A model generated the notes under the pieces. That model was not told where the DNA came from. It saw only the letters and a list, made by a program, of their open reading frames with translations, and ran no database searches. The translations under genes and the position numbers were made by a program. A DNA stretch of 64,000 nt from Neophaeotheca triangularis (taxonomy: Eukaryota): positions 186,001 through 250,000 of the forward strand of contig BAAIJX010000006.1 of NCBI GenBank assembly GCA_054600435.1, read 5' to 3'. Of this stretch, positions 1-64,000 are shown piece after piece (position 1 is the stretch's first letter; every line of letters starts with the position of its first letter).

Positions 1-37
1 TGGCGGTGACGCCATAATCGGCCGAATTCACTTGGTT

Positions 38-70
38 ACCTGCCTGCCTGCTTGCCTGCCTGCCTGCCTG
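38..70. repeat. (CCTG)n microsatellite
   Basis: Visible tetramer tandem array. Confidence 0.85.
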
Positions 71-1178
71 AGTCCCGTCTATTTCAGTAATGCTTGGTTC
101 GACGAATCGGAGGGGGCGGGCAAAAGGGAGGAGAGGCAGCTCGAAAGGAGTGGGAGAAAGTAGGTAAAGATTCAGAGAGGTAGTGGTTGAGAGGTACGAG
201 AGGTGAACTACCCTACCTTAGCTCATGAGGTCGATGATGCCCGCAGCTCGATGACCGACCGCGGCTGTTTCCTTATCTCTACCTTATCTTATCGCCGCAT
301 CCATCCACCTGAGCTGGAGATATGCGGGTTTTTTATCTCCGGGGTTTGCGCTCCAGCCTCCCACCTCAAATCTCCATCAGCCAGTACATACGGTACCTTA
401 GGTGCTGTAGATACATTACCATACATACCTTAAGGTGCCCAAATACTTCAGCTACAGCACACGACCCAACCAAAGTCAACAGCCCAACCCCCATCGCCTC
501 GACCACTTAATCATACCTTAACAACAACAACCTCAACACATCAAATAGCGAGCAAAAGCCCGTCCACCACCTACTGTACCTCCCAGACAAACCGAAAAAC
601 AAGACGAGAAGGGGAAAAAAAAAAAAACAAGCAAAGAAAACAACATTAAAAAAAAGAGCCATAACCGCTACCTCAAAACCCGTAGAATGAAAAAACCACA
701 ATCCTCGCCATCTTCACTCGGTCGAGCATCCATACAACCAAGTTACCTACACGACGTCCACGGGGCCCCCTCATCCCCCAATCCCCACAGAAAAAGCCAG
801 GCGCTAACCACTCCACATCGTTCAGCTATACAATAAACCTAGCTCCCTTTGTTGATTGATGGAGCTCTCAGTAAAGTCGTTCCTAACAAGAAAAGAAAAG
901 AGCCTTGGAAGAAAAGGAGTACCGTAAGCACGCCCTCAAAATCTCCCCCCCCACCCCCTCCCAAAAAAAAAAAAAAAAAGGGTACTTCCCCAATCCAACC
1001 CACTAGTAGCGCCCAGACCTTACCCCCGTGTACGCAACGCACACGAGACACAGCCCTCCCTCGTACGCCACGCCACACGCAGAGCCATAAGAACCCAAAC
1101 GCCAGAAGCCCAAACCACGCACATTCCTCCCCCCCAAATCTACAAAACCCCCCTACTGTCAAACCCACTCTTCCTCTC

Positions 1179-3845
1179 CTAAAGATCGGTAGGGTACCTG
1201 CCCCCAGGCGTCAAACTCGTCGGACTGCCCATCTCCCTACCCATCCCCCCTCCACCTCTCCCTCTAAACCCCCCACCTCGGCCTCTATACCCCATCCCCC
1301 CAGGGCCGCCACCACTCCTCGGCATCCCCATACCGGGGAGTGCGAAATCCGGGTTCCCGCTCAAAAGCACGTCTTCCCTTCTTCGCTGCGCGGCTGAAGC
1401 GGTGGTGTTGCCGGCCATACTGCCCGGACCACCGCCGCCGCCGAATTGTGAGCCCGGTGGACCTGGCCGCCAGTTCGGGTTGATGCCGCGCTGAGAGACG
1501 GAGGTGAAGTGCGAGGCTTCGCTACCAGCGGGCGAGCGTGCGCCCTCGGGGTGCGAGAGGTTTTCTGTGCTGCTGTCGGCGCGTTCTAGGCCTGGCGGCG
1601 TGTGGGTGCTGGGGAGGCCTGGGTGGTCAGTTCCTCCTGGGGGACCGTGGGGGTGTTGGCTAGGTTGGAGGTGGTTGGGTGACATACGGGTGTTGTTATG
1701 GTGATGGTAGGGTGGGCCGCCAGGGGTTAGGGCGGATGGGAGCGCAGAGGGTTGGTCTTCTTGGTGGTAGGCGAAGGAGGGGTTGGTGTTGTTGGTGGGG
1801 ACGGCGGGTTGCTCGGCGAAGCGAGGGTCGATGTCTTCGTAGTAGTGTTCGCTGCCCGAACGGGCATGGCGGGTAGGCCCGCCGTTGGAGAGAGTGGGAG
1901 AGATGGGTCCATTTTGGGAGGAAGCGTGGTTGGTGTCTAGGGGAGGCGGGGCTTGGTTTTGCTGCCAGGCGGTGCGGGGTGGTATATATCTAGTGACTGT
2001 TAGCTGGTCTCTTGAAATCGCATGTTTAGATAGCAAGCACTCACTGATCACTGTACATGCTAGAAGGATCGCTAGCGACATTGTTCGTTTCACCCTCGCG
2101 AGGCATTGCGTTTGGTGCCCCCGTGTTGGCGGCAGGCGAGTCTGCCCGTCGATCTTGCTGCAATCCAACCATACCAGCAACATCCCCATCCATTGAGTTG
2201 AAGTACTGCTGATTCGGCTGGGTACCTGGCGAACCGGTCCGCTCATCCATTTCCACAGCCTGACCAATCGGCAACCCTGCGTCAGGACCCGGACTAGGTT
2301 GTCTCTGCGCGTACGGATCCTGCATCGGTGGCGGCGATTGATTCTGACCGTCCATTGGCATGGGAGGGCCACGAGAGTTATCGTAATAGCCCGGCTCGTT
2401 GGGATATCCAGGTGGGGGAGGCCTTGGGGGACCACGATTCATGGGCATCCCAGCACCCATCATGCCCGGACCTCCGTAACCGCCTCTAGGAGGGCCCATG
2501 AATTGTCCTGGACCACCTCTCCCTCTCGGACCGCCTCGTGGACCATAACCACCTCTACCTGGTGGAGGACCGTATCCACCTCTCGGCCCGTAACCACCTC
2601 TCGGCGGACCATAGCCACCACGATGCGGCATAAACCCACCGCGGGGCGGCGGACCGTATCCACCGCGTCCTCGCGAGCCGTTCGAGTTCATGCTACCCTG
2701 CGAATTCTGACGAGGCCTCCCAGGAGGTGGAAGGTCCCCACGGTCATGACCTGCCATAGCCCCCGCCATAGCCCCCATGCCCGCACCAACAGCCATAGCA
2801 GGCAGAGGATTACCGTATTGATCCACCCTACTCGGTCTCCTCGGTCGAGAGTGCCCGTTGCTATCCATGCTCCTCCTGCTCGCATGCGACGGCATTGGTG
2901 GCGGTTCCTCCATACCATACGGTCTGCGATCCTGACCACCCGCACTAGCGCTCCTCACACTAGGATCGCGCGTTGGGTTCATAGGCGTCGGATTCAGAGG
3001 CGTGCGATCGTCGTGAAACCCATTATTCTGATCATGACTTTGCGACGTGTTCTGCCTCTTCATCTCGAAAGTCGCAAATTGCGCATTTTTGCCGTCCACC
3101 GCTGTACTCCCACTCATCGGAGGGGGGCTTTCGGCTTTGGGGAGTTGATCGGCGAGCATACGTTGATCGGCAAGGTTGTCATAGTAGTTTGCACCGCTCA
3201 TGTCCGCGTTTTCGGCAATCCTCTTCTTGCGCGCTTTCCTGGAGACGAGAGTTCGACGCATGGCGCATGTCACGACCGAAGATGCGATAATCAGGATAGT
3301 GGCCACGAGCACGATCCAGCCGCCCCATCTCATGTGCGGGATGAAGAGGAGAATATCGACGAGGAATGCCAGAAGGGTGCATAGTAATGTCGGAATGGTG
3401 AAGATTAGTAGCGCGAGGAGGTATCGGGGCGAATGCGAAGGAGAGTGGAAGTGCGCGGCCACAGCAAGACCGAAGCATATTAGTGTTAGTAGCGCGGCGA
3501 TTGGATGGATGATGAGGATCGAGGATAGAGATTGGCGGGTACTCGAGGGAAGGGAGAATTCGTCTGCGGTGTTGCCAGTAAAGAGGCCGTCTGGGGGAAC
3601 ACGTTAGCAGAGGAGAAGCGCAGCAAGGTTTCCGTCGAGATTTGACAGCGCAACATACCAGTAGAGTATCCAACGGCCGGATCCTTGCATTCCCCATCTT
3701 TACAGTAACCCAGCACTCCAAAGTCCCAGCCCTGGTAAGTCGCAAGCGGAATGCCCTGTATAATCGGTGTGGATAGTGTGCTTAACAGCAGGAGCACGAA
3801 AGCGACGAGGAAGATGAGCGACAGAGGCGTCGCTGGCCGCAACAT
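1179..3845 (-). CDS. palI: pH-response regulator PalI/Rim9 (SUR7/PalI family) with long Pro/Gly-rich cytoplasmic tail; exons 3845-3659, 3590-2045, 1989-1179 (~847 aa)
   Basis: N-terminus MLRPATPLSLIFLVAFVLLLLSTLSTPII...FGVLGYC, then further TM segments (HPIAALLTLICFGLA; LLAFLVDILLFIPHMRWGGWIVLVATILI) and CAMRRTLVSRKARKKRIAENA. Two GT-AG introns with CTAAC branch sites join three ORF-track frames. Confidence 0.9.
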
Positions 3846-4136
3846 GTTGGCGGTCTCGTCGTCGTGGAAAGGGGCGGATGAATATTATAGTCGTTGTCGC
3901 TGTTCAAACGAGTGTGGAGGTGTCCGTAGGACGACTAATGCGAAGTGGGAAGGTCCCCTGAACGGCGGTGGTTATTATTCCAGACTTCCGTGAGCAAGTG
4001 CCATGGGTGTGTGCGTGGCTTGTGGCCCGGGGTGTGTATGTGTCGGTTGGATAGGGAGACGGGACGTCGCGGTTGGTGGTGGAAGGCGAGGGGGGCGTCA
4101 CGGTAGTGGTTTCGGCGGTGGTGGTGGGATGAACGG

Positions 4137-4185
4137 TGTGTGAGTGTGAGTGTGAGTGCGAGTGTGAGTGTAAGTGTGAGTGTAT
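4137..4185. repeat. (GTGTGA)n microsatellite upstream of palI
   Basis: Visible hexamer tandem array. Confidence 0.85.
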
Positions 4186-5446
4186 GCGAGGGAATGATGA
4201 AGAGTCTAGAAGCAACACCCGCCCAGCTTTTGACGAGAGCAGAGTACTAGTATGTAGTGGTAGTGGTAGTAGTGGCCGGGGAGCGGAGTAATTAACGTTA
4301 GTAGCTTCAACCTTCCTGCCTTTAAAAGTGGCGGGGGAAGCGACGACTGGCAATCGCAAAAGACAATAATCAATAAGGGACAGTACCTTTCCTAGGTAGA
4401 GATAACCACCATCATACCCACACACACAAACCAAACCACTCCCTCAACAATCCCACCCAACACTCTCCTAACCAACAACCCCCCTTAATCACCCCGACCT
4501 AAACGACCACGACGTTTCAACAGCACAAGAGTCGAAACTCGCGACAGCGCGCACGATCGAAGCGTGTACAGCGCGCGCGCGCGAGAGCCAAGCTTCCTAC
4601 AGTAGCACTACCTCACCTACCCGACCTTTTTACTAGAACGATTCGACAAGACCCTTGCATCGCTCGCACGCTTAATATGATACTGTAATTAATTAACCAG
4701 CACTTACTGCCGAACGAAGTGTTCGAAATTACCTATGTACCTATTTTAGATAGAGGTGATGGGAATTGGTAGAAGCCGATCGCTCTTGGAAGCGAATGGT
4801 GGTTTACTTTACTTACTACTTACTGCTGTACTACACCTTATAACTAGAACGTGGGAGACTGGGAGGTGACGTGAGGGGGAATTTGTTTGTTGGTATCCAT
4901 ATACCTCACCTACCATTATGTGCGCTCAAGTTGTGTAGTCTCCACAGCGTGTCCGGTACTTCTAGATTAATAGCATGAGTGCCTCCGATGACGATGTGCG
5001 AGCTTGGCCGAAGGGGACGGGACAGGACGGGATGCTTCGAGGGGGAAAAAAGGGGGCGTGGGTGGGTACGGCACGGTACCTTGTTATAAGGTATAAGTTA
5101 TAGTGTGTACGTGTAATGTCAGCAGTCATGGAAGCAGAAGGGTATCTCTGGTAGTTGAAATCTATGTCGGCGCTGTCGAATACTTCTATTACTTCTGTAC
5201 TGCTCTATAAAATGCCGAGTGTACTGCACACTGTTAGAAGCAACATCAGCGCCCTTACGCCGACCTGACGACGCATGCCCTCTTCTTTGGTAATGATCCG
5301 ATAGTCATTGCATGAGCGGAAGGATAACGTCGTTTTTGGAGAAAGAAAGAAATAAAAAAAATTTAATCGAGGAACTTCTCTCCCGGTCTTTCCAACACTC
5401 CACCCAGCACGCAACGCAACGCAATAATCACCTAAAAAAACTTCAC

Positions 5447-6796
5447 TCAAACCCCCCTCTCAGCCTCCCCAGCAGCCTCCCTAGCAGCCTCCTCCTCCCA
5501 CTTTCCCTTCGCCTCCCTCGCTTTCTTCCTCTCGAGCTTTCTATTCCTCCCCTTAACCCCCGTTTCCTGCGGCTTCAACCGCGTCCCCTCCCCAGCCGGC
5601 ACAGCAACCGCAAAAGCCCTCCCACCTCTGCCTAAACTCCTATTCCACAAATTCCCGTTCCACCGCGTTCCCTCTCCCACCCCACTGTCCCCAACTCCAT
5701 TTCTAACTCCAACTCCAACTATAACCCCCGTCCCTCCTAGCCCCTCCACAGTACCCACGCCGACACCAACGCCATCACCCACCCTTACCCCCTTACCCCC
5801 CTCATCCCCTTCACCCCTCCCCCTACCCACAAAATCCCGAAAACTCCCCGTCTCCCTCCCACCCCCACTCCCCCCTTCTCTCCGCCCACGATGCCGAGAA
5901 CTCCCCAGCTCAGCCTCGTCCAGGCCCCTCCCAAACCCAGCCGCAGCCGACCTCGCTTGCGGAAAAGTCTGGTCCTGCGCGGGAACAAAACTCCGGAGAC
6001 GGCGGTGGTAATGGAGGGGTTTGGAGGATATTGGGGGCTCGGAAGCGGGGGGGTTGTTTTGGGTTTCTTGGGTTTGGGGTTTGGGTCGTTGGTTTTGACT
6101 TTGGTGTTGGTGTTTGCGGCGAGCGCGAGCAGGGAAGAAGTCGGAGTCGCCGGTCCAGGAGGCTGAGGAGGTTGAAGACGGGGTTGGAGAGGGTTGGGGT
6201 TGGGGGTTGGGGGATTCTTGTAGTGAAGAGCTGGGGTGAGTGCTTGGCGATGCGGTGGGGTTGTGGCTGTGGCTGTTGCGTTGTTGGTGGGGGTGTTTGG
6301 TCTTTTTTGTCACGTGGTCTTGATGGTTGTGGTTGCTGTCGCTGGTCGAGGCAGTCGAGTGCATGCTGTCCTGGCGTTTGAGTTTTGGCGGGCGTTTGGG
6401 CGACTTTGGTTTTTGTTGGAGTTTGGGTCCTGTTGTCGTAATTGCAGAGTTCCTCTTTGCAGCTGCGGTAGCGCTTTGCTGGAAGATGGTGGTCATTTGT
6501 GCGGCGTGCGAGGGGCGAGGTGGTGAGTGTATTAGACTGGAAGAGAGTAAGGGTTTTCGGCGGCGGCGGCCAGTGTTGGGTTTTGGGCTGCCGTTGTGGT
6601 TGCTGTTGTTGCGGTTGTAATCGTGGGTAGTATTTGATGGACCGTGGTCGGTGAAGAGCGAGTGTAGAAATCTGGCGGTGCTGTTGTTGGTGCTAGGTTC
6701 GAGGGGGAAGGTAATGGGGAGTTTCGGGTATCGCATCGGAGAGGTATCTTTGGGGTTGGAGTTGAGATTTGCTTTGGATGAATCTTGGTAGTCCAT
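5447..6796 (-). CDS. Hypothetical low-complexity protein (449 aa)
   Basis: Long ATG-initiated ORF rich in S/T/P/N/Q/H then G/V, with a basic/acidic C-terminus. No recognisable domain. Confidence 0.4.
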   Translation of the reverse strand: MDYQDSSKANLNSNPKDTSPMRYPKLPITFPLEPSTNNSTARFLHSLFTDHGPSNTTHDYNRNNSNHNGSPKPNTGRRRRKPLLSSSLIHSPPRPSHAAQMTTIFQQSATAAAKRNSAITTTGPKLQQKPKSPKRPPKLKRQDSMHSTASTSDSNHNHQDHVTKKTKHPHQQRNSHSHNPTASPSTHPSSSLQESPNPQPQPSPTPSSTSSASWTGDSDFFPARARRKHQHQSQNQRPKPQTQETQNNPPASEPPISSKPLHYHRRLRSFVPAQDQTFPQARSAAAGFGRGLDEAELGSSRHRGRREGGSGGGRETGSFRDFVGRGRGEGDEGGKGVRVGDGVGVGVGTVEGLGGTGVIVGVGVRNGVGDSGVGEGTRWNGNLWNRSLGRGGRAFAVAVPAGEGTRLKPQETGVKGRNRKLERKKAREAKGKWEEEAAREAAGEAERGV

Positions 6797-8849
6797 GCTG
6801 TGCGGTTTATGCAGGGCTGACCGAGTCTGCTATTGAAAGTACTGCCAAGGTAGATTGTTTACGAGAGAAGTCAAGGCAGAGCGAGAGGAGAGTATGTGAG
6901 TGTAAGTAGTGGTGAGAGTGGTGGGTGCAGGTGGGCTTGAAGCATGGCGTCGAGAGTCGACGACTTCGCAATTGCCCACTTACTTAGCTATGCTCGCAGT
7001 GAGAAGCTGCATTGCTTTGGAGAGTACCTACTTGCACCTCTCTGAGATATTTCACCATGTGGATGAGCACTACTACCTCCTAGTGTGTAGGTGACCAGCC
7101 TTTCTCAAGTTGACATGCACGGATGCTGATAAGCTACTGCTTGAGAAAGCCCAAGTGTCCAGCACCCGCTATACACCAAGTACAAATCCAAATGGGAGGA
7201 TGTCTGAGAGACAACAACCTCAAGACGAATCGCGCGTGCTTCTTAAACCATACCAGCGGGGGATCGGGATCCACGCTCGACCAAGACCTGACCACATTGA
7301 GATGTTCTCTCAGGGCAAGGAAGACAGGGAAGCTTGGAAGGGTCAGGGAGTAGTCAAGATTGTGAAACTCTTCCTAGAAGATTCATGATAGGGCAAGGGG
7401 GGCGCCCGAAAGACAGCCTCGAGGTTGATGACACACGAGCAATAATATGAGGACAGTAAAGTAAAATGTGGATGAGTGAGATTGGATAGATATTGACGAT
7501 AGCCTTCAAGTACTACAGTACCTACAGTAGGCAACGCAAGACCAAGACTGTGATGGAGGGGTAGTTGATGATGGATATTTAAGAATGCACTTTGTAGGTA
7601 GTGAGAAGAGAGAGAGAATGGAAAGTAAGGTGAAACGAGCATCAGAGACATGGATGGATGTGGTAGTACCTCCCCTCCCAGTACGGGTGTCTCGGAGTGG
7701 GGGCCACCTCGTTTCAACTTTCCACCTTCAGCACGTGCCTATCATTTTAATTGACGGGAAGAGGGCGGGAAGCCCACTTTTTCATACCTGACGCTGAGAC
7801 GGGCACAAACGAACTTCTAATTAATCTACCTTACTCTACCTAGTACTATACATATACATATACACATATACACATATACATACGTTATTACCTAGTCATT
7901 AGATATTACCGCCTAGTCTCGATATTATTACCACCCGGTATCCAATGCCTTCTCTCCCACTTCAACCTCAACCTAAACCTCACCGTCGCTACTACACTAT
8001 CCAAGCCTCTCTCTCTCCCCCCTGCCTGCGTATTACTACCGCCTCTCGCTCACCTACTGTACCTACCTACTGCACATTCCTTTGTTTGCTCTAGCTCTTA
8101 CTCTTACTCTTGCTCTTACTGTTGCTGTCGCTGTTTGAAACCCAACCCTCTCCTTTTCCTTTCCTCATCCACTTTTTGCATTCCGCCCAATCACACCCAA
8201 CAAACCCGCCAGCTCGAGCTCCTGTCGTCTGCTACACCACAACAACAACAACAACAACAGCATCACAAAATCTGCCCACCTTTTGCCTTGGGTACCTCCA
8301 GGGCTTAACTACCAACACCATTGCGACGTCATTCGCTTGTCCCCATTGCATTCGTTCGAGGCAGGACCTCATCTGAACAATAAGGTACCTTAGCCATTGA
8401 GAGCCTGCCTATTGTCCTGCTACACTCGCACATGCCGCCATGTACAACTCGAAGCCAGCCACCTACGCGACTTTGTAACGTCATCTTTTGTACCTTTGTT
8501 GCATCTGAATCCATACACCGCGCACAACTTGCCAATCTGGACATTGGCCTTCCCACACTTTTGAAGCTGTGATCAGGAGTGTGCAGCAGCGTTCGCGAAG
8601 ACCGGCACTTCGCAGGCATCTATCCGTCAGGCCCGGAAGCTCGACCAACACCAGGAAAAGGCTGCTTGCAGTCAATCTCTTCCGTCCAATCGCTCGGGTA
8701 GCGAGAGTACGACCAGAGTCACAAGGTTGGTGCTCCAGCAGTCAGCAACTTTCAGCCCGGTTTCCCGCCAGAGTGATACCGCCGGGTTGTTTGGGAAGCA
8801 CGACTCCCACGTTTGTGCGCTATTGGATCGCCCCCCCGATCGCGTCCTC

Positions 8850-11800
8850 ATGTCCTACCAATATCATGACCAAAACGCCGCCTATGGAAGAGGCTACCCA
8901 GAGCCTCCTCGTCAGCAGCGACCTATGCGACCTCCACAGGGAAGGAGACCGCCACCTCCTCCAGGGTATACACAGCACCAGCAGCATCCGCAGCAAAGGA
9001 GACCACCTCCAATGAGGCCACAGAATTCAAACATGCGCCCTTCACCCCAACCCGTCCAGCAGTCGCCCCGAGAACACCAGTATTCAGCGCAATCTGAGGA
9101 ATCGCTGTCGAATTTGTATGATGGTAGCGCGTATGCAGAGTCTGGTTTTGACATGTCGGATCATTGGCCTTTACCGGCGCAACAAGCTGCCCGATCGCCA
9201 GTGCCTCCACAAATACCAAAAGCCCCCAGCCCCAGAGGGCCGCCACCACGAAGACCGCAACGGCCAGATGCCCTCCCTAGAGCTATACAGGGCAATCCCA
9301 CTCAAAGCCAAGCGCCACGTGCAGCTGCCCCTAATAGACGATTTCCTCCGAAATTCCCACCTGACCGCCCACCGCAGCAATGGTCGCAACACGGTACGGG
9401 ACAGTGGACAGGCGATGGGTATGTTTCGCCTACGACCAGCCTGCCCTCTCCCAACAAGTCTCGACCAGTCACCGGATCATCGACTTACTCCAGTGACTCG
9501 GCAAATTCATACCCTTCGATACCCGACTTTCCATCACCTCAGGTACCGCAACAGGCAGCCGTGTACGGGAGGGCAAATCAACGTCCGCCGCTTGGTCCTC
9601 CTCCTAGCGCAAGAAGAGGACCTTCGTCTTGTTACGGGCAACCAGGAGGTGTCCATCCCATTACAGAAGAAGAAGAAAGCATACGCAATAGTAATAGCGC
9701 CCCGTCCCTCGGCAAGCTGAACGCAGGCAACCACGATAGCTTAGGCGGTAAGAGTTATGCATCAAGCAACGCGATTCCTATCGGCATACCAGACTACTAC
9801 TTGCAAAGCGAGCGTGGTAGCGCACCAAGTCTGAATCGATCAGATGGAGCACATCCAGAGTCACCTCTTGAGCCGGTACCTCCACTCCCCGCCTACATGT
9901 CGCAAGAACAGTTCCCCACCCCTCCTCCGGAACCGCGAGATCAAGCTTCACCTGAGCCTGCGAGCTTGGTGCGACAAGCGAGTTGGGGCAAGATGCGCAA
10001 GCCAAGTCTTACGACTGTTAAGAGCGGGGATAAGACTAGGAAGAACAGTGCAAGTACACAAGAAGGCTTACCTAGGAAGGATAGCAACACCGTCGGGGCG
10101 GGTGTTGCAAGTCTTCCCGGTCACCAGCGCGGGCGTGTCCAGTCGGAGTATCAGGAGAGTTTACAAGACTACGACAGCGAAGGACGCCCTGAAACTAGAG
10201 ACACTACCACGGGTGCAGCACAAGAGCATGACTTTCGAGGTCTTGATAAGGCTGTCGAGGCAGGATATCCGCCATCCATCTCCTCGAGTCTGGATCCGCC
10301 TTCAGACTCTGAGCCCGAGAGGCACGGAAAGAAGGATAAAGCATTCAAAGGTCTGCTCGGTGCCGGGCTCGCGAAAGAGTTTGGATCTCGCTCGCGGTCG
10401 CAATCTCCTACATCTTCGCTCTCGCCTCAAGATAAGCAAATTGAGGACATACTCAAAAGTCTCGAGAAAGGGGGTGCAATTACTTCCGACGAGGCTGCAA
10501 AACTGCAACAGCATCCCGATTTCGCTCCCAAAGCAGGCGGTCGACGACGACCACCACGTTTGAATCTCGACGAGACTCGAGAAGCTGAAGCACGAGGCTC
10601 CCTCACATCACTTCCGGACCTCATCCGCCGCGCGACCAGACTGGCTTCGAATCTCGACAGAGGTAGAACCGCAAGTCGTTTAGGCATGGCAGCCTGGCTG
10701 GATGGCGGCAGTGACAGCGAAAACGAGAAGAACCGCGCTAGGTACGAAGCCGCATTGGCAGGCAACCGTCGTTCAGGTAGCATCTCCGACATTCTAGGCC
10801 AGTTCCAGGCACCTCCACTCGGCACCCCAGTAAACCGCAGCCGCACAGATATTCGAGGTAGCCTAGCAGGTTGGTCCAGCAGACTTCGACACAACGAGCT
10901 CGCCTCCGACAGCGACGCAGGCGAAGCCCATAAAGCGCGCAACCAACGCACCAAAAACGGCAGAAAGCGCTGCTGCGGAATGCCCCTTTCGCTTTTTTTA
11001 CTCATCATCTGCCTCCTAATCGTCCTAATCGCAGCTGCCATAATTCTCCCCATCGCCCTGATAGTCATTCCTAACGAAAACTCCTCAAACTCATCCAACC
11101 CAAACTGCTCCCCGCAACTTTCCTGTTCCAATGGCGGCCTCAACCTTGCCGCCGACGACGGCTCCTGCCGCTGTCTCTGCGTCGCCGGCTACACGGGCAA
11201 CGAATGCAACGCCCCGAGTACAGCGGCCTGCACAAGCATGGAAATCGCCGGCACCACCGACGACGCAACCGTCGGCAACGACATACCCGCTCTCGTCCAA
11301 AACGCCGAATCCGACTATGGCATCCCGCTCAACAGCGAGCGGATCCTCAGCCTCTTCTCCGCCAACAATCTCAGCTGCGCGAGCGAAAACGCCCTTGTTT
11401 CCTTCTCCTTCTCCACCACCGACGACAACAACGACGACAATACGCTCTCCAGCCGCAAAACCAAAAGATCCCACCTCCTCTCCCACCTCCTCCGACTCCG
11501 CTCCCCCACCCCTACCTCCGATGCCGCTCCCGCAGCAGCAGCAGCAACCAGCAACGGCATCCTCTTCGACTCCTCTCCCGCCCCGGAAACCTCCAGCTCC
11601 CCCGACGACAACGACCCTTTCTCCTCCCCCTCGTCTTCCAATTCCACCGCCACAACCCCCCAGCTCCTGAACCTCGCTCGAACCGCCGTACTCTTCGTTT
11701 TCCAGGCCAGCGGCGAAGTAGATGCTGCCGCCGGCGCGCAAGAGGAATTACAGGCTTGGTTTCGGAGACGAGGCGGTGGTGGTGGTAGTGGTGGGGATCA

Positions 11801-11915
11801 GCCAGGCGCGGAAGAGGGTCGAGTGAGTTTAGGTGGGGGCTTTGTGGTGGATTTGGACGAGGGTAGTTTGAGGAGTAGGAATGGGACGATTGTTGGTGGT
11901 GGTGGTGGGGGGTGA
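8850..11915 (+). CDS. Type II single-pass membrane protein with long disordered Pro-rich N-terminus and C-terminal EGF-like domain
   Basis: Intronless ORF, first ATG at 8850 (MSYQYHDQ). Motif RRPPRLNLDETREAEARGSLTSLPDLIRRATRLASNLDRG, TM helix after RKRCCGMP, EGF-like C-x5-C-SNGG...CRCLCVAGYTGNEC. Confidence 0.85.
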   Translation: MSYQYHDQNAAYGRGYPEPPRQQRPMRPPQGRRPPPPPGYTQHQQHPQQRRPPPMRPQNSNMRPSPQPVQQSPREHQYSAQSEESLSNLYDGSAYAESGFDMSDHWPLPAQQAARSPVPPQIPKAPSPRGPPPRRPQRPDALPRAIQGNPTQSQAPRAAAPNRRFPPKFPPDRPPQQWSQHGTGQWTGDGYVSPTTSLPSPNKSRPVTGSSTYSSDSANSYPSIPDFPSPQVPQQAAVYGRANQRPPLGPPPSARRGPSSCYGQPGGVHPITEEEESIRNSNSAPSLGKLNAGNHDSLGGKSYASSNAIPIGIPDYYLQSERGSAPSLNRSDGAHPESPLEPVPPLPAYMSQEQFPTPPPEPRDQASPEPASLVRQASWGKMRKPSLTTVKSGDKTRKNSASTQEGLPRKDSNTVGAGVASLPGHQRGRVQSEYQESLQDYDSEGRPETRDTTTGAAQEHDFRGLDKAVEAGYPPSISSSLDPPSDSEPERHGKKDKAFKGLLGAGLAKEFGSRSRSQSPTSSLSPQDKQIEDILKSLEKGGAITSDEAAKLQQHPDFAPKAGGRRRPPRLNLDETREAEARGSLTSLPDLIRRATRLASNLDRGRTASRLGMAAWLDGGSDSENEKNRARYEAALAGNRRSGSISDILGQFQAPPLGTPVNRSRTDIRGSLAGWSSRLRHNELASDSDAGEAHKARNQRTKNGRKRCCGMPLSLFLLIICLLIVLIAAAIILPIALIVIPNENSSNSSNPNCSPQLSCSNGGLNLAADDGSCRCLCVAGYTGNECNAPSTAACTSMEIAGTTDDATVGNDIPALVQNAESDYGIPLNSERILSLFSANNLSCASENALVSFSFSTTDDNNDDNTLSSRKTKRSHLLSHLLRLRSPTPTSDAAPAAAAATSNGILFDSSPAPETSSSPDDNDPFSSPSSSNSTATTPQLLNLARTAVLFVFQASGEVDAAAGAQEELQAWFRRRGGGGGSGGDQPGAEEGRVSLGGGFVVDLDEGSLRSRNGTIVGGGGGG

Positions 11916-12451
11916 TTGTGTGATTTGGGGTTTGGTGGTGGGGTGTCTTTGATGTTGAGGTAACTGGCTATCTGGACTGGACTGGACTGGATAAGAGCGG
12001 CGGACGGGTGAGGGACGATGGCATGGATGGAGAGAATTGGGATGGGCAGAGATGGGTGCTGTTTTTGGGGTTTTGAGGTCTGAGGTTTGAGGTTTTGGGA
12101 ATCTGGGATCTGGGATCTGGGCTTTGACTCTTTGGGTTTTTACTCTTGTATAAATGACGGCTCTTCTAATGGGAAGAATGTTGCAGCCCCCCATCACCCT
12201 CCTTTTCTTTTTCTAATATCGTATCCCTTTCTTTTTTTCTCTTTTTCTTTTGTTTTTTGGTGGTTTCTGAGTTTCTACACTTTGAAACCGCCCCTCTACG
12301 CAAGTACTTTGGTTTTTAGCTTTGGTATCTATATCTCGTCGGTTGGTTGTGAGATTGAGGTTTTTTTCTGGGGTGTTTCGCTGCTAGGTGGGCTAGGTAG
12401 GTGGGCTGGGTTGGTGTGTTGTGGTAGGTGTGTTGTGATAGGTGTGTAGGG

Positions 12452-12580
12452 GGGTTGGTGGGTAGGTAGGTTGGTGGGTAGGTAGGTAGGTTGGTGGGTA
12501 GAGGTAGGTTGGTGGGTAGAGGTAGGTTGGTGGGTAGAGGTAGGTTGGTGGGTAGTTAGGTTGGTGTGTAGCTAGGTAGG
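12452..12580. repeat. Minisatellite of GGTTGGTGGGTAG(A)GGTA-type units (~6 imperfect copies)
   Basis: Directly visible tandem units in the intergenic region after the EGF-domain gene. Confidence 0.85.
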
Positions 12581-13595
12581 TAGATAGTATGTTAAAGTTA
12601 CGATCTCTCTGCCCACCGTTCTACGTCCTACCTAAAGGGAAACTTAAGCCCCGGCGATCTTAACGAGGCCCGCCGTGAGGCTAAATGGCACAATAGGAGT
12701 GAAAGAGCTGCGATCCAAAAGATCACCAAGGCACAGGTGATGTCCCTTGGCAAACAAAAGTCTCTAGACTATATATCCACCCCGTCGCCAACTATGTCAT
12801 GGGAATGAGAACCTTACAAAACTTGAAAAAATTATAAATAGTCTAATGGCCGGTAACCACAAAGACTTTATCCCTCTTGCTGACCCCCCCTTAGATTCTT
12901 CTCAAGTTGTAGATAAGACTGCGGTTCGAATCCCAGCTCTATGTACTTGCGCAAAAGCAAACCAGCCTTCGGGTGCGGGTTCTGCTAAGTGGTTTCTTCT
13001 CCCTTTGGGAGTTTCTTTTTGCCTAATTTTCTTTTTTTCAAGATGGTCTTGGGCTTTGTTTGTTTGTGGCGGAGAGAGTTTGGAAAGTTTTTGAGGTTTG
13101 GATTTGGGGTCGGGTTCTGGTCTTGGGTTGACGGGGTCTTGGGTGTTCTCCCATGGGGATTAGGGAGGGGTTGGAGGTTGGAGTTGAGTTGGACTTGGAC
13201 TTGGACTTAGAGAAGCTAGAGAGGGGAGAAAGGAAGAGAGGTAGGGAGGGAGCGAGAGAGAGAGGCAGGAAGGCAGTTATGAAGGGAGTAAGAAAATGAG
13301 CAGGTTAAGAAAGCAAAACAAACCTCTCTGAGAAGAAAGAGAGAAAAAAGAGACAAGAAAAGAAAGAGATACCACAACCTCCCACTTGGCAACCCTACCC
13401 AACCCTACCCAACCCTAGCGATCAGAAGCGAGGAAACTCAACCACTCTTCCCTACAGACCCCCTTATCCCCCCACACGGTCAACCAACAGCAAAACCCTA
13501 AGCTCCTAAATTCCACTCGCTCTTCTAAACCCTCTCCTCCCCAAACAAGCCTCGCCTCTCCCGTGCTCATGGCCTCGACCGGCTTTGTTCTCGCT

Positions 13596-13633
13596 ACACA
13601 CACACACACACACTCTCTCTCTCTCTCCCTCTC
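13596..13633. repeat. Compound (CA)n(CT)n microsatellite
   Basis: Visible dinucleotide arrays in a long intergenic region. Confidence 0.85.
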
Positions 13634-14637
13634 CATCTGTCTGTACTGATAACCATACCCCGCTGCCCGAACATAAAAAGATAAGGAACCAACCAGCTGA
13701 GCCTCGTCACCACTGGCCCCTGTTCCTCTAATGGGAGAACGTCGACCACCCGTGTAGCTAGCTCGACTAGCGCGAGAGGAGCTCGATGTGCTGTGCGAGG
13801 AGATAAGGGAAGAGGAGATAAGGGAAGAGGAGAAAACGTGGTCCATCGTGCGGCGCAAGAAATACCTTCTTTGAGAGTGTGGCTATCGCTGGGGATGCTG
13901 CAGGCTCGGCAGGGCCAGCTAGCTAGCTAGTTAGCTACCTAGCTATCTACCAAGGCTTCTTGAGGATGGTTTGTTACCGGGCTCTGGGGTTGCGCAGATG
14001 TGTGTACATTGAGTAGTTGGGATGGAGGGCTGACAAAGGGTAGAGTGGCATAGGAAAACGCAAAAATTGAAAGGGGCGTGTTTTTATCCCTCATTGGAGG
14101 AAGGGAAGTAAGCGCTGTGATTTTGGCGAGCATGAGGGAAACATTAGGAACGTCTCGGTGGGGCATGCTTGTACTCATATGTGCTCTTCCTTTTCGCATC
14201 GCTGATTGTCCCGACCTGTTCGAATGAGTCGCCACATGCAGACTATCACTTACCCAACCACGTAGAGGCGGAAAAGTTGGAGGGGTTTGATCGAGTGTTC
14301 ATATTTGCCGCTGAAGTTACAAGCAAAAGCAAGCATAGGTCTGGTCTCCTCGATGGGATATCCGAGTCCTCGCCCGGTCCTTTTACAGACAACGGGCTCG
14401 CCAGATAAAAAGCTCCATCTCCCCTCCAATGCAACTGCTGCAACACGCCGGAACGCCACCTTTTGCCTTTGCATCACCGAGCATTCCATCCGTTTGCATC
14501 CAGCACAGCACTCGACACCGAACGCAAAGGCCAGTCCGATGGTACTGTCATGCTGTGACTTGTTCAAAACCACTTTCCACCGCCGTTGTTCGTAGCCGAG
14601 GTGTTTTGTGGTTTCCTTGTCCTTTCGCGCGTCACCC

Positions 14638-15153
14638 CTACTTTCTCCTGAAAGAGCAGCCCTCGGTCAATCTGGCCTTGCCGCCGGTGGGCTGGCAAAG
14701 AACCTGAGAGCAGCCGGCGCAGACGACGACAGTTTGGGCGTGGGAGAAGACGGTTGTGATGGTGAAGCAGCCGGGGCACTTGACGTCCATGAAGAAGGAG
14801 CGGGGGCCGGGTACCAGAGTCTATGGGAGCGATGCGCGTTAGTGTCTCATGGCCGTTTTCGGTGGTGGTGGTGTTTGCTGGGTGAACGAACCTTCAGCTT
14901 GTGCTTGCGGGCCTCAGCCTGAGGTGAGGGGTTGAGAAGGTCGACGGCGAGAACCTGTGAGGCGAACAGCAGGTTAGCGAGATTCTTATTTTGAGCCCGA
15001 TTTCGATAATGATGGCCGTGACAGCTAATGCCGGATGGAAGCAGCCCTTCATGCGACAGGGCAGATGTCACCGTCGCTGATCGCGTGAGGCCAGTCTCCC
15101 CATAGCGCCATGCCCCCATTTCGGTATTCGGATGTTCCTGAGACACGTACCAT
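14638..15153 (-). CDS. RPS27: 40S ribosomal protein eS27 (82 aa); exons 15153-15151 (ATG only), 14954-14892, 14820-14638
   Basis: Spliced product [82 protein letters not shown], with the C4 zinc-finger. Not recovered as one ORF in the track. Confidence 0.97.
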
Positions 15154-15570
15154 TTTTGCGTTTGTCTCTTCTTGTTATGGAATCGGTATTCGTCTTTGAT
15201 GGAGCGACAGAGATGGGTTTGCGTGCTGTGGCGGTCGTTTTTGGAGAAGTAAGTGGAGTAAGAAATTGGCTCAGTGGCAGAGCACGGATCATCTATGCCA
15301 AGAATTTGATCCTGAATCACTACGTCACGTGACCATCCCCCGCTAGACACTTCTTTTTCACTGGCCTGCGATATCACCGAAAACATGAAGAAAAAGAATT
15401 TCTTGACCAAATAGGGAATACATGCGTACATCTGAAACAAAGTGATGTTCTTGGAGGAGCGCATGCTGCCATGATCTTGTGCAACCTCACAATCTACCAA
15501 TAATCGACTACGAACGACCCCAATCCCTCCGTTCCCATTCTCCCAAATACCACCAAGTGCAGATAGTCCA

Positions 15571-16769
15571 TCACTCCCCCTCCCGCACAAGTACACCTCT
15601 ATATCTCATCCTCCCAGTCTCCAACTCAGCAAAAGCCTCCCGAATCCCCTTGGCATCCATCCCAAATGCTTGAACCCACGGCTTGACACCATGCTTCGCC
15701 GCAAACTCCAGCATCCTCACATGATTCTCCTGTGAAGCCTCCGTGGAAGCGATGAGTCTGTGGCCCGGCAGTATGAACTGCATATACGGCAACTGCAGGG
15801 GTTTGAGTTGGATAGTCATCAGCACGATCGTAGCGCGGCGGGCAAGCAGTGGAAAGAGGGGTGTTAGGTCTGGCACTTCGTTGGAGGTAATGAGGAGGGT
15901 GGAGATGTTGCGGTAGGGCTCTGTTGGGGCCGGATCCGCGGTCTGGAGTGTTTTTCCGGAATGGAGAGACTTGTCTGGTTGTTCTGGGAAGATGAATTCG
16001 TCCGCTCCGAGCTTGAATGCATCTACTGCTTTGTCTTCACGTTGGCTCAGGACTGTTACCGGGCTGCCCATCTTTGAGGCGAAGAGGACGGCCATGTGCC
16101 CTAAGCCGCCTAGCCCGTAAACGCCCACCCGATCGCCAGGCTTCGTGCCTGCTGCATCTACGGCTTCAAAAACAGAAGCGCCGGCGCACATCAACGGAGC
16201 TGCGTCAATAGATTTGACTGCTTCGGGGATGTGGTAGGCGAAGTTTGCTAGAATGACGCGGTGAGAGCTGAAAGCGCCTTGGTCGGTGTCTGAGTACGCG
16301 AAGCCTCTAGATTGGGCACAATATTGACGGTAGCCGGTGAGGCATGTCGTGCAGTTGCCACAGGACTTTTAAGGTGTGAAGTTAGGGAGGCTGTGGCCCG
16401 CTTGGTGGGATCACTCAACGTACAGTGTGTAGCCACCTTCTGCAAGTTAGCAAATGGAACCCGAGCACGACGAGCGGCTGGTAGAGCCATGTGATGTCGA
16501 AGATCAAGGTCTACAACTTACCCCCATCCTACTCTATCACCTATGTTGAATTTGCTGACAGCCGCCCCAACTGCTTCTACATAGCCGATCCCTTCATGCC
16601 CTAGCCCACAGCCGCTTTCTTTGGCATGAACGTCCGTAAAGCAAACACCCGAGTGCGTGGTTCTGATCAAGATGTCGTTGAAACCCACTTTCTTTTGCTT
16701 CGTTCTTTCCTCGAACTCGTCCTTGGTTTTGTTGTAGTGAAAAGTCTTGATTGTGACGTCGGTAGGCAT
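15571..16769 (-). CDS. Zinc-dependent medium-chain alcohol dehydrogenase (cinnamyl-ADH/ADH6-like), 3 exons including a ~13-nt micro-exon
   Basis: SGVCFTDVH, GHEGIG, GDRVGWG, structural-Zn SCGNCTTCLTGYRQYC, APLMCAGASV, and Rossmann GLGGLGHMA. Confidence 0.92.
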
Positions 16770-17565
16770 TGCGACCGATGATTCTTTTGGCAGTAAACTC
16801 AGCGACGAAAGAATTCGGAATGATATACTTGGCGACGAGAGAAAGAGAGCGCGCGCTTGAAGATGCGCCAAAACTTACAATTCAGTCGTGGTGTTTGAAA
16901 TTCCAACCATCTTCTAACGAATTCCTACAAGCTCCCGATGCCAATGACCGGTTCGTTGCGATATCGCGATGCCGAGCTGTTTAGGTCTTTGCCGACGCAA
17001 TTCGCTTTCCCCTCTCAAGGCTCGCTAACAAGTAAACACTGGAATGCGGCTTCGTGTGAAGCGCATGACTTTCACAGAGCATAACTATGCAATTGTCAAT
17101 GGAGTCAGGCTCTACTCCAGGAAAGGCGTTGGAATCGCTCAGATGTAACAGAGCGGGAAACGACCTTTACAACAACACAACCCTGCTTGATGTCAATCGA
17201 GTGTCGTTCAGCAAGTAAGTATATAACAATGCAGCGCGCGGTGTTACGCTGCTTCACAGACATGAATTTTGCGAGCAAACGTGAAAGCAAAAGCATTTTA
17301 TCATGATATTGACATGTTATTTACATGTAGTACTAAAAGGTAGACCAAGTAGACGCCCGGGTAGACAAGTTGTTTTTGTACATAGTTTCCCCGCCAGTCG
17401 CCTTTGTCCCAATCGCCGCGTAGTCAGCCCGCTCGGGTACAGCCGGCCTTCGATTGGACCCTTGCTCTCTCTGACATTGACATCTCGAGTCGAGATGGTC
17501 ATTTTGAAGATTGAAAGAAACACAGAGACACTCCTCCTACACCGTCACACCCTACACCACCAACA

Positions 17566-18804
17566 ATGTCAGCCTTACGACCGCTCTCACGTCGTTCTAT
17601 CTCCTGCGCGCTTCACGAAGTGCGCACGCCTACTATACCCCAGAAGCGCCGCCTCGCCACCGCAGTCTCAGACCCTCCTCCACCTACGAGCACCTCCACC
17701 CAACCTCGGCAACCTAGCGCTTTCAGCGATCGCCTCAATGCTGGGCCCTCCTTCAACGACTTTGTAGGCGCACCCAAAGAGGAACCCATATCACCCGAAG
17801 ACGCTCTCGAGCTCAAGACGGTGCAAGTAGGCCCCGCCGGCCGCAAGCGCTCCCACACCCGGTTGCCAGAATGGCTCAAGACGCCCATCCCCTCGAATGA
17901 AAACTACAAGAAGATCCGGAACGACCTCCGAGGGCTGAACCTCCACACAGTCTGCGAGGAGGCGCGATGTCCAAATATCAGCGACTGCTGGGGCGGTGGC
18001 AATAAATCCGCAGCCACAGCCACCATCATGCTGGGAGGCGACACTTGCACACGAGGCTGCCGCTTCTGCTCCGTCAAGACCTCGCGCGCCCCGCCACCAC
18101 TCGACATCCACGAGCCAGAAAACACCGCCGAAGCCCTCTCGCGCTGGGGTCTAGGCTACGTCGTGCTCACCATCGTCGACCGTGACGACCTCGCAGACGG
18201 CGGCGCTCGCCATCTAGCCGAGACGATCATGAAGATCAAACAAAAGTCTTCGACAATGCTAGTGGAAGCACTCACAGGCGATTACGCTGGCGATTTGGAT
18301 CAAGTAGCAATGCTCGCGCGCTCGGGCCTCGACGTCTACGCCCACAACGTCGAGACGACCGAACCCCTGACGCCGTACGTCCGCGACCGCCGGGCAACCT
18401 TCCAGCAATCCCTGCGCGTGCTGCGAGCCGCCAAAGCAGCGAAACCCGAGCTCATCACCAAGACCTCCATGATGCTCGGCTTGGGCGAGACGGAAGAACA
18501 AATGTGGGACGCTCTGAAACAGTTGCGAGCGGCGGACGTGGACGTCTTGACACTGGGACAGTACATGCGACCCACCAAAAAGCACATGAAGGTCGAGGAG
18601 TACGTGACGCCCGCGGTCTTCGAGATGTGGAGGCAGCGGGCACTGGATATGGGGTTCTTGTACTGCGCTAGTGGACCCCTTGTGAGGAGCAGCTACAAGG
18701 CTGGCGAGGACTTTATTGAGAACGTGCTGAAGAAGCGGGCGAGGCACAGCAGTCTGCTTTCCGCGGGCAAGGTGGGGGATTTCGAGAGCATGCGGAGTAC
18801 CTAG
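17566..18804 (+). CDS. LIP5: Mitochondrial lipoyl synthase (radical SAM)
   Basis: [13 protein letters not shown] and CTRGCRFC Fe-S motifs, C-terminal [10 protein letters not shown], basic presequence. Confidence 0.97.
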
Positions 18805-19036
18805 AGTAGAGAATGAGAATGGACGCTCTTTGGGTTGCTTTGGACACATTGCGAGGCGTATAGGCGTTTCAGATAGAGAGGAAAAGGAAGCACTCAACGT
18901 GCGCTTTTAGGATGTCTCCTTCAACCACCTATGTAGCCTTTACAAATCGAAGCTTTCTGTACAAACAAAAACAACACAATCCCCGTTTCCAACACCGTCT
19001 CCCCTATCCAGGCCTCAGCACTTTCTCATCAGTCCC

Positions 19037-19750
19037 TCAAGCCGGCACCGGCCCAGTGTTAGTGCCCCCCGCCATCCCCTTCTGCCCCTGCGGCGGCATA
19101 AACAGCGGCATATACGCCTAGCAGCGAAAGTCAAACGTCAGCATCAACAACTCCAGACAGACACGACAGTCCCAAGTGCCACACCCTCCCCAACAATACA
19201 AGAACCCCCAAAAAGCCTCCCTTCCCAAACCGCCTCGCCCCCTCATCCCTGACTACAACTCGAACCCCAGCCCAGCCGCCCCCACAGCAAAGTGTAAAAA
19301 AAAAGAACAGAAAAAAAAAAAAAAAAAAGAGACATCAAACTCACCACCCCGACACTCATAAGCGCCATACCAAAGCTCATATAGCTAGGCGTGCTAGCCG
19401 CGGCCTTTTGCGCCGGCGTCTCGCTCAGCCAGCCCTGCAGCGAGAAAATCACCGCCGTCCAGCCGATCATCTTGTTGCGGGTGAAGATTGCTGCCATGGG
19501 GAGGGTGGATGCCATGGTGGATTGGACGTCCGTGGGGGAGTCGGAGTCGGGGGTGTCGGGTTGGGGGACGACTGGAGAGGGGGGGTCAGTTTATGGGCTG
19601 GGGGGGTTTCTTTCTTTCTTTCTTTCTTTTTTTTTTTTGTGTACGTGGCTGAAGTGGTGGTGTGGATGGAGTTGCGAGGGTCGGCGGTTGTGGGGAGGGA
19701 GGTTTACTTAGGTCTGCGCGGCGCATGTCTTTTTGGTTTGATTTGGACAT
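19037..19750 (-). CDS. PAT complex subunit Asterix (WDR83OS/UPF0139-like) small membrane protein, 3 exons
   Basis: MSKSNQKDMRRADL / IVP...STMASTLPMAAIFTRNKMIGWTAVIFSLQGWLSETP...MSFGMALMSVGV / AYMPLFMPP...; two GT-AG introns. Confidence 0.8.
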
Positions 19751-20983
19751 GATTGACCAGGTGGTGTAGGCGGGGTTGGAGGTGGAGACTGGGGTCTTGT
19801 TGTTTCTAGAGGGGGAGGGTTTGAATTGGCGATACTGAGATTCTGAGGGGGCGAGTAGTATAGTGAGTAGTCGGAGGTTGAATTGATATCACGTGTTGCT
19901 TGTCGTCGTTACGATACAGCTGGGAGAGCACGGGAGGTAAAGGTACTACTTAGGCGACGTTGACGACCGGTGATCACCCGTTCTAGCCCCTAGGTAAGGT
20001 AGATAGTCCTGCCTAGTCCTTTCGTAGCGAATTGCCAAGACTGAGGTAAGGTATCTAGGTATCTAGGATCGCCGGTTGGCCGGTACGGGTGGCTTGCCCG
20101 AACTAACTCCACAGTCTAAAAGTTATCTACCTTATCTTGCCTGCCTCAGGTACGCTAAAGTACCTATGTAGCGACGAGACTACTAGTACCTACCTTACCT
20201 AGGTACTACTAGTAGTAGGTACTGGTAGGTACCTTACTGTGCACTACTGAGGAGAGTCTCATCAGCCAAGACTGTCTTGATAATTACGTCGGGTGCCTCC
20301 GCTACTGTAACCCGAGGACCTTGCTACTGCATCAGATTGCGCGTGGCGGGTCCCGGCTTGCGGCGCGCATAAACGACACAACCTCAGGCTGCGGACTACC
20401 CGCACTGTAGCAGCAAAAGTAACGTGAACCCTCGGCCGGAGGGATTGCCTCATTGCGACGGCATGGACGGATAAGCATAGGGAGCATCGTTGGCTACTAT
20501 TCTTCTGCTCCTCCTACTCGCCGCCTACTCGACTCGACCAGCCTCCCTCTCTATTACAGCCAGTGCTCACTCCTCTTCCTCTCACCACTTCCAAGCTTGT
20601 CCGCGTGTGCACGTTGGCTTGCCCGTTGCAGCCCGGACCTCTGCTTTTGCTGATCGCCGCATATCACACTCGATACTACTGCACCAACCCGCTCGTCCAC
20701 TGCGCATCCCGTGTTGTCGCGGGTTCCATCTGCTGTGAAACCATATTGATTGAAACACCACATCGACTCTCCGTTCTTTTCAATTACCCTACCTCGGGCT
20801 CCAACTCCCAGCACAACGTCTGCCTCCTCGACGCTTACCTACCTTTAACCTTCGAGGCTGCCCGCAGCATGCAGCACCGCCTCTCAGAACCCTCAACATT
20901 GCTCAACGTCAGCAACATGACCAGATAACACTCTCCCCGTTCGCAGCCATGCTCAGCCTCTGGGCATACCAAGACAAAGTGCC

Positions 20984-23900
20984 ATGGTAGATCGAGCATT
21001 CCCCGGCACGCAAAGGCCATCACTGCCCCAGCGCAGCTACAGCAACAGCCTACAATCGCAATCACCATCGCAATCGCAATTGCCGAATCGGCCAAATCTG
21101 CCGTCGCGACTGAGCAATGTCCGCTCGATATCTCAGCCGGTGGGAAGGCCCGTTGATGTCCCCAAAGATGGGACGAATGGGGAGGTGAGGAATAGGCAGG
21201 CATATGCAAAGAATGCGATTGCAGGGGATGGCGCTATTCCGCAGGATGTCATAGATTTGGAGGATGGGGAGGAGGGACCTCCCATGAAGAAAGCAAAGAC
21301 TATCGGGAGGGAATTCCACGGCAAAATGCCGGTGACAGCGAGTATGGATATGGGCATGCAGCAAGAGATGGGCATGGCGTATGGGAAAATACCGGGCGAA
21401 GCTTTACCCTTACCACCTCGCCCTTCTACGACAGAGCCGCGGGCTAGACGAAGTAATGATAAAATCAAACCGAGCGCACGAAGAAGCAAAGACCTCGAGC
21501 CGCCACCAATAGCTACGAAGATGCCGCCGCCAAAGAATGTCGCCGATTTCTCGCCCTGGACTGGCAATCATCCAGAAGACATGCTAAACGAGAGTGTGAT
21601 CAAGCTAGGCTACTTCGACAAACCCCCTCCCACGAACCAAAGCGAATCCAACACGGCCAAGGCAACTCTACGGAACAATCTCAGCCAGCGCAACAATTTC
21701 GGCCTACATACCCTGTCTCACCTGTACGTGCAGGTCATGGAGAAGCGCCAGGCTCTAGGTCGCTGCACGGCGCCTTCGACGTTCAAGCCTCCGCCCCGGG
21801 TCACTGTCACAGACACGAAGAGAGAAGCATGGCTCAGAGACCTGGCAAATCCCGAGATGCCGCTGCGAAGGCAGAGTAGGACGATTCCCCACGGCATCAG
21901 AGGCAAACTGCTCATGGAGCAATGTCTGAGCAAGAACATACCTCTACAGCGAGCGGTTTGGCTCGCGAAATGCGTTGGCGCTAACGAGTTGCGAGCTTTT
22001 AGGCGCAAAGGCATCAGCGGTGCTGCTGTGGCCAGTGGAGAGCAGAAGTGGATTCGCGAATGGACTGTTCAACTCGAGCAGTTCCTCGAGGGCGTCATTG
22101 CTGGTTGCGGTCAACCAGAGTGGAACGCCAAGGTCAATTACGCCATCAGACTCGCGACGTATTTCTACATTGAACTCCTGCTAGATACGGAGCACTACCT
22201 CGATTGGATAGTCAGTTCTTTCTCGGAAGCGAGTCTGGAAAGGGTCCCGGCGTGGACGATTGTGGTGCAGATATACTGGAAGGACATCGTCAGCTATGGT
22301 AGAAGGGGTAAAAGACTCGCAGAGGGCGTGTTGGCTCACTTACATGAGGTTAGGCAGAAGGGATCGTCGGCTTTTGTGTTGCTGCAGCAGAGATTGGAAA
22401 GGTTCATCGCCGTTCTTGCGGTGACGTCGAGGGGTTCTTTGATATTACCAAGGATCTGGGACAAGTACGAAGCGCTCCTGTCACCTGAGCTTATCTGCGG
22501 GCCTGGTGCGTCCAACACCGCCGACGCTTTGCGGCAGATAAGGGTGCGAAATGAGCGTTTGGTCCGTCCACTATGCCAGACGCCAGACAAGGCTCGAAGC
22601 CCCTTGCTGGAGCTCGTCACTACCCTCGATGCGGCCGGGATAAATACGAATATCGAAAAGCTCGCGCAGGACTGCATGAACATTATGCCGGACGCCGCCT
22701 CGCTAGTGGAGTCTCTACTTGACTGGGCGTCCACAATCTACCGTCAGGGGAGCGCACGTATCTACCTCGCAGCACGGCTGATAGCTTTTGCGAAGCAGTC
22801 AGGCGTTGACACAGATAGCAGCGTGCTGCGGTACCTCACCACCTCAGACAACACAACTTTGAACATAAGCAACGTCTATGAACTCGTTGCCGAGCTTGTG
22901 CGCCGCGATAGCTTCTCGGTTGGGCGGTATTTGCAATGGCTCATCAGCAGCGGCGTGTTGGCTTCGGGCGAGCACGACGGCGCGAACGTGGGGTTGTTGG
23001 GTGCTTTGCCTGCTGAGCATTTGACCATGTCGGTGGCGAATACTAGGAGGACTTTGCTACTACGTATGGGCAGTTCTGCTGAGGAGCAAGGCGAAGTTGA
23101 GTGGTCGATGCAAGAGTTTGGGGCTGCTGTGACAGGCCAAAAGGAAAGGTTGGCAGAACTTACGACTACCCTCAACGAAGTGAGGAACGCAGCGACGAAG
23201 CAGGCGGTTTGCCAAAGTATCATGGAGCATGTCGACTCCGATGCCAAGGGAAACGCGCCAGCTTTTGCTCCCTTCTGCGTTGCTAGAACTGCATTGGAAC
23301 AGCTCGAAGCCTTGCCGACTTTATCCACGCTCTTGACCAAAGTCATCACCTCGAATGATCCCGTACTCCTCTCAACTGCATCGGACACCATCAACAAGCA
23401 TGCGCAAGCCCTTGCCATGCTAGGAAGTCTGCAGCCTCTTCTGGACGGCCTCTGCGAGCGTTACCGAGTCCTCCGTTCCAGCCAGCCCCTCGACCGCACT
23501 TTCATTCTTTCGCTCACAGAACTCATGAGTCGAATGCAAGGCAAAGCAGCCATGTCGAAACTCCTCACCGATGATCTGGCAATCTGTGAACAGCAAACCT
23601 CCCAAGCCGCTTGCTCGCCTGCCTCTGACAGTTTGATCGGAATGCAAGCAGGACAAGATTTGGAAGCGGACGAAGACATCGATCGAGTCTTTGCCAGCGG
23701 TAATGTCATGGACGAGCAGCTTATGCAGAGGATGTTCTGCAGTGTTATCGGGAAGGCTTCGAAAGGCGGTTCTGCAACAGTCGCACTTCCAGAGGCGAGG
23801 AGTAAGGTCTGTACATGGTTACAACAGCTGCGAGCTGTGGATGCTGTCACATTCCACGGGCTCGTCAAGGCCTATGTTGCCAACATTCTGAACTCGCTAA

Positions 23901-25477
23901 ACGACGCTGGGAAAGTCGTCGACTGGGCTGGCATCAAAGCGCTGGCTGCGAGCGATTGCTTGGCGCTACGGGCGGTCTTGCGCTCCTTGGACACAAAGAA
24001 CTCGCCACGCATCGCCAATGCTGCACTGGAGCTTGCTATTGGCTCTTCCTACGAGGCTGGTCTCACAGTGCCGGAAGAATACAGGCTAAAGCTACAGCAA
24101 CATCTTTACTGCGTAGAGCACCCGGATATTCTGGCAAGAGTCATAAGTGTTGCATGTGCTGGAGAGGATTTCGATCCTACCCAGAGTGCAGTGGTGGAGC
24201 TTCTTGTGACATACTCGATAAGTGCACCGGGCATGGTTTTGAAAGCCTTTCAGCAACTACCACCATCTGCTGCTTTGCGGGCCAATAGTCAAAAGATTGT
24301 AGACGCCTTGCTGCGACCACAGAACCGCACGTTTACGCCGCCTTCCATCACAAGCGCCGAGCAAGTGGTTGAGATAGCGACGGAGATGTCTCTCCCCTAC
24401 TGCATCGACGCCTTCCGCTACCTCAGAGCATCGACAGAAAGGCCTCAAGCCATCTCCGCTCTCAAAGAGGCTCTCCTGGACGCCATCTCCCGCGGCTCCA
24501 GCGTCTGGCCCCAACTGCTCGAAGGCGTCGAACCACACGTGCAAGCTAGCCTCCACGACTGGGCGAAACAGCACCTCCTCGACTCGTTCGGCAAAGAATC
24601 GCCGTCTGACCAAGAAAATCTCGCCCGCTACACCAACGTTTTAGACGTTACAGCCGCAGCCGCGAGCACCCAGGACCCGCAATCAACCCTCTCGTCTCTA
24701 GCAGAAAGACTTACGGCCCTCGCCAGAAACCTCCCCACCACACCGACCGCACAACACTCCAACTCCCACCTCCTCCGCTCCATACCCACCCTACTTCATC
24801 TCAGCACCTTCCACATTACCACCCCATGCCCACCTCCCTCTCTTGTTCCCCTCCTCACAGGCCTAACAACTCTCCTCCTCCACCCCTCCCTCCAAGCGCA
24901 CCGTGAAACTCTGACTCACCTCCTCGACCTCACCTCCGCCATTTCCGAACCTCTCCCGGACGAAACCCTAACCGCCGTGCGCCAACAGATCACTCCCCTG
25001 CTCCCGGCAGGTGATCGACGATTACTATTTCTTTTCGGCAAGAGTTCGCAAACCAGCGGTGCGGAGGGGAGCGCTTGGTTGGCGCTGGCTTCGCGCGGGG
25101 CTGCTGCGGGTGGGAATTCACAACAGCACCAGCAACAACAACAGCAACAGCAGCAGCAGCAGAGGGTGCCGGGGCGTTCGGTCTCGGGGCAACAGAGTCT
25201 AGGAGCAGGGTTTCCCGCGCAGCAGGCGGCTTTGGGCCGGATCCCCGCTGGAGCTCAGCTCCAACAGCAACAGCAACAGCAACAACAACCTCCGCAAGGC
25301 CTACTCCTCAATCCTCTCCCGCCAAGCAGACCCTTACAATCGCAAGCTCCCGCCGATGTCAAAACCGCCCCTTACCCCCTGCGTCGCTGGGAGCTTCTCT
25401 CGGATCCCACCCCCGTCATGGGGGAGAATGACGGGAGTTTGAGCCTAGGGCTCTTCGGGGCAAGGAGGGTGGGATGA
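20984..25477 (+). CDS. MED12: Mediator kinase-module subunit Med12/Srb8 (1497 aa)
   Basis: Med12 domain FKPPPRVTVTDTKREAWLRDLANPEMPLRRQSRTIPHGIRGKLLMEQCLSKNIPLQRAVWLAKCVGANE; C-terminal polyQ tracts and WELLSDPTPVMGENDGSLSLGLF. Confidence 0.96.
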   Translation: MVDRAFPGTQRPSLPQRSYSNSLQSQSPSQSQLPNRPNLPSRLSNVRSISQPVGRPVDVPKDGTNGEVRNRQAYAKNAIAGDGAIPQDVIDLEDGEEGPPMKKAKTIGREFHGKMPVTASMDMGMQQEMGMAYGKIPGEALPLPPRPSTTEPRARRSNDKIKPSARRSKDLEPPPIATKMPPPKNVADFSPWTGNHPEDMLNESVIKLGYFDKPPPTNQSESNTAKATLRNNLSQRNNFGLHTLSHLYVQVMEKRQALGRCTAPSTFKPPPRVTVTDTKREAWLRDLANPEMPLRRQSRTIPHGIRGKLLMEQCLSKNIPLQRAVWLAKCVGANELRAFRRKGISGAAVASGEQKWIREWTVQLEQFLEGVIAGCGQPEWNAKVNYAIRLATYFYIELLLDTEHYLDWIVSSFSEASLERVPAWTIVVQIYWKDIVSYGRRGKRLAEGVLAHLHEVRQKGSSAFVLLQQRLERFIAVLAVTSRGSLILPRIWDKYEALLSPELICGPGASNTADALRQIRVRNERLVRPLCQTPDKARSPLLELVTTLDAAGINTNIEKLAQDCMNIMPDAASLVESLLDWASTIYRQGSARIYLAARLIAFAKQSGVDTDSSVLRYLTTSDNTTLNISNVYELVAELVRRDSFSVGRYLQWLISSGVLASGEHDGANVGLLGALPAEHLTMSVANTRRTLLLRMGSSAEEQGEVEWSMQEFGAAVTGQKERLAELTTTLNEVRNAATKQAVCQSIMEHVDSDAKGNAPAFAPFCVARTALEQLEALPTLSTLLTKVITSNDPVLLSTASDTINKHAQALAMLGSLQPLLDGLCERYRVLRSSQPLDRTFILSLTELMSRMQGKAAMSKLLTDDLAICEQQTSQAACSPASDSLIGMQAGQDLEADEDIDRVFASGNVMDEQLMQRMFCSVIGKASKGGSATVALPEARSKVCTWLQQLRAVDAVTFHGLVKAYVANILNSLNDAGKVVDWAGIKALAASDCLALRAVLRSLDTKNSPRIANAALELAIGSSYEAGLTVPEEYRLKLQQHLYCVEHPDILARVISVACAGEDFDPTQSAVVELLVTYSISAPGMVLKAFQQLPPSAALRANSQKIVDALLRPQNRTFTPPSITSAEQVVEIATEMSLPYCIDAFRYLRASTERPQAISALKEALLDAISRGSSVWPQLLEGVEPHVQASLHDWAKQHLLDSFGKESPSDQENLARYTNVLDVTAAAASTQDPQSTLSSLAERLTALARNLPTTPTAQHSNSHLLRSIPTLLHLSTFHITTPCPPPSLVPLLTGLTTLLLHPSLQAHRETLTHLLDLTSAISEPLPDETLTAVRQQITPLLPAGDRRLLFLFGKSSQTSGAEGSAWLALASRGAAAGGNSQQHQQQQQQQQQQQRVPGRSVSGQQSLGAGFPAQQAALGRIPAGAQLQQQQQQQQQPPQGLLLNPLPPSRPLQSQAPADVKTAPYPLRRWELLSDPTPVMGENDGSLSLGLFGARRVG

Positions 25478-26543
25478 TGTGAGTTTCGAGGAAGAGGATG
25501 CACACGCACGAAACGCAGGGCGTGAAGGACAGAGCGAGCATCACTTTTCTTTCTTGTGTGTCTGCTTTGTTTTTTTGTTTTTTTGTTTTTGTTTTTTTGC
25601 TGCGTTCAGAGCGATTATAAATTGAGGGGCTTTTATGGATATTGTTTCTTCTTTCTTTTTTTGGCATTCTTGATGGGTACCTTATGGGATTTCTTGTTTT
25701 GGAAACGGTTATCTTGGGTTCGCGGCTCAAGGGCTCGGGCGGTATATATATATAGGTATTAGTATGCGTGCTGTAGGGGTCTTTTTTTGTTCCTCATGTA
25801 GCTCCGTTAAGGTGGTGTGGGGATTTTGTGTGTCGTGAAGACTAGTATACCTACACGATTAGAACAAGGGGGATGCTGTATGCATAATAACGTGAGGTTA
25901 CCGTGCCATGACGACGAGTTGCTCAAATAAGAGCGTAGAATCTATGTCTTGCGTGCTTCCTAAATACAGCCGAAAACTTCACTCAATGATGAACAGCGCA
26001 ATGGCATCTCCCAGACTAGGCTCATAGCGACTGCCAAGCATTGGAAAAGATGCTTGCGTTTGCTTGAAGCGGACTAAGCTTCGCGAAGGTTTTGATGGCG
26101 GAGCTTGTGTTTGCTTCCTCGGCTCTACCTAGTATGCATCTCTTTCCTGACATGTTACTTCTTGCATTTTGTGTACCTTAAGGTACTTGTGCAGCGTGCT
26201 GTGGCATGCTAGTGGCACCCCTCATCGACTCCACAACCCCACCGGGAGTTCGAAGGCGTCTACTCTCTAGGCTTCCATAGTTAGTGAAAAGGCTATCTCG
26301 GCGCCAGTTACCCTTCAGGAAGGCGATGATTGTGGAGTGATCAGCCTAGGGTCTAAGATGGAAGGTCGTCCACACGACGCCGTTATACTCCGGCGCTATC
26401 GGTAGGTCCTGGAGATTCAATAACAATATAGAAAGGAGTCGCACTCCAAGATTCCATTATTAGTTCCAGGCTGTCCAGTCACTTCATGCTATCTCGTCTG
26501 TGGGGGCCTTCATATTTCATCGTCCTCTTATCATATCGCCATC

Positions 26544-28223
26544 ATGGGCTTCATCACTGTCTTCACAGCAGCAACAGCAGCCTTTGCCCTTTCGGCGTCT
26601 GCCCGCTCTAGTAAAGTGTCTCCCCCTCGCTCGAGATGGCAACATCTCCCTCCAGACCACGAATGGGGCCGCCATCACTACGCTTGGCATCATGACTGGC
26701 ACTGGGACCATCACGGACCTCCTCCAGGACCAGACGTGCACATTCCCAACATGGGCAATTCCACGTTCAGTCAACTCATCGACCACTCCAATCCTGACCT
26801 GGGTACTTTCGAACAGTTCTATTACTATTCCACCGAGTTCTGGAAAGGGCCCGGGTCACCCGTAGTCGCTTTCACCCCCGGCGAGGTCAATGCTACGGGT
26901 TATGCCTCGTACCTGTCCACGAATCGGACCACAGGCGTCACGGCCAAGGAGATAGGCGCGGCGGTTGTTGTCATTGAGCACCGCTATTGGGGAACGTCTA
27001 CTCCGTTCACAGAGTTGACGACGGCTAACATGACCTATCTCACTCTCGAGAACTCGATCAAGGACTTCACTTACTTTGCCAATAATGTCAAATTCCCTTT
27101 CGCCCACCATGCTTCCAGCAACGCCAAGGACGTCCCCTGGGTCTTCATGGGAGGTTCTTACTCCGGCGCTCTTGCCGCTTGGATCGAGAGCATTGACTCT
27201 GGTACTTTCTGGGCCTACCTCGCCTCCTCGGCGCCCGTTCAAGCGATTAGCGATTACTACGGATATTTCCTGCCCGTGCAGCAAGGCATGCCCAAGAATT
27301 GCAGCACAGATGTCTCCCTTGTCGTCGACCACATGGACGACATATTCACGAACGGCAGCCCATCGGAAATTAGCGCTCTCAAAACCCGCTTCGGCGTCGA
27401 CAGCATCGAACATGTCGACGACGTCATGGCTTTCCTCGAATGGGGTCCCTGGCTCTGGCAAAACAACCAATTCTACGCCAACGGCGGCTTCTTCGAATGG
27501 TGCGACTACATCGAGAACTCGGTCAACGCATCCAGCAACAACCTACCAGGAGCCGAGGGCGTCGGCCTGGAAAAAGCCCTCTCCGGCTACGCCCGCTGGG
27601 TGCAAAACGAGCTCATCCCAGGCTTCTGCGAAGACACTTACGGCTACTACTCCGGCGACTACAACCTCGAATGCACCAACACGTACAATTTCAGCAGCCC
27701 CCTCTTCCGCGACACCAGCCTCAGCAACACCATTGACAGGCAATGGCAGTGGATGCTCTGCAACGAGCCCTTTGGCTACTGGCAAACCGGCGCTCCCGCG
27801 GACCGTCCAACCATCGTCTCGCGCCTCGTCGACGCCAACTACTGGTCCCGACAGTGCGCTTTGTGGTTCCCGCCGGGCGCCAACGGCGAGACGTTCGGCC
27901 TCGCTCAAGGCCGCTCCGAAGCTGACACCAACGCTTACACCCAAGGCTGGTCTTTCACAAACTCCACGCGCCTCATGTATACCAATGGCGAGTTTGACCC
28001 GTGGAGGGAGGCGAGTGTTTCGGCGGATCTCAGGCCCGGCGGTCCGCTGCAGAGCACGGAGCAGGTTCCCGTTAATATTGTGCCCGGTGGTTATCATGTC
28101 AGTGATTTTATTACTAGGAATGGGGAGGTGAACGCAGGGGTTCAGGCGGCTATTGATCGCGAGGTTGCGCAGTTGAAGGCTTGGGTTGGGGAGTGGCCTA
28201 CGAAGCGGCATTGGCAGGGGTAG
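26544..28223 (+). CDS. Secreted serine peptidase, family S28 (559 aa)
   Basis: Signal peptide, FSQLIDHSNP, IEHRYWG, nucleophile motif GGSYSGAL, ASSAPV, WQWMLCNEP, NGEFDPW, and catalytic His in GGYHVSD. Confidence 0.93.
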   Translation: MGFITVFTAATAAFALSASARSSKVSPPRSRWQHLPPDHEWGRHHYAWHHDWHWDHHGPPPGPDVHIPNMGNSTFSQLIDHSNPDLGTFEQFYYYSTEFWKGPGSPVVAFTPGEVNATGYASYLSTNRTTGVTAKEIGAAVVVIEHRYWGTSTPFTELTTANMTYLTLENSIKDFTYFANNVKFPFAHHASSNAKDVPWVFMGGSYSGALAAWIESIDSGTFWAYLASSAPVQAISDYYGYFLPVQQGMPKNCSTDVSLVVDHMDDIFTNGSPSEISALKTRFGVDSIEHVDDVMAFLEWGPWLWQNNQFYANGGFFEWCDYIENSVNASSNNLPGAEGVGLEKALSGYARWVQNELIPGFCEDTYGYYSGDYNLECTNTYNFSSPLFRDTSLSNTIDRQWQWMLCNEPFGYWQTGAPADRPTIVSRLVDANYWSRQCALWFPPGANGETFGLAQGRSEADTNAYTQGWSFTNSTRLMYTNGEFDPWREASVSADLRPGGPLQSTEQVPVNIVPGGYHVSDFITRNGEVNAGVQAAIDREVAQLKAWVGEWPTKRHWQG

Positions 28224-29019
28224 ACTTATCAATCCCATGGAGAAGTGGGACGGTTGGTGAGAGGCTCGGATGCTGATGTTGATGGAGTCAGTGGTCCAGT
28301 ACCTTATCCTGGCGTTTCTTCCGCTGTGGTGGTGTCTTTTCATCGTGAGTTCCCTTTGCTTGAAACACATTGATCATTCGTTATTCCCGCAAAAGAGGAT
28401 AGTAGGTATTTTATAGGTCTTGCTTTATTGGCTGGAAACGCTTCCCGCTAGTTTTCGGCTGCAAAAAGATGACCCGACCATTCGGCATTTCTTGATGGTC
28501 CACCGACCTATCTTGCACCTGTATATCTTGGCGGACCTCTGCTCCTCTTTAATACAACACAGACTGTCAGCGATGTCATCAACTATCGGGGAAGCCATGT
28601 AGATGACCCCGGGAGAAAGAAATCGCCTTCTAGACACAGTGACGACTGCTGCCGACCGGGTATCTACAGCTCTTTCAATCGATGTATGGTGTCTGACCGT
28701 AACCATTGCTATATCTCGAGTCAAAGACGGTCGCCAGCTTCCATGGAAAGAACCGAGTGGCTCGGAGCAGGCCTTGTGACCGACGCGATTTTGTTTGTCC
28801 ATCAACGCCGACTGCACGATCGCAGAAAGGCTGGCGGAACCCGATCGGTACGGCGGCGGATTATCATATGGGACCCAGCATCTGTAAGCTAGATTATTAA
28901 ATGCTGACGGAAGTTATCTTGGAGTTGGGTATCGACCTCTCTCTATCGAGCGCCCTCCGGAGCCCTCTCTTCGCTGGTATACCTGACTGGCCAGGGTCAA
29001 GAGTCAAGGCGTCCCAATC

Positions 29020-30195
29020 ATGCGGCTACTCAACACAGATACCTTGAAACTACAAGACTTTCTCGAGGGCCAGGTCCCAATCTACGCCATGCTCTCTCAC
29101 AGGTGGGGCCGCGACGAAGCCACCTACAAAGACTGGCTCAAGAATCGTGCTAGGGAAGGCTTGAGTAAGCAGAAGATCCTTTCGCTATGCACGGTGGCTC
29201 AGAATCACGGACATGACTGGGTTTGGGTCGATACCATCTGCATCGACAAAAGCAGCAGCGCTGAACTTTCCGAAGCCATCAACTCCATGTGGACATGGTA
29301 TAAGCAAAGCGAGGACTGCTACGTCTATCTCTCTGACGTACCCTCAAAAGCAGAGGTTCAAGGAGAATTGGAATCGCTCGAGCATTTCCGCTCAAGTGAC
29401 TAGTTCACTCGGGGCTGGACGCTGCAGGAGCTCCTCGCGCCCAACAACGTAGTCTTCTTCAACGCAGTCTGGGAAATTATCGGCTACAAACAAGTCCACT
29501 CCATCGCAAGAGAGCTCTCGACCATCACAAATATACCCACCCGATACCTCCGCAGCAACTCTAACATCTACGCCTCCAGCATAGCCCAACGCATGTCCTG
29601 GGCTGCGAACCGGCGTACAACCCGCATCGAGGACACAGCCTATAGCCTCCTCGGCCTCTTCGACGTCAATATGCCACTCTTGTACGGCGAAGGCAAGCGC
29701 GCATTCATGCGCTTGCAGCAAGAAATCCTCAAGAAAAGCTCCGACGAGTCGCTCTTCGCGTGGCGGCACCCGCAAGTCGACGCTCTATACCGTACCGGCA
29801 TGCTCGCGCCTTGGCCTTCGGCTTTTGTAGATAGCGGACATGTTGTTGCCTCGGATTATGGCGAGACGCTGCCTGTGGTAGCTAGGAAGCCTTATCAGAT
29901 GACGAATAAGGGTTTGGAATTCAGTGCCGCGGCGGAACTTGTAGGTGAGGGGTTTGACGAAGCTTATGTCGTGCCACTGAATTGCTGGGAGCCGAGGCGA
30001 ATTGGTTCAGGGAACGATGAGGTAATGGGGCAGTGTGAGATTGTGTTGACTCGGCCTTTGGGCATGAGATGGGCGAAGCTGGATCATGCTGAGAGGATGA
30101 ATTGTAGGGAGTTGGGGGAGGAGCTGCGGTTCCCGCGAGACTCGAGAAGGAAGGCTAAGGAGGTGTTGTTCTATGTCCACCAACCGGGGCTGTGA
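29020..30195 (+). pseudogene. HET-domain (heterokaryon-incompatibility-type effector domain) gene interrupted by an in-frame TAG at 29401-29403
   Basis: MRLLNT...YAMLSHRWG..E...WVWVDTICIDKSSSAELSEAINSMWTWY...CYVYLSDV, then SD*FTRGWTLQELLAP (consensus W-F-T-R-G-W-T-L-Q-E-L), continuing in the same frame to MSWAANRRTTRIEDTAYSLLGLFDVNMPLLYGEG. Confidence 0.88.
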
Positions 30196-31003
30196 TGTGG
30201 AATGCGAGGGGTTTTGAGGGTCTGGCTTGGCCGTCGATGTTGCGTGCTCAGATTTTGAGGGTCATCGCAGTGGCGCCACAGGCTTTAGCCCTTATGTCAC
30301 CTTGACCGAAGAACAAGAGCTAAGAAGGATGGATTGGCGTCGTTTTGAGACAGCACGAAATGAGGTTGGAGTAAGGACGACTTTGATATGCCACTTGAAG
30401 CACTACATCACCTTCCGTCGACGACACGACATGACCCAGTATCCCCAACTATCGACCTTTTCTTCGGTGCTCTTGCGAGCTCATCGAAGGCAGAAAAATA
30501 GGACAGAAAACCCGTATCGCGATGCCCGAGCCATGAGTGCGGCCGAGACAAACTGTATCAAGACTTTTGACAGGGAACCCTGTCCATCGGGGAGACACTG
30601 GACGCTACCCACGAAGCTGCTAGAGAAGGCACCTTTTCTTCCACGTCGCGTTCGATTCCCAACGACATCACGAGACTCCCAAGTTCTCCCTGGCGATCGG
30701 GCCTTCCATGGACAAAGGGTCAGGCATACCCTTTGGGCAAACATTCCCGCTGCTCCTGCGATGCCGTGTAAATGTATTGCGCAGGATCGGACAGAGCCTC
30801 GTAAAATGACGAGCCTATCAAAGTCGGCGCGAGCTCCGTAGCTTCACATTCCAGGGAACTTCGTTAGGCGAATACGAGGGACGGGAATGAGGATCTTGGA
30901 TTCGTACAACAAGCACAGCCTAGACAATATAAGAGCTGTGCCTCCGCTTTCCCGGGTTGTGATATGCGCTCATCTATGGTGCTTGGCAACTCTGAAAGAC
31001 AAC

Positions 31004-34000
31004 ATGCCCTGGAAAACGCTGCTCGCGTTCGTCGTTATGGCCCAAGCCCAGCAAAAAGGTGTGTCTCATAATGAGCAAGAGGTTTTGCGCACGATAACGG
31101 ATCTTCTGGAGTAAATTTCATCACGGTCACTGTCTACGGAATATGCCCCACCACATTGTCTCTTTTCAGCCGGGCATTTGGGACCGGCTCAACAGCGCAT
31201 CACAATGGCTTACAGCCTGGGCACCAAACGCCAGGCTTCTCGATACCAGGGGCTCACACTGGTCCAAATGGCACTAGCAAGTTAGATGGATCCCAGATTG
31301 CGAATGTAACTGTTTCCGACGAGAGCGGTCTGCCGTTAGCTACTGCCTCCCCAACTTCATCTTTGGGATCCTATACAGAAAGCTCTGGCAGCTACACAAG
31401 CCAGCAAGACGGTGCTGAATCCAGGAGCTCGAACGTTGGCGTTTCAAACCAGGGGACTAGCCGTGCTCCTACAACGAGAACAGGCGACTCAACAGCAACA
31501 GCCGACTTGTCGTATCAAAGTGCCCTCTCTGGCTCTGGTAGCGCAACCAACCAGCCCGATGACCCTCAAACGACGTTGAAGGGTGTTTCTTCGAGCTTCA
31601 CATCATCCACAAACGCGTTGTCTAGTAAGAGCGATGGCCAAGCTTCGACGGTCTCATTCATCGCTACGGCCACCACAGAAGTTCCTCCGGCGAGCGCTGC
31701 AACCGTGATTCTGGGAGGGCAGACGTATACCATTACACAACCAATCACTGGAGCCGGCATTGTTATTGCTGAGACAACGATATCAATCGGAGGTACGTCT
31801 GCCATAATTGATGGAACAACCGTCTCTTTGTCGCCCTCCGGAGTCATTATAATCGGGAGCGATGGTCGAACTTCGACTGCTCCATTTGGCACCGCCACTA
31901 ATACGATCGTAACGATCCCGAGCTTTTCGGGTGACCCTCCCGGGGCTTCACCCCTACCAACTACAGCAGCGTCGAGTCCAACAGGCACACCACCTGTGCT
32001 CACGACATGGTTGACTGGTGGATCCTACATTACTACTATTATCGGCGGAGTAGAGATTATGGCATCTCAAAACGGCCAGCTTGTAACAACGCGCGTTGGC
32101 GGCTTCACCACAAGCTATCTCGTTGCACCATCATCTGTAGTGGCAACGGTAGCAAACGCCGCTGTCACCCCCTCCCAGAATCCCAGCGACAGCAATTGGA
32201 TCGCGGAGGCACGTATCGGTCGCTGCTCAGACTACGACAGTCTCTTACTGCAGATACCCTCACTGGCTAGTAACATGCGGGATTATATTCGATGGCTCTA
32301 GATCGAGAACCTTCTCGCGCCGAATGTCTAACTGGCTCGTACCCCGTGCCGCCTCTGGAGATTGTGAAATGCTTGCTCCGAGGCGGAGAACTGTCTAAGG
32401 TTTTCATACACCAACAACGAGTGTATACTGTTCGACTCTGTCATTGGTGTGGAACTTGCTTTTGGGCCTACATTCTCTGCCCTGCGCATCGACAATGCCA
32501 CGGTCGGTCCGCTACAGGTCAAAGGTGCCTAGAGGTAAACTGGAAGGAGGACGTTCAGACTTGTGCTTATCACCCTTTCAATGTCTTTCTGAGCCCCGGC
32601 AGCATCACCGCGTATTCGGCACAACATATGTGCTACCCCATGAACCCTATCTGCCCATCCGGCGATGGATCCTATACCAAAGTAACCCGGGCCTTCTCTG
32701 ATACTTGACTCGGCGCGGGTCCCTTTCTCTAATGCAAATCTGTGGCTTTACATGGCTCCATTTTTCGCCTGGACTGCAACGGGGGCTAAAATGGAAATGA
32801 TTTGGGAGCGTTCATGACAGATTCGTTCCAAGCCTGCCGCGATACTTGTAGCCAGCGAGGGGAGCTGTGTGCTGGACTGGTCTACAATCCCCAACATGCC
32901 GACAGTCCGTGCTTCCTGAAACACTCCATCGGCACAAAGTCGACAAGAACGCCAGCCGCGCTCGCTCTTCTGAAGACCGGTAGCACTCTCGCGACTCAGA
33001 CGGATTCAAACTGTGGCTCGACCTATAGGACCGCGGATGGCTCGTTGTTTGCACTTCCATGCAATAGGCGAGTAAGTATTTCGAACTTGGCTGCACAGCT
33101 TGTCGCGTTCCAAGCTTGTGCCAATTCACGAACAGTGGAATGGTAACGACATATTCAATTTCCGATGTAACACCTTCCGTGCATGTATTAGTCGGTGCGC
33201 TGTCTTCGGCAGCGGGTGCGCCGGCATAGCTTGGGATGGGGGTGAGACAAGATGCTGGATCAAAAGTGCAACGCCCGGCTCTGGCACAGAAGGCTCACGA
33301 CGCCATGCCGTAAGACAGAACCAGGCAACGTTCTCGACCGGACAACATTGCAGCAGCAGCACACCGGTCTGCTATCCGACAGCAGCCGCATGCCTTCCAG
33401 TTATGATCAGACTCTGTTTCGCAGTAAGCCTGCTCCTTTAAATCGAAATCTGCCCAAGACTGCCACTAATCTTGGCATGGAAGGCCTCGACGGATCCATG
33501 TTCCGCCTGGAGTACGGCGTCGAGTACTTTAAAAATAACCAAGGCTCGTCACTGAAGACCGGGAGCCTTCAAAATTGTTTTGATGTTTGCACTCAGCGTG
33601 AGGCAACTTGTGCAGGAGTGTCGTATGATACAGCCTACCCCGAAGACGACTGCTATATCAAATACGCACTGTCGGATCCGAGACCGGCACCGGCCACTCG
33701 GTCCAGCATGGTCCGCGTGTCTAGTGGTAGCAGCCTCGCTACTGGGAGAGAAATCGCATGTCCTAGTCCGGGGTTTCCCGACTATCAGACAACAGACGGT
33801 TCACTGTTCCGGATTGCTTGCGACAGGAATGTGAGTAGTACCAACGATTACACATTCGTCATGTTGATCTTCCCGAAGAGTTGCTGACTGGGCGCAGTAC
33901 GCCGGTAATGATATTGAGGTTGGTCGGGTTTCCTCTTTCCGGATGTGTGTCGAGCGATGCGCTGCGTTCGGTAGCGGATGCGCAGGGGCATCGTATTCAT

Positions 34001-34100
34001 ATACCGAGGGTAGGTGCCGGATTAAACGAAGCACGCCTGTCGAATCGAGCTGGTCGGGTAATGGGCAGTCTGTTTGCAGGGTTGGGATGCCAACCATATC
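31004..34100 (+). pseudogene. Degenerate secreted S/T-rich protein with four PAN/Apple-like Cys modules
   Basis: Signal-like MPWKTLLAFVVMAQA, an S/T-rich stalk (31156-32301), then four C-x3-C...CAG...C-x-(I/L)K modules (FQACRDTC..CAGLVY..CFLK; FRACISRC..CAGIAW..CWIK; LQNCFDVC..CAGVSY..CYIK; FRMCVERC..CAGASY..CRIK). In-frame TAA at 32787-32789. The 3' end is approximate. Confidence 0.65.
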
Positions 34101-34384
34101 GAGCGGACAAGATTGTGTTTAGTGGCAGGATACACAGACTCATGGTTTTGTTTTAGTACGTTGAGTGCCCGGGAAGTTCTCAATTTTTGGACGTTGTAGC
34201 TCTGATAAGACGAACTTTGACTTGACAGTGACCTCTGATGTTGAGCTTCCGTGGATGTTGCGTAGAGTGCGGTAGTTAGCCAAATTAGCTCTAATCGATC
34301 AGCGCAGGGAAAAATGAACGTCATTACATATGGAAAATGAGCTCAAACGCCCGGGGTCCACACACATCAAATCGACTATGATTC

Positions 34385-35254
34385 CTACGGAATAGAGCTA
34401 TAGATGGTGTCACCTTCCTTAGGCGGCTCAAGAAAATCGTTCGGCACATCCTCCGGCATCTGCCTTTCTTCAGCCCACCGTCTCACATCCTCAAAATTCC
34501 GACAGGTATGCCTAGTGTTGAAGTCCACAAAAGCTTGCGGTGTCTCGCTAGACTCCGGTTGATACCAAACTTGACCCAGCACGCCAATGTCGATAGTGCA
34601 CATCAACTCCTGTCGGATGATATCCAAGCAGTGCGAGACGTGCTTCTGCACGACGCTGTCGCTGTTGGTGAAAGCGCCTTCGCCCCGCTTGTGGTAGTAG
34701 TCGTAGTTGTAGTAGAGACTCTGCCGAACGAGGTTGAGACAGTGGAGGTGATGTAGGCCTTCGACGTTGGCTGGATATCCGCCGCCGTACTTATCGGAGA
34801 TCTTGACTTGGTCTTTGGCTAAGCCTATGCGTTCGGCGTCGGACTCCGGTACGACGAGGCTGCGGTAGCCGACACCTAGAGCTTCCCAGGCTGCGTCGAC
34901 TTCGGGGCTGGCGGGCTGTCGGTAGACGTTCTCATTCATCAGCGAGCCGTTGAACCGGACGGTGTTGTAGGCGATATCGACATCTTTGGTCACTGGGGAT
35001 GGCCAGGAGGTCTTGGCTATAAGGGTGGCGTTGTCGACGTTCTTCAACCAGTGGTCTCCGGCGAGAGCGCCTAGGAAAGCTGATATGCAGCAGAGCAGTG
35101 TGACAAATGCTATTGCCAGGTATGATGTCGCCAACGAGCTCTGTCGTGGTTGCGGTGCTGTCCAGGCTCGTCCGTCATCGGATAGCAGTTGCTCCTCGCT
35201 CTCATTCCTCGAATGCATTGCCCTCGAGGCTTTTTCTCTCATGCTTTCCAACAT
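34385..35254 (-). CDS. DUF3328 / UstYa-family oxidase (289 aa from ATG at 35254)
   Basis: N-terminal TM anchor (YLAIAFVTLLCCISAFLGALAG), PEVDAAWEAL, two HxxHC motifs (EGLHHLHCLNLVRQ; HVSHCLDIIRQELMCTID), and DFNTRHTCRNFEDVRRWA. Intronless. Confidence 0.95.
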   Translation of the reverse strand: MLESMREKASRAMHSRNESEEQLLSDDGRAWTAPQPRQSSLATSYLAIAFVTLLCCISAFLGALAGDHWLKNVDNATLIAKTSWPSPVTKDVDIAYNTVRFNGSLMNENVYRQPASPEVDAAWEALGVGYRSLVVPESDAERIGLAKDQVKISDKYGGGYPANVEGLHHLHCLNLVRQSLYYNYDYYHKRGEGAFTNSDSVVQKHVSHCLDIIRQELMCTIDIGVLGQVWYQPESSETPQAFVDFNTRHTCRNFEDVRRWAEERQMPEDVPNDFLEPPKEGDTIYSSIP

Positions 35255-36720
35255 AGCGATGGTGGAATGGAAGGAAGAAATATCAAACAAAGAATAAAGG
35301 TGGCAAAGTGAAAAGACAATCTGCGTTTTCGTGAGTGAGATAAATGCTGCAATGAAGATGGGGATCACTGCTAGAGATTAAGAGAACATCAGCGGAGGAA
35401 GACCATTCTTCTAAAGTTGTCTACATTCATCGCGAGCTTACGGATGGACTACCATAAACAGACATTCGCGGGCTGTCCGATCAGACGAGTGGTGCTCTAT
35501 CGTACTAACACCGACACAGCTGTACAGCCCACATAACTATGGAGGTGGCCTTGTTGGCTCGTGTGTGCGCAAAGCTAACATCAAGCTATTCCCGGACTGT
35601 ACGATGCTCGTAAAGCAGAGTTTGAACCTTCCTCGCCGCTTAGGCAGCCTTGATATAGCTTAGCTGCTAGCCCTCAAGTGATGTGCGAATAGGTGGCGCA
35701 AGTCATGCCGCAATTCTGTAAAAATAGCATACTGGTTTTGCGCCACAGGTCGTAGCGTAGAACACCCAAGAAGCTTTAGATGATTCCAGTATGGTGATAG
35801 ATTCAGGACGACGTTGGTGTTCAGGGCTGCGACGGTCCTGCCCGCTGAATTCACGCACGGAAGCCGTCCCCGTTCACTTCTTTAAACGGCTAAGCCCGGG
35901 CTAGACCGAGGTCACGTGCAAGCCTCTTTGGACCTCACCTCTTGCTTTTGGCTGCGAGACAGTATGGTACGACCCTAAACTTCCTCTTCAGCTCGGCTAA
36001 GCTTAGACGACTGCACTCTCAGCTCAGACCCACTTCAACGGACAGCTCGTATATCTTGTTACCAGCATCATTCTGTACGAGCATTGGGTCCGAAAGCGTC
36101 CTGATCGTTTATAGCGCAGTCTCGTGGGGCCGACCTAAATCAGACGAAGCTTCGTCCGGATGCCACTCAAAGGCAGATGGGGTCGCTATCATCCGGTAGC
36201 GCAAACATGGTCCGATATGCCTTGCAAGACTTGGATTCGTCAGTGACACCCTAAGGTTGCGGTCGTACGGTGACTACAGTCTCAAAAATAGCACCATTAG
36301 ATCGTTGTAGACGCAAGCCGTAGGGCAGATCGATGCCGCAACCCACATAGATACCCCACGGATACCATTCTTGTGGCGCAAACGGTTCGGTCGCCCCCGT
36401 GACACGAGCTGTCAGCTGTCGAGATCCTAGCGTCCGAGTGCAGCCAGCCCTTTGTCGTATTCCGGGCTTGTACGCTCATCCAATATACCTCATGGCTTGC
36501 TCTGTTCGGTTCGACCACCATAGAGCCTTGAGGCCATTGAGCCTGGTCTCGAGAACAAATAAGTACCTGCTCAACATCACCTCTCTCAATCTTTTTCTCT
36601 TCATCACAACATCCAACATCATCAGCACTCGCACGCACACCAACTCTCAAATCATTCTTATCACGTACCCGCATCGGCAATCTTTTCCACCCAAACTTAT
36701 CAGCCAACACCACCATCACG

Positions 36721-37839
36721 ATGAAGAACGTCGCAGCCATCCTCGCATTCTGCTCTGCAGTCTCCGTCATCGGGAGCCCCCTCCCTAATGCAATCCCCAA
36801 AACCAAGCCCAAGGGGGTGACGTCGTACGAGAAGTACGACTTGCCAGGTAAGCCATTTCCTAACAATCACGAGCTTCCCAAGGAAGGGTCGACTTTCGTG
36901 CAGCCTCTCGAATACCCAAACAAAGGCTGACACACCCTCTAGCGACGTACTCCAAGTACGCCCTGCCCGGTAAGCCATCCCCCAACAGGCTGACACCCTC
37001 GAGAGCCGGGTTATGGTCCGTACAGGCTTGTGGCTAACGCATTTGTCAGCAACCTACTCCAAGTACGATCTCCCGGCCAGCTATGACAAGTACGCACCGG
37101 TCCCAGACGACAAGAAGAAGCACGCCGCCAGGGACGAGGAAGCCGTGAAGAAGCGCGAGCCGGCAGAGTACAAGAACTGTGAGCACCCAAAAATTCTCAT
37201 CAACCTCTTCGAAAATGAATCAGCTGACGAGAATAGACGGCACCTACCAGAACTACCCCAAGCCAGACCCCAAGCCCGCACCGCCGCCGACCAAATACGC
37301 GAGCTACAAGGACTACCCCTCCAGCTACGCGAACTACAAGTCGTACACCCGCGACGCTGAGGCTCAAGATGAGGTAGCAGAGGCCGTGGAAAAGCGCGAG
37401 CCGGCCGAGTACAAGAATTGTAAGCGCCCTTGCAAAACCTACCGAGTCACGTAAAAGCAACCCGACTGACAAGAGACAGACGGCACCTACCAAAACTACC
37501 CGAAGCCAGACCCCAAGCCCGCGCCACCGCCGTCCAAATACGCGAGCTACAAGGACTACCCTTCGAGCTACGCGAACTACAAGTCGTACGCTCGCGAAGC
37601 TGAGGCGGAAAGCGAGGGCCAAGCCGCCCCGGTTGAGGAAGCAGAGGGCCTGGAGAAGCGCGCCGACTACGGCAAATACGGGTACGTAGTCGGCAAATTT
37701 ATGGTTGAGTTTGAGGATTTGCTGACTTGAGTTTTCTTACTGCAGGTCTTACCAAGGCTACAAAAACGACCTTCCGGCTTCGTACAAGGAGTACAAGAAC
37801 CTTCCGGCTTCTTACAAGAAGTACCCTGCCTCTTCTTAG
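36721..37839 (+). CDS. Secreted Kex2-processed Tyr-rich repeat protein (candidate RiPP precursor, 253 aa); exons 36721-36847, 36943-36969, 37050-37178, 37237-37419, 37480-37681, 37746-37839
   Basis: Five GT-AG introns, each with a CTRAC branch site, give a 762-nt open frame. It encodes a signal peptide MKNVAAILAFCSAVSVIGSP, LPA(T/S)YxKY units, two near-identical repeats after KR (EPAEYKNYGTYQNYPKPDPKPAPPP(T/S)KYASYKDYPSSYANYKSY), acidic spacers, and a final KR-ADYGKYGSYQGY... unit. Confidence 0.9.
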
Positions 37840-38503
37840 AGATAACCTGTAACCAGGATGCTGAGACGGAGGCGAAGGAGCAGATGTGCGGCTGGAGGCT
37901 GGTGGATCGATTAAAGTTGTGCGACGTGGTTTAGGTGTTTAGAAGAGTTGGGCAGCAGGGACGGCTCGGGGAAGTAACGGGGTGTTCGTGGTATCTGGAT
38001 TTTGGGATCGAGGCGTTCGTCAGGCAAGTTGAAATTCGTCGTCTATAGGTTTGCAATGTCGTTTTCAAGTCGTTGCTTTACAATACCGGAGAGACCGTCC
38101 CGATCAGGATTGTCAGTCGGTACTTTATGCCTTCGTGCAAGTTGAACCATATGCATCTGTTTTCTTTATGGTCCTTGGGCCGGAAGGATCGACATCGTGT
38201 GGAGGGGCGTCAACGCCGGGAGTTTCGAGCGAGAGAATATGAGCGATTCGACTGCGGAGACGCTATAGAGCCTGCGTTGGGTTTCCTTCTCCGTTGGCGT
38301 CAGGCTTATATCCCCCTGTGTTTATGATTGTGTTCAGCCGAAGACTGATCGTACCTCGATGCTAGCTCTAGCTGAGAAATACCATCGAGATGACTGCTGG
38401 ATTGAGCAAGCCGAGCATCCAGAGAATTGATCGGTGGCTATTAACGAGGTTCGATCAACCAAAACTGCCGCTTCGCTGTTGTACCAGCTTGCTGCCGTCT
38501 AGT

Positions 38504-39727
38504 TCAAGCCAGCGCGCGCAGCCCATACGTGCCGTTCTGCACAACCATCTCTCTGGCCAGGACATTTTCAATCTCACTACTGCTGTAGCCCAGCACATGG
38601 AGAACATCCAGCAGTCCCTTGGTGTTGATTCTCGCAGGCGCGGCGGCCTGCACCTTGGGCTTAGCATTGAAAGCGATCCCCAAACCCGCGGCACGCATCA
38701 TGAGCAAGTCATTGCTTCCATCACCAACCGCAATTACCCTCTCCGTAGGAATCGCGTTTTCCTCCGCCAGCCTTCCCAACAACTCCCTCTTTTTCTCGGC
38801 GTGAATAATTGGCTTCCCAGCCACCAACTCCCCAGTAAGAAGCCCCTGCCCCTCCTCCTCAACAAGGTGATTGGCAAAAGCATAGTCCAGTCCCAAAGTC
38901 TCCTTAACCCACTCCGCCAACGGCGTAAAACCCCCACTCAGCACTGCAGTCTTCCACCCCAACGCCCTCAAGACCCGCACCAACTCTTTCGCCCCCGGCG
39001 TAAAACTGATGACCCCATTTTTCATCTGCTCCCATATTCCCACAGGCACACCCCTCAGTAATCCCACTCGCGCTCGCAAACTTGTCTCAAAATCCGTGTA
39101 TGGCGCTTCGCCTCTCATAGCCGCTTCCGTGATCGCAGCGACTTGGTCGTACAAGCCCACCGCTCTTGCCAACTCGTCTATGACTTCTTGTTGGATGAGG
39201 GTGCTATCCATGTCGAAAACCGCTAGCCCAGGGGTCCTGTGCGCTTTGTACAGCTCTCCCGGCTGAATCACGAGCTCTACCCCATATCGCGATTGCAGGC
39301 CCTTGAAAGATGGCGCATTGCAGAGCGCCGTGCATTGGCCCAACGTCCATGGCTCTTTGAACTTATCCTTCTTCTTGTCATGCCGGCCGGCGCGGACCAG
39401 GGGTATAGTGATTTCCGCGACGCGGGAGGGTACGCCCTGGTCGACGTCGAAGACATTGTGGTGGTCAATATGCCGGACGCTGGCGTAGCGCTGCGAGCGG
39501 TGACAGTCGAGCTCTTCTTGGATGTGGAGGATGATGTTCTGGGTAACGTTGTTCCAGGGTTCTGGCGTTGTTTTGGGTTCTTTGGAAAAAGCGAGGACGA
39601 TGATCTCTGTGCCTTCGCCTAGGTCGTCGTGGGTGAATTTGCGCGCTTTGGAAGGGCGGTCTGGGTCGAGGGTAGGATCTTGGAAGCGAGGATCTTCGCG
39701 CCAGAATTGCGTGTTGGTGTCGGCCAT
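38504..39727 (-). CDS. SER2: Phosphoserine phosphatase (HAD family)
   Basis: LAVFDMDSTLIQQEVIDELA, ITEAAMRGE, LSGGF, AVGDGSNDLLM, GIAFNAKPKVQ; first ATG at 39727 (MADTNTQ). Confidence 0.93.
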   Translation of the reverse strand: MADTNTQFWREDPRFQDPTLDPDRPSKARKFTHDDLGEGTEIIVLAFSKEPKTTPEPWNNVTQNIILHIQEELDCHRSQRYASVRHIDHHNVFDVDQGVPSRVAEITIPLVRAGRHDKKKDKFKEPWTLGQCTALCNAPSFKGLQSRYGVELVIQPGELYKAHRTPGLAVFDMDSTLIQQEVIDELARAVGLYDQVAAITEAAMRGEAPYTDFETSLRARVGLLRGVPVGIWEQMKNGVISFTPGAKELVRVLRALGWKTAVLSGGFTPLAEWVKETLGLDYAFANHLVEEEGQGLLTGELVAGKPIIHAEKKRELLGRLAEENAIPTERVIAVGDGSNDLLMMRAAGLGIAFNAKPKVQAAAPARINTKGLLDVLHVLGYSSSEIENVLAREMVVQNGTYGLRALA

Positions 39728-40541
39728 TATTGCGGCGTTGTGGTTTTCGTTGATCAATACGCCGTTATCGTGATGGGAAGGATTGGAACGGGCAAAAACA
39801 GAAGTTTCCTCTTTTGGGGTAGCGCGAGCAGACAAAACTGACCTCACCTCGGATTCGACGTCGCCTACCTTACTACAATTTCTGCAACCTCGAGAATGTA
39901 CATGTAGGATATAGACCGATCGTCCCAGCGGCGGTGTCCTTCTACTGTGTCCTGACACGCTTATCCGCCTCCGTAGCGACGTCGTAAGATGTTTTTATCG
40001 GGCAGAAGCGGAAAGGTTATGCAATCTGCTGGTCTTGCAACCTCTCGACATGGATGTCAAGTATCAGGTAACACGTACGTAGCAGGTACCTAACAGTATC
40101 CATGGGGCTCCACTGTTCACTCAAGAAGTTTTCCAGACTCTCGTCGGGTGTATACCTAGGTAGGGTCTTCACTCGGAACATAACGTTATACTTCTCTTTG
40201 GCCCGAATAATTAATCCACTTCGGTCGTCGCTCCTCCGTGGAAGTCGGCCCCACATCACTTTACATCGGGGTACCCCAATTATGGAGATGAATCGTCCTC
40301 GAGCACTTACCGATGCACATGGCCGCCTGCTATGCAATGACCGTCATCAGGTCGCAGTGCAAGGAAGGTTTCCAATTGTGGACCACTGGGTCGCATACGA
40401 CATCATACAACTGCGTGAGGCCGCCAACCTTGCACCATCCACCTGCAAGTCCCCATGGCATAGCAATATATAAAGGTGTAGCCCTGCCGGGGCTGCTAAA
40501 TTAAAGGTCCCTCGCGCTGTAATCTCTTTTCCTACTCCATC

Positions 40542-42851
40542 ATGATGTTTAGTTGGCTTGCAGCAGCTCAATTGGCGCTGCTAACCCTCCCAACCGCCAT
40601 TCATTGTCACCCGTCACCAAACCTCAATAGCAAAGACCCAATCCGTCTCGGACCTTATCAATTCTCACATGGTCCTGACGGAATCCACGTCTTCAGCGGC
40701 CAGGACGAGATCTGGTCGTCGGGATCAGTATGGCCCTTTGTCAGCGCCAGCGTCGGTGACGATATCATTCGCAGTTCAGATGGTGCCTTCAACATTACCA
40801 ACGTTGATACATTGAAGTGCCAAGGACAAAACATATCTAGTGTCGAATTTGCCCCGAAAGCCAACGCCACGCTGTCCGCTTCTCTGCAGATTTCCGGTCA
40901 TCTCCTCGAGTGTGGTCCCGCCGTGGCCCCATATACACTGACGCTCTGGCTCCCCGAGCACTTGAACGGGCATGTAGCGTTCAACGTCGACGTTCAAGAT
41001 GCCTCAAGCCCCGACGTCGAGCTGAACAAGGTCTTTTTCACGTTGCCATCTACTCAAGACGAAGGCATTTACGGCCTTGGTGCGCAGGCTTCCTTCGGCT
41101 CGCTCAAAAACCAGACAGTGCCAATCGTCACCCGTGAGCAGGGTGTTGGGCGAGGCGACGAACCGATAACTAGCATCGAGAACGAAGACGGCGGATTTCA
41201 CGGTGGCGATGAGTTCACCACTTATACGGCGAACCCGTCCTTCATCACTACCAATGGTGGTTTCTTCTATCTTTCCGAATTGTCTACCGGTTACACCACT
41301 TTCGATTTCAAGGATTCCAGCTCGATCGAGCTCAGATATGACAGCCTCAGCGTCGAGGGAGGATTCGGCAAGACCGGAGACATGTTCGATGCAGTTGAAA
41401 AGCTCACCGAATACACTGGCCGCCAACCATCTCTTCCCGAGTGGGTGGATCACGGCGCCATCTTGGGTATTCAAGGAGGAGACGAGAAGGTCGAAAGGAT
41501 TGTAAAGCAAGGCCTCGATATCGACTGCCCTGTTGCCGGTGTTTGGCTGCAAGACTGGGTCGGCACGCACTCGCAACCAGGTCCTTACTATGAAGTCTCA
41601 CGTCTCAACTGGAACTGGGAGTACAATGCCGACTTGTACCCATCCTGGTTTGAGTTCGTACAGCATCTTCGAGACGAGTACAACGTCCGCACTCTCAGCT
41701 ACGTCAACACATTCTTGACAGACATGAGCGATGGCGATGCACCATATCGACGTAACCTTTTCGCTGAAGCCGACGAGATGAGATACTTTGTCTGGAACAC
41801 GACCTCAGACAGCCCTGCTATCATTTCCTCGGGCCCGGGCCTTGAAGCCGGCATCGTCGACATCACGAACCCAGAACTCCGCTCCTGGTTTGCGGAAATC
41901 ATGCGTTCCCAAGTCTGGAACGGAAGCGTTTCAGGCGGCATGGTAGATTTCGGCGAGTACACGCCGATCACCGCCGACACCAGTCTACTAAACATGCGCC
42001 GCGACGCCTACTACTACCACAACCGCTACCCGCACGACTGGGCACAATTCCACCGCGGCATAGTCGAAGACCTCGACCGCGAAGATGAAATGGTGCTCTT
42101 CCACCGCTCGGCCTCCACGGGCTCGGCACGCTACACCAACCTCTTCTGGGTTGGCGACCAGAACGTCGACTGGGGTGTCAACGACGGTCTGAAATCCGCA
42201 ATCACCAGCCAAATGCACATGGGCCTCACGGGGTACGCACAAACCCACTCGGACATCGGCGGCTACACCACCACGCTCACCTACGACGACTTCAACCTCA
42301 CGCGGTCTGCGGAAGTGCTGGGGCGCTGGGGCGAAATGGCTGCCGTCGCGAGTTCCGTCTTCCGTAGCCACGAGGGCAATGTGCCTGAAGTGAACGCGCA
42401 ATTCTACACCAATGCTTCCACGTACGCGTGGTTCGCTTACAACGCCCGCATGTTTGCGTCGCTCGGTCCTTATCGTCGACACATCCTGACGACGGAGAGT
42501 GAGCCCAAGGGCTGGCCACTGTTGCGTGCGCCCGTCATGTACCACCCGCACGACTTGCGGACGCGGGAGATTAGTTATCAGAGTTTCTACCTCGGCGCCG
42601 ATTTGTATGTTGCGCCAGTTGTTGACGCTGGGGTTGAGGAGTTGAATGTCTATCTCCCAGGGGATTCTAGAAGGATGTACACGCATGTCTGGACGAAGCA
42701 AACGTATCAAGGTGGTCAGGATATTAGGGTCCCAGCGCCGTTGGGGCAGCCCGCGGTCTTTGTCGTGGATGATGCTGCGGAGTGTATGGAGCAGCTGCGG
42801 CCCTTTTTGGAGTTTGTGGAGAGGGAAAAGGAGACTGAAATCTGTATGTAA
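40542..42851 (+). CDS. Secreted glycoside hydrolase family 31, sulfoquinovosidase (YihQ)-like (769 aa)
   Basis: Signal peptide, LGIQGG, WLQDW, SRLNWNW, nucleophile MVDFGEY, acid/base WVGDQNVDW, HSDIGGYTT, FRSHEGN; TATATAAA at ~40467. Confidence 0.88.
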   Translation: MMFSWLAAAQLALLTLPTAIHCHPSPNLNSKDPIRLGPYQFSHGPDGIHVFSGQDEIWSSGSVWPFVSASVGDDIIRSSDGAFNITNVDTLKCQGQNISSVEFAPKANATLSASLQISGHLLECGPAVAPYTLTLWLPEHLNGHVAFNVDVQDASSPDVELNKVFFTLPSTQDEGIYGLGAQASFGSLKNQTVPIVTREQGVGRGDEPITSIENEDGGFHGGDEFTTYTANPSFITTNGGFFYLSELSTGYTTFDFKDSSSIELRYDSLSVEGGFGKTGDMFDAVEKLTEYTGRQPSLPEWVDHGAILGIQGGDEKVERIVKQGLDIDCPVAGVWLQDWVGTHSQPGPYYEVSRLNWNWEYNADLYPSWFEFVQHLRDEYNVRTLSYVNTFLTDMSDGDAPYRRNLFAEADEMRYFVWNTTSDSPAIISSGPGLEAGIVDITNPELRSWFAEIMRSQVWNGSVSGGMVDFGEYTPITADTSLLNMRRDAYYYHNRYPHDWAQFHRGIVEDLDREDEMVLFHRSASTGSARYTNLFWVGDQNVDWGVNDGLKSAITSQMHMGLTGYAQTHSDIGGYTTTLTYDDFNLTRSAEVLGRWGEMAAVASSVFRSHEGNVPEVNAQFYTNASTYAWFAYNARMFASLGPYRRHILTTESEPKGWPLLRAPVMYHPHDLRTREISYQSFYLGADLYVAPVVDAGVEELNVYLPGDSRRMYTHVWTKQTYQGGQDIRVPAPLGQPAVFVVDDAAECMEQLRPFLEFVEREKETEICM

Positions 42852-43377
42852 GGGTTTGTGTGTGTAAATCAACAGCATCATATTCGCCAAATCATGCTCG
42901 CTAAGTGCGGTTTCAGAGGGGACACAGGAGACTGACTGGTGGAATTGGAGGATCCCCAACTCCGCATACAATCGAACTCCGATGTCGGCATCCGGAGTTA
43001 TTGGCAGCGCCTAGACTGCACCTAGGTATGTACCACTGATTGCACACCTTCTTTCTTCCGCGTGCATACCTACTACTTTACTCTTCCTTTTGCACATTGG
43101 ACTTGTATGGTTCCCCTTGCGCCTTCTTTGCTACAGCTTTGAGTATGATTGGATCGTCTACACTCACCTCTGCGAGAATCACAGCCAGGACGTAGACGGT
43201 CTATTGTTGAACCAACTCCGGCCCTTGAGATACCTAATCGTGGCTGCTACTGGTGACTTACGCCGATGACCCAGTGCGGTGTCGATTGAGCGTTACCGCC
43301 TTGCTTTGTCGTCTACCACGGCCTAGAAACGACAGAGCTTATGCCGTTCGAAGCGCCTAAGCACACTGCTACTCACA

Positions 43378-45748
43378 ATGTCTGTCGAAGCGCAGAACGC
43401 GTCCTCTGTGACTCCTTCCTACCGTCGCAACGGCAAACTCTTCAGCTGCGAGCCGGTGAGTGGTTGTTGCTCGCCAGGCTGGAATACATGGCTAACAGAT
43501 ACCTTCGCAGTGTCGAAAAGGCAAGCTCCGTTGCGATCACGGCAACCCTGTCTGTGGTCGATGCGCACGCCGTAACAAATCGGAGCAGTGTATTTACCAT
43601 CCTGCGCCTCTGACCAAAACGCGGTCGTCTCCAAGTGTCGGGCCTCAGAGAGCTTCTGCGTCTGCCCAGATGAGCTACACCGGGACAACTCCTTACCCGG
43701 ATTTTCGAGCCAGACCAAGTCCTGTGACCCGTCCGCTTAGTGATAACGGCGGCTTCCAGAATGGTGTCTACTCGGGACACGCACAAGCTAGCAGTGTCGA
43801 CCCTGGTCGCCACTCGACTCGTGCAATGGCTCTCACCTCACACGAGGATCAAAGAAACCCCTCCTCTGCCTACTTGAGTCCTGAAAGCAGCAATACACCA
43901 TTGCGCGAGCCGAGGCCTGGCTTTCTAGGTCCAACTAGTTATTCAGCAGTGTACACAGAGAATCACATTGCTCCAGATCCTACTGGAGAAACGGAAGATG
44001 GCTCGAGCTTACCTCCAGTGTCCGCAGAGAAGGTCCAGCAAGGAGCTGACGTTTTCGCTCTCCTGCGTGACCAGAGTGTCTTCCGTCGCCTCACGCAGCG
44101 TCTTTTCGAACTCACCGACGGTATTGTAATTATGCTGCCAGTCTTTACGACTTGGGTAGATGAGCTGTGGGCCGAGTGGGGTCCTCTGTTGGCCGAAGGC
44201 AGGCCCGACGACCTTTTAGCGCTTTCGAGACTCGTCTGGCGCAACACTAGAAGTCCTTTCAAACCACACGCTCGGATGACTACCAAGGAGTGGGCTAAGT
44301 CGGCTTCCGGTAAGGGCTTGCGATGGGAGGTGGTTGGCGCGATCCTGACCGTGTCCGGGCTTACGGCCACTAGTTTGAGCCGCTGGGATTCAATATTCGA
44401 GTCTATGAGGGATTTTCGCAATGACCGCAGTGTCTTCACTGAGCGTATGCGAAAGGCGGCTGATTACTGCCAGTGCTTCTGCTATGAAGCGGAGGTCTTG
44501 AACGATCTCTGGCTCTGCTTCTTGTTCAACAACCTGATCTTGACAGAAACGATTAAGGGAGATGCTCGTAAGTTTAGGAGTTGTCATCGACGTCGGTGTC
44601 CTTATTAACGAGCCCCAGACTACGCTGTATGGCAAAGGACCTGCGAGATGTGCGATGCTATAATAGCTCTGGGTATACATCGAGGAAATGCCACCGATTC
44701 GGAGACGCCTTTCTTCCTTGCGGAACTACGCAAGCGAATCTTCATGGCGGTTTATGGTCACGACAAAAGCCTCGCTACCTTCCTAGGTCGGCCGCCGCGA
44801 CTGTCACATCGGTATTGCAAGATGGAGATGCCCTTGGACCTTTCGGACGACCAGCTCTTTAACTCGGGTCCCGAACAGGATGCCATTGTTGCATCCCTCG
44901 ACTCCGATGGATGGAACACCACCGGCCAGCTCTCTCGCACCACTTGGGGGAGAGTGTGGTTCCAACACTGTCGCATTCGCGAGGACATACTCGAGATCTC
45001 CCTTGGCACAGGAGACGAGGACGCTAACGAGCGAGCCGACCAGGTGCGTGCAAGACTCAATGCACTCCACGCCAGCTTCCCAAGCTTCATGAAGTTGTCC
45101 ACCGAAGATATTCTTGGTTCAGACAGCCACCCTTCCAACCAAGCCCTTCGCTCCGGCTTCGAATTGGGACCGGGCGACAACAAACTCCTCAACGCCATCT
45201 ACTGGGTTTGCATCCATGCCGGTATCGTACAGACCGAGTTCCTCCTGCAGCGAGCCTTGATAAACCGATGGAAAACTGACACTGCCCAACTCATACCCGT
45301 CTCTCGCCGCCTTCTGGCTATCGTCTTGATGGCAACGACGAAAAGAGATTTTTTTCGGGATTGCGACATGGTGTACATACTTTCCGTTCATGGTCTGCCC
45401 GCGGCGGGCGTGCTAGCTATAGAGCTGCTGAGGCAAGAACAGAGCCAGAACTACGATTCCGATCTCTTGCCCCGTTCACAGACCATTCAAGACCTCAGCG
45501 TAATAGTATCGGCGCTCGGAACCGTTGGACCGGATGATGGCGACGCCGGTATATGCCGACAGGGTCAACGGAGCCTCAAGCGCGTCCTGGATCAAATCCT
45601 CAGTCCGACCTCAAGACCGTCACAGCAAACGAACTTTGCAAACCCCGAACAGCCGTTGTTCGACGACTTGAGCTTCCAATTCCCTCTTGGCAACGACGCC
45701 GACTTCTTCCAATGGCTGGATAGCTTCAATGGCTTCAACGCCGTCTAG
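43378..45748 (+). CDS. Zn(II)2Cys6 transcription factor with fungal TF middle-homology domain; introns 43456-43510 and ~44568-44618
   Basis: Spliced RRNGKLFSCEP/CRKGKLRCDHGNPVCGRCARRNKSEQCIYHPAPLT; later ELRKRIFMAVYGHDKSLATFLGRPPRLSHRYC. Confidence 0.92.
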
Positions 45749-45811
45749 TAGAAGACATGCAGGAGCGCAATAAGAGCTATGATTGACATTTTACGACGTT
45801 TGATACCCAAA

Positions 45812-47214
45812 CTATCTAGGCGCAAATTCCTTGTTGAAAGCTCTTCCGATCACCATCCGCCTTATTTCACTTGTGCCGGCACCAATCTCATACAGCTTTG
45901 CGTCTCGCATGATCCGTCCAGCCGCCATCTCATTCATATACCCCATCCCGCCGAGGCACTGGATAGCGTCCATTCCACACTCCGTCGCACGCTCGGCTGC
46001 ATACAAGATCGCACCAGCACAGTCCTGCGTTCTGATTTCTGGGTCCTCGTGGCTCTCATCCACCGCTCGTGCGACGCTGTACGTCAGAGCGCTAGAGGCA
46101 CGGTATTTGGTGTACATGTCGGCGAGCTTGCCCTGCATGAACTGGTTGTGCGCAAGAGGTGTGCCGAACTGTTGTCGCTCGTGCACATATGGTAATGTGA
46201 CATCGAGCGCGGCTTTCATGAGCCCCAGAGGCCCGGCGGACAGTACCAAACGCTCGAGGTCGAGGCCCTCCATCAACACTCGCACGCCTTTGTCCACCTG
46301 GCCCAGCACGTTCTCCGACGGGACAAAGACGTTCTCAAGCACAATCTCCCCAGTGTTCGAGCCCCGCATACCGAGCTTATCCAACTTCCTCGCCACGCTA
46401 AAGCCCTCAGTCTTCGTATCCACCAAGAAGGCCGTGATACCCTTACTCCCCGCCTCGGGGGATGTTTTTGCGTACACAATAACCAAGTGCGCGTCCGGGC
46501 CGTTGGTGATCCACATCTTCGTGCCATTGAGCTGGTACCCGCCATCAACGGGTTTGGCGGCCATTTTCATGGAAACGACGTCTGAGCCCGCCGAGTGCTC
46601 GCTCATGGCCAGGGCGCCGATGTACTCACCGCTGATGAGTTTTGGTAGCCAGGCGCATTTCTGCGCGTCGTTGCCGTTGAGCATCAACTGGTTGATGCAG
46701 AGTTGAGAGTGCGCGGCGTAGGAGAGACCGATGCTGCCTGCAATTTAGACGCTGTTAGCCCATCCATTCCATATCGAACCCATTGAACAGCTCCATTTGC
46801 CGTCAGTTTAAGTGAAAATATAAATGAGTTCTTACCACTCGCCCGACTCAACTCCTCCATCACCACGCAATGCGCCTGATACCCCATACCCAGCCCACCG
46901 TAGTCTTCATCCGCCGTTATCCCCAAGAACCCCGCCGACCCCAGTTTCTGCCACATCTCGTTGGGGAACTCATTGCTGTGGTCGACGCTTTGCGCTAGAT
47001 CGAAGGGGATTTCCCGCCGTGTGAACTCTTGCGTGCGTTCGCGGAGTTCTTCCAGCTCGGGTTGGGAGGGCGGGGCGAAGTGGGCTGGGTGTTTGGTCGA
47101 GGCTTGTCGGGTGGAGATTATTGGGATTCCGGAAGAGGTTTGGAGGAGGGGTCGGAAGGAGTGGCGGGTGGAGGTTTGGCGGAGGGCGTGACGGAGGGGT
47201 GTGAGAGGTGGCAT
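45812..47214 (-). CDS. ivdA: Isovaleryl-CoA dehydrogenase, mitochondrial; intron 46835-46738
   Basis: [97 protein letters not shown]. Confidence 0.95.
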
Positions 47215-47529
47215 TTTGGGCGGAGGTTTGAGAAAGAGGAGAAGAGGTGAATTGGAAAGAGGACTCGAGGTTGGATGGTGATTGTCGCTTTCTCCATACT
47301 TACCTACCCCAGGTGTTAATCCCCAGATTTAGACGGCGGGTATGCGCGGCTTAGAGTTTGGGCCGAGGTCGTACTGATTTAGGAAGGCATGTTTGAGCCG
47401 CTGCCAGCCTCGCCGGCATAAGCCAGGGACACAAGCTCGCTCAGAGGTTAGATACCTGGCAGTAGTAGTGCTGGACTACCTCTCCATGTCTCCTTCTCTC
47501 TACCATTGAGACGGACCACGACATTGACC

Positions 47530-49290
47530 ATGGCTTCCACCGGCTCCCGCAGTCTTCTACGCAGCTTACACCACCTGCCCCGTCGACGGTGTTTCCGTAC
47601 CCCGCGAGGCAGCACGCGCTCAGTCACGACATACACTTCTCCCCAGCAAGCAGCGCAGCTCTCGATACTGCAGTCCGAAGTCGACACGAGCAGCCAGAGC
47701 TATCGCGACAATGCCGCATCCATGGGCGAGCTCATGCGCAATCTCACGGCCTTGCATGAGAAAGCATCGTTGGGTGGGCCGGAAAAGGCGAGGCAGAAAC
47801 ATAAAGAGCGCGGAAAGATGCTCGTGAGGGATCGAATAACGGCGCTGCTAGATCCCGGTACGTCTTTTATGGAGCTTTCGCCGCTTGCTGGGCATGAGAT
47901 GTATGGCAATGAGGAGGTGCCTGCTGGTGGCATCTTGACGGGTATTGGCACTGTTGAGGGGGTTATGTGTATGATTGTTGGAAATGACAGCACGTGCGTT
48001 TTATCCTTGTCTCGTGATTTGCGCCGAGTTGCTGTATACTGACCCACACAGAGTGTAAAGGGTGGTTCCTACTTCCCCATCACAGTGAAGAAGCATCTTC
48101 GAGCCCAGGAGATTGCTCAGCAGAACAAGCTGCCCTGCATTTACCTGGTGGATTCTGGCGGCGCAAATCTCCCTCGACAGGCTGATGTCTTCCCGGACCG
48201 TGAGCACTTTGGGCGTATTTTCTACAATCAGGCGAACATGTCTGCGGCTGGTATCCCCCAAATCTCTGTAGTTATGGGGCCATGCACGGCAGGAGGCGCT
48301 TACGTGCCCTCCATGAGCGACGAAAGCATCATCGTACAAGATCAAGGCCATATTTTCCTGGCCGGTCCGCCTCTGGTCAAAGCCGCAACGGGCGAAGAAG
48401 TGTCCGCCGAGGAATTGGGCGGCGGTAAAATGCACAGCGAAACGAGCGGTGTGACGGACTACCTCGCCGTCAGTGACGAGCACGCTCTCCTTCTTGCCCG
48501 CCGCAGCATCGCCAACCTCAACTATCCTCGCAATCCCAATCCCTCCCTAGCTCCCTCCTTCTCGGAGCCCCTCCACGACATAGCCGAACTCGACGGCCTC
48601 ATCTCCTCCAACCCCAAAGCCAGCATAGACATGCACGCCATCATCGCCCGCATCGTCGACAACAGCGCCTTCAGTGAATTTAAACCACTCTACGGCAGCA
48701 CCCTGCTGACTGGGTTCGCGCACATCGAAGGCCACCCAATCGGCATCATCGCCAACAACGGCATCCTCTTCTCCGAGTCCTCGCTCAAAGGCGCCCACTT
48801 CATCCAACTTTGCAGCAAGCGGCAAATCCCGCTTCTTTTTTTGCAAAATATCAGCGGCTTCATGGTCGGTCGCGACGCCGAAGCTGGTGGTATCGCGAAG
48901 AATGGCGCCAAATTGGTGACGGCGGTGGCCTGCGCCAACGTTCCCAAATTCACTGTCGTGGTGGGTAGCTCGGCGGGCGCGGGCAATTACGGCATGTGTG
49001 GGCGTGCATATTCGCCGAGATTTCTGTGGAGCTGGCCGACTGCTCGCACGAGTGTCATGGGGGCTGAGCAGTTGAGTAAGGTCATGGAGGCCGTGGGCAA
49101 AAAGGTGGATCCTGAGTTGAAGGCTAGGATTGAAAGGGAGCAGGAAGTGCTTTTTGCTACGGCGAGACTGTGGGATGATGGCGTTATTCCGCCTAGTCAT
49201 ACTAGAAGGGTGGTGGGGATGGGGCTGAGAGCGGCTATGGGAGGGAGGAATACGGTTGGGGAGACGGAGTTTGGGGTTTTTAGGATGTAG
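47530..49290 (+). CDS. mccB: 3-methylcrotonyl-CoA carboxylase beta subunit; intron ~47994-48053
   Basis: [89 protein letters not shown]-terminal FGVFRM. Confidence 0.96.
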
Positions 49291-50007
49291 GGCACTTAAG
49301 GGGATGGTTTGTCGTCCTTCATGTGAGATCGGCTTCTTTTCAGTTTAAGCCATATTATCAAACGATATTACGGTTCTAGGTTCTCCTCGTCTGCCCTGGC
49401 TGAGTTGTCATCTGTCGGTGGTCGAGTCTTGGGATGTAAGGTGCTTCGCACCGCGTCTACGACGCGAGTTTGCCCAACCGTCACCGGTACCGCTCGACCA
49501 ATCTGCCAATCTGCCAGCCCAGCCTGTGGGAAATGCACTTGGTCACCATAGACACTCGCCATCGAACCAGGGGCCGTGTTTCTGCGACCCGTAACCAGAG
49601 CCGAGTCGGTAGACCTTCCATCAGATATGTACCTACGACAGAACTGTCGAAAGTCCGGGACCTGGAGCTTTCCCCACAAATGCGGAGAGAACCACATGGG
49701 CATAAGTTCGTCCTCGGCTGAAGCTCACCCCTCGATTCGAATGGGCGAAGGGACAGCATAACCGAAGACCCGTAAGCAGACGCCGACGCAAGTTCTCTCT
49801 ACCTTCGTAGATACAGTAGGTTGTCATCATTTCCCATTTCCTGCCTAGGAGCTATCTCCATCCTGGCAACATACAAACCCCGGGTGCCTCTTCAGCTCCA
49901 TCTACGCGTTTCCATTGTCGAATTCTCTCATCGTTCCTAGAAGTGCAAGAGGAGGAACAGAAGGCCATCCATCCAAACTCCCAATCTCCCCGTCCATCGC
50001 CGCCAAC

Positions 50008-51936
50008 ATGCCTTTCCACCCTCCCGCATATAGTCCGCAGATGCCCGACATCCCGGACTCCATCTCGATAGAACAGTTCATGTTCGACGAGAACTACGGC
50101 CGCTACATGCTCGGCTACTCGCGCGACCCCTTCACCGACGGCATCAACGGCAAGAGCTACAACGCGCTAGAAGTCAAAGAGCGAGTCGACTACCTGGCCC
50201 GCGGGCTCGCAAAAGAGTTCAACTTCAGCCCCAACAATGGTTCCGAGTGGGATAAGGTCGTCGCCTGCTTCAGTCTCAACACTATCGACTACCTGCCGCT
50301 GGCGTGGGCGGTGCACCGTCTCGGTGGTGTGCTCACGGCTGCCAACGCCGCTTATGGCGTCGATGAGGTCGAGTTCCAACTCAAGGACTCGGGTGCTAAA
50401 GCTTGCTTCACCTGCCTGCCGCTGTTGAAGACGACCCTCGAAGCTGCTAAGCGTGTCGGCATGCCGAAAGAACGCGTGTACCTGCTCCCCATGGCGGAGG
50501 CAGCAACCCAGGGCATGTCCGGTGCCGGCCACAAGACGAGCGAGGACTTCATCCAAGCCGGGTCGAAGCTAGAAAGGTTGGAATCGCTGAAGTGGACCGA
50601 TGGCGAAGGCGCGCGCCGTACGGCCTTCCTGTGCTACAGCTCAGGCACTTCGGGTCTCCCCAAGGGCGTCATGATCTCCCACACCAACGTGATTGCCAAC
50701 ACGCTGCAAATCGTAACCCACGAGCAAGCCTCCCGAGACGCCATTGCCAAACGCGAGCGACAAGATCCGCGCCACTACACAGAAATGGCGCTGGGTCTAC
50801 TCCCCCTGTCACACATCTACGGCCTCGTGGTCATTGCCCACGGCAGCATCTATCGCGGCGACGGTGTCCTCGTGCTTCCCAAATACGACTTCAAGCAACT
50901 CCTTCAAGTCGTCCAAGACTACAAAATCAACATGCTCTTCCTCGTCCCGCCCATGATCCTACATATGTGCAACCAGCCCGAAGCCCTCAAGAGCTACGAC
51001 CTGTCCTGCGTCAAGAGCATCTTCACCGGCGCAGCGCCGCTGGGCAAAGAAACCGCCGAAGACCTACTCAAGATCATGCCGCACATTGCCATCAGGCAGG
51101 GGTACGGGTTGACGGAAACTTCCACGGTAGTCTGCGCGACCATTCCCGAGGACATCTGGTTTGGCTCGTCGGGCTCGCTGCTGCCGGGTTTCACCGCCAG
51201 GCTTGTGACCGTCGAGGGTAATGAAATCACCGGCTACGATCAGCCTGGCGAACTGTGGGCCAAGAGCCCGTCTTTGGTCATTGGCTATCTGAACAACGAT
51301 AAAGCGACCAAGGAGACTTTCGTGGAAGCGGAAGATGGGCGGTACATGCGCACTGGCGACGAAGCCGTTGTCCGCAAGAGCCCCGAAGGCCACGAGCACA
51401 TCTTCATCGTAGACCGCATCAAAGAGTCCGTCTCACCCCGACCCCTCGAAACCACTACAAATCGCGCACCAGCTAACGCACAATATTACACACAGATTGA
51501 TCAAAACCAAAGGCATGCAAGTCGCGCCCGCCGAACTCGAAGCCTTCATCCTCACGCACGAGGCCGTGAGCGACTGCGTCGTCATCGGCGTCCCATCAGA
51601 GCGCGAAGGCGAGATCCCCAAAGCCTTTGTCGTCAAAGCTCCGGGTTCCATCGAGGAATCCGATGCCATGATTAAGCGTAAAATCAAGCAGCATGTTGAG
51701 AAGGGCAAGAGCAGGCACAAGTGGCTGGATGGTGGAGTCGAGTTTATTGATGTTGTGGTGAGTGGAGATAACCCTACCTTTCCCGCTTCGCGAGTTTTGG
51801 TCTTGGTGGAGCGGTTGGAGCGGTTTGCTAACGTTTCGTGTCTATGCAGCCCAAGAGCCCTAGCGGTAAGATTTTAAGGAGGTTGATGCGGGATCAGGAG
51901 AGGGAAAAGATGAGGAAGCAGGGCGCGAAGTTGTAG
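50008..51936 (+). CDS. Peroxisomal 4-coumarate/phenylacetate-CoA ligase-like AMP-binding enzyme; introns 51426-51495, 51758-51849
   Basis: YSSGTSGLPKGV, PLSHIYGL, QGYGLTET, RTGDE, DRIKE/LIKTKGMQVAPAELE, PKSPSGKILRR; ends in GAKL* (PTS1). Confidence 0.93.
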
Positions 51937-53527
51937 AGTGCTTTGACTCGAAATGGATGATGATTCATGTTGCCAACATTGTTCGATTTGGGAGGCGCTG
52001 TGCTTTGTGAATACAACGACAATCAAGGGGCAAAGAGGAGCGTATGTGAGTGTATGTAACGGTGTCGAGGTACCACGTTACAATCATCAAGTGATAGGCT
52101 GCTCCTCTGATGCTTGGAACGGGCATAGAAGATGGGGTGGTACAGAACGTCGCTTGAACAGCGGCACCATGTGCAAGTGAGCAATCCTCGCAGCTCACTG
52201 GTGGTGAGCACGACTTGCCCGGGTCCAGCGACACGGGTCAGATTGCGTGGCAGCGACTCCACAGTATCTTTGGGTGCTCCTCGGGGCCTTTGAACTCCAA
52301 TCTGATAGAGCGAGCGTGAGATGCGACTCGAAGGGTCATAAATGGCAGGATAATCCAGATGAGGCCTGCAACAAAATCAAGCAGTGCGCCTATTTCCACG
52401 AATACCATGGGGGTGGAAGACAAATACAGTTCCAGGGAGTATTCCGCACCTGGCAGCCGATCGGAAATTGCTATGATGGACCTGTGGTACATAGAATCCA
52501 TCAACAAGGGCAGATGACTGGCGGTCCCTTTTAACACCATTTCTGAAGCACACCCGACGGGTCCGAAAGTGAAAAGATCCTTAGACTGTCCACGCAGAAC
52601 GATATGGAACGGTGACACGGCTCTCCTGATTACGTCCAACCATCTCCGGCCTAGGAAGACCGCTCAGATCTAGCCAGAGTAGATTGACGGCAATCCCTCC
52701 AGCTCCGGCAAGTAAAGTCCAGCGGAGCTCCAAGTGAATGTTCCGGTGGCATGTGCCTGTCCAGGAGCTGCAGATATCTACCAACACCACCTACCTAAAA
52801 CGTTCGAAAAGCAAGATCAATCTTTGGTCTTGATCCAGAGAAGCAAGATGAAACAAAGCAAAAGCGTGCCGCCAGCAGCAAAACGGTCCGGACTACTTGA
52901 ATTGCGGTAAAAGATCTGCGTCCCTATTATCCTCCTCGAACCTGACTCCGTCAACCCCTCGCTCGAATGGACGCGATGTGTCGAACCCTATGGTAGTAAT
53001 GAGCTCCTAAAAGCCCAAAGATGACAAGAGAAATTCGTAGTTGTCTTCGCAAGTGGGTCTGATGTTTCCGCCACCCGGTGGCGAAATCCAATGGTCAATG
53101 CAAGTAGTCCTGATCGGCTTGATCGGTCATCGACATGATCCACTCGTCTAGTGGTGTAGCAGGTGTAGGCCCTGGAGCGAAGATCAGACACTCCCGGAAA
53201 TCCACAGGTCAACGAGCAGTCCCGACACGATTCCTCGGTACTCGATTGAGTAATCCCAATATTAGTGGCACAAGCAAAGCGTCTGCGGCAAGGTCCAAAA
53301 GAGGCGATGGCAGTGACCAGAGACATTCCAGGAAGACACACACTTATACCAGAGGTGACAAGTCACAAGCTTGCATTGCTCGGAGCTCAATAGAAGCTTC
53401 AAGCCTGGCTCGCTTGCAGTGGTGCACTTAGGCATGTCCCTTCTCGGTTGAGCAACTGTCAAGCGGTCGCCAGACGCGTATCCAAACGGACCAAGGCAGG
53501 TAATATTTCAAATCAGACATGTTATGG

Positions 53528-55083
53528 TCAATTCATCCGACGGCGGCGTGGATCACGACCATCCCGATCAACGCCCGTTGGTGGTCTGTCCCGTCCATAT
53601 GGTTCCTGCTGTGCCCTGTATCCGCTCTCGGCTTGCGGAGGGTATGCTGACGCGGGTGCATCAGTGAGTTGTCCTAGCAGGCTAGATCGATTAGGAATAC
53701 TTACGTCGGCCGTACTGCTCGTACTGGCTTTGAGGCGCGGGTGCGTAGGGACTACGAGCATTAGCATAGCCCATTGCGCCAGAGGCGTCGGCAGAATCGC
53801 ACCTTGGCCCTGCCGGGGGGCTAGTGATTGGGCGCTCTCCGGACATGGTGGATATTGTGGCCGCAGGACTGGGGTATGCATACCGTGGGTCGCGAGGGTC
53901 CTGTGGGTACTCTGGAGGATATCTAGAGTCACGCGACTCGCGCGGGTCGCCGCGCATGTCTCTCGGATCCCGAGGGTCGGGCCTCCCTCCTGCCAATGTT
54001 TGCTGTGCTCCATATGATGGTGGATACTGAGAGTCCATCCTCATGGCTGGGCTGTTTTCATACGGCGGCTGCGACACTGGCACATAGTAGTTTCCTTGTC
54101 TCGCAAATCCGGGTGGAGGACCGTCATTGCTTGCGGGCGGGTAGCCAGAGGCAGTAGGATATCTAGGGTCCTGTTGGAAACTTGAAGTCACGGGCGGTCT
54201 CCCGTAACTCCCTGCCATGGGCTGCTCCTGATGATATTGCGGCGCCCTTGGATCAGCGTACCTTGGATCAATGTTTACGGGATGGCTGCGAACTTCGCCT
54301 CGAGGATCCCTGGAGTCCCGAAGATCTCTCTGCTGCTCCCTCGGATCTCTGTGCCTCGGGTCTCTGGAGTCTGAAGGATACTGGCGTGCATCTGGCTGAC
54401 TCCTAGGATCCCTATTGTCGCTGTATACTCTATTTTCCTGCGGGTAGCGAGGGTCTGCAGACCCGTATCTCCTATCACCTGGCGGAGCAACGGCTGGGGT
54501 ATCAACGTCCATCCGGTCCTCATGGGAACGATCACTGCGACTGTCTGCCATCCGGTATGGGCTGTTGCCTCCCGCTCCTGGCGATTCCACTGGGGGTCTT
54601 GAAGGCCGGCCTTTTACGGAAGCATTGTGCGCTGCGGATCCAACATAGGGTTCTATGAATGTGTCAGGTTCTGTGTACCCTGAGTTCAGTGACACACGAG
54701 GGCTGTTGCTACCTCTTGTCCCAGTGCTTCTCTGCTCTTGTCTCCATCGTGCAGAGTCCTGTTTGAGGTCTGCGATCATGGCCTGGCGTCTGTGGTTAGT
54801 ATATACAGACATACAATGCGGTTTTTTGACGCGGTTCCTACGTTTGTTAGGTTCCGGTATGCCTTGATCCAGTAGCCTTGGACATTCTGTTATTTTGAAG
54901 TAAGCAATCTTTCTTCCACCAGATCACACCACGGTGTCGCCTGACCTCGTTTGAGCCGTTGCCCAAGCCTGGCCTCACAGTCGCATCGTTTCCTAGGTAC
55001 CTTTGGATGTCCGCGGAGATCACATGTCGGTCGATGCCTTCTCCGGGAACAAACCATTGCCGCGCAATTGGACCAGAAGACAT
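53528..55083 (-). CDS. RfeG-like protein with DPR/DSR repeat-rich disordered region, multi-exon
   Basis: RQWFVPGEGIDRHVISADIQRYLGNDATVRPG / NVQGYWIKAYRNLTN / AMIADLKQDSARW is the conserved N-terminal domain I recall for fungal RfeG-annotated proteins. The 3' exon boundaries are approximate. Confidence 0.75.
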
Positions 55084-56595
55084 GATGAAGTCCTCGGCGG
55101 TCGCAAAACGCAAGTAAAAGCAACAACTCAAGTCCGCAGGGCAGTGTGCGAAGCGAATCTACAAGGCTCCGGCTGTATCCTCGCTGGCTTTCCCGGCAGA
55201 TGTCCTGGCGCAATGCCTGCTGCGGCGCAGCTCCTCTCCTGTGGCTTAGGAAGTCCTCAGCTGAATGGACGGCAGCAAATTGGTGCGCAAATTTTCCGGA
55301 AGATGGCACTCCTTGTGGATTCTCTTGGGATGTGAAATGAGATCCGTTTGGGACGAGGAAGGGTCACTCAAGCTGATGCGAAACGTGGGAAGAAGGCAGT
55401 CTCAGCCAGGCGGGGCCCTTGGAAAGTTGGGCAAGAAGAGCAGCAGCGCGCGGATGTACGTGCTGGAGTACCCGCTGCGAGAGGGGGTTAGCGGCGCCAG
55501 GGAAACCGGCGATTGCACTGATGATTGGGCAGAAACGGGAGATCCGAAGAGTGTGGCCTGTGTGTTCCTGTGGTGGGGCAGCAAACAGAACTTTGTTAGT
55601 TCTCTCGCGGGCAGTCTCTGTCACGTCAAAAAGATCTACGTTCTTGATGAGTGCGGAAGCAGAGAGAGAGAGAGCGTCTCGAATGCACCTTGGGTAAAAG
55701 GACGGGACTAGAGGGACAAGGAGCAGCAGAAGCAGAAGCAGAAGCAGAAAGTGTCCACCTGATGAGCAACGAACGGGCTGACGAGGGTGATAGTAGTAGT
55801 AGTAACGTTAGTAGTGATGGTGTGCCGAGAAGGTTCCAATTGGTGTCTATTGGGCAGCGACCTAAGAAGACGGGAGGCCGTCTCGTCGAGACGTGGCGAG
55901 CTGGAGTTGGGCCGCAATCATCTCTGCTAGTCCTCATTCGGAGCACACGTGACTTGGGCCAACTTTCATCTGTTCCAATGGATGGCCCGGGGAACTCCTG
56001 AATTCTGCCACTGCACGCAACATGCACTTGGCACAATAATCAGGACTACTAGTATTTGGACTTCACCGGTGGCGTCGTACCGTGTATTGATCATCTGCTA
56101 CTTGCCGCCGACGCTGCAGCTTGACGAGGAACACCTGCTGTCACCACTGTTTCAACTGGTCCAAATCCTTCCGACATGCTGTTGCACCAGTACTAACTAG
56201 TACTTGGTGACTACAGTCTACACAGGATTCTAGCTGTTGTTATAGTCCGCCGTCTAGAAGTTGCACGGCATGATGCCGTGACTGAATCGGCATTGTTTCA
56301 GCAGTGTGCTCGTGTGTGCTGCATCTCTTACTGGAGCCTCGCCAGCCCAGAAAGTCGCTCGGGCACGCGCTAGGTTTAGACACTGCTACGCCCCGAAATC
56401 CACGCAGACCATCTGATGCTGAGCACGCACTACTGCAGATCAGCAACTGTCACGACCTCATACACGTGGCCCCACAGCATCTTTCATCAACGATCTGTGC
56501 AAGGCCAGAGTCTTCCTGTTGGCGCGTGAAGATGCCACACGCCGAGAACAGTAGTGAGGTACGCCAACTACAGACTCCTTACACGGACATGTGCC

Positions 56596-57706
56596 TCAGA
56601 GCTTAGCTCCCTCTACCGCTTTGACCCGGAACCCCCATCTTGGAGCATGTACCCGGATCTCTTTGCCTCCATTCTTGCTCTTCACAGCAACAGCAACCTC
56701 CATCTCGTTCAAGGCTACCAATGAGCCGGCATCCTTGTGAGTAAATCCACTGTCGATTGGAAAAACTTCTACCATCGAACCAGCTTTGAGTCCCAATGGA
56801 TCAGACTCATCGACGCGAGGCTGTTTGTCGTTGAAGTCGGCACACATAATCGCTTGAAGCGCCTCGGGCCCTTTAAGGGTGACTGGCTTGGGAGCCGCTG
56901 CGGAGGCGTCTTTCGTTGCTTGCTTCCATCGCTTCAACCACGCGTAAGTCTTCGGGTAGTGCTTATCCGAGAAATGCTCAGCGGGTAAGTTGAGATCCAT
57001 GAGCCAGCTAAAAGGCCAGACAGCTTGTTCACGTTATCAGCATGGTTTCTCGCAAACGGCTCTCGGTGTACAAACCTTCAATATCAGCCATCGTCGGCTT
57101 TTCGGTCCCCGCGATCCACTGCCTCCCATCCGCCAGCAGTGCTTCGATAATCGCAAATGCCTCGCGCAAATGCACCATAGCCTCCGGCCTCTGCTTAATG
57201 ATGTCCTCCTTCTGCCAACTCCTCCCCATAAAGCTCTCTCGGTCTTTCAAGAAAGCCGGGTTCTTCAGCACAGGCCCATCCGGCGGTATCATCTGCGAAG
57301 CACGAGCAAAGACTCCCGAGTCGATTGTGAACTTGGAGAGCAGGGCTGTGATTCCTTCCAACCCCTCGGGCGACAGGCCTGGGTGCTCTGCGGAGGCAGG
57401 GAAGCGTTTTTCAAGAACTTGGAGGATGAGGCGTGTGTCACAGTAGACATCTCGTCCGATGCTCAGAATTGGAATTCTCCGGTATCTGACACCAAGGGCT
57501 TCTAGATCGGGACGGGGGAGCATGGGAGGTTGGATCTGAAGATATGGTCAGAAAGACTGCCTGAACGAGGCGTGACGGACATGGATACTTACGCATTGCG
57601 CGTGTGGAATCTTCCTGAGTGCAAGGTACCAAATGATGCGGCGAGCATAGGGTGAGAAGGGATATTGCCAAAAGACTATGTCGTTGGGGGCTTTGGTGTC
57701 CGACAT
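56596..57706 (-). CDS. Glutathione S-transferase N-terminal-domain protein, 3 exons, PTS1 (AKL)
   Basis: FWQYPFSPYARRIIWYLALRKIP / QPPMLPRPDLEALGVRYRRIPILSIGRDVYCDTRLIL...WIAGTEKPTMADIE...HAPRWGFRV...GAKL*. Confidence 0.88.
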
Positions 57707-58473
57707 CTTGAGCTATGGGAGAAGCAGGATTCAAAGAGACTAGTGGAGAGAAGTCGCAACAATGCTGTCTACTGTGTCTTTATGGCTATCTATGTAGAGA
57801 GAGGTACTCAACAAGCGTGCACTGCCAACGGCCAAATGCGTTCATCCATCTCGAGCTTCATCCCGACTACCTCGGTATATACCTAGCTCAAGCCCCCACT
57901 TTTATCGCACCTCACCTCGTACGCAGCTCCAGGCCAGGGTCAGAGTTTGGTTGTGCTTTTCTTTCCAGGCGCTGAGACTGATTAATGGCTGTTGCAGCCA
58001 AGTACATCTCGTCTGTGTAACAAGACGCCGGGCTTATTTTCTGCATTTCGACCGCGGATGCCTTTGTCTCAAGCAGATAAACCTACTGTCGGGCTCTGCG
58101 CTTCAACGTCGTCACCCTCCGTCTCGGCCCCCGAGATGTTGATCACGACGTTTGGCCTGTTGACGATTTAACATAGAGCGTGGAACAATCTACGGTATAC
58201 TGAAGCGAGCATCTCATCGAACCAACAGATGAGATGCCCCGTTAGGCCCAGAAATTGGTGAAGTGTGGAAAGGGTGATGAATGAGACAAGAGGAGCAGAC
58301 AGTGGCCTTTGGAAGACCACATTCAGGGTCGAAGAGCGCCCATTTTACCACGACCCCTAAGGTAGTGGTAAAGAAGAGGCTGTGATAATATTACACAAGG
58401 GTATCTCAGCAATCTCGAACCCGCCGGTACTCTCGAACCACACTGCCACAGGAGCACACCACAAACAGCCCCC

Positions 58474-60384
58474 TCAATGCGGCTTCGTAGGCGTACTAGC
58501 ACTGCTTCCACCACCACCGCCCCCCTTTTTCATCAGACTCGCAAAATATTTTTCCAAATCCGCCACGGGCACATCGGCCTCCCCAGCCTTGTTACCCTTA
58601 GCACCCGAAGAAGCGGGCGTGCCACTCACTTCCCTCTCACGCGGTCTCGGGGTCCCACCCCTCGAGCCCGCCGGACTCGCGCCCGCAGCTGTATCCTGAC
58701 CCTGTTGCGGTCGACGCAGATTCTGGATAGCCGCTTCCGCGGACACGGTGTTGTAGCTCACACCGCCGACGTTGAAACTGACATCGCCGAGGTCGTCGAG
58801 AGCGCCGCTGCCGGAGCCGGAGTCCAGACGTCTGGTGGTGTTGCCGGAGCCGCCGGTGTTGGTGAGAGTGGAGTTGCCGGCTGTGGTACGGGTTTTATTG
58901 TTGCTGCGGTCGGCGTCTTGGGTCGCGAGAGTGTCAAGTTCACGTTTCATCTCTGAGAGGAAGTCTTGTTCTCTGCGGGTGGTTGTTGTAATGGCGGGTG
59001 CTAGGGGTGCTTTGTGGGCGTTGGGGTCGGTGACTTCGCTTTCGTATTGGGCTATTGCTGATTGGATTGCGGGGGTTTGCTGAGTTGAGGCGGGCGGGCT
59101 AGGAGAGCTGGCGTGTGAGGAGCCAAAGACTTCTTCACCTCCCGCGCCTGCGTCTGCGGTGGGAGGTTGTTCCACAGGTGGAGAAGTGGATTCCTGGGGT
59201 TTGATTCGAAAAGGGGGTTGTTGGGGCTGTGAGAGGTCTGAGAGCCAGCTTTCGAGCATCTCTTCTGGCGAGAAGGTCTCAGAGAGAAGACGAATCTTAC
59301 CCAAGCTGTCCCAGCCATGAGGTACGCAGATAGCCATGCGGTCGACGACGTTGTGACGAGGCTCGAGATCTTCGCGCTTCGCGGAAGCTGCACCACTGGC
59401 AGGCGGAGGGCTCAAGGGGCCAAGATCAAGGCCGAGCGAAGAGTAGACGACTTTTTGCGATTCCGTGAGCGCAGAGCCGGGCTGCTGAGGCGGAGCTGTG
59501 GATGGCATGTAAAGTAGCGCCGCAGAGAGAGGGAGTATAGCGGTCCGAATAAGCTGCGAGACATAATCGAACTTTTCCTCTCTCCAGCTGTCGCGCTCCA
59601 AGGCGATTTGCGCTTCAGTGTGCTGGATCACCACGGTCAGGGGGATACGGTGCTCTTTCAAAACATCCAGAGGATCTTCATGAAAATGGCCTTCCTCCCG
59701 CAACGATGAAGCGAGCAGTTGTAGCCAAGCGCGCAAGTGTCTCATAAACTTCCATGGCTCCTTCCAGCTCAGCAGCAGACACACCGCTGGACGTCCTTTG
59801 CCCCGGCCGTCTCCCTCCCCTTTAACAGTACCATCTGCATCCTCATGCTCCTCACCTTCACTTTCCTTCTCTTCCGGCACCAAAAGCCCGTTCAAAACCC
59901 TCCTGTACCCCTCCTCAGCCTCTGGAACAGTATGCACCTCCACCCTAGCCATTTCCTCACTCTCCTGACCCAATCCACCCACGGCACTTCCCCCTCCCTG
60001 TTGATTTGCACTGAATAGCGTCAAATACCCGTACCCATAAGCATACCGATTACTCAACACCAATCCCCCCTTAGGCTTCTGCGGTTTCTGATCCCTATTC
60101 CTGTTCGGTGCAGACGCAGTTGGTGGAGGCCGGGCTAGAGACTGCACAAAATGCCGCTGCTCGTCTGGCGCGCCGCCGCAGACTACCAGGTTCCGAGTTA
60201 CTAGGCCTTGGGAATTGCCTGTGCGGCTGCGGGCCTGGGCTTCGCGGGTCTGGCGCAGGAGGTTGGACCAGATGTCGCGGCGTTCTTCTTTCTTGCCTAT
60301 TCGGTTGTTGCGGTCGGCGGTCCGGCGGCGAGGGGTCTCGAAGGCGCTGGACGTCGTTGGACGGGACATTGTGTTTGTAGCCAT
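58474..60384 (-). CDS. Cytoplasmic dynein light intermediate chain-like protein (636 aa)
   Basis: RDIWSNLL...NLVVCGG, YAYGYGY, LLSWKEPW, FDYVSQLIRTAILPLSAALLY, PRHNVVDRMAICVPHGWDSLGKIRLLSETF, and a C-terminal LEKYFASLMKK helix. Confidence 0.85.
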   Translation of the reverse strand: MATNTMSRPTTSSAFETPRRRTADRNNRIGKKEERRDIWSNLLRQTREAQARSRTGNSQGLVTRNLVVCGGAPDEQRHFVQSLARPPPTASAPNRNRDQKPQKPKGGLVLSNRYAYGYGYLTLFSANQQGGGSAVGGLGQESEEMARVEVHTVPEAEEGYRRVLNGLLVPEEKESEGEEHEDADGTVKGEGDGRGKGRPAVCLLLSWKEPWKFMRHLRAWLQLLASSLREEGHFHEDPLDVLKEHRIPLTVVIQHTEAQIALERDSWREEKFDYVSQLIRTAILPLSAALLYMPSTAPPQQPGSALTESQKVVYSSLGLDLGPLSPPPASGAASAKREDLEPRHNVVDRMAICVPHGWDSLGKIRLLSETFSPEEMLESWLSDLSQPQQPPFRIKPQESTSPPVEQPPTADAGAGGEEVFGSSHASSPSPPASTQQTPAIQSAIAQYESEVTDPNAHKAPLAPAITTTTRREQDFLSEMKRELDTLATQDADRSNNKTRTTAGNSTLTNTGGSGNTTRRLDSGSGSGALDDLGDVSFNVGGVSYNTVSAEAAIQNLRRPQQGQDTAAGASPAGSRGGTPRPREREVSGTPASSGAKGNKAGEADVPVADLEKYFASLMKKGGGGGGSSASTPTKPH

Positions 60385-60624
60385 GATGCGGGAAGAAGTT
60401 GTAAGTTAGTAGTAAGGTCATAGAGGTCGAAGGCATCAAACGCGTTTGGGCGACGCGGTGTTTACCCCGGCTTTTGGCCGGTGTTAATCAATATTCCATC
60501 AAAGTTCCCATCAATATCCCGAGCCACCTCCGCAACACCTCCGGAACTAGCACTGACATTGCCTTCAGCTGCAATCACCACCACCAACGCCTCTACCACC
60601 CCAAGACAACGCCACGCACTCAAC

Positions 60625-61350
60625 ATGGTCCTCAAACTCCGTCTCGCGCGCCCAGCAACACCTGGCGGCTCCAAACGCCACCTCCCCCGCTACAACATAG
60701 TTCTCGCGCACGCCCGGTAAGCCCATCCTCACCCTCACCAGGCCCACACCCACCACAAACCCACCCAACTACCCACCCAACTAACCCCGTTTCCCCGCTC
60801 TAGAACCGCCCGCGACAGCAAACCACTCGAAGTCCTAGGAACATACGACCCGATCCCCACGCTCCCGCCCGACGCCCCTTCAACCGCCCGCAAGCAAAAA
60901 GACATCAAACTCGACGTTTCACGAGCGCAATACTGGCTAGGCGTCGGCGCGCAACCCAGTGACACCGTGTGGCGGCTACTCTCCATGATTGGGCTTTTAG
61001 AACCCAAGTACTTGCCTACGGGCCCACAGACCACGGCCGCGCTGAAGAGCGTGCGGTTTCCCACGCATCAGAGCACGAGGAGGAAAGAGGGGGAGCAAGG
61101 TGGGGATACGGGGAGGGAGGTTAGGGGGACGGCGCGAGAGGTGCCGTTTCCGGCTAGGGGGACGGAGGTTGAGAGTAAAATTGGGGCGGAGGCGGAGGAT
61201 GCTTTTGAGGGCTTGAGGCCGAGGGTTGGGGCTACGACGCCGGCGGGATCGGTGGATAGGGGGGGCAGCGCAGGGAAGGAGGGTTTGGCGAATGTTAAGG
61301 GTCAGGAGAGGGAGGAAGGGCTTGATGGGGAGAGTATGTTGAGTAGGTGA
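60625..61350 (+). CDS. MRPS16: Mitochondrial ribosomal protein bS16m; intron ~60717-60803
   Basis: MVLKLRLAR...[32 protein letters not shown]...[28 protein letters not shown], plus a low-complexity C-terminal extension. Confidence 0.92.
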
Positions 61351-62072
61351 GTGAAGCGTCAGGCGTGCTAAGGGTGTGTCTTCGGTAAGGGTGCCGCGCC
61401 GCGAGGGCGGCGGAGGGTTTGCATGGTTGAATTGGCCGAGAGAAGATCTGGATGGTAGTGGCTGGTGCATGAGAGGCAGATGCCTCCATTGTTTGCGCTG
61501 TGTCGACGGAATATGATTGGCCGTACTTGGGTTCGCATGCACTGGTAACTCAGCCGTCACGGAGTCAAAAGGCTCTGTTAGGGGGAACAGGCGCAAAAGG
61601 TATGCCTTTGAGGCGTAAGGATTTCAAGAATAGAGAGCCAGAGCAAATGTTCGTGTAGAAAGTGTTATACCAATCACCTGTACATTACACCGCCACAACT
61701 ATCTGCCTTCCAACCAGCACGCTCGAAAAAGAGTCCTGAAAATACAAGGGAATGAGATATTAAGCCTCCTGTCTGCCCTTACAAGAGGACACAGCAAGCA
61801 CAACTAATACTAATTTGGGTATGCCACATGCTTTCATTCCCGCTCCACGCCGAGAACACACATAACAAAGGAGACTGTAGCGTTGCCGCAGTCAGCGCCC
61901 TGTAGCTCCTCACGCGCCAGATCATAGACTGTTTTGGATTTGTGCCTTTGAGCAAGCGGTTTGCCCGTCGACGCAGCACCAAGTCTCGACAACGTCCGTT
62001 GCTAGCACTCCACTGGCTGCCCGCTGTAGCCCACCACCCCTCTCAACGTCTTGGTAGCTTAGGCGCCTCAAT

Positions 62073-63295
62073 CTACGCGCCAGCCTCGGTGCTGTCATCG
62101 TCATGCATAGGCGTCTGGCTCTGGTCCCTGTTCATGCGGCTCTCCAACTCTTTCAACTGACTTTCCCTAGCCAGCAACTCCTGCCTCTTCTCGTTGATCT
62201 CGCGCTGCACCTTGACCTCAATTTCCCTCAGCTTCTCCTCTTCACGACGGAGCTGCTCCTCCTTTAGCCTCACGCTTTGAGAAGCCAAACTCTGCGGGTC
62301 CAGGCTGTCCTGCGTTTCACCGCCTTGGCCAGGAGCGTCGGTGACCGATTTGGAGAGCTTCTCGGTACGGTAGTTTTCGTACAGGAAGTCGTGGGTGATT
62401 TCTTTCAGATCTGCGAGATGAGAGTGCAGCAATGCGGAGCGGATGGCTAGGAAGTCAGAGTGGCGGGGGTTGTCCACCTCGACGAGTCCCCAGGGGTATT
62501 GGCGGGCACGAATGCGGCGACCTTCAAACTCGACCGTGTCTTCGCTTCCGACAATCGCGAATGGCATCAGGCCGCGGAGTTCAGCGTTCTCCTCGACAGT
62601 GTCCTCGTCATCCTCTTCGATGTCGTAAGGGAAGTTGTACACGGGGATGCGGTAGTGCTCAATGTCTTCCATGATGAGCTTCTTTGACTCGGCGAGTTCA
62701 AGAGGAGTCAGAGAGTCAGCCTTGCCGATGACAGGGATAACGTTGACGCGTGGGGACAGGCGGCGCATGAGTTCTATGTCGAGTTCGCGGAGACCATGGC
62801 CTGACGGAGCAACTTGTTAGTTAAAGGTGTGGAAGGCTCGTAGAGAACACTAGACTCACCAGTAGGGGCAACAAAGTACAGAAGCACATGAACACGGTTG
62901 TCCCTGAAGCGCGGGTTACGCTTGATCCTGCTCTCCTCGGCCAGAATGTCATCATATTGACGCTCAAGGTAGGTGCTGATCTCGTTGAACGAGGCCTCGT
63001 TGTCAATCTGGTCACCGAAGCCAGGGGTATCGACAACGGTCAAGCTAATCCTCGTGCCTTCCTCATCGAGCTCAAGCTCTACAGTGATGGGCTTGATGCG
63101 GACACCTTCCTCCAAGTGAGCCGTGGTCGGGTCGTCAGAGTCCTTGCCTTCTAGCACGCTGCGACCGCAAAGAGTGTTGACAAATGTTGTGCGTCCAGTA
63201 CCCGAGGCACCGCAGACCATCAGGCAGAATTGGATCCCCTTCTTGACATTCTTCTTCTTGCGGAAGCGGCTCTGGCTCATGGCGCTCGAAGACAT
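62073..63295 (-). CDS. CDC11: Septin Cdc11/AspA; one intron ~62859-62801
   Basis: KKGIQFCLMVCGASGTGRTTFVNTLC (Cdc11-type GRTT P-loop), DTPGFGD, EESRIKRNPRFRDNRVH, VIGKADSLT, ARQYPWG, and a C-terminal coiled coil. Confidence 0.93.
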
Positions 63296-64000
63296 TGTGC
63301 TGCGGAGCTATGAGGGAAAGAAACTTTCACGATTGCTGTATTGTTCAGCACTAGGTCATGTGGTGTTGCAGCGGTGGAAGCGCATCGGTAGAGGACGAGT
63401 CGTGCTCCACGGGTGCGCGTTTCAGGGACGGGGGGAGTCGGTATAGCTTACCTGTTCGCTGGCAACAGTCAATGGCCCTGGAGGGGATGCCTTGTATCGA
63501 TTGGCGGGTACGTGAGGCGGCGTCGAGGGCGGTGGGGGGCGAGGATCGGGAAGAGAGAGGGTGGTGGTGGTGATGGTGGAGGAAACGTGGTGGATGGTCT
63601 TCCGTGGTCCGGCCCTCGCGTCTGGAAGTAGCTACCTTACTACTGTACTTAGGGGTTCACTTGCGGCTGCCTCCTGATTGGCTACGGCTGTACCCGTGAC
63701 CGCCCCCAGACTAAAGCAAGACAAGCTCCGGACATGCATGCTCACGAGCAACGACCACGCCTCCACCACCGACATCACTTGCTCTTTCTCTTCCTCTTTC
63801 TTCACAACACGACGACTCTTCTACTCTCTCGTTGATCCCCCTTGTAAAATACCAAACCCCACCTTGGAGAGTCTTTGCTTCCCTCCAAACGACATGGAAG
63901 TACGGGCGGCGAAGCAATTCCATGTCGATTGGCAATCCCTGGCAATCAACGCCACCAACGCGAACATTGACAAAGAAATCACATCGATCAGCTAGTTGAC

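Follow-up and report, generated by a model that had tools for sequence, protein, structure and literature searches.

To our knowledge, the core is only a few residues long in all characterised fungal peptides that depend on UstYa (DUF3328) proteins, most of which are toxins from variable clusters. Ding's original definition of the dikaritins reportedly included a tyrosinase and a methyltransferase in the cluster, both of which are said to have later proved optional. UstYa proteins are described as indispensable for the Tyr-based cyclization of ustiloxin, asperipin-2a and phomopsin (PMC7329392, PMC6514808). The asperipin cluster is reported to have one UstY homologue only, and the FYYTGY core of asperipin-2a to be cross-linked by ethers that join Tyr side chains to β-carbons (PMC6514808).

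Here we analyse a UstYa gene that lies head-to-head with a gene for a Tyr-rich repeat protein in a 64-kb window (the whole stretch of DNA that was analysed). We propose, with a probability of roughly 0.6, that Kex2-type processing of the repeat protein releases peptides of 37–61 residues carrying Tyr triads (Y-x-x-Y-x-x-Y), which are cross-linked by the oxidase.

The pair resembles asperipin-2a (Aspergillus flavus, aprA/aprY) in its precursor with a putative signal peptide and KR-delimited repeats, its Tyr-rich core with a Y-x-x-Y element, and its single UstYa oxidase unaccompanied by a tyrosinase. Asperipin-2a is likewise described as made without a tyrosinase and a methyltransferase (PMC12048977). 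It differs in that the asperipin core has 6 residues, whereas the units here have 37–61 residues with 8–10 Tyr in two clusters, and in that the apr cluster has a reductase and a transporter. Ustiloxin and phomopsin (UstA/PhomA, UstYa/Yb) also have a precursor of the Kex2-processed repeat protein (KEP) type beside a DUF3328 gene, with Tyr as the residue reported to be cross-linked (PMC7329392). Their cores, however, are Y-x-I-x tetrapeptides in many copies, whereas the window precursor has only 3 Ile, and they have a tyrosinase, a methyltransferase and a second UstY. Among the 25 window open reading frames (ORFs) scanned, out of 112 of at least 130 aa, there is neither a tyrosinase nor a methyltransferase, a reductase, a transporter or another UstY, and tblastn detects no second UstYa copy within the window. 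The units exceed every characterised dikaritin core 5–10-fold in length, and only two copies are near-identical. The precursor has the KEP layout of repeats parted by KR sites, and in place of the short dikaritin core (4–9 residues) in many copies it has units of 37–61 residues.

The oxidase gene and the divergent spacer

The oxidase gene and the adjoining spacer comprise the following features.

34385–35254, minus strand: UstYa/DUF3328 oxidase gene, one exon, 289 aa plus stop (PF11807, translation)
34739–34753, minus strand: HxxHC motif 1 (residues 168–172), with H168, H171 and C172 invariant (n = 32 aligned)
34628–34642, minus strand: HxxHC motif 2 (residues 205–209), with H205, H208 and C209 invariant (n = 32 aligned)
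35057–35125, minus strand: predicted N-terminal membrane anchor, about residues 44–66 (hydrophobicity)
35255–36720, no strand: divergent spacer between the two start codons, presumed shared promoter region, 1,466 bp

A first-pass annotation of this DNA had read a complete DUF3328 gene with both HxxHC motifs, divergent from its partner across about 1.47 kb, and had proposed a HMMER comparison with PF11807. That comparison and the measured spacer bear out both readings: the oxidase, whose coding part runs from 34388 to 35254 with the stop codon at 34385–34387, matches PF11807 with an E-value of 5.6e-61 and 206.6 bits (Pfam gathering score 25) over model positions 3–220 of 220. Hydrophobicity peaks in the 19-mer that begins at residue 46 (mean Kyte–Doolittle 2.5), and a hydrophobic stretch occupies the same alignment columns in 32 of 32 relatives. 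The subfamily numbers 598 proteins at E ≤ 1e-30, with about 54% identity across several ascomycete classes, and its range includes the Aspergillus fumigatus group. A profile search of the PDB with the oxidase matched no solved structure, and Rfam gave no match on positions 33000–39000. Transcription of the oxidase gene is seen as short contigs in one polyA metatranscriptome only; because the same polyA run covers part of the spacer, this signal may include DNA carry-over.

The precursor gene is spliced and expressed

The plus-strand gene (36721–37839) has six exons that make a 762-nt frame encoding 253 aa, and it appears only as fragments in the ORF listing of the window.

36615–37950, plus strand: precursor transcript, minimum extent (X2 contig, 1,160 nt, five joints); continues beyond
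36721–36847, plus strand: exon 1, predicted signal peptide (36721–36774) and start of Tyr-rich segment A (splice model, transcripts)
36943–36969, plus strand: exon 2, 27-nt mini-exon encoding one 9-residue Tyr unit (flanking joints in X1, X2 and X4)
37050–37178, plus strand: exon 3, end of segment A, spacer 1 (37133–37156, KR-terminated) and start of core B (splice model, transcripts)
37237–37419, plus strand: exon 4, core B up to its end at 37352 (46 aa and 10 Tyr in all), acidic spacer 2 (37353–37397, KR-terminated) and start of core C
37480–37681, plus strand: exon 5, core C up to its end at 37595 (46 aa and 10 Tyr in all), acidic spacer 3 (37596–37661, KR-terminated) and start of segment D
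37746–37839, plus strand: exon 6, remainder of segment D (which totals 37 aa and 8 Tyr), stop codon

The six exons had been spliced by hand in the first-pass annotation, and the frame yields the same 253-aa translation. The five introns are all GT..AG, each with a CTRAC branch-site-like motif, and transcript contigs from three studies, 95–99% like the window, contain the joints exactly as predicted: all five in X2, joints 1, 2, 3 and 5 in X4, and joints 1, 2 and 5 in X1. Exon 2 is a direct repeat of the ends of exons 1 and 3 (repeat families D4 and D6), and a 243-nt unit comprising exon plus intron is repeated within the gene at 89% identity (family D1). Window-type precursor genes may be unannotated in many genomes. 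Some parts of the stretch compared with transcripts have no RNA cover, and marine and aquatic runs have small word shares.

The precursor consists of Tyr-triad segments and Tyr-free spacers

The precursor contains 36 Tyr, 33 Lys, 31 Pro and only 3 Ile in 253 residues. Its N-terminus has hydrophobic residues 4–18 after Met-Lys, with a similar start in four of four database relatives. Of the 35 Tyr-to-Tyr gaps, 23 have a spacing of exactly 3 (Y-x-x-Y), where 2000 shuffles gave 3.9 on average and never more than 11, and all four occurrences of Y-x-x-Y-x-x-Y in the six frames of the window fall within this gene. The Tyr lie in four basic segments, A–D, of 61, 46, 46 and 37 residues with 8, 10, 10 and 8 Tyr. 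Most of these Tyr form Y-x-x-Y triads, grouped in two clusters with a Pro/Lys-rich linker between them. These segments have a net charge of +3 to +5 and hold 36 of the 36 Tyr; the spacers between them are Tyr-free, with net charges of 0, −4 and −6.

Three KR sites are present, at residues 86, 147 and 215. The first-pass view of KR-delimited units stands as to these sites and the 8–10 Tyr per unit, and its unit boundaries need revision: cores B and C end in TR and AR, which align with KR in relatives, and because relatives show a second processing site ending each Tyr-rich segment, we take the units to be 46-residue cores with separate acidic spacers, not KR-to-KR blocks. In the relatives, as in the window precursor, a signal peptide-like start is combined with KR followed by Glu-Ala or Glu-Pro dipeptides, a likeness to yeast α-factor and to KEPs. 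In α-factor, a signal peptide and KR followed by Glu-Ala/Glu-Pro form the classical layout for Kex2 and Ste13 processing.

The cores are under selection. Cores B and C, the only near-identical copies, differ over 46 residues at 8 codons synonymously and at 2 by conservative amino-acid replacements, with following spacers of 15 and 22 aa, respectively; between strains the precursor shows 6 synonymous and 3 non-synonymous changes, with Tyr untouched. In both comparisons, synonymous changes outnumber the non-synonymous.

A phmmer search with the precursor gave a single match among 1.84 billion representatives, P0004 from Amylocarpus encephaloides, and P0004 as query gave three further proteins, one of them from Acephala macrosclerotiorum. 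In each of these four database relatives, a linker rich in Pro or in Ser/Thr accompanies two clusters of Tyr, with KR and E-A/E-P spacers after them, and a Tyr spacing of 3 accounts for 20 of 28, 21 of 26, 19 of 22 and 14 of 18 gaps. One relative, P0007, has a Cys-rich insert. Altogether, seven related sequences share the precursor design, making eight Tyr-triad genes with that of the window. Pfam searches of family sequences (P0001, P0002, P0004–P0007 and the L004 ORF) gave nothing above threshold, a word-index protein search with exon 5 gave 0 matches to longer proteins, and the best ESM Atlas score with P0005 was 0.83, under the usable range.

The same features could describe a structural or adhesive secreted material, Tyr-polymerized by laccases, peroxidases or UstYa, in place of a precursor of a small product. 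The Ustilago Rep1 repellents and the Tyr/Lys/Pro-rich marine glue proteins of mussels would be comparable secreted materials, and the abundance of Tyr, Lys and Pro, the length of the segments, the Ser/Thr-rich linkers of relatives (which would also suit an O-glycosylated wall protein) and the Cys-rich insert of P0007 are all compatible with this. So are an oxidase subfamily as conserved as one with a housekeeping-like function and a multicopper oxidase gene that adjoins the pair in one metagenome locus (L004) and the UstYa gene in another (L002); no multicopper oxidase is found among the 25 scanned window ORFs. Against it, all relatives contain acidic spacers that lack Tyr, have Arg and KR at their flanks and are followed by E-A/E-P, an α-factor-type signal, and no GPI signal or wall-anchoring domain is seen in the precursor, nor any Pfam match above threshold in its family. 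We consider a structural role unlikely, and favour release of cross-linked peptides from the precursor.

The head-to-head pair recurs in other fungi

Searches with the oxidase found 15 metagenome loci, 8 of which, from five lineages, extend 1.5 kb or more upstream. In five of these 8 loci (L003, L004, L005, L013 and L015), which represent three of the five lineages, a secreted Tyr-triad gene lies head-to-head with the UstYa relative, 0.9–1.5 kb away (spacers: L004, about 1,042 bp; L013, 1,458 bp; L015, about 930 bp). The L015 gene is recognised by motif and layout only (tblastn E 2.4), and for L013 and L015 the automatic exon models were incomplete and ORF fragments alone were used. The other two lineages have no Tyr-triad gene: upstream of UstYa, L007/L008 have an Asn/Gln/Trp-rich secreted repeat protein, and L014 shows no such gene. 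No other ORF from positions 20–52 kb of the window matches the metagenome loci at E ≤ 1e-5; the pair therefore travels alone.

For named genomes, we compared the accessions of the UstYa relative in 23 strains with the KEP accessions in Table S2 of Umemura 2020 (PMC7329392). A KEP flagged 'DUF3328 in vicinity' has the adjacent accession in 8 of the 23 (Aspergillus aculeatus, A. clavatus, A. fischeri, A. sclerotiicarbonarius, Penicilliopsis zonata, Coleophoma crateriformis, C. cylindrospora and Hyaloscypha bicolor), these neighbours being known by catalogue entry alone, as Table S2 carries no sequences; for the remaining 15, the catalogue lists no KEP next to the UstYa accession. The eight neighbours (OJK01992.1, EAW08970.1, EAW15449.1, PYI08295.1, OJJ45070.1, RDW82950.1, RDW71558.1 and PMD64199.1) fall in different KEP types, 17, 47, 77 and stand-alone (0), all adjoining the same UstYa subfamily. 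KEP type G-6 of that study, described as Tyr- and Asp-rich with DUF3328 in 46 of 49 members (PMC7329392), was considered as the same family and set aside, the traced neighbours being of types 17, 47, 77 and 0, not 13. Full-text literature searches found no mention of the neighbour accessions or locus tags and no description of a Tyr-triad KEP. Tyr-triad precursors would be of the dikaritin/KEP kind and, as judged from accession adjacency, apparently already in a survey catalogue but never described. This agrees with the first-pass annotation, which had expected linkage to DUF3328 and had cautioned that surveys might already have noted such genes. Its reading of the genes as a precursor/oxidase pair is supported at two of the three points it had set for refutation, splicing with expression and linkage; that the oxidase acts on the precursor is what we infer.

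A further possibility is an ordinary KEP that yields linear peptides, acting as signals, antimicrobials or similar, beside a UstYa enzyme with another substrate, the two having only a bidirectional promoter in common. Most KEPs (78%) are reported to have no DUF3328 gene nearby (PMC7329392), UstYa proteins are described as also working outside KEP pathways, for example in cyclochlorotine (PMC12048977), and 598 members of the UstYa subfamily stand against only 8 Tyr-triad genes found. In some lineages the partner of the oxidase is instead a GNAT gene, directly downstream of the UstYa relative in L007 (49% identity to the window oxidase) and L012 (64%). By gene content these two loci resemble the lichen 'Clan R2', which is described as a ustY homologue with a GNAT acetyltransferase and for which the account reports no repeat precursor (PMC12048977); it differs from the window, where no GNAT gene lies beside the oxidase. 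Yet the head-to-head pair stays while all other neighbours change, pairing is seen again, as judged from adjacent accessions, in genomes of Eurotiales and Helotiales, and Tyr is the residue on which characterised UstYa enzymes are reported to act (PMC7329392, PMC6514808). We regard an ordinary KEP as improbable, more so than a structural role. A low-complexity region that is transcribed but has no function as protein, as its composition and lack of a Pfam family might suggest, is very hard to reconcile with precise splicing in three studies, an excess of synonymous changes between repeats and strains, and an architecture kept in seven related sequences.

Because the head-to-head pair recurs in distant fungi, the two genes together probably make an uncharacterised modified peptide.

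A proposed pathway

The two-gene module would produce a ribosomally made, post-translationally modified peptide. The parts of this scheme that we infer are signal-peptide cleavage, the proteolytic processing, the action of this enzyme on this substrate, the kind of cross-link it makes and what the product does for the fungus. The plus-strand product would be a secreted KEP that loses its signal peptide and is cut by kexin after the KR sites in the secretory pathway, perhaps also after TR and AR, with subsequent trimming by a dipeptidyl-aminopeptidase and a carboxypeptidase, as for yeast α-factor. The UstYa protein would be a membrane-anchored oxidase whose catalytic domain presumably faces the lumen, and would modify the Tyr triads, most likely by side-chain ether cross-links like those made by AprY on FYYTGY of asperipin-2a. 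The secreted product would then be a peptide, or fragments, with several macrocycles.

More speculatively, and in our judgement doubtful as a whole, this could be an ancient two-gene module across filamentous ascomycetes, in which one conserved UstYa iterates along Y-x-x-Y on Kex2-released peptides of 30–60 residues. The resulting multi-ring 'tyrosine ladder' peptides would far exceed all other fungal RiPPs in size, with a physiological role (wall surface, adhesion or development) and not that of a lineage-specific toxin. Precursor genes would then be multi-intron and of low complexity, and this would account for the UstY genes without precursors met in surveys, that of lichen Clan R2 included.

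Implications

In contrast to the short cores of characterised UstYa-dependent peptides, a widely conserved UstYa subfamily is paired here with a precursor whose unit is a long bipartite run with Tyr at each third position. Mini-exons can conceal such precursors, the 27-nt exon being an example. If the pairing is functional, it would extend the known substrate range of UstYa, provide an easily expressed two-gene system for UstYa chemistry, and reveal a widespread, probably physiological modified peptide.

Structure and transcription of the candidate precursor gene

The Tyr-rich gene and the UstYa/DUF3328 oxidase gene are divergently oriented, with 1,466 bp between their start codons:

34388-35254, minus: oxidase ORF, 289 residues (stop codon 34385-34387)
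36721-36847, plus: precursor exon 1
36943-36969, plus: precursor exon 2, a 27-nt mini-exon for a single Tyr unit of 9 residues, seen in spliced contigs from three runs
37050-37178, plus: precursor exon 3
37237-37419, plus: precursor exon 4
37480-37681, plus: precursor exon 5
37746-37839, plus: precursor exon 6

Joined, the six precursor exons give a 762-nt frame of 253 residues, identical to the protein spliced by hand in the first-pass annotation. All introns are GT..AG and have, 15-30 nt ahead of the acceptor, a CTRAC motif resembling a branch site. Public RNA runs were searched for the stretch and contigs of four runs aligned to it; those of X1, X2 and X4, which come from three different studies, are 95-99% identical to the window. 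In a 1,160-nt X2 contig spanning 36615-37950 the five introns are absent, each with the boundaries that were predicted; X4 contigs contain joints 1, 2, 3 and 5, and X1 contigs joints 1, 2 and 5. Transcription and splicing of the precursor thus follow the prediction, down to the 27-nt second exon, and the five introns proposed earlier are borne out by transcripts. Within the coding sequence the contigs show nine strain differences, six synonymous and three conservative (K85E, K119R and S174T), none touching a Tyr codon. In an AGAG run at the stop (37838) 2 nt are missing from all three RNA-derived contigs, with the TAG stop retained regardless.

RNA cover of the oxidase comes only from short contigs of X1, a polyA metatranscriptome, and its expression is weakly indicated because X1 also covers parts of the divergent spacer. 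These spacer contigs (35422-35812; one with 13 differences in 149 nt) could represent a long oxidase 5' UTR, a non-coding transcript or DNA carry-over.

Design of the precursor and its relatives

A hydrophobic N terminus is followed by four basic segments (61, 46, 46 and 37 residues; net charge +3 to +5) that contain all 36 Tyr. The three spacers between them contain no Tyr and each close with KR; they are 8, 15 and 22 residues long, with net charges of 0, -4 and -6. Tyr-to-Tyr gaps of exactly 3 account for 23 of 35, whereas 2000 shuffled versions average 3.9 such gaps and never exceed 11, and the four occurrences of Y-x-x-Y-x-x-Y in the six frames of the 64-kb window all lie inside this gene. 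With units of 37-61 residues, the precursor lacks the short, many-times-repeated core that defines a dikaritin.

The two 46-residue cores differ by eight synonymous and only two non-synonymous codons, their spacers are of unequal length, and the duplication involved a 243-nt block of exon plus intron. Direct repeats occur at exon ends and at the starts of introns 1 and 2, which suggests that the gene grows by duplicating such units. Metagenome locus L013 appears to contain an 18-nt mini-exon akin to the 27-nt one.

A word-index protein search with exon 5 gave no match, and exhaustive phmmer of exon 4 against 1.84 billion representatives had a single hit, P0004 of the marine fungus Amylocarpus encephaloides. 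P0004 as query retrieved three more, two metagenomic and one from Acephala macrosclerotiorum (P0007). These relatives share a putative signal peptide followed by modules and then spacers. In each module two Tyr clusters flank a linker that is rich in Pro or in Ser/Thr, and the second cluster closes with Y-K-R; the spacers are Tyr-free, rich in Glu-Ala and Glu-Pro dipeptides, and end in another Arg. Gaps of 3 make up 20/28, 21/26, 19/22 and 14/18 of their Tyr gaps, and no Pfam family covers the precursor-family proteins. In P0007 a Cys-rich domain of about 60 residues is inserted in the linker of the second module. Where the relatives close a core with KR, the window's protein has TR and AR at the aligned positions, and predicted cleavage at these core ends is therefore less certain.

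A conserved oxidase subfamily

The oxidase spans the entire PF11807 (UstYa) model (E 5.6e-61) and carries HxxHC motifs at residues 168-172 and 205-209, in agreement with its original assignment, and a single strongly hydrophobic stretch at about residues 44-66. At E<=1e-30 its relatives number 598, and the top named matches among them (53-60% identity) belong to Aspergillus, Penicillium, Teratosphaeria, Botryosphaeria, Zymoseptoria, Helotiales and lichen-forming fungi. Across 32 aligned subfamily sequences the columns average 54% identity, with no variation at the His and Cys of either motif.

Linkage of the two genes

Scanning metagenome contigs with the oxidase gave 15 loci (45-66% identity), of which eight extend 1.5 kb or more upstream of the match and entered the linkage count. 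An opposite-strand gene for a predicted secreted Tyr-triad (Y-x-x-Y) protein is present in five: L003, L004 and L005 (one lineage), L013 and L015, at start-codon distances of about 1,042, 1,458 and 930 bp, respectively. L015 is the weakest case, its Tyr-triad gene being recognised by motif and layout only. In L007 and L008 (one lineage) the upstream gene instead encodes an Asn/Gln/Trp-rich secreted repeat protein, and L014 has nothing comparable to a Tyr-triad gene upstream. The head-to-head arrangement thus recurs in three of five metagenome lineages with sufficient upstream DNA, as the proposed linkage with DUF3328 had anticipated. No other ORF of window 20-52 kb matched any locus at E<=1e-5 and the genes flanking the UstYa relatives vary; the pair is thus conserved by itself, outside any syntenic block.

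The L007 upstream protein (3284-4807, minus; 508 residues, a 16-residue Trp-containing repeat five times, no Pfam match) may represent another kind of substrate. In L007 and L012 the gene immediately downstream of the UstYa relative codes for a GNAT acetyltransferase (6880-7251 and 2233-2910, respectively), a layout recalling lichen ustY-plus-GNAT 'Clan R2' clusters, which PMC12048977 reports without a precursor. A laccase-like multicopper oxidase gene adjoins the pair in L004 (1455-3286), and L002 has one a short way downstream of its UstYa gene (1250-3022).

The window genes around the pair look unrelated to peptide biosynthesis:

26424-28223: S28-family serine peptidase, 6 kb from the oxidase
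33246-34122: PAN-domain protein, convergent with the oxidase
43496-45748: Zn2Cys6 regulator
Other window neighbours: Med12, HAD-type phosphatase, GH31 glycosidase, carboxyltransferase, AMP-binding enzyme

Of the 112 ORFs with 130 residues or more, 25 were compared with Pfam, and among them was no tyrosinase, methyltransferase, transporter or multicopper oxidase; tblastn detected no second UstYa copy in the window. The precursor is Pro-rich and an S28 peptidase is nearby, a neighbour not conserved in related loci. Four consecutive long ORFs at 29404-32708 (plus), with no Pfam match, are probably one large gene.

For named genomes, we took oxidase-subfamily GenBank accession numbers from 23 strains and sought Kex2-processed repeat proteins (KEPs) within one accession number in Table S2 of Umemura 2020 (PMC7329392; 7,878 KEPs). 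Eight strains have such a neighbour, all flagged DUF3328 in vicinity and known by table entry (Table S2 carries no sequences), not by Tyr-triad content.

Catalogued KEP neighbours of the UstYa subfamily
Type 17: Aspergillus aculeatus, A. sclerotiicarbonarius
Type 77: A. clavatus, A. fischeri
Type 47: Coleophoma crateriformis, C. cylindrospora, Hyaloscypha bicolor
Stand-alone: Penicilliopsis zonata

The 15 strains without a Table S2 KEP within one accession number include all four Dothideomycete entries checked and the Pseudogymnoascus and Exophiala strains; such a miss has several possible causes: the gene may be unannotated, the strain may not be in the catalogue, the repeats may fall short of the catalogue's criteria, or the gene may truly be absent.

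Interpretation

Earlier surveys had been said to note KEP genes near DUF3328, and Table S2 indeed counts them beside this UstYa subfamily; the pairing itself is therefore not novel. Full-text literature searching found nothing on the Tyr-triad design, on long cores of this bipartite kind, on how strongly this oxidase is conserved or on any product of the pair, a verdict that the surveys' sequence supplements could alter.

According to PMC7329392 and PMC6514808, UstYa proteins are indispensable when ustiloxin, asperipin-2a and phomopsin are cyclised through Tyr, DUF3328 genes are most frequent at the position adjoining KEP genes, and one UstY homologue in the asperipin-2a cluster suffices for two ether links in FYYTGY. 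We favour a precursor/oxidase relationship (probability about 0.6), because a predicted secretory precursor, alpha-factor-like signals, a probably anchored oxidase, a presumed divergent promoter and conserved linkage fit this known UstYa logic. The precursor would enter the secretory route and carry alpha-factor-like processing signals, and the probably membrane-anchored oxidase would act on it, both genes presumably sharing a divergent promoter region. The chemistry would most likely be Tyr side-chain cross-linking of the AprY kind, inside the Y-x-x-Y runs.

The main alternative, which we consider unlikely, is a structural or adhesive Tyr/Lys/Pro-rich material cross-linked between molecules; the long precursor units, the Ser/Thr-rich linkers of the relatives and the multicopper oxidase genes in L004 and L002 speak for it. 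That the oxidase is merely co-located with the precursor is less probable still.
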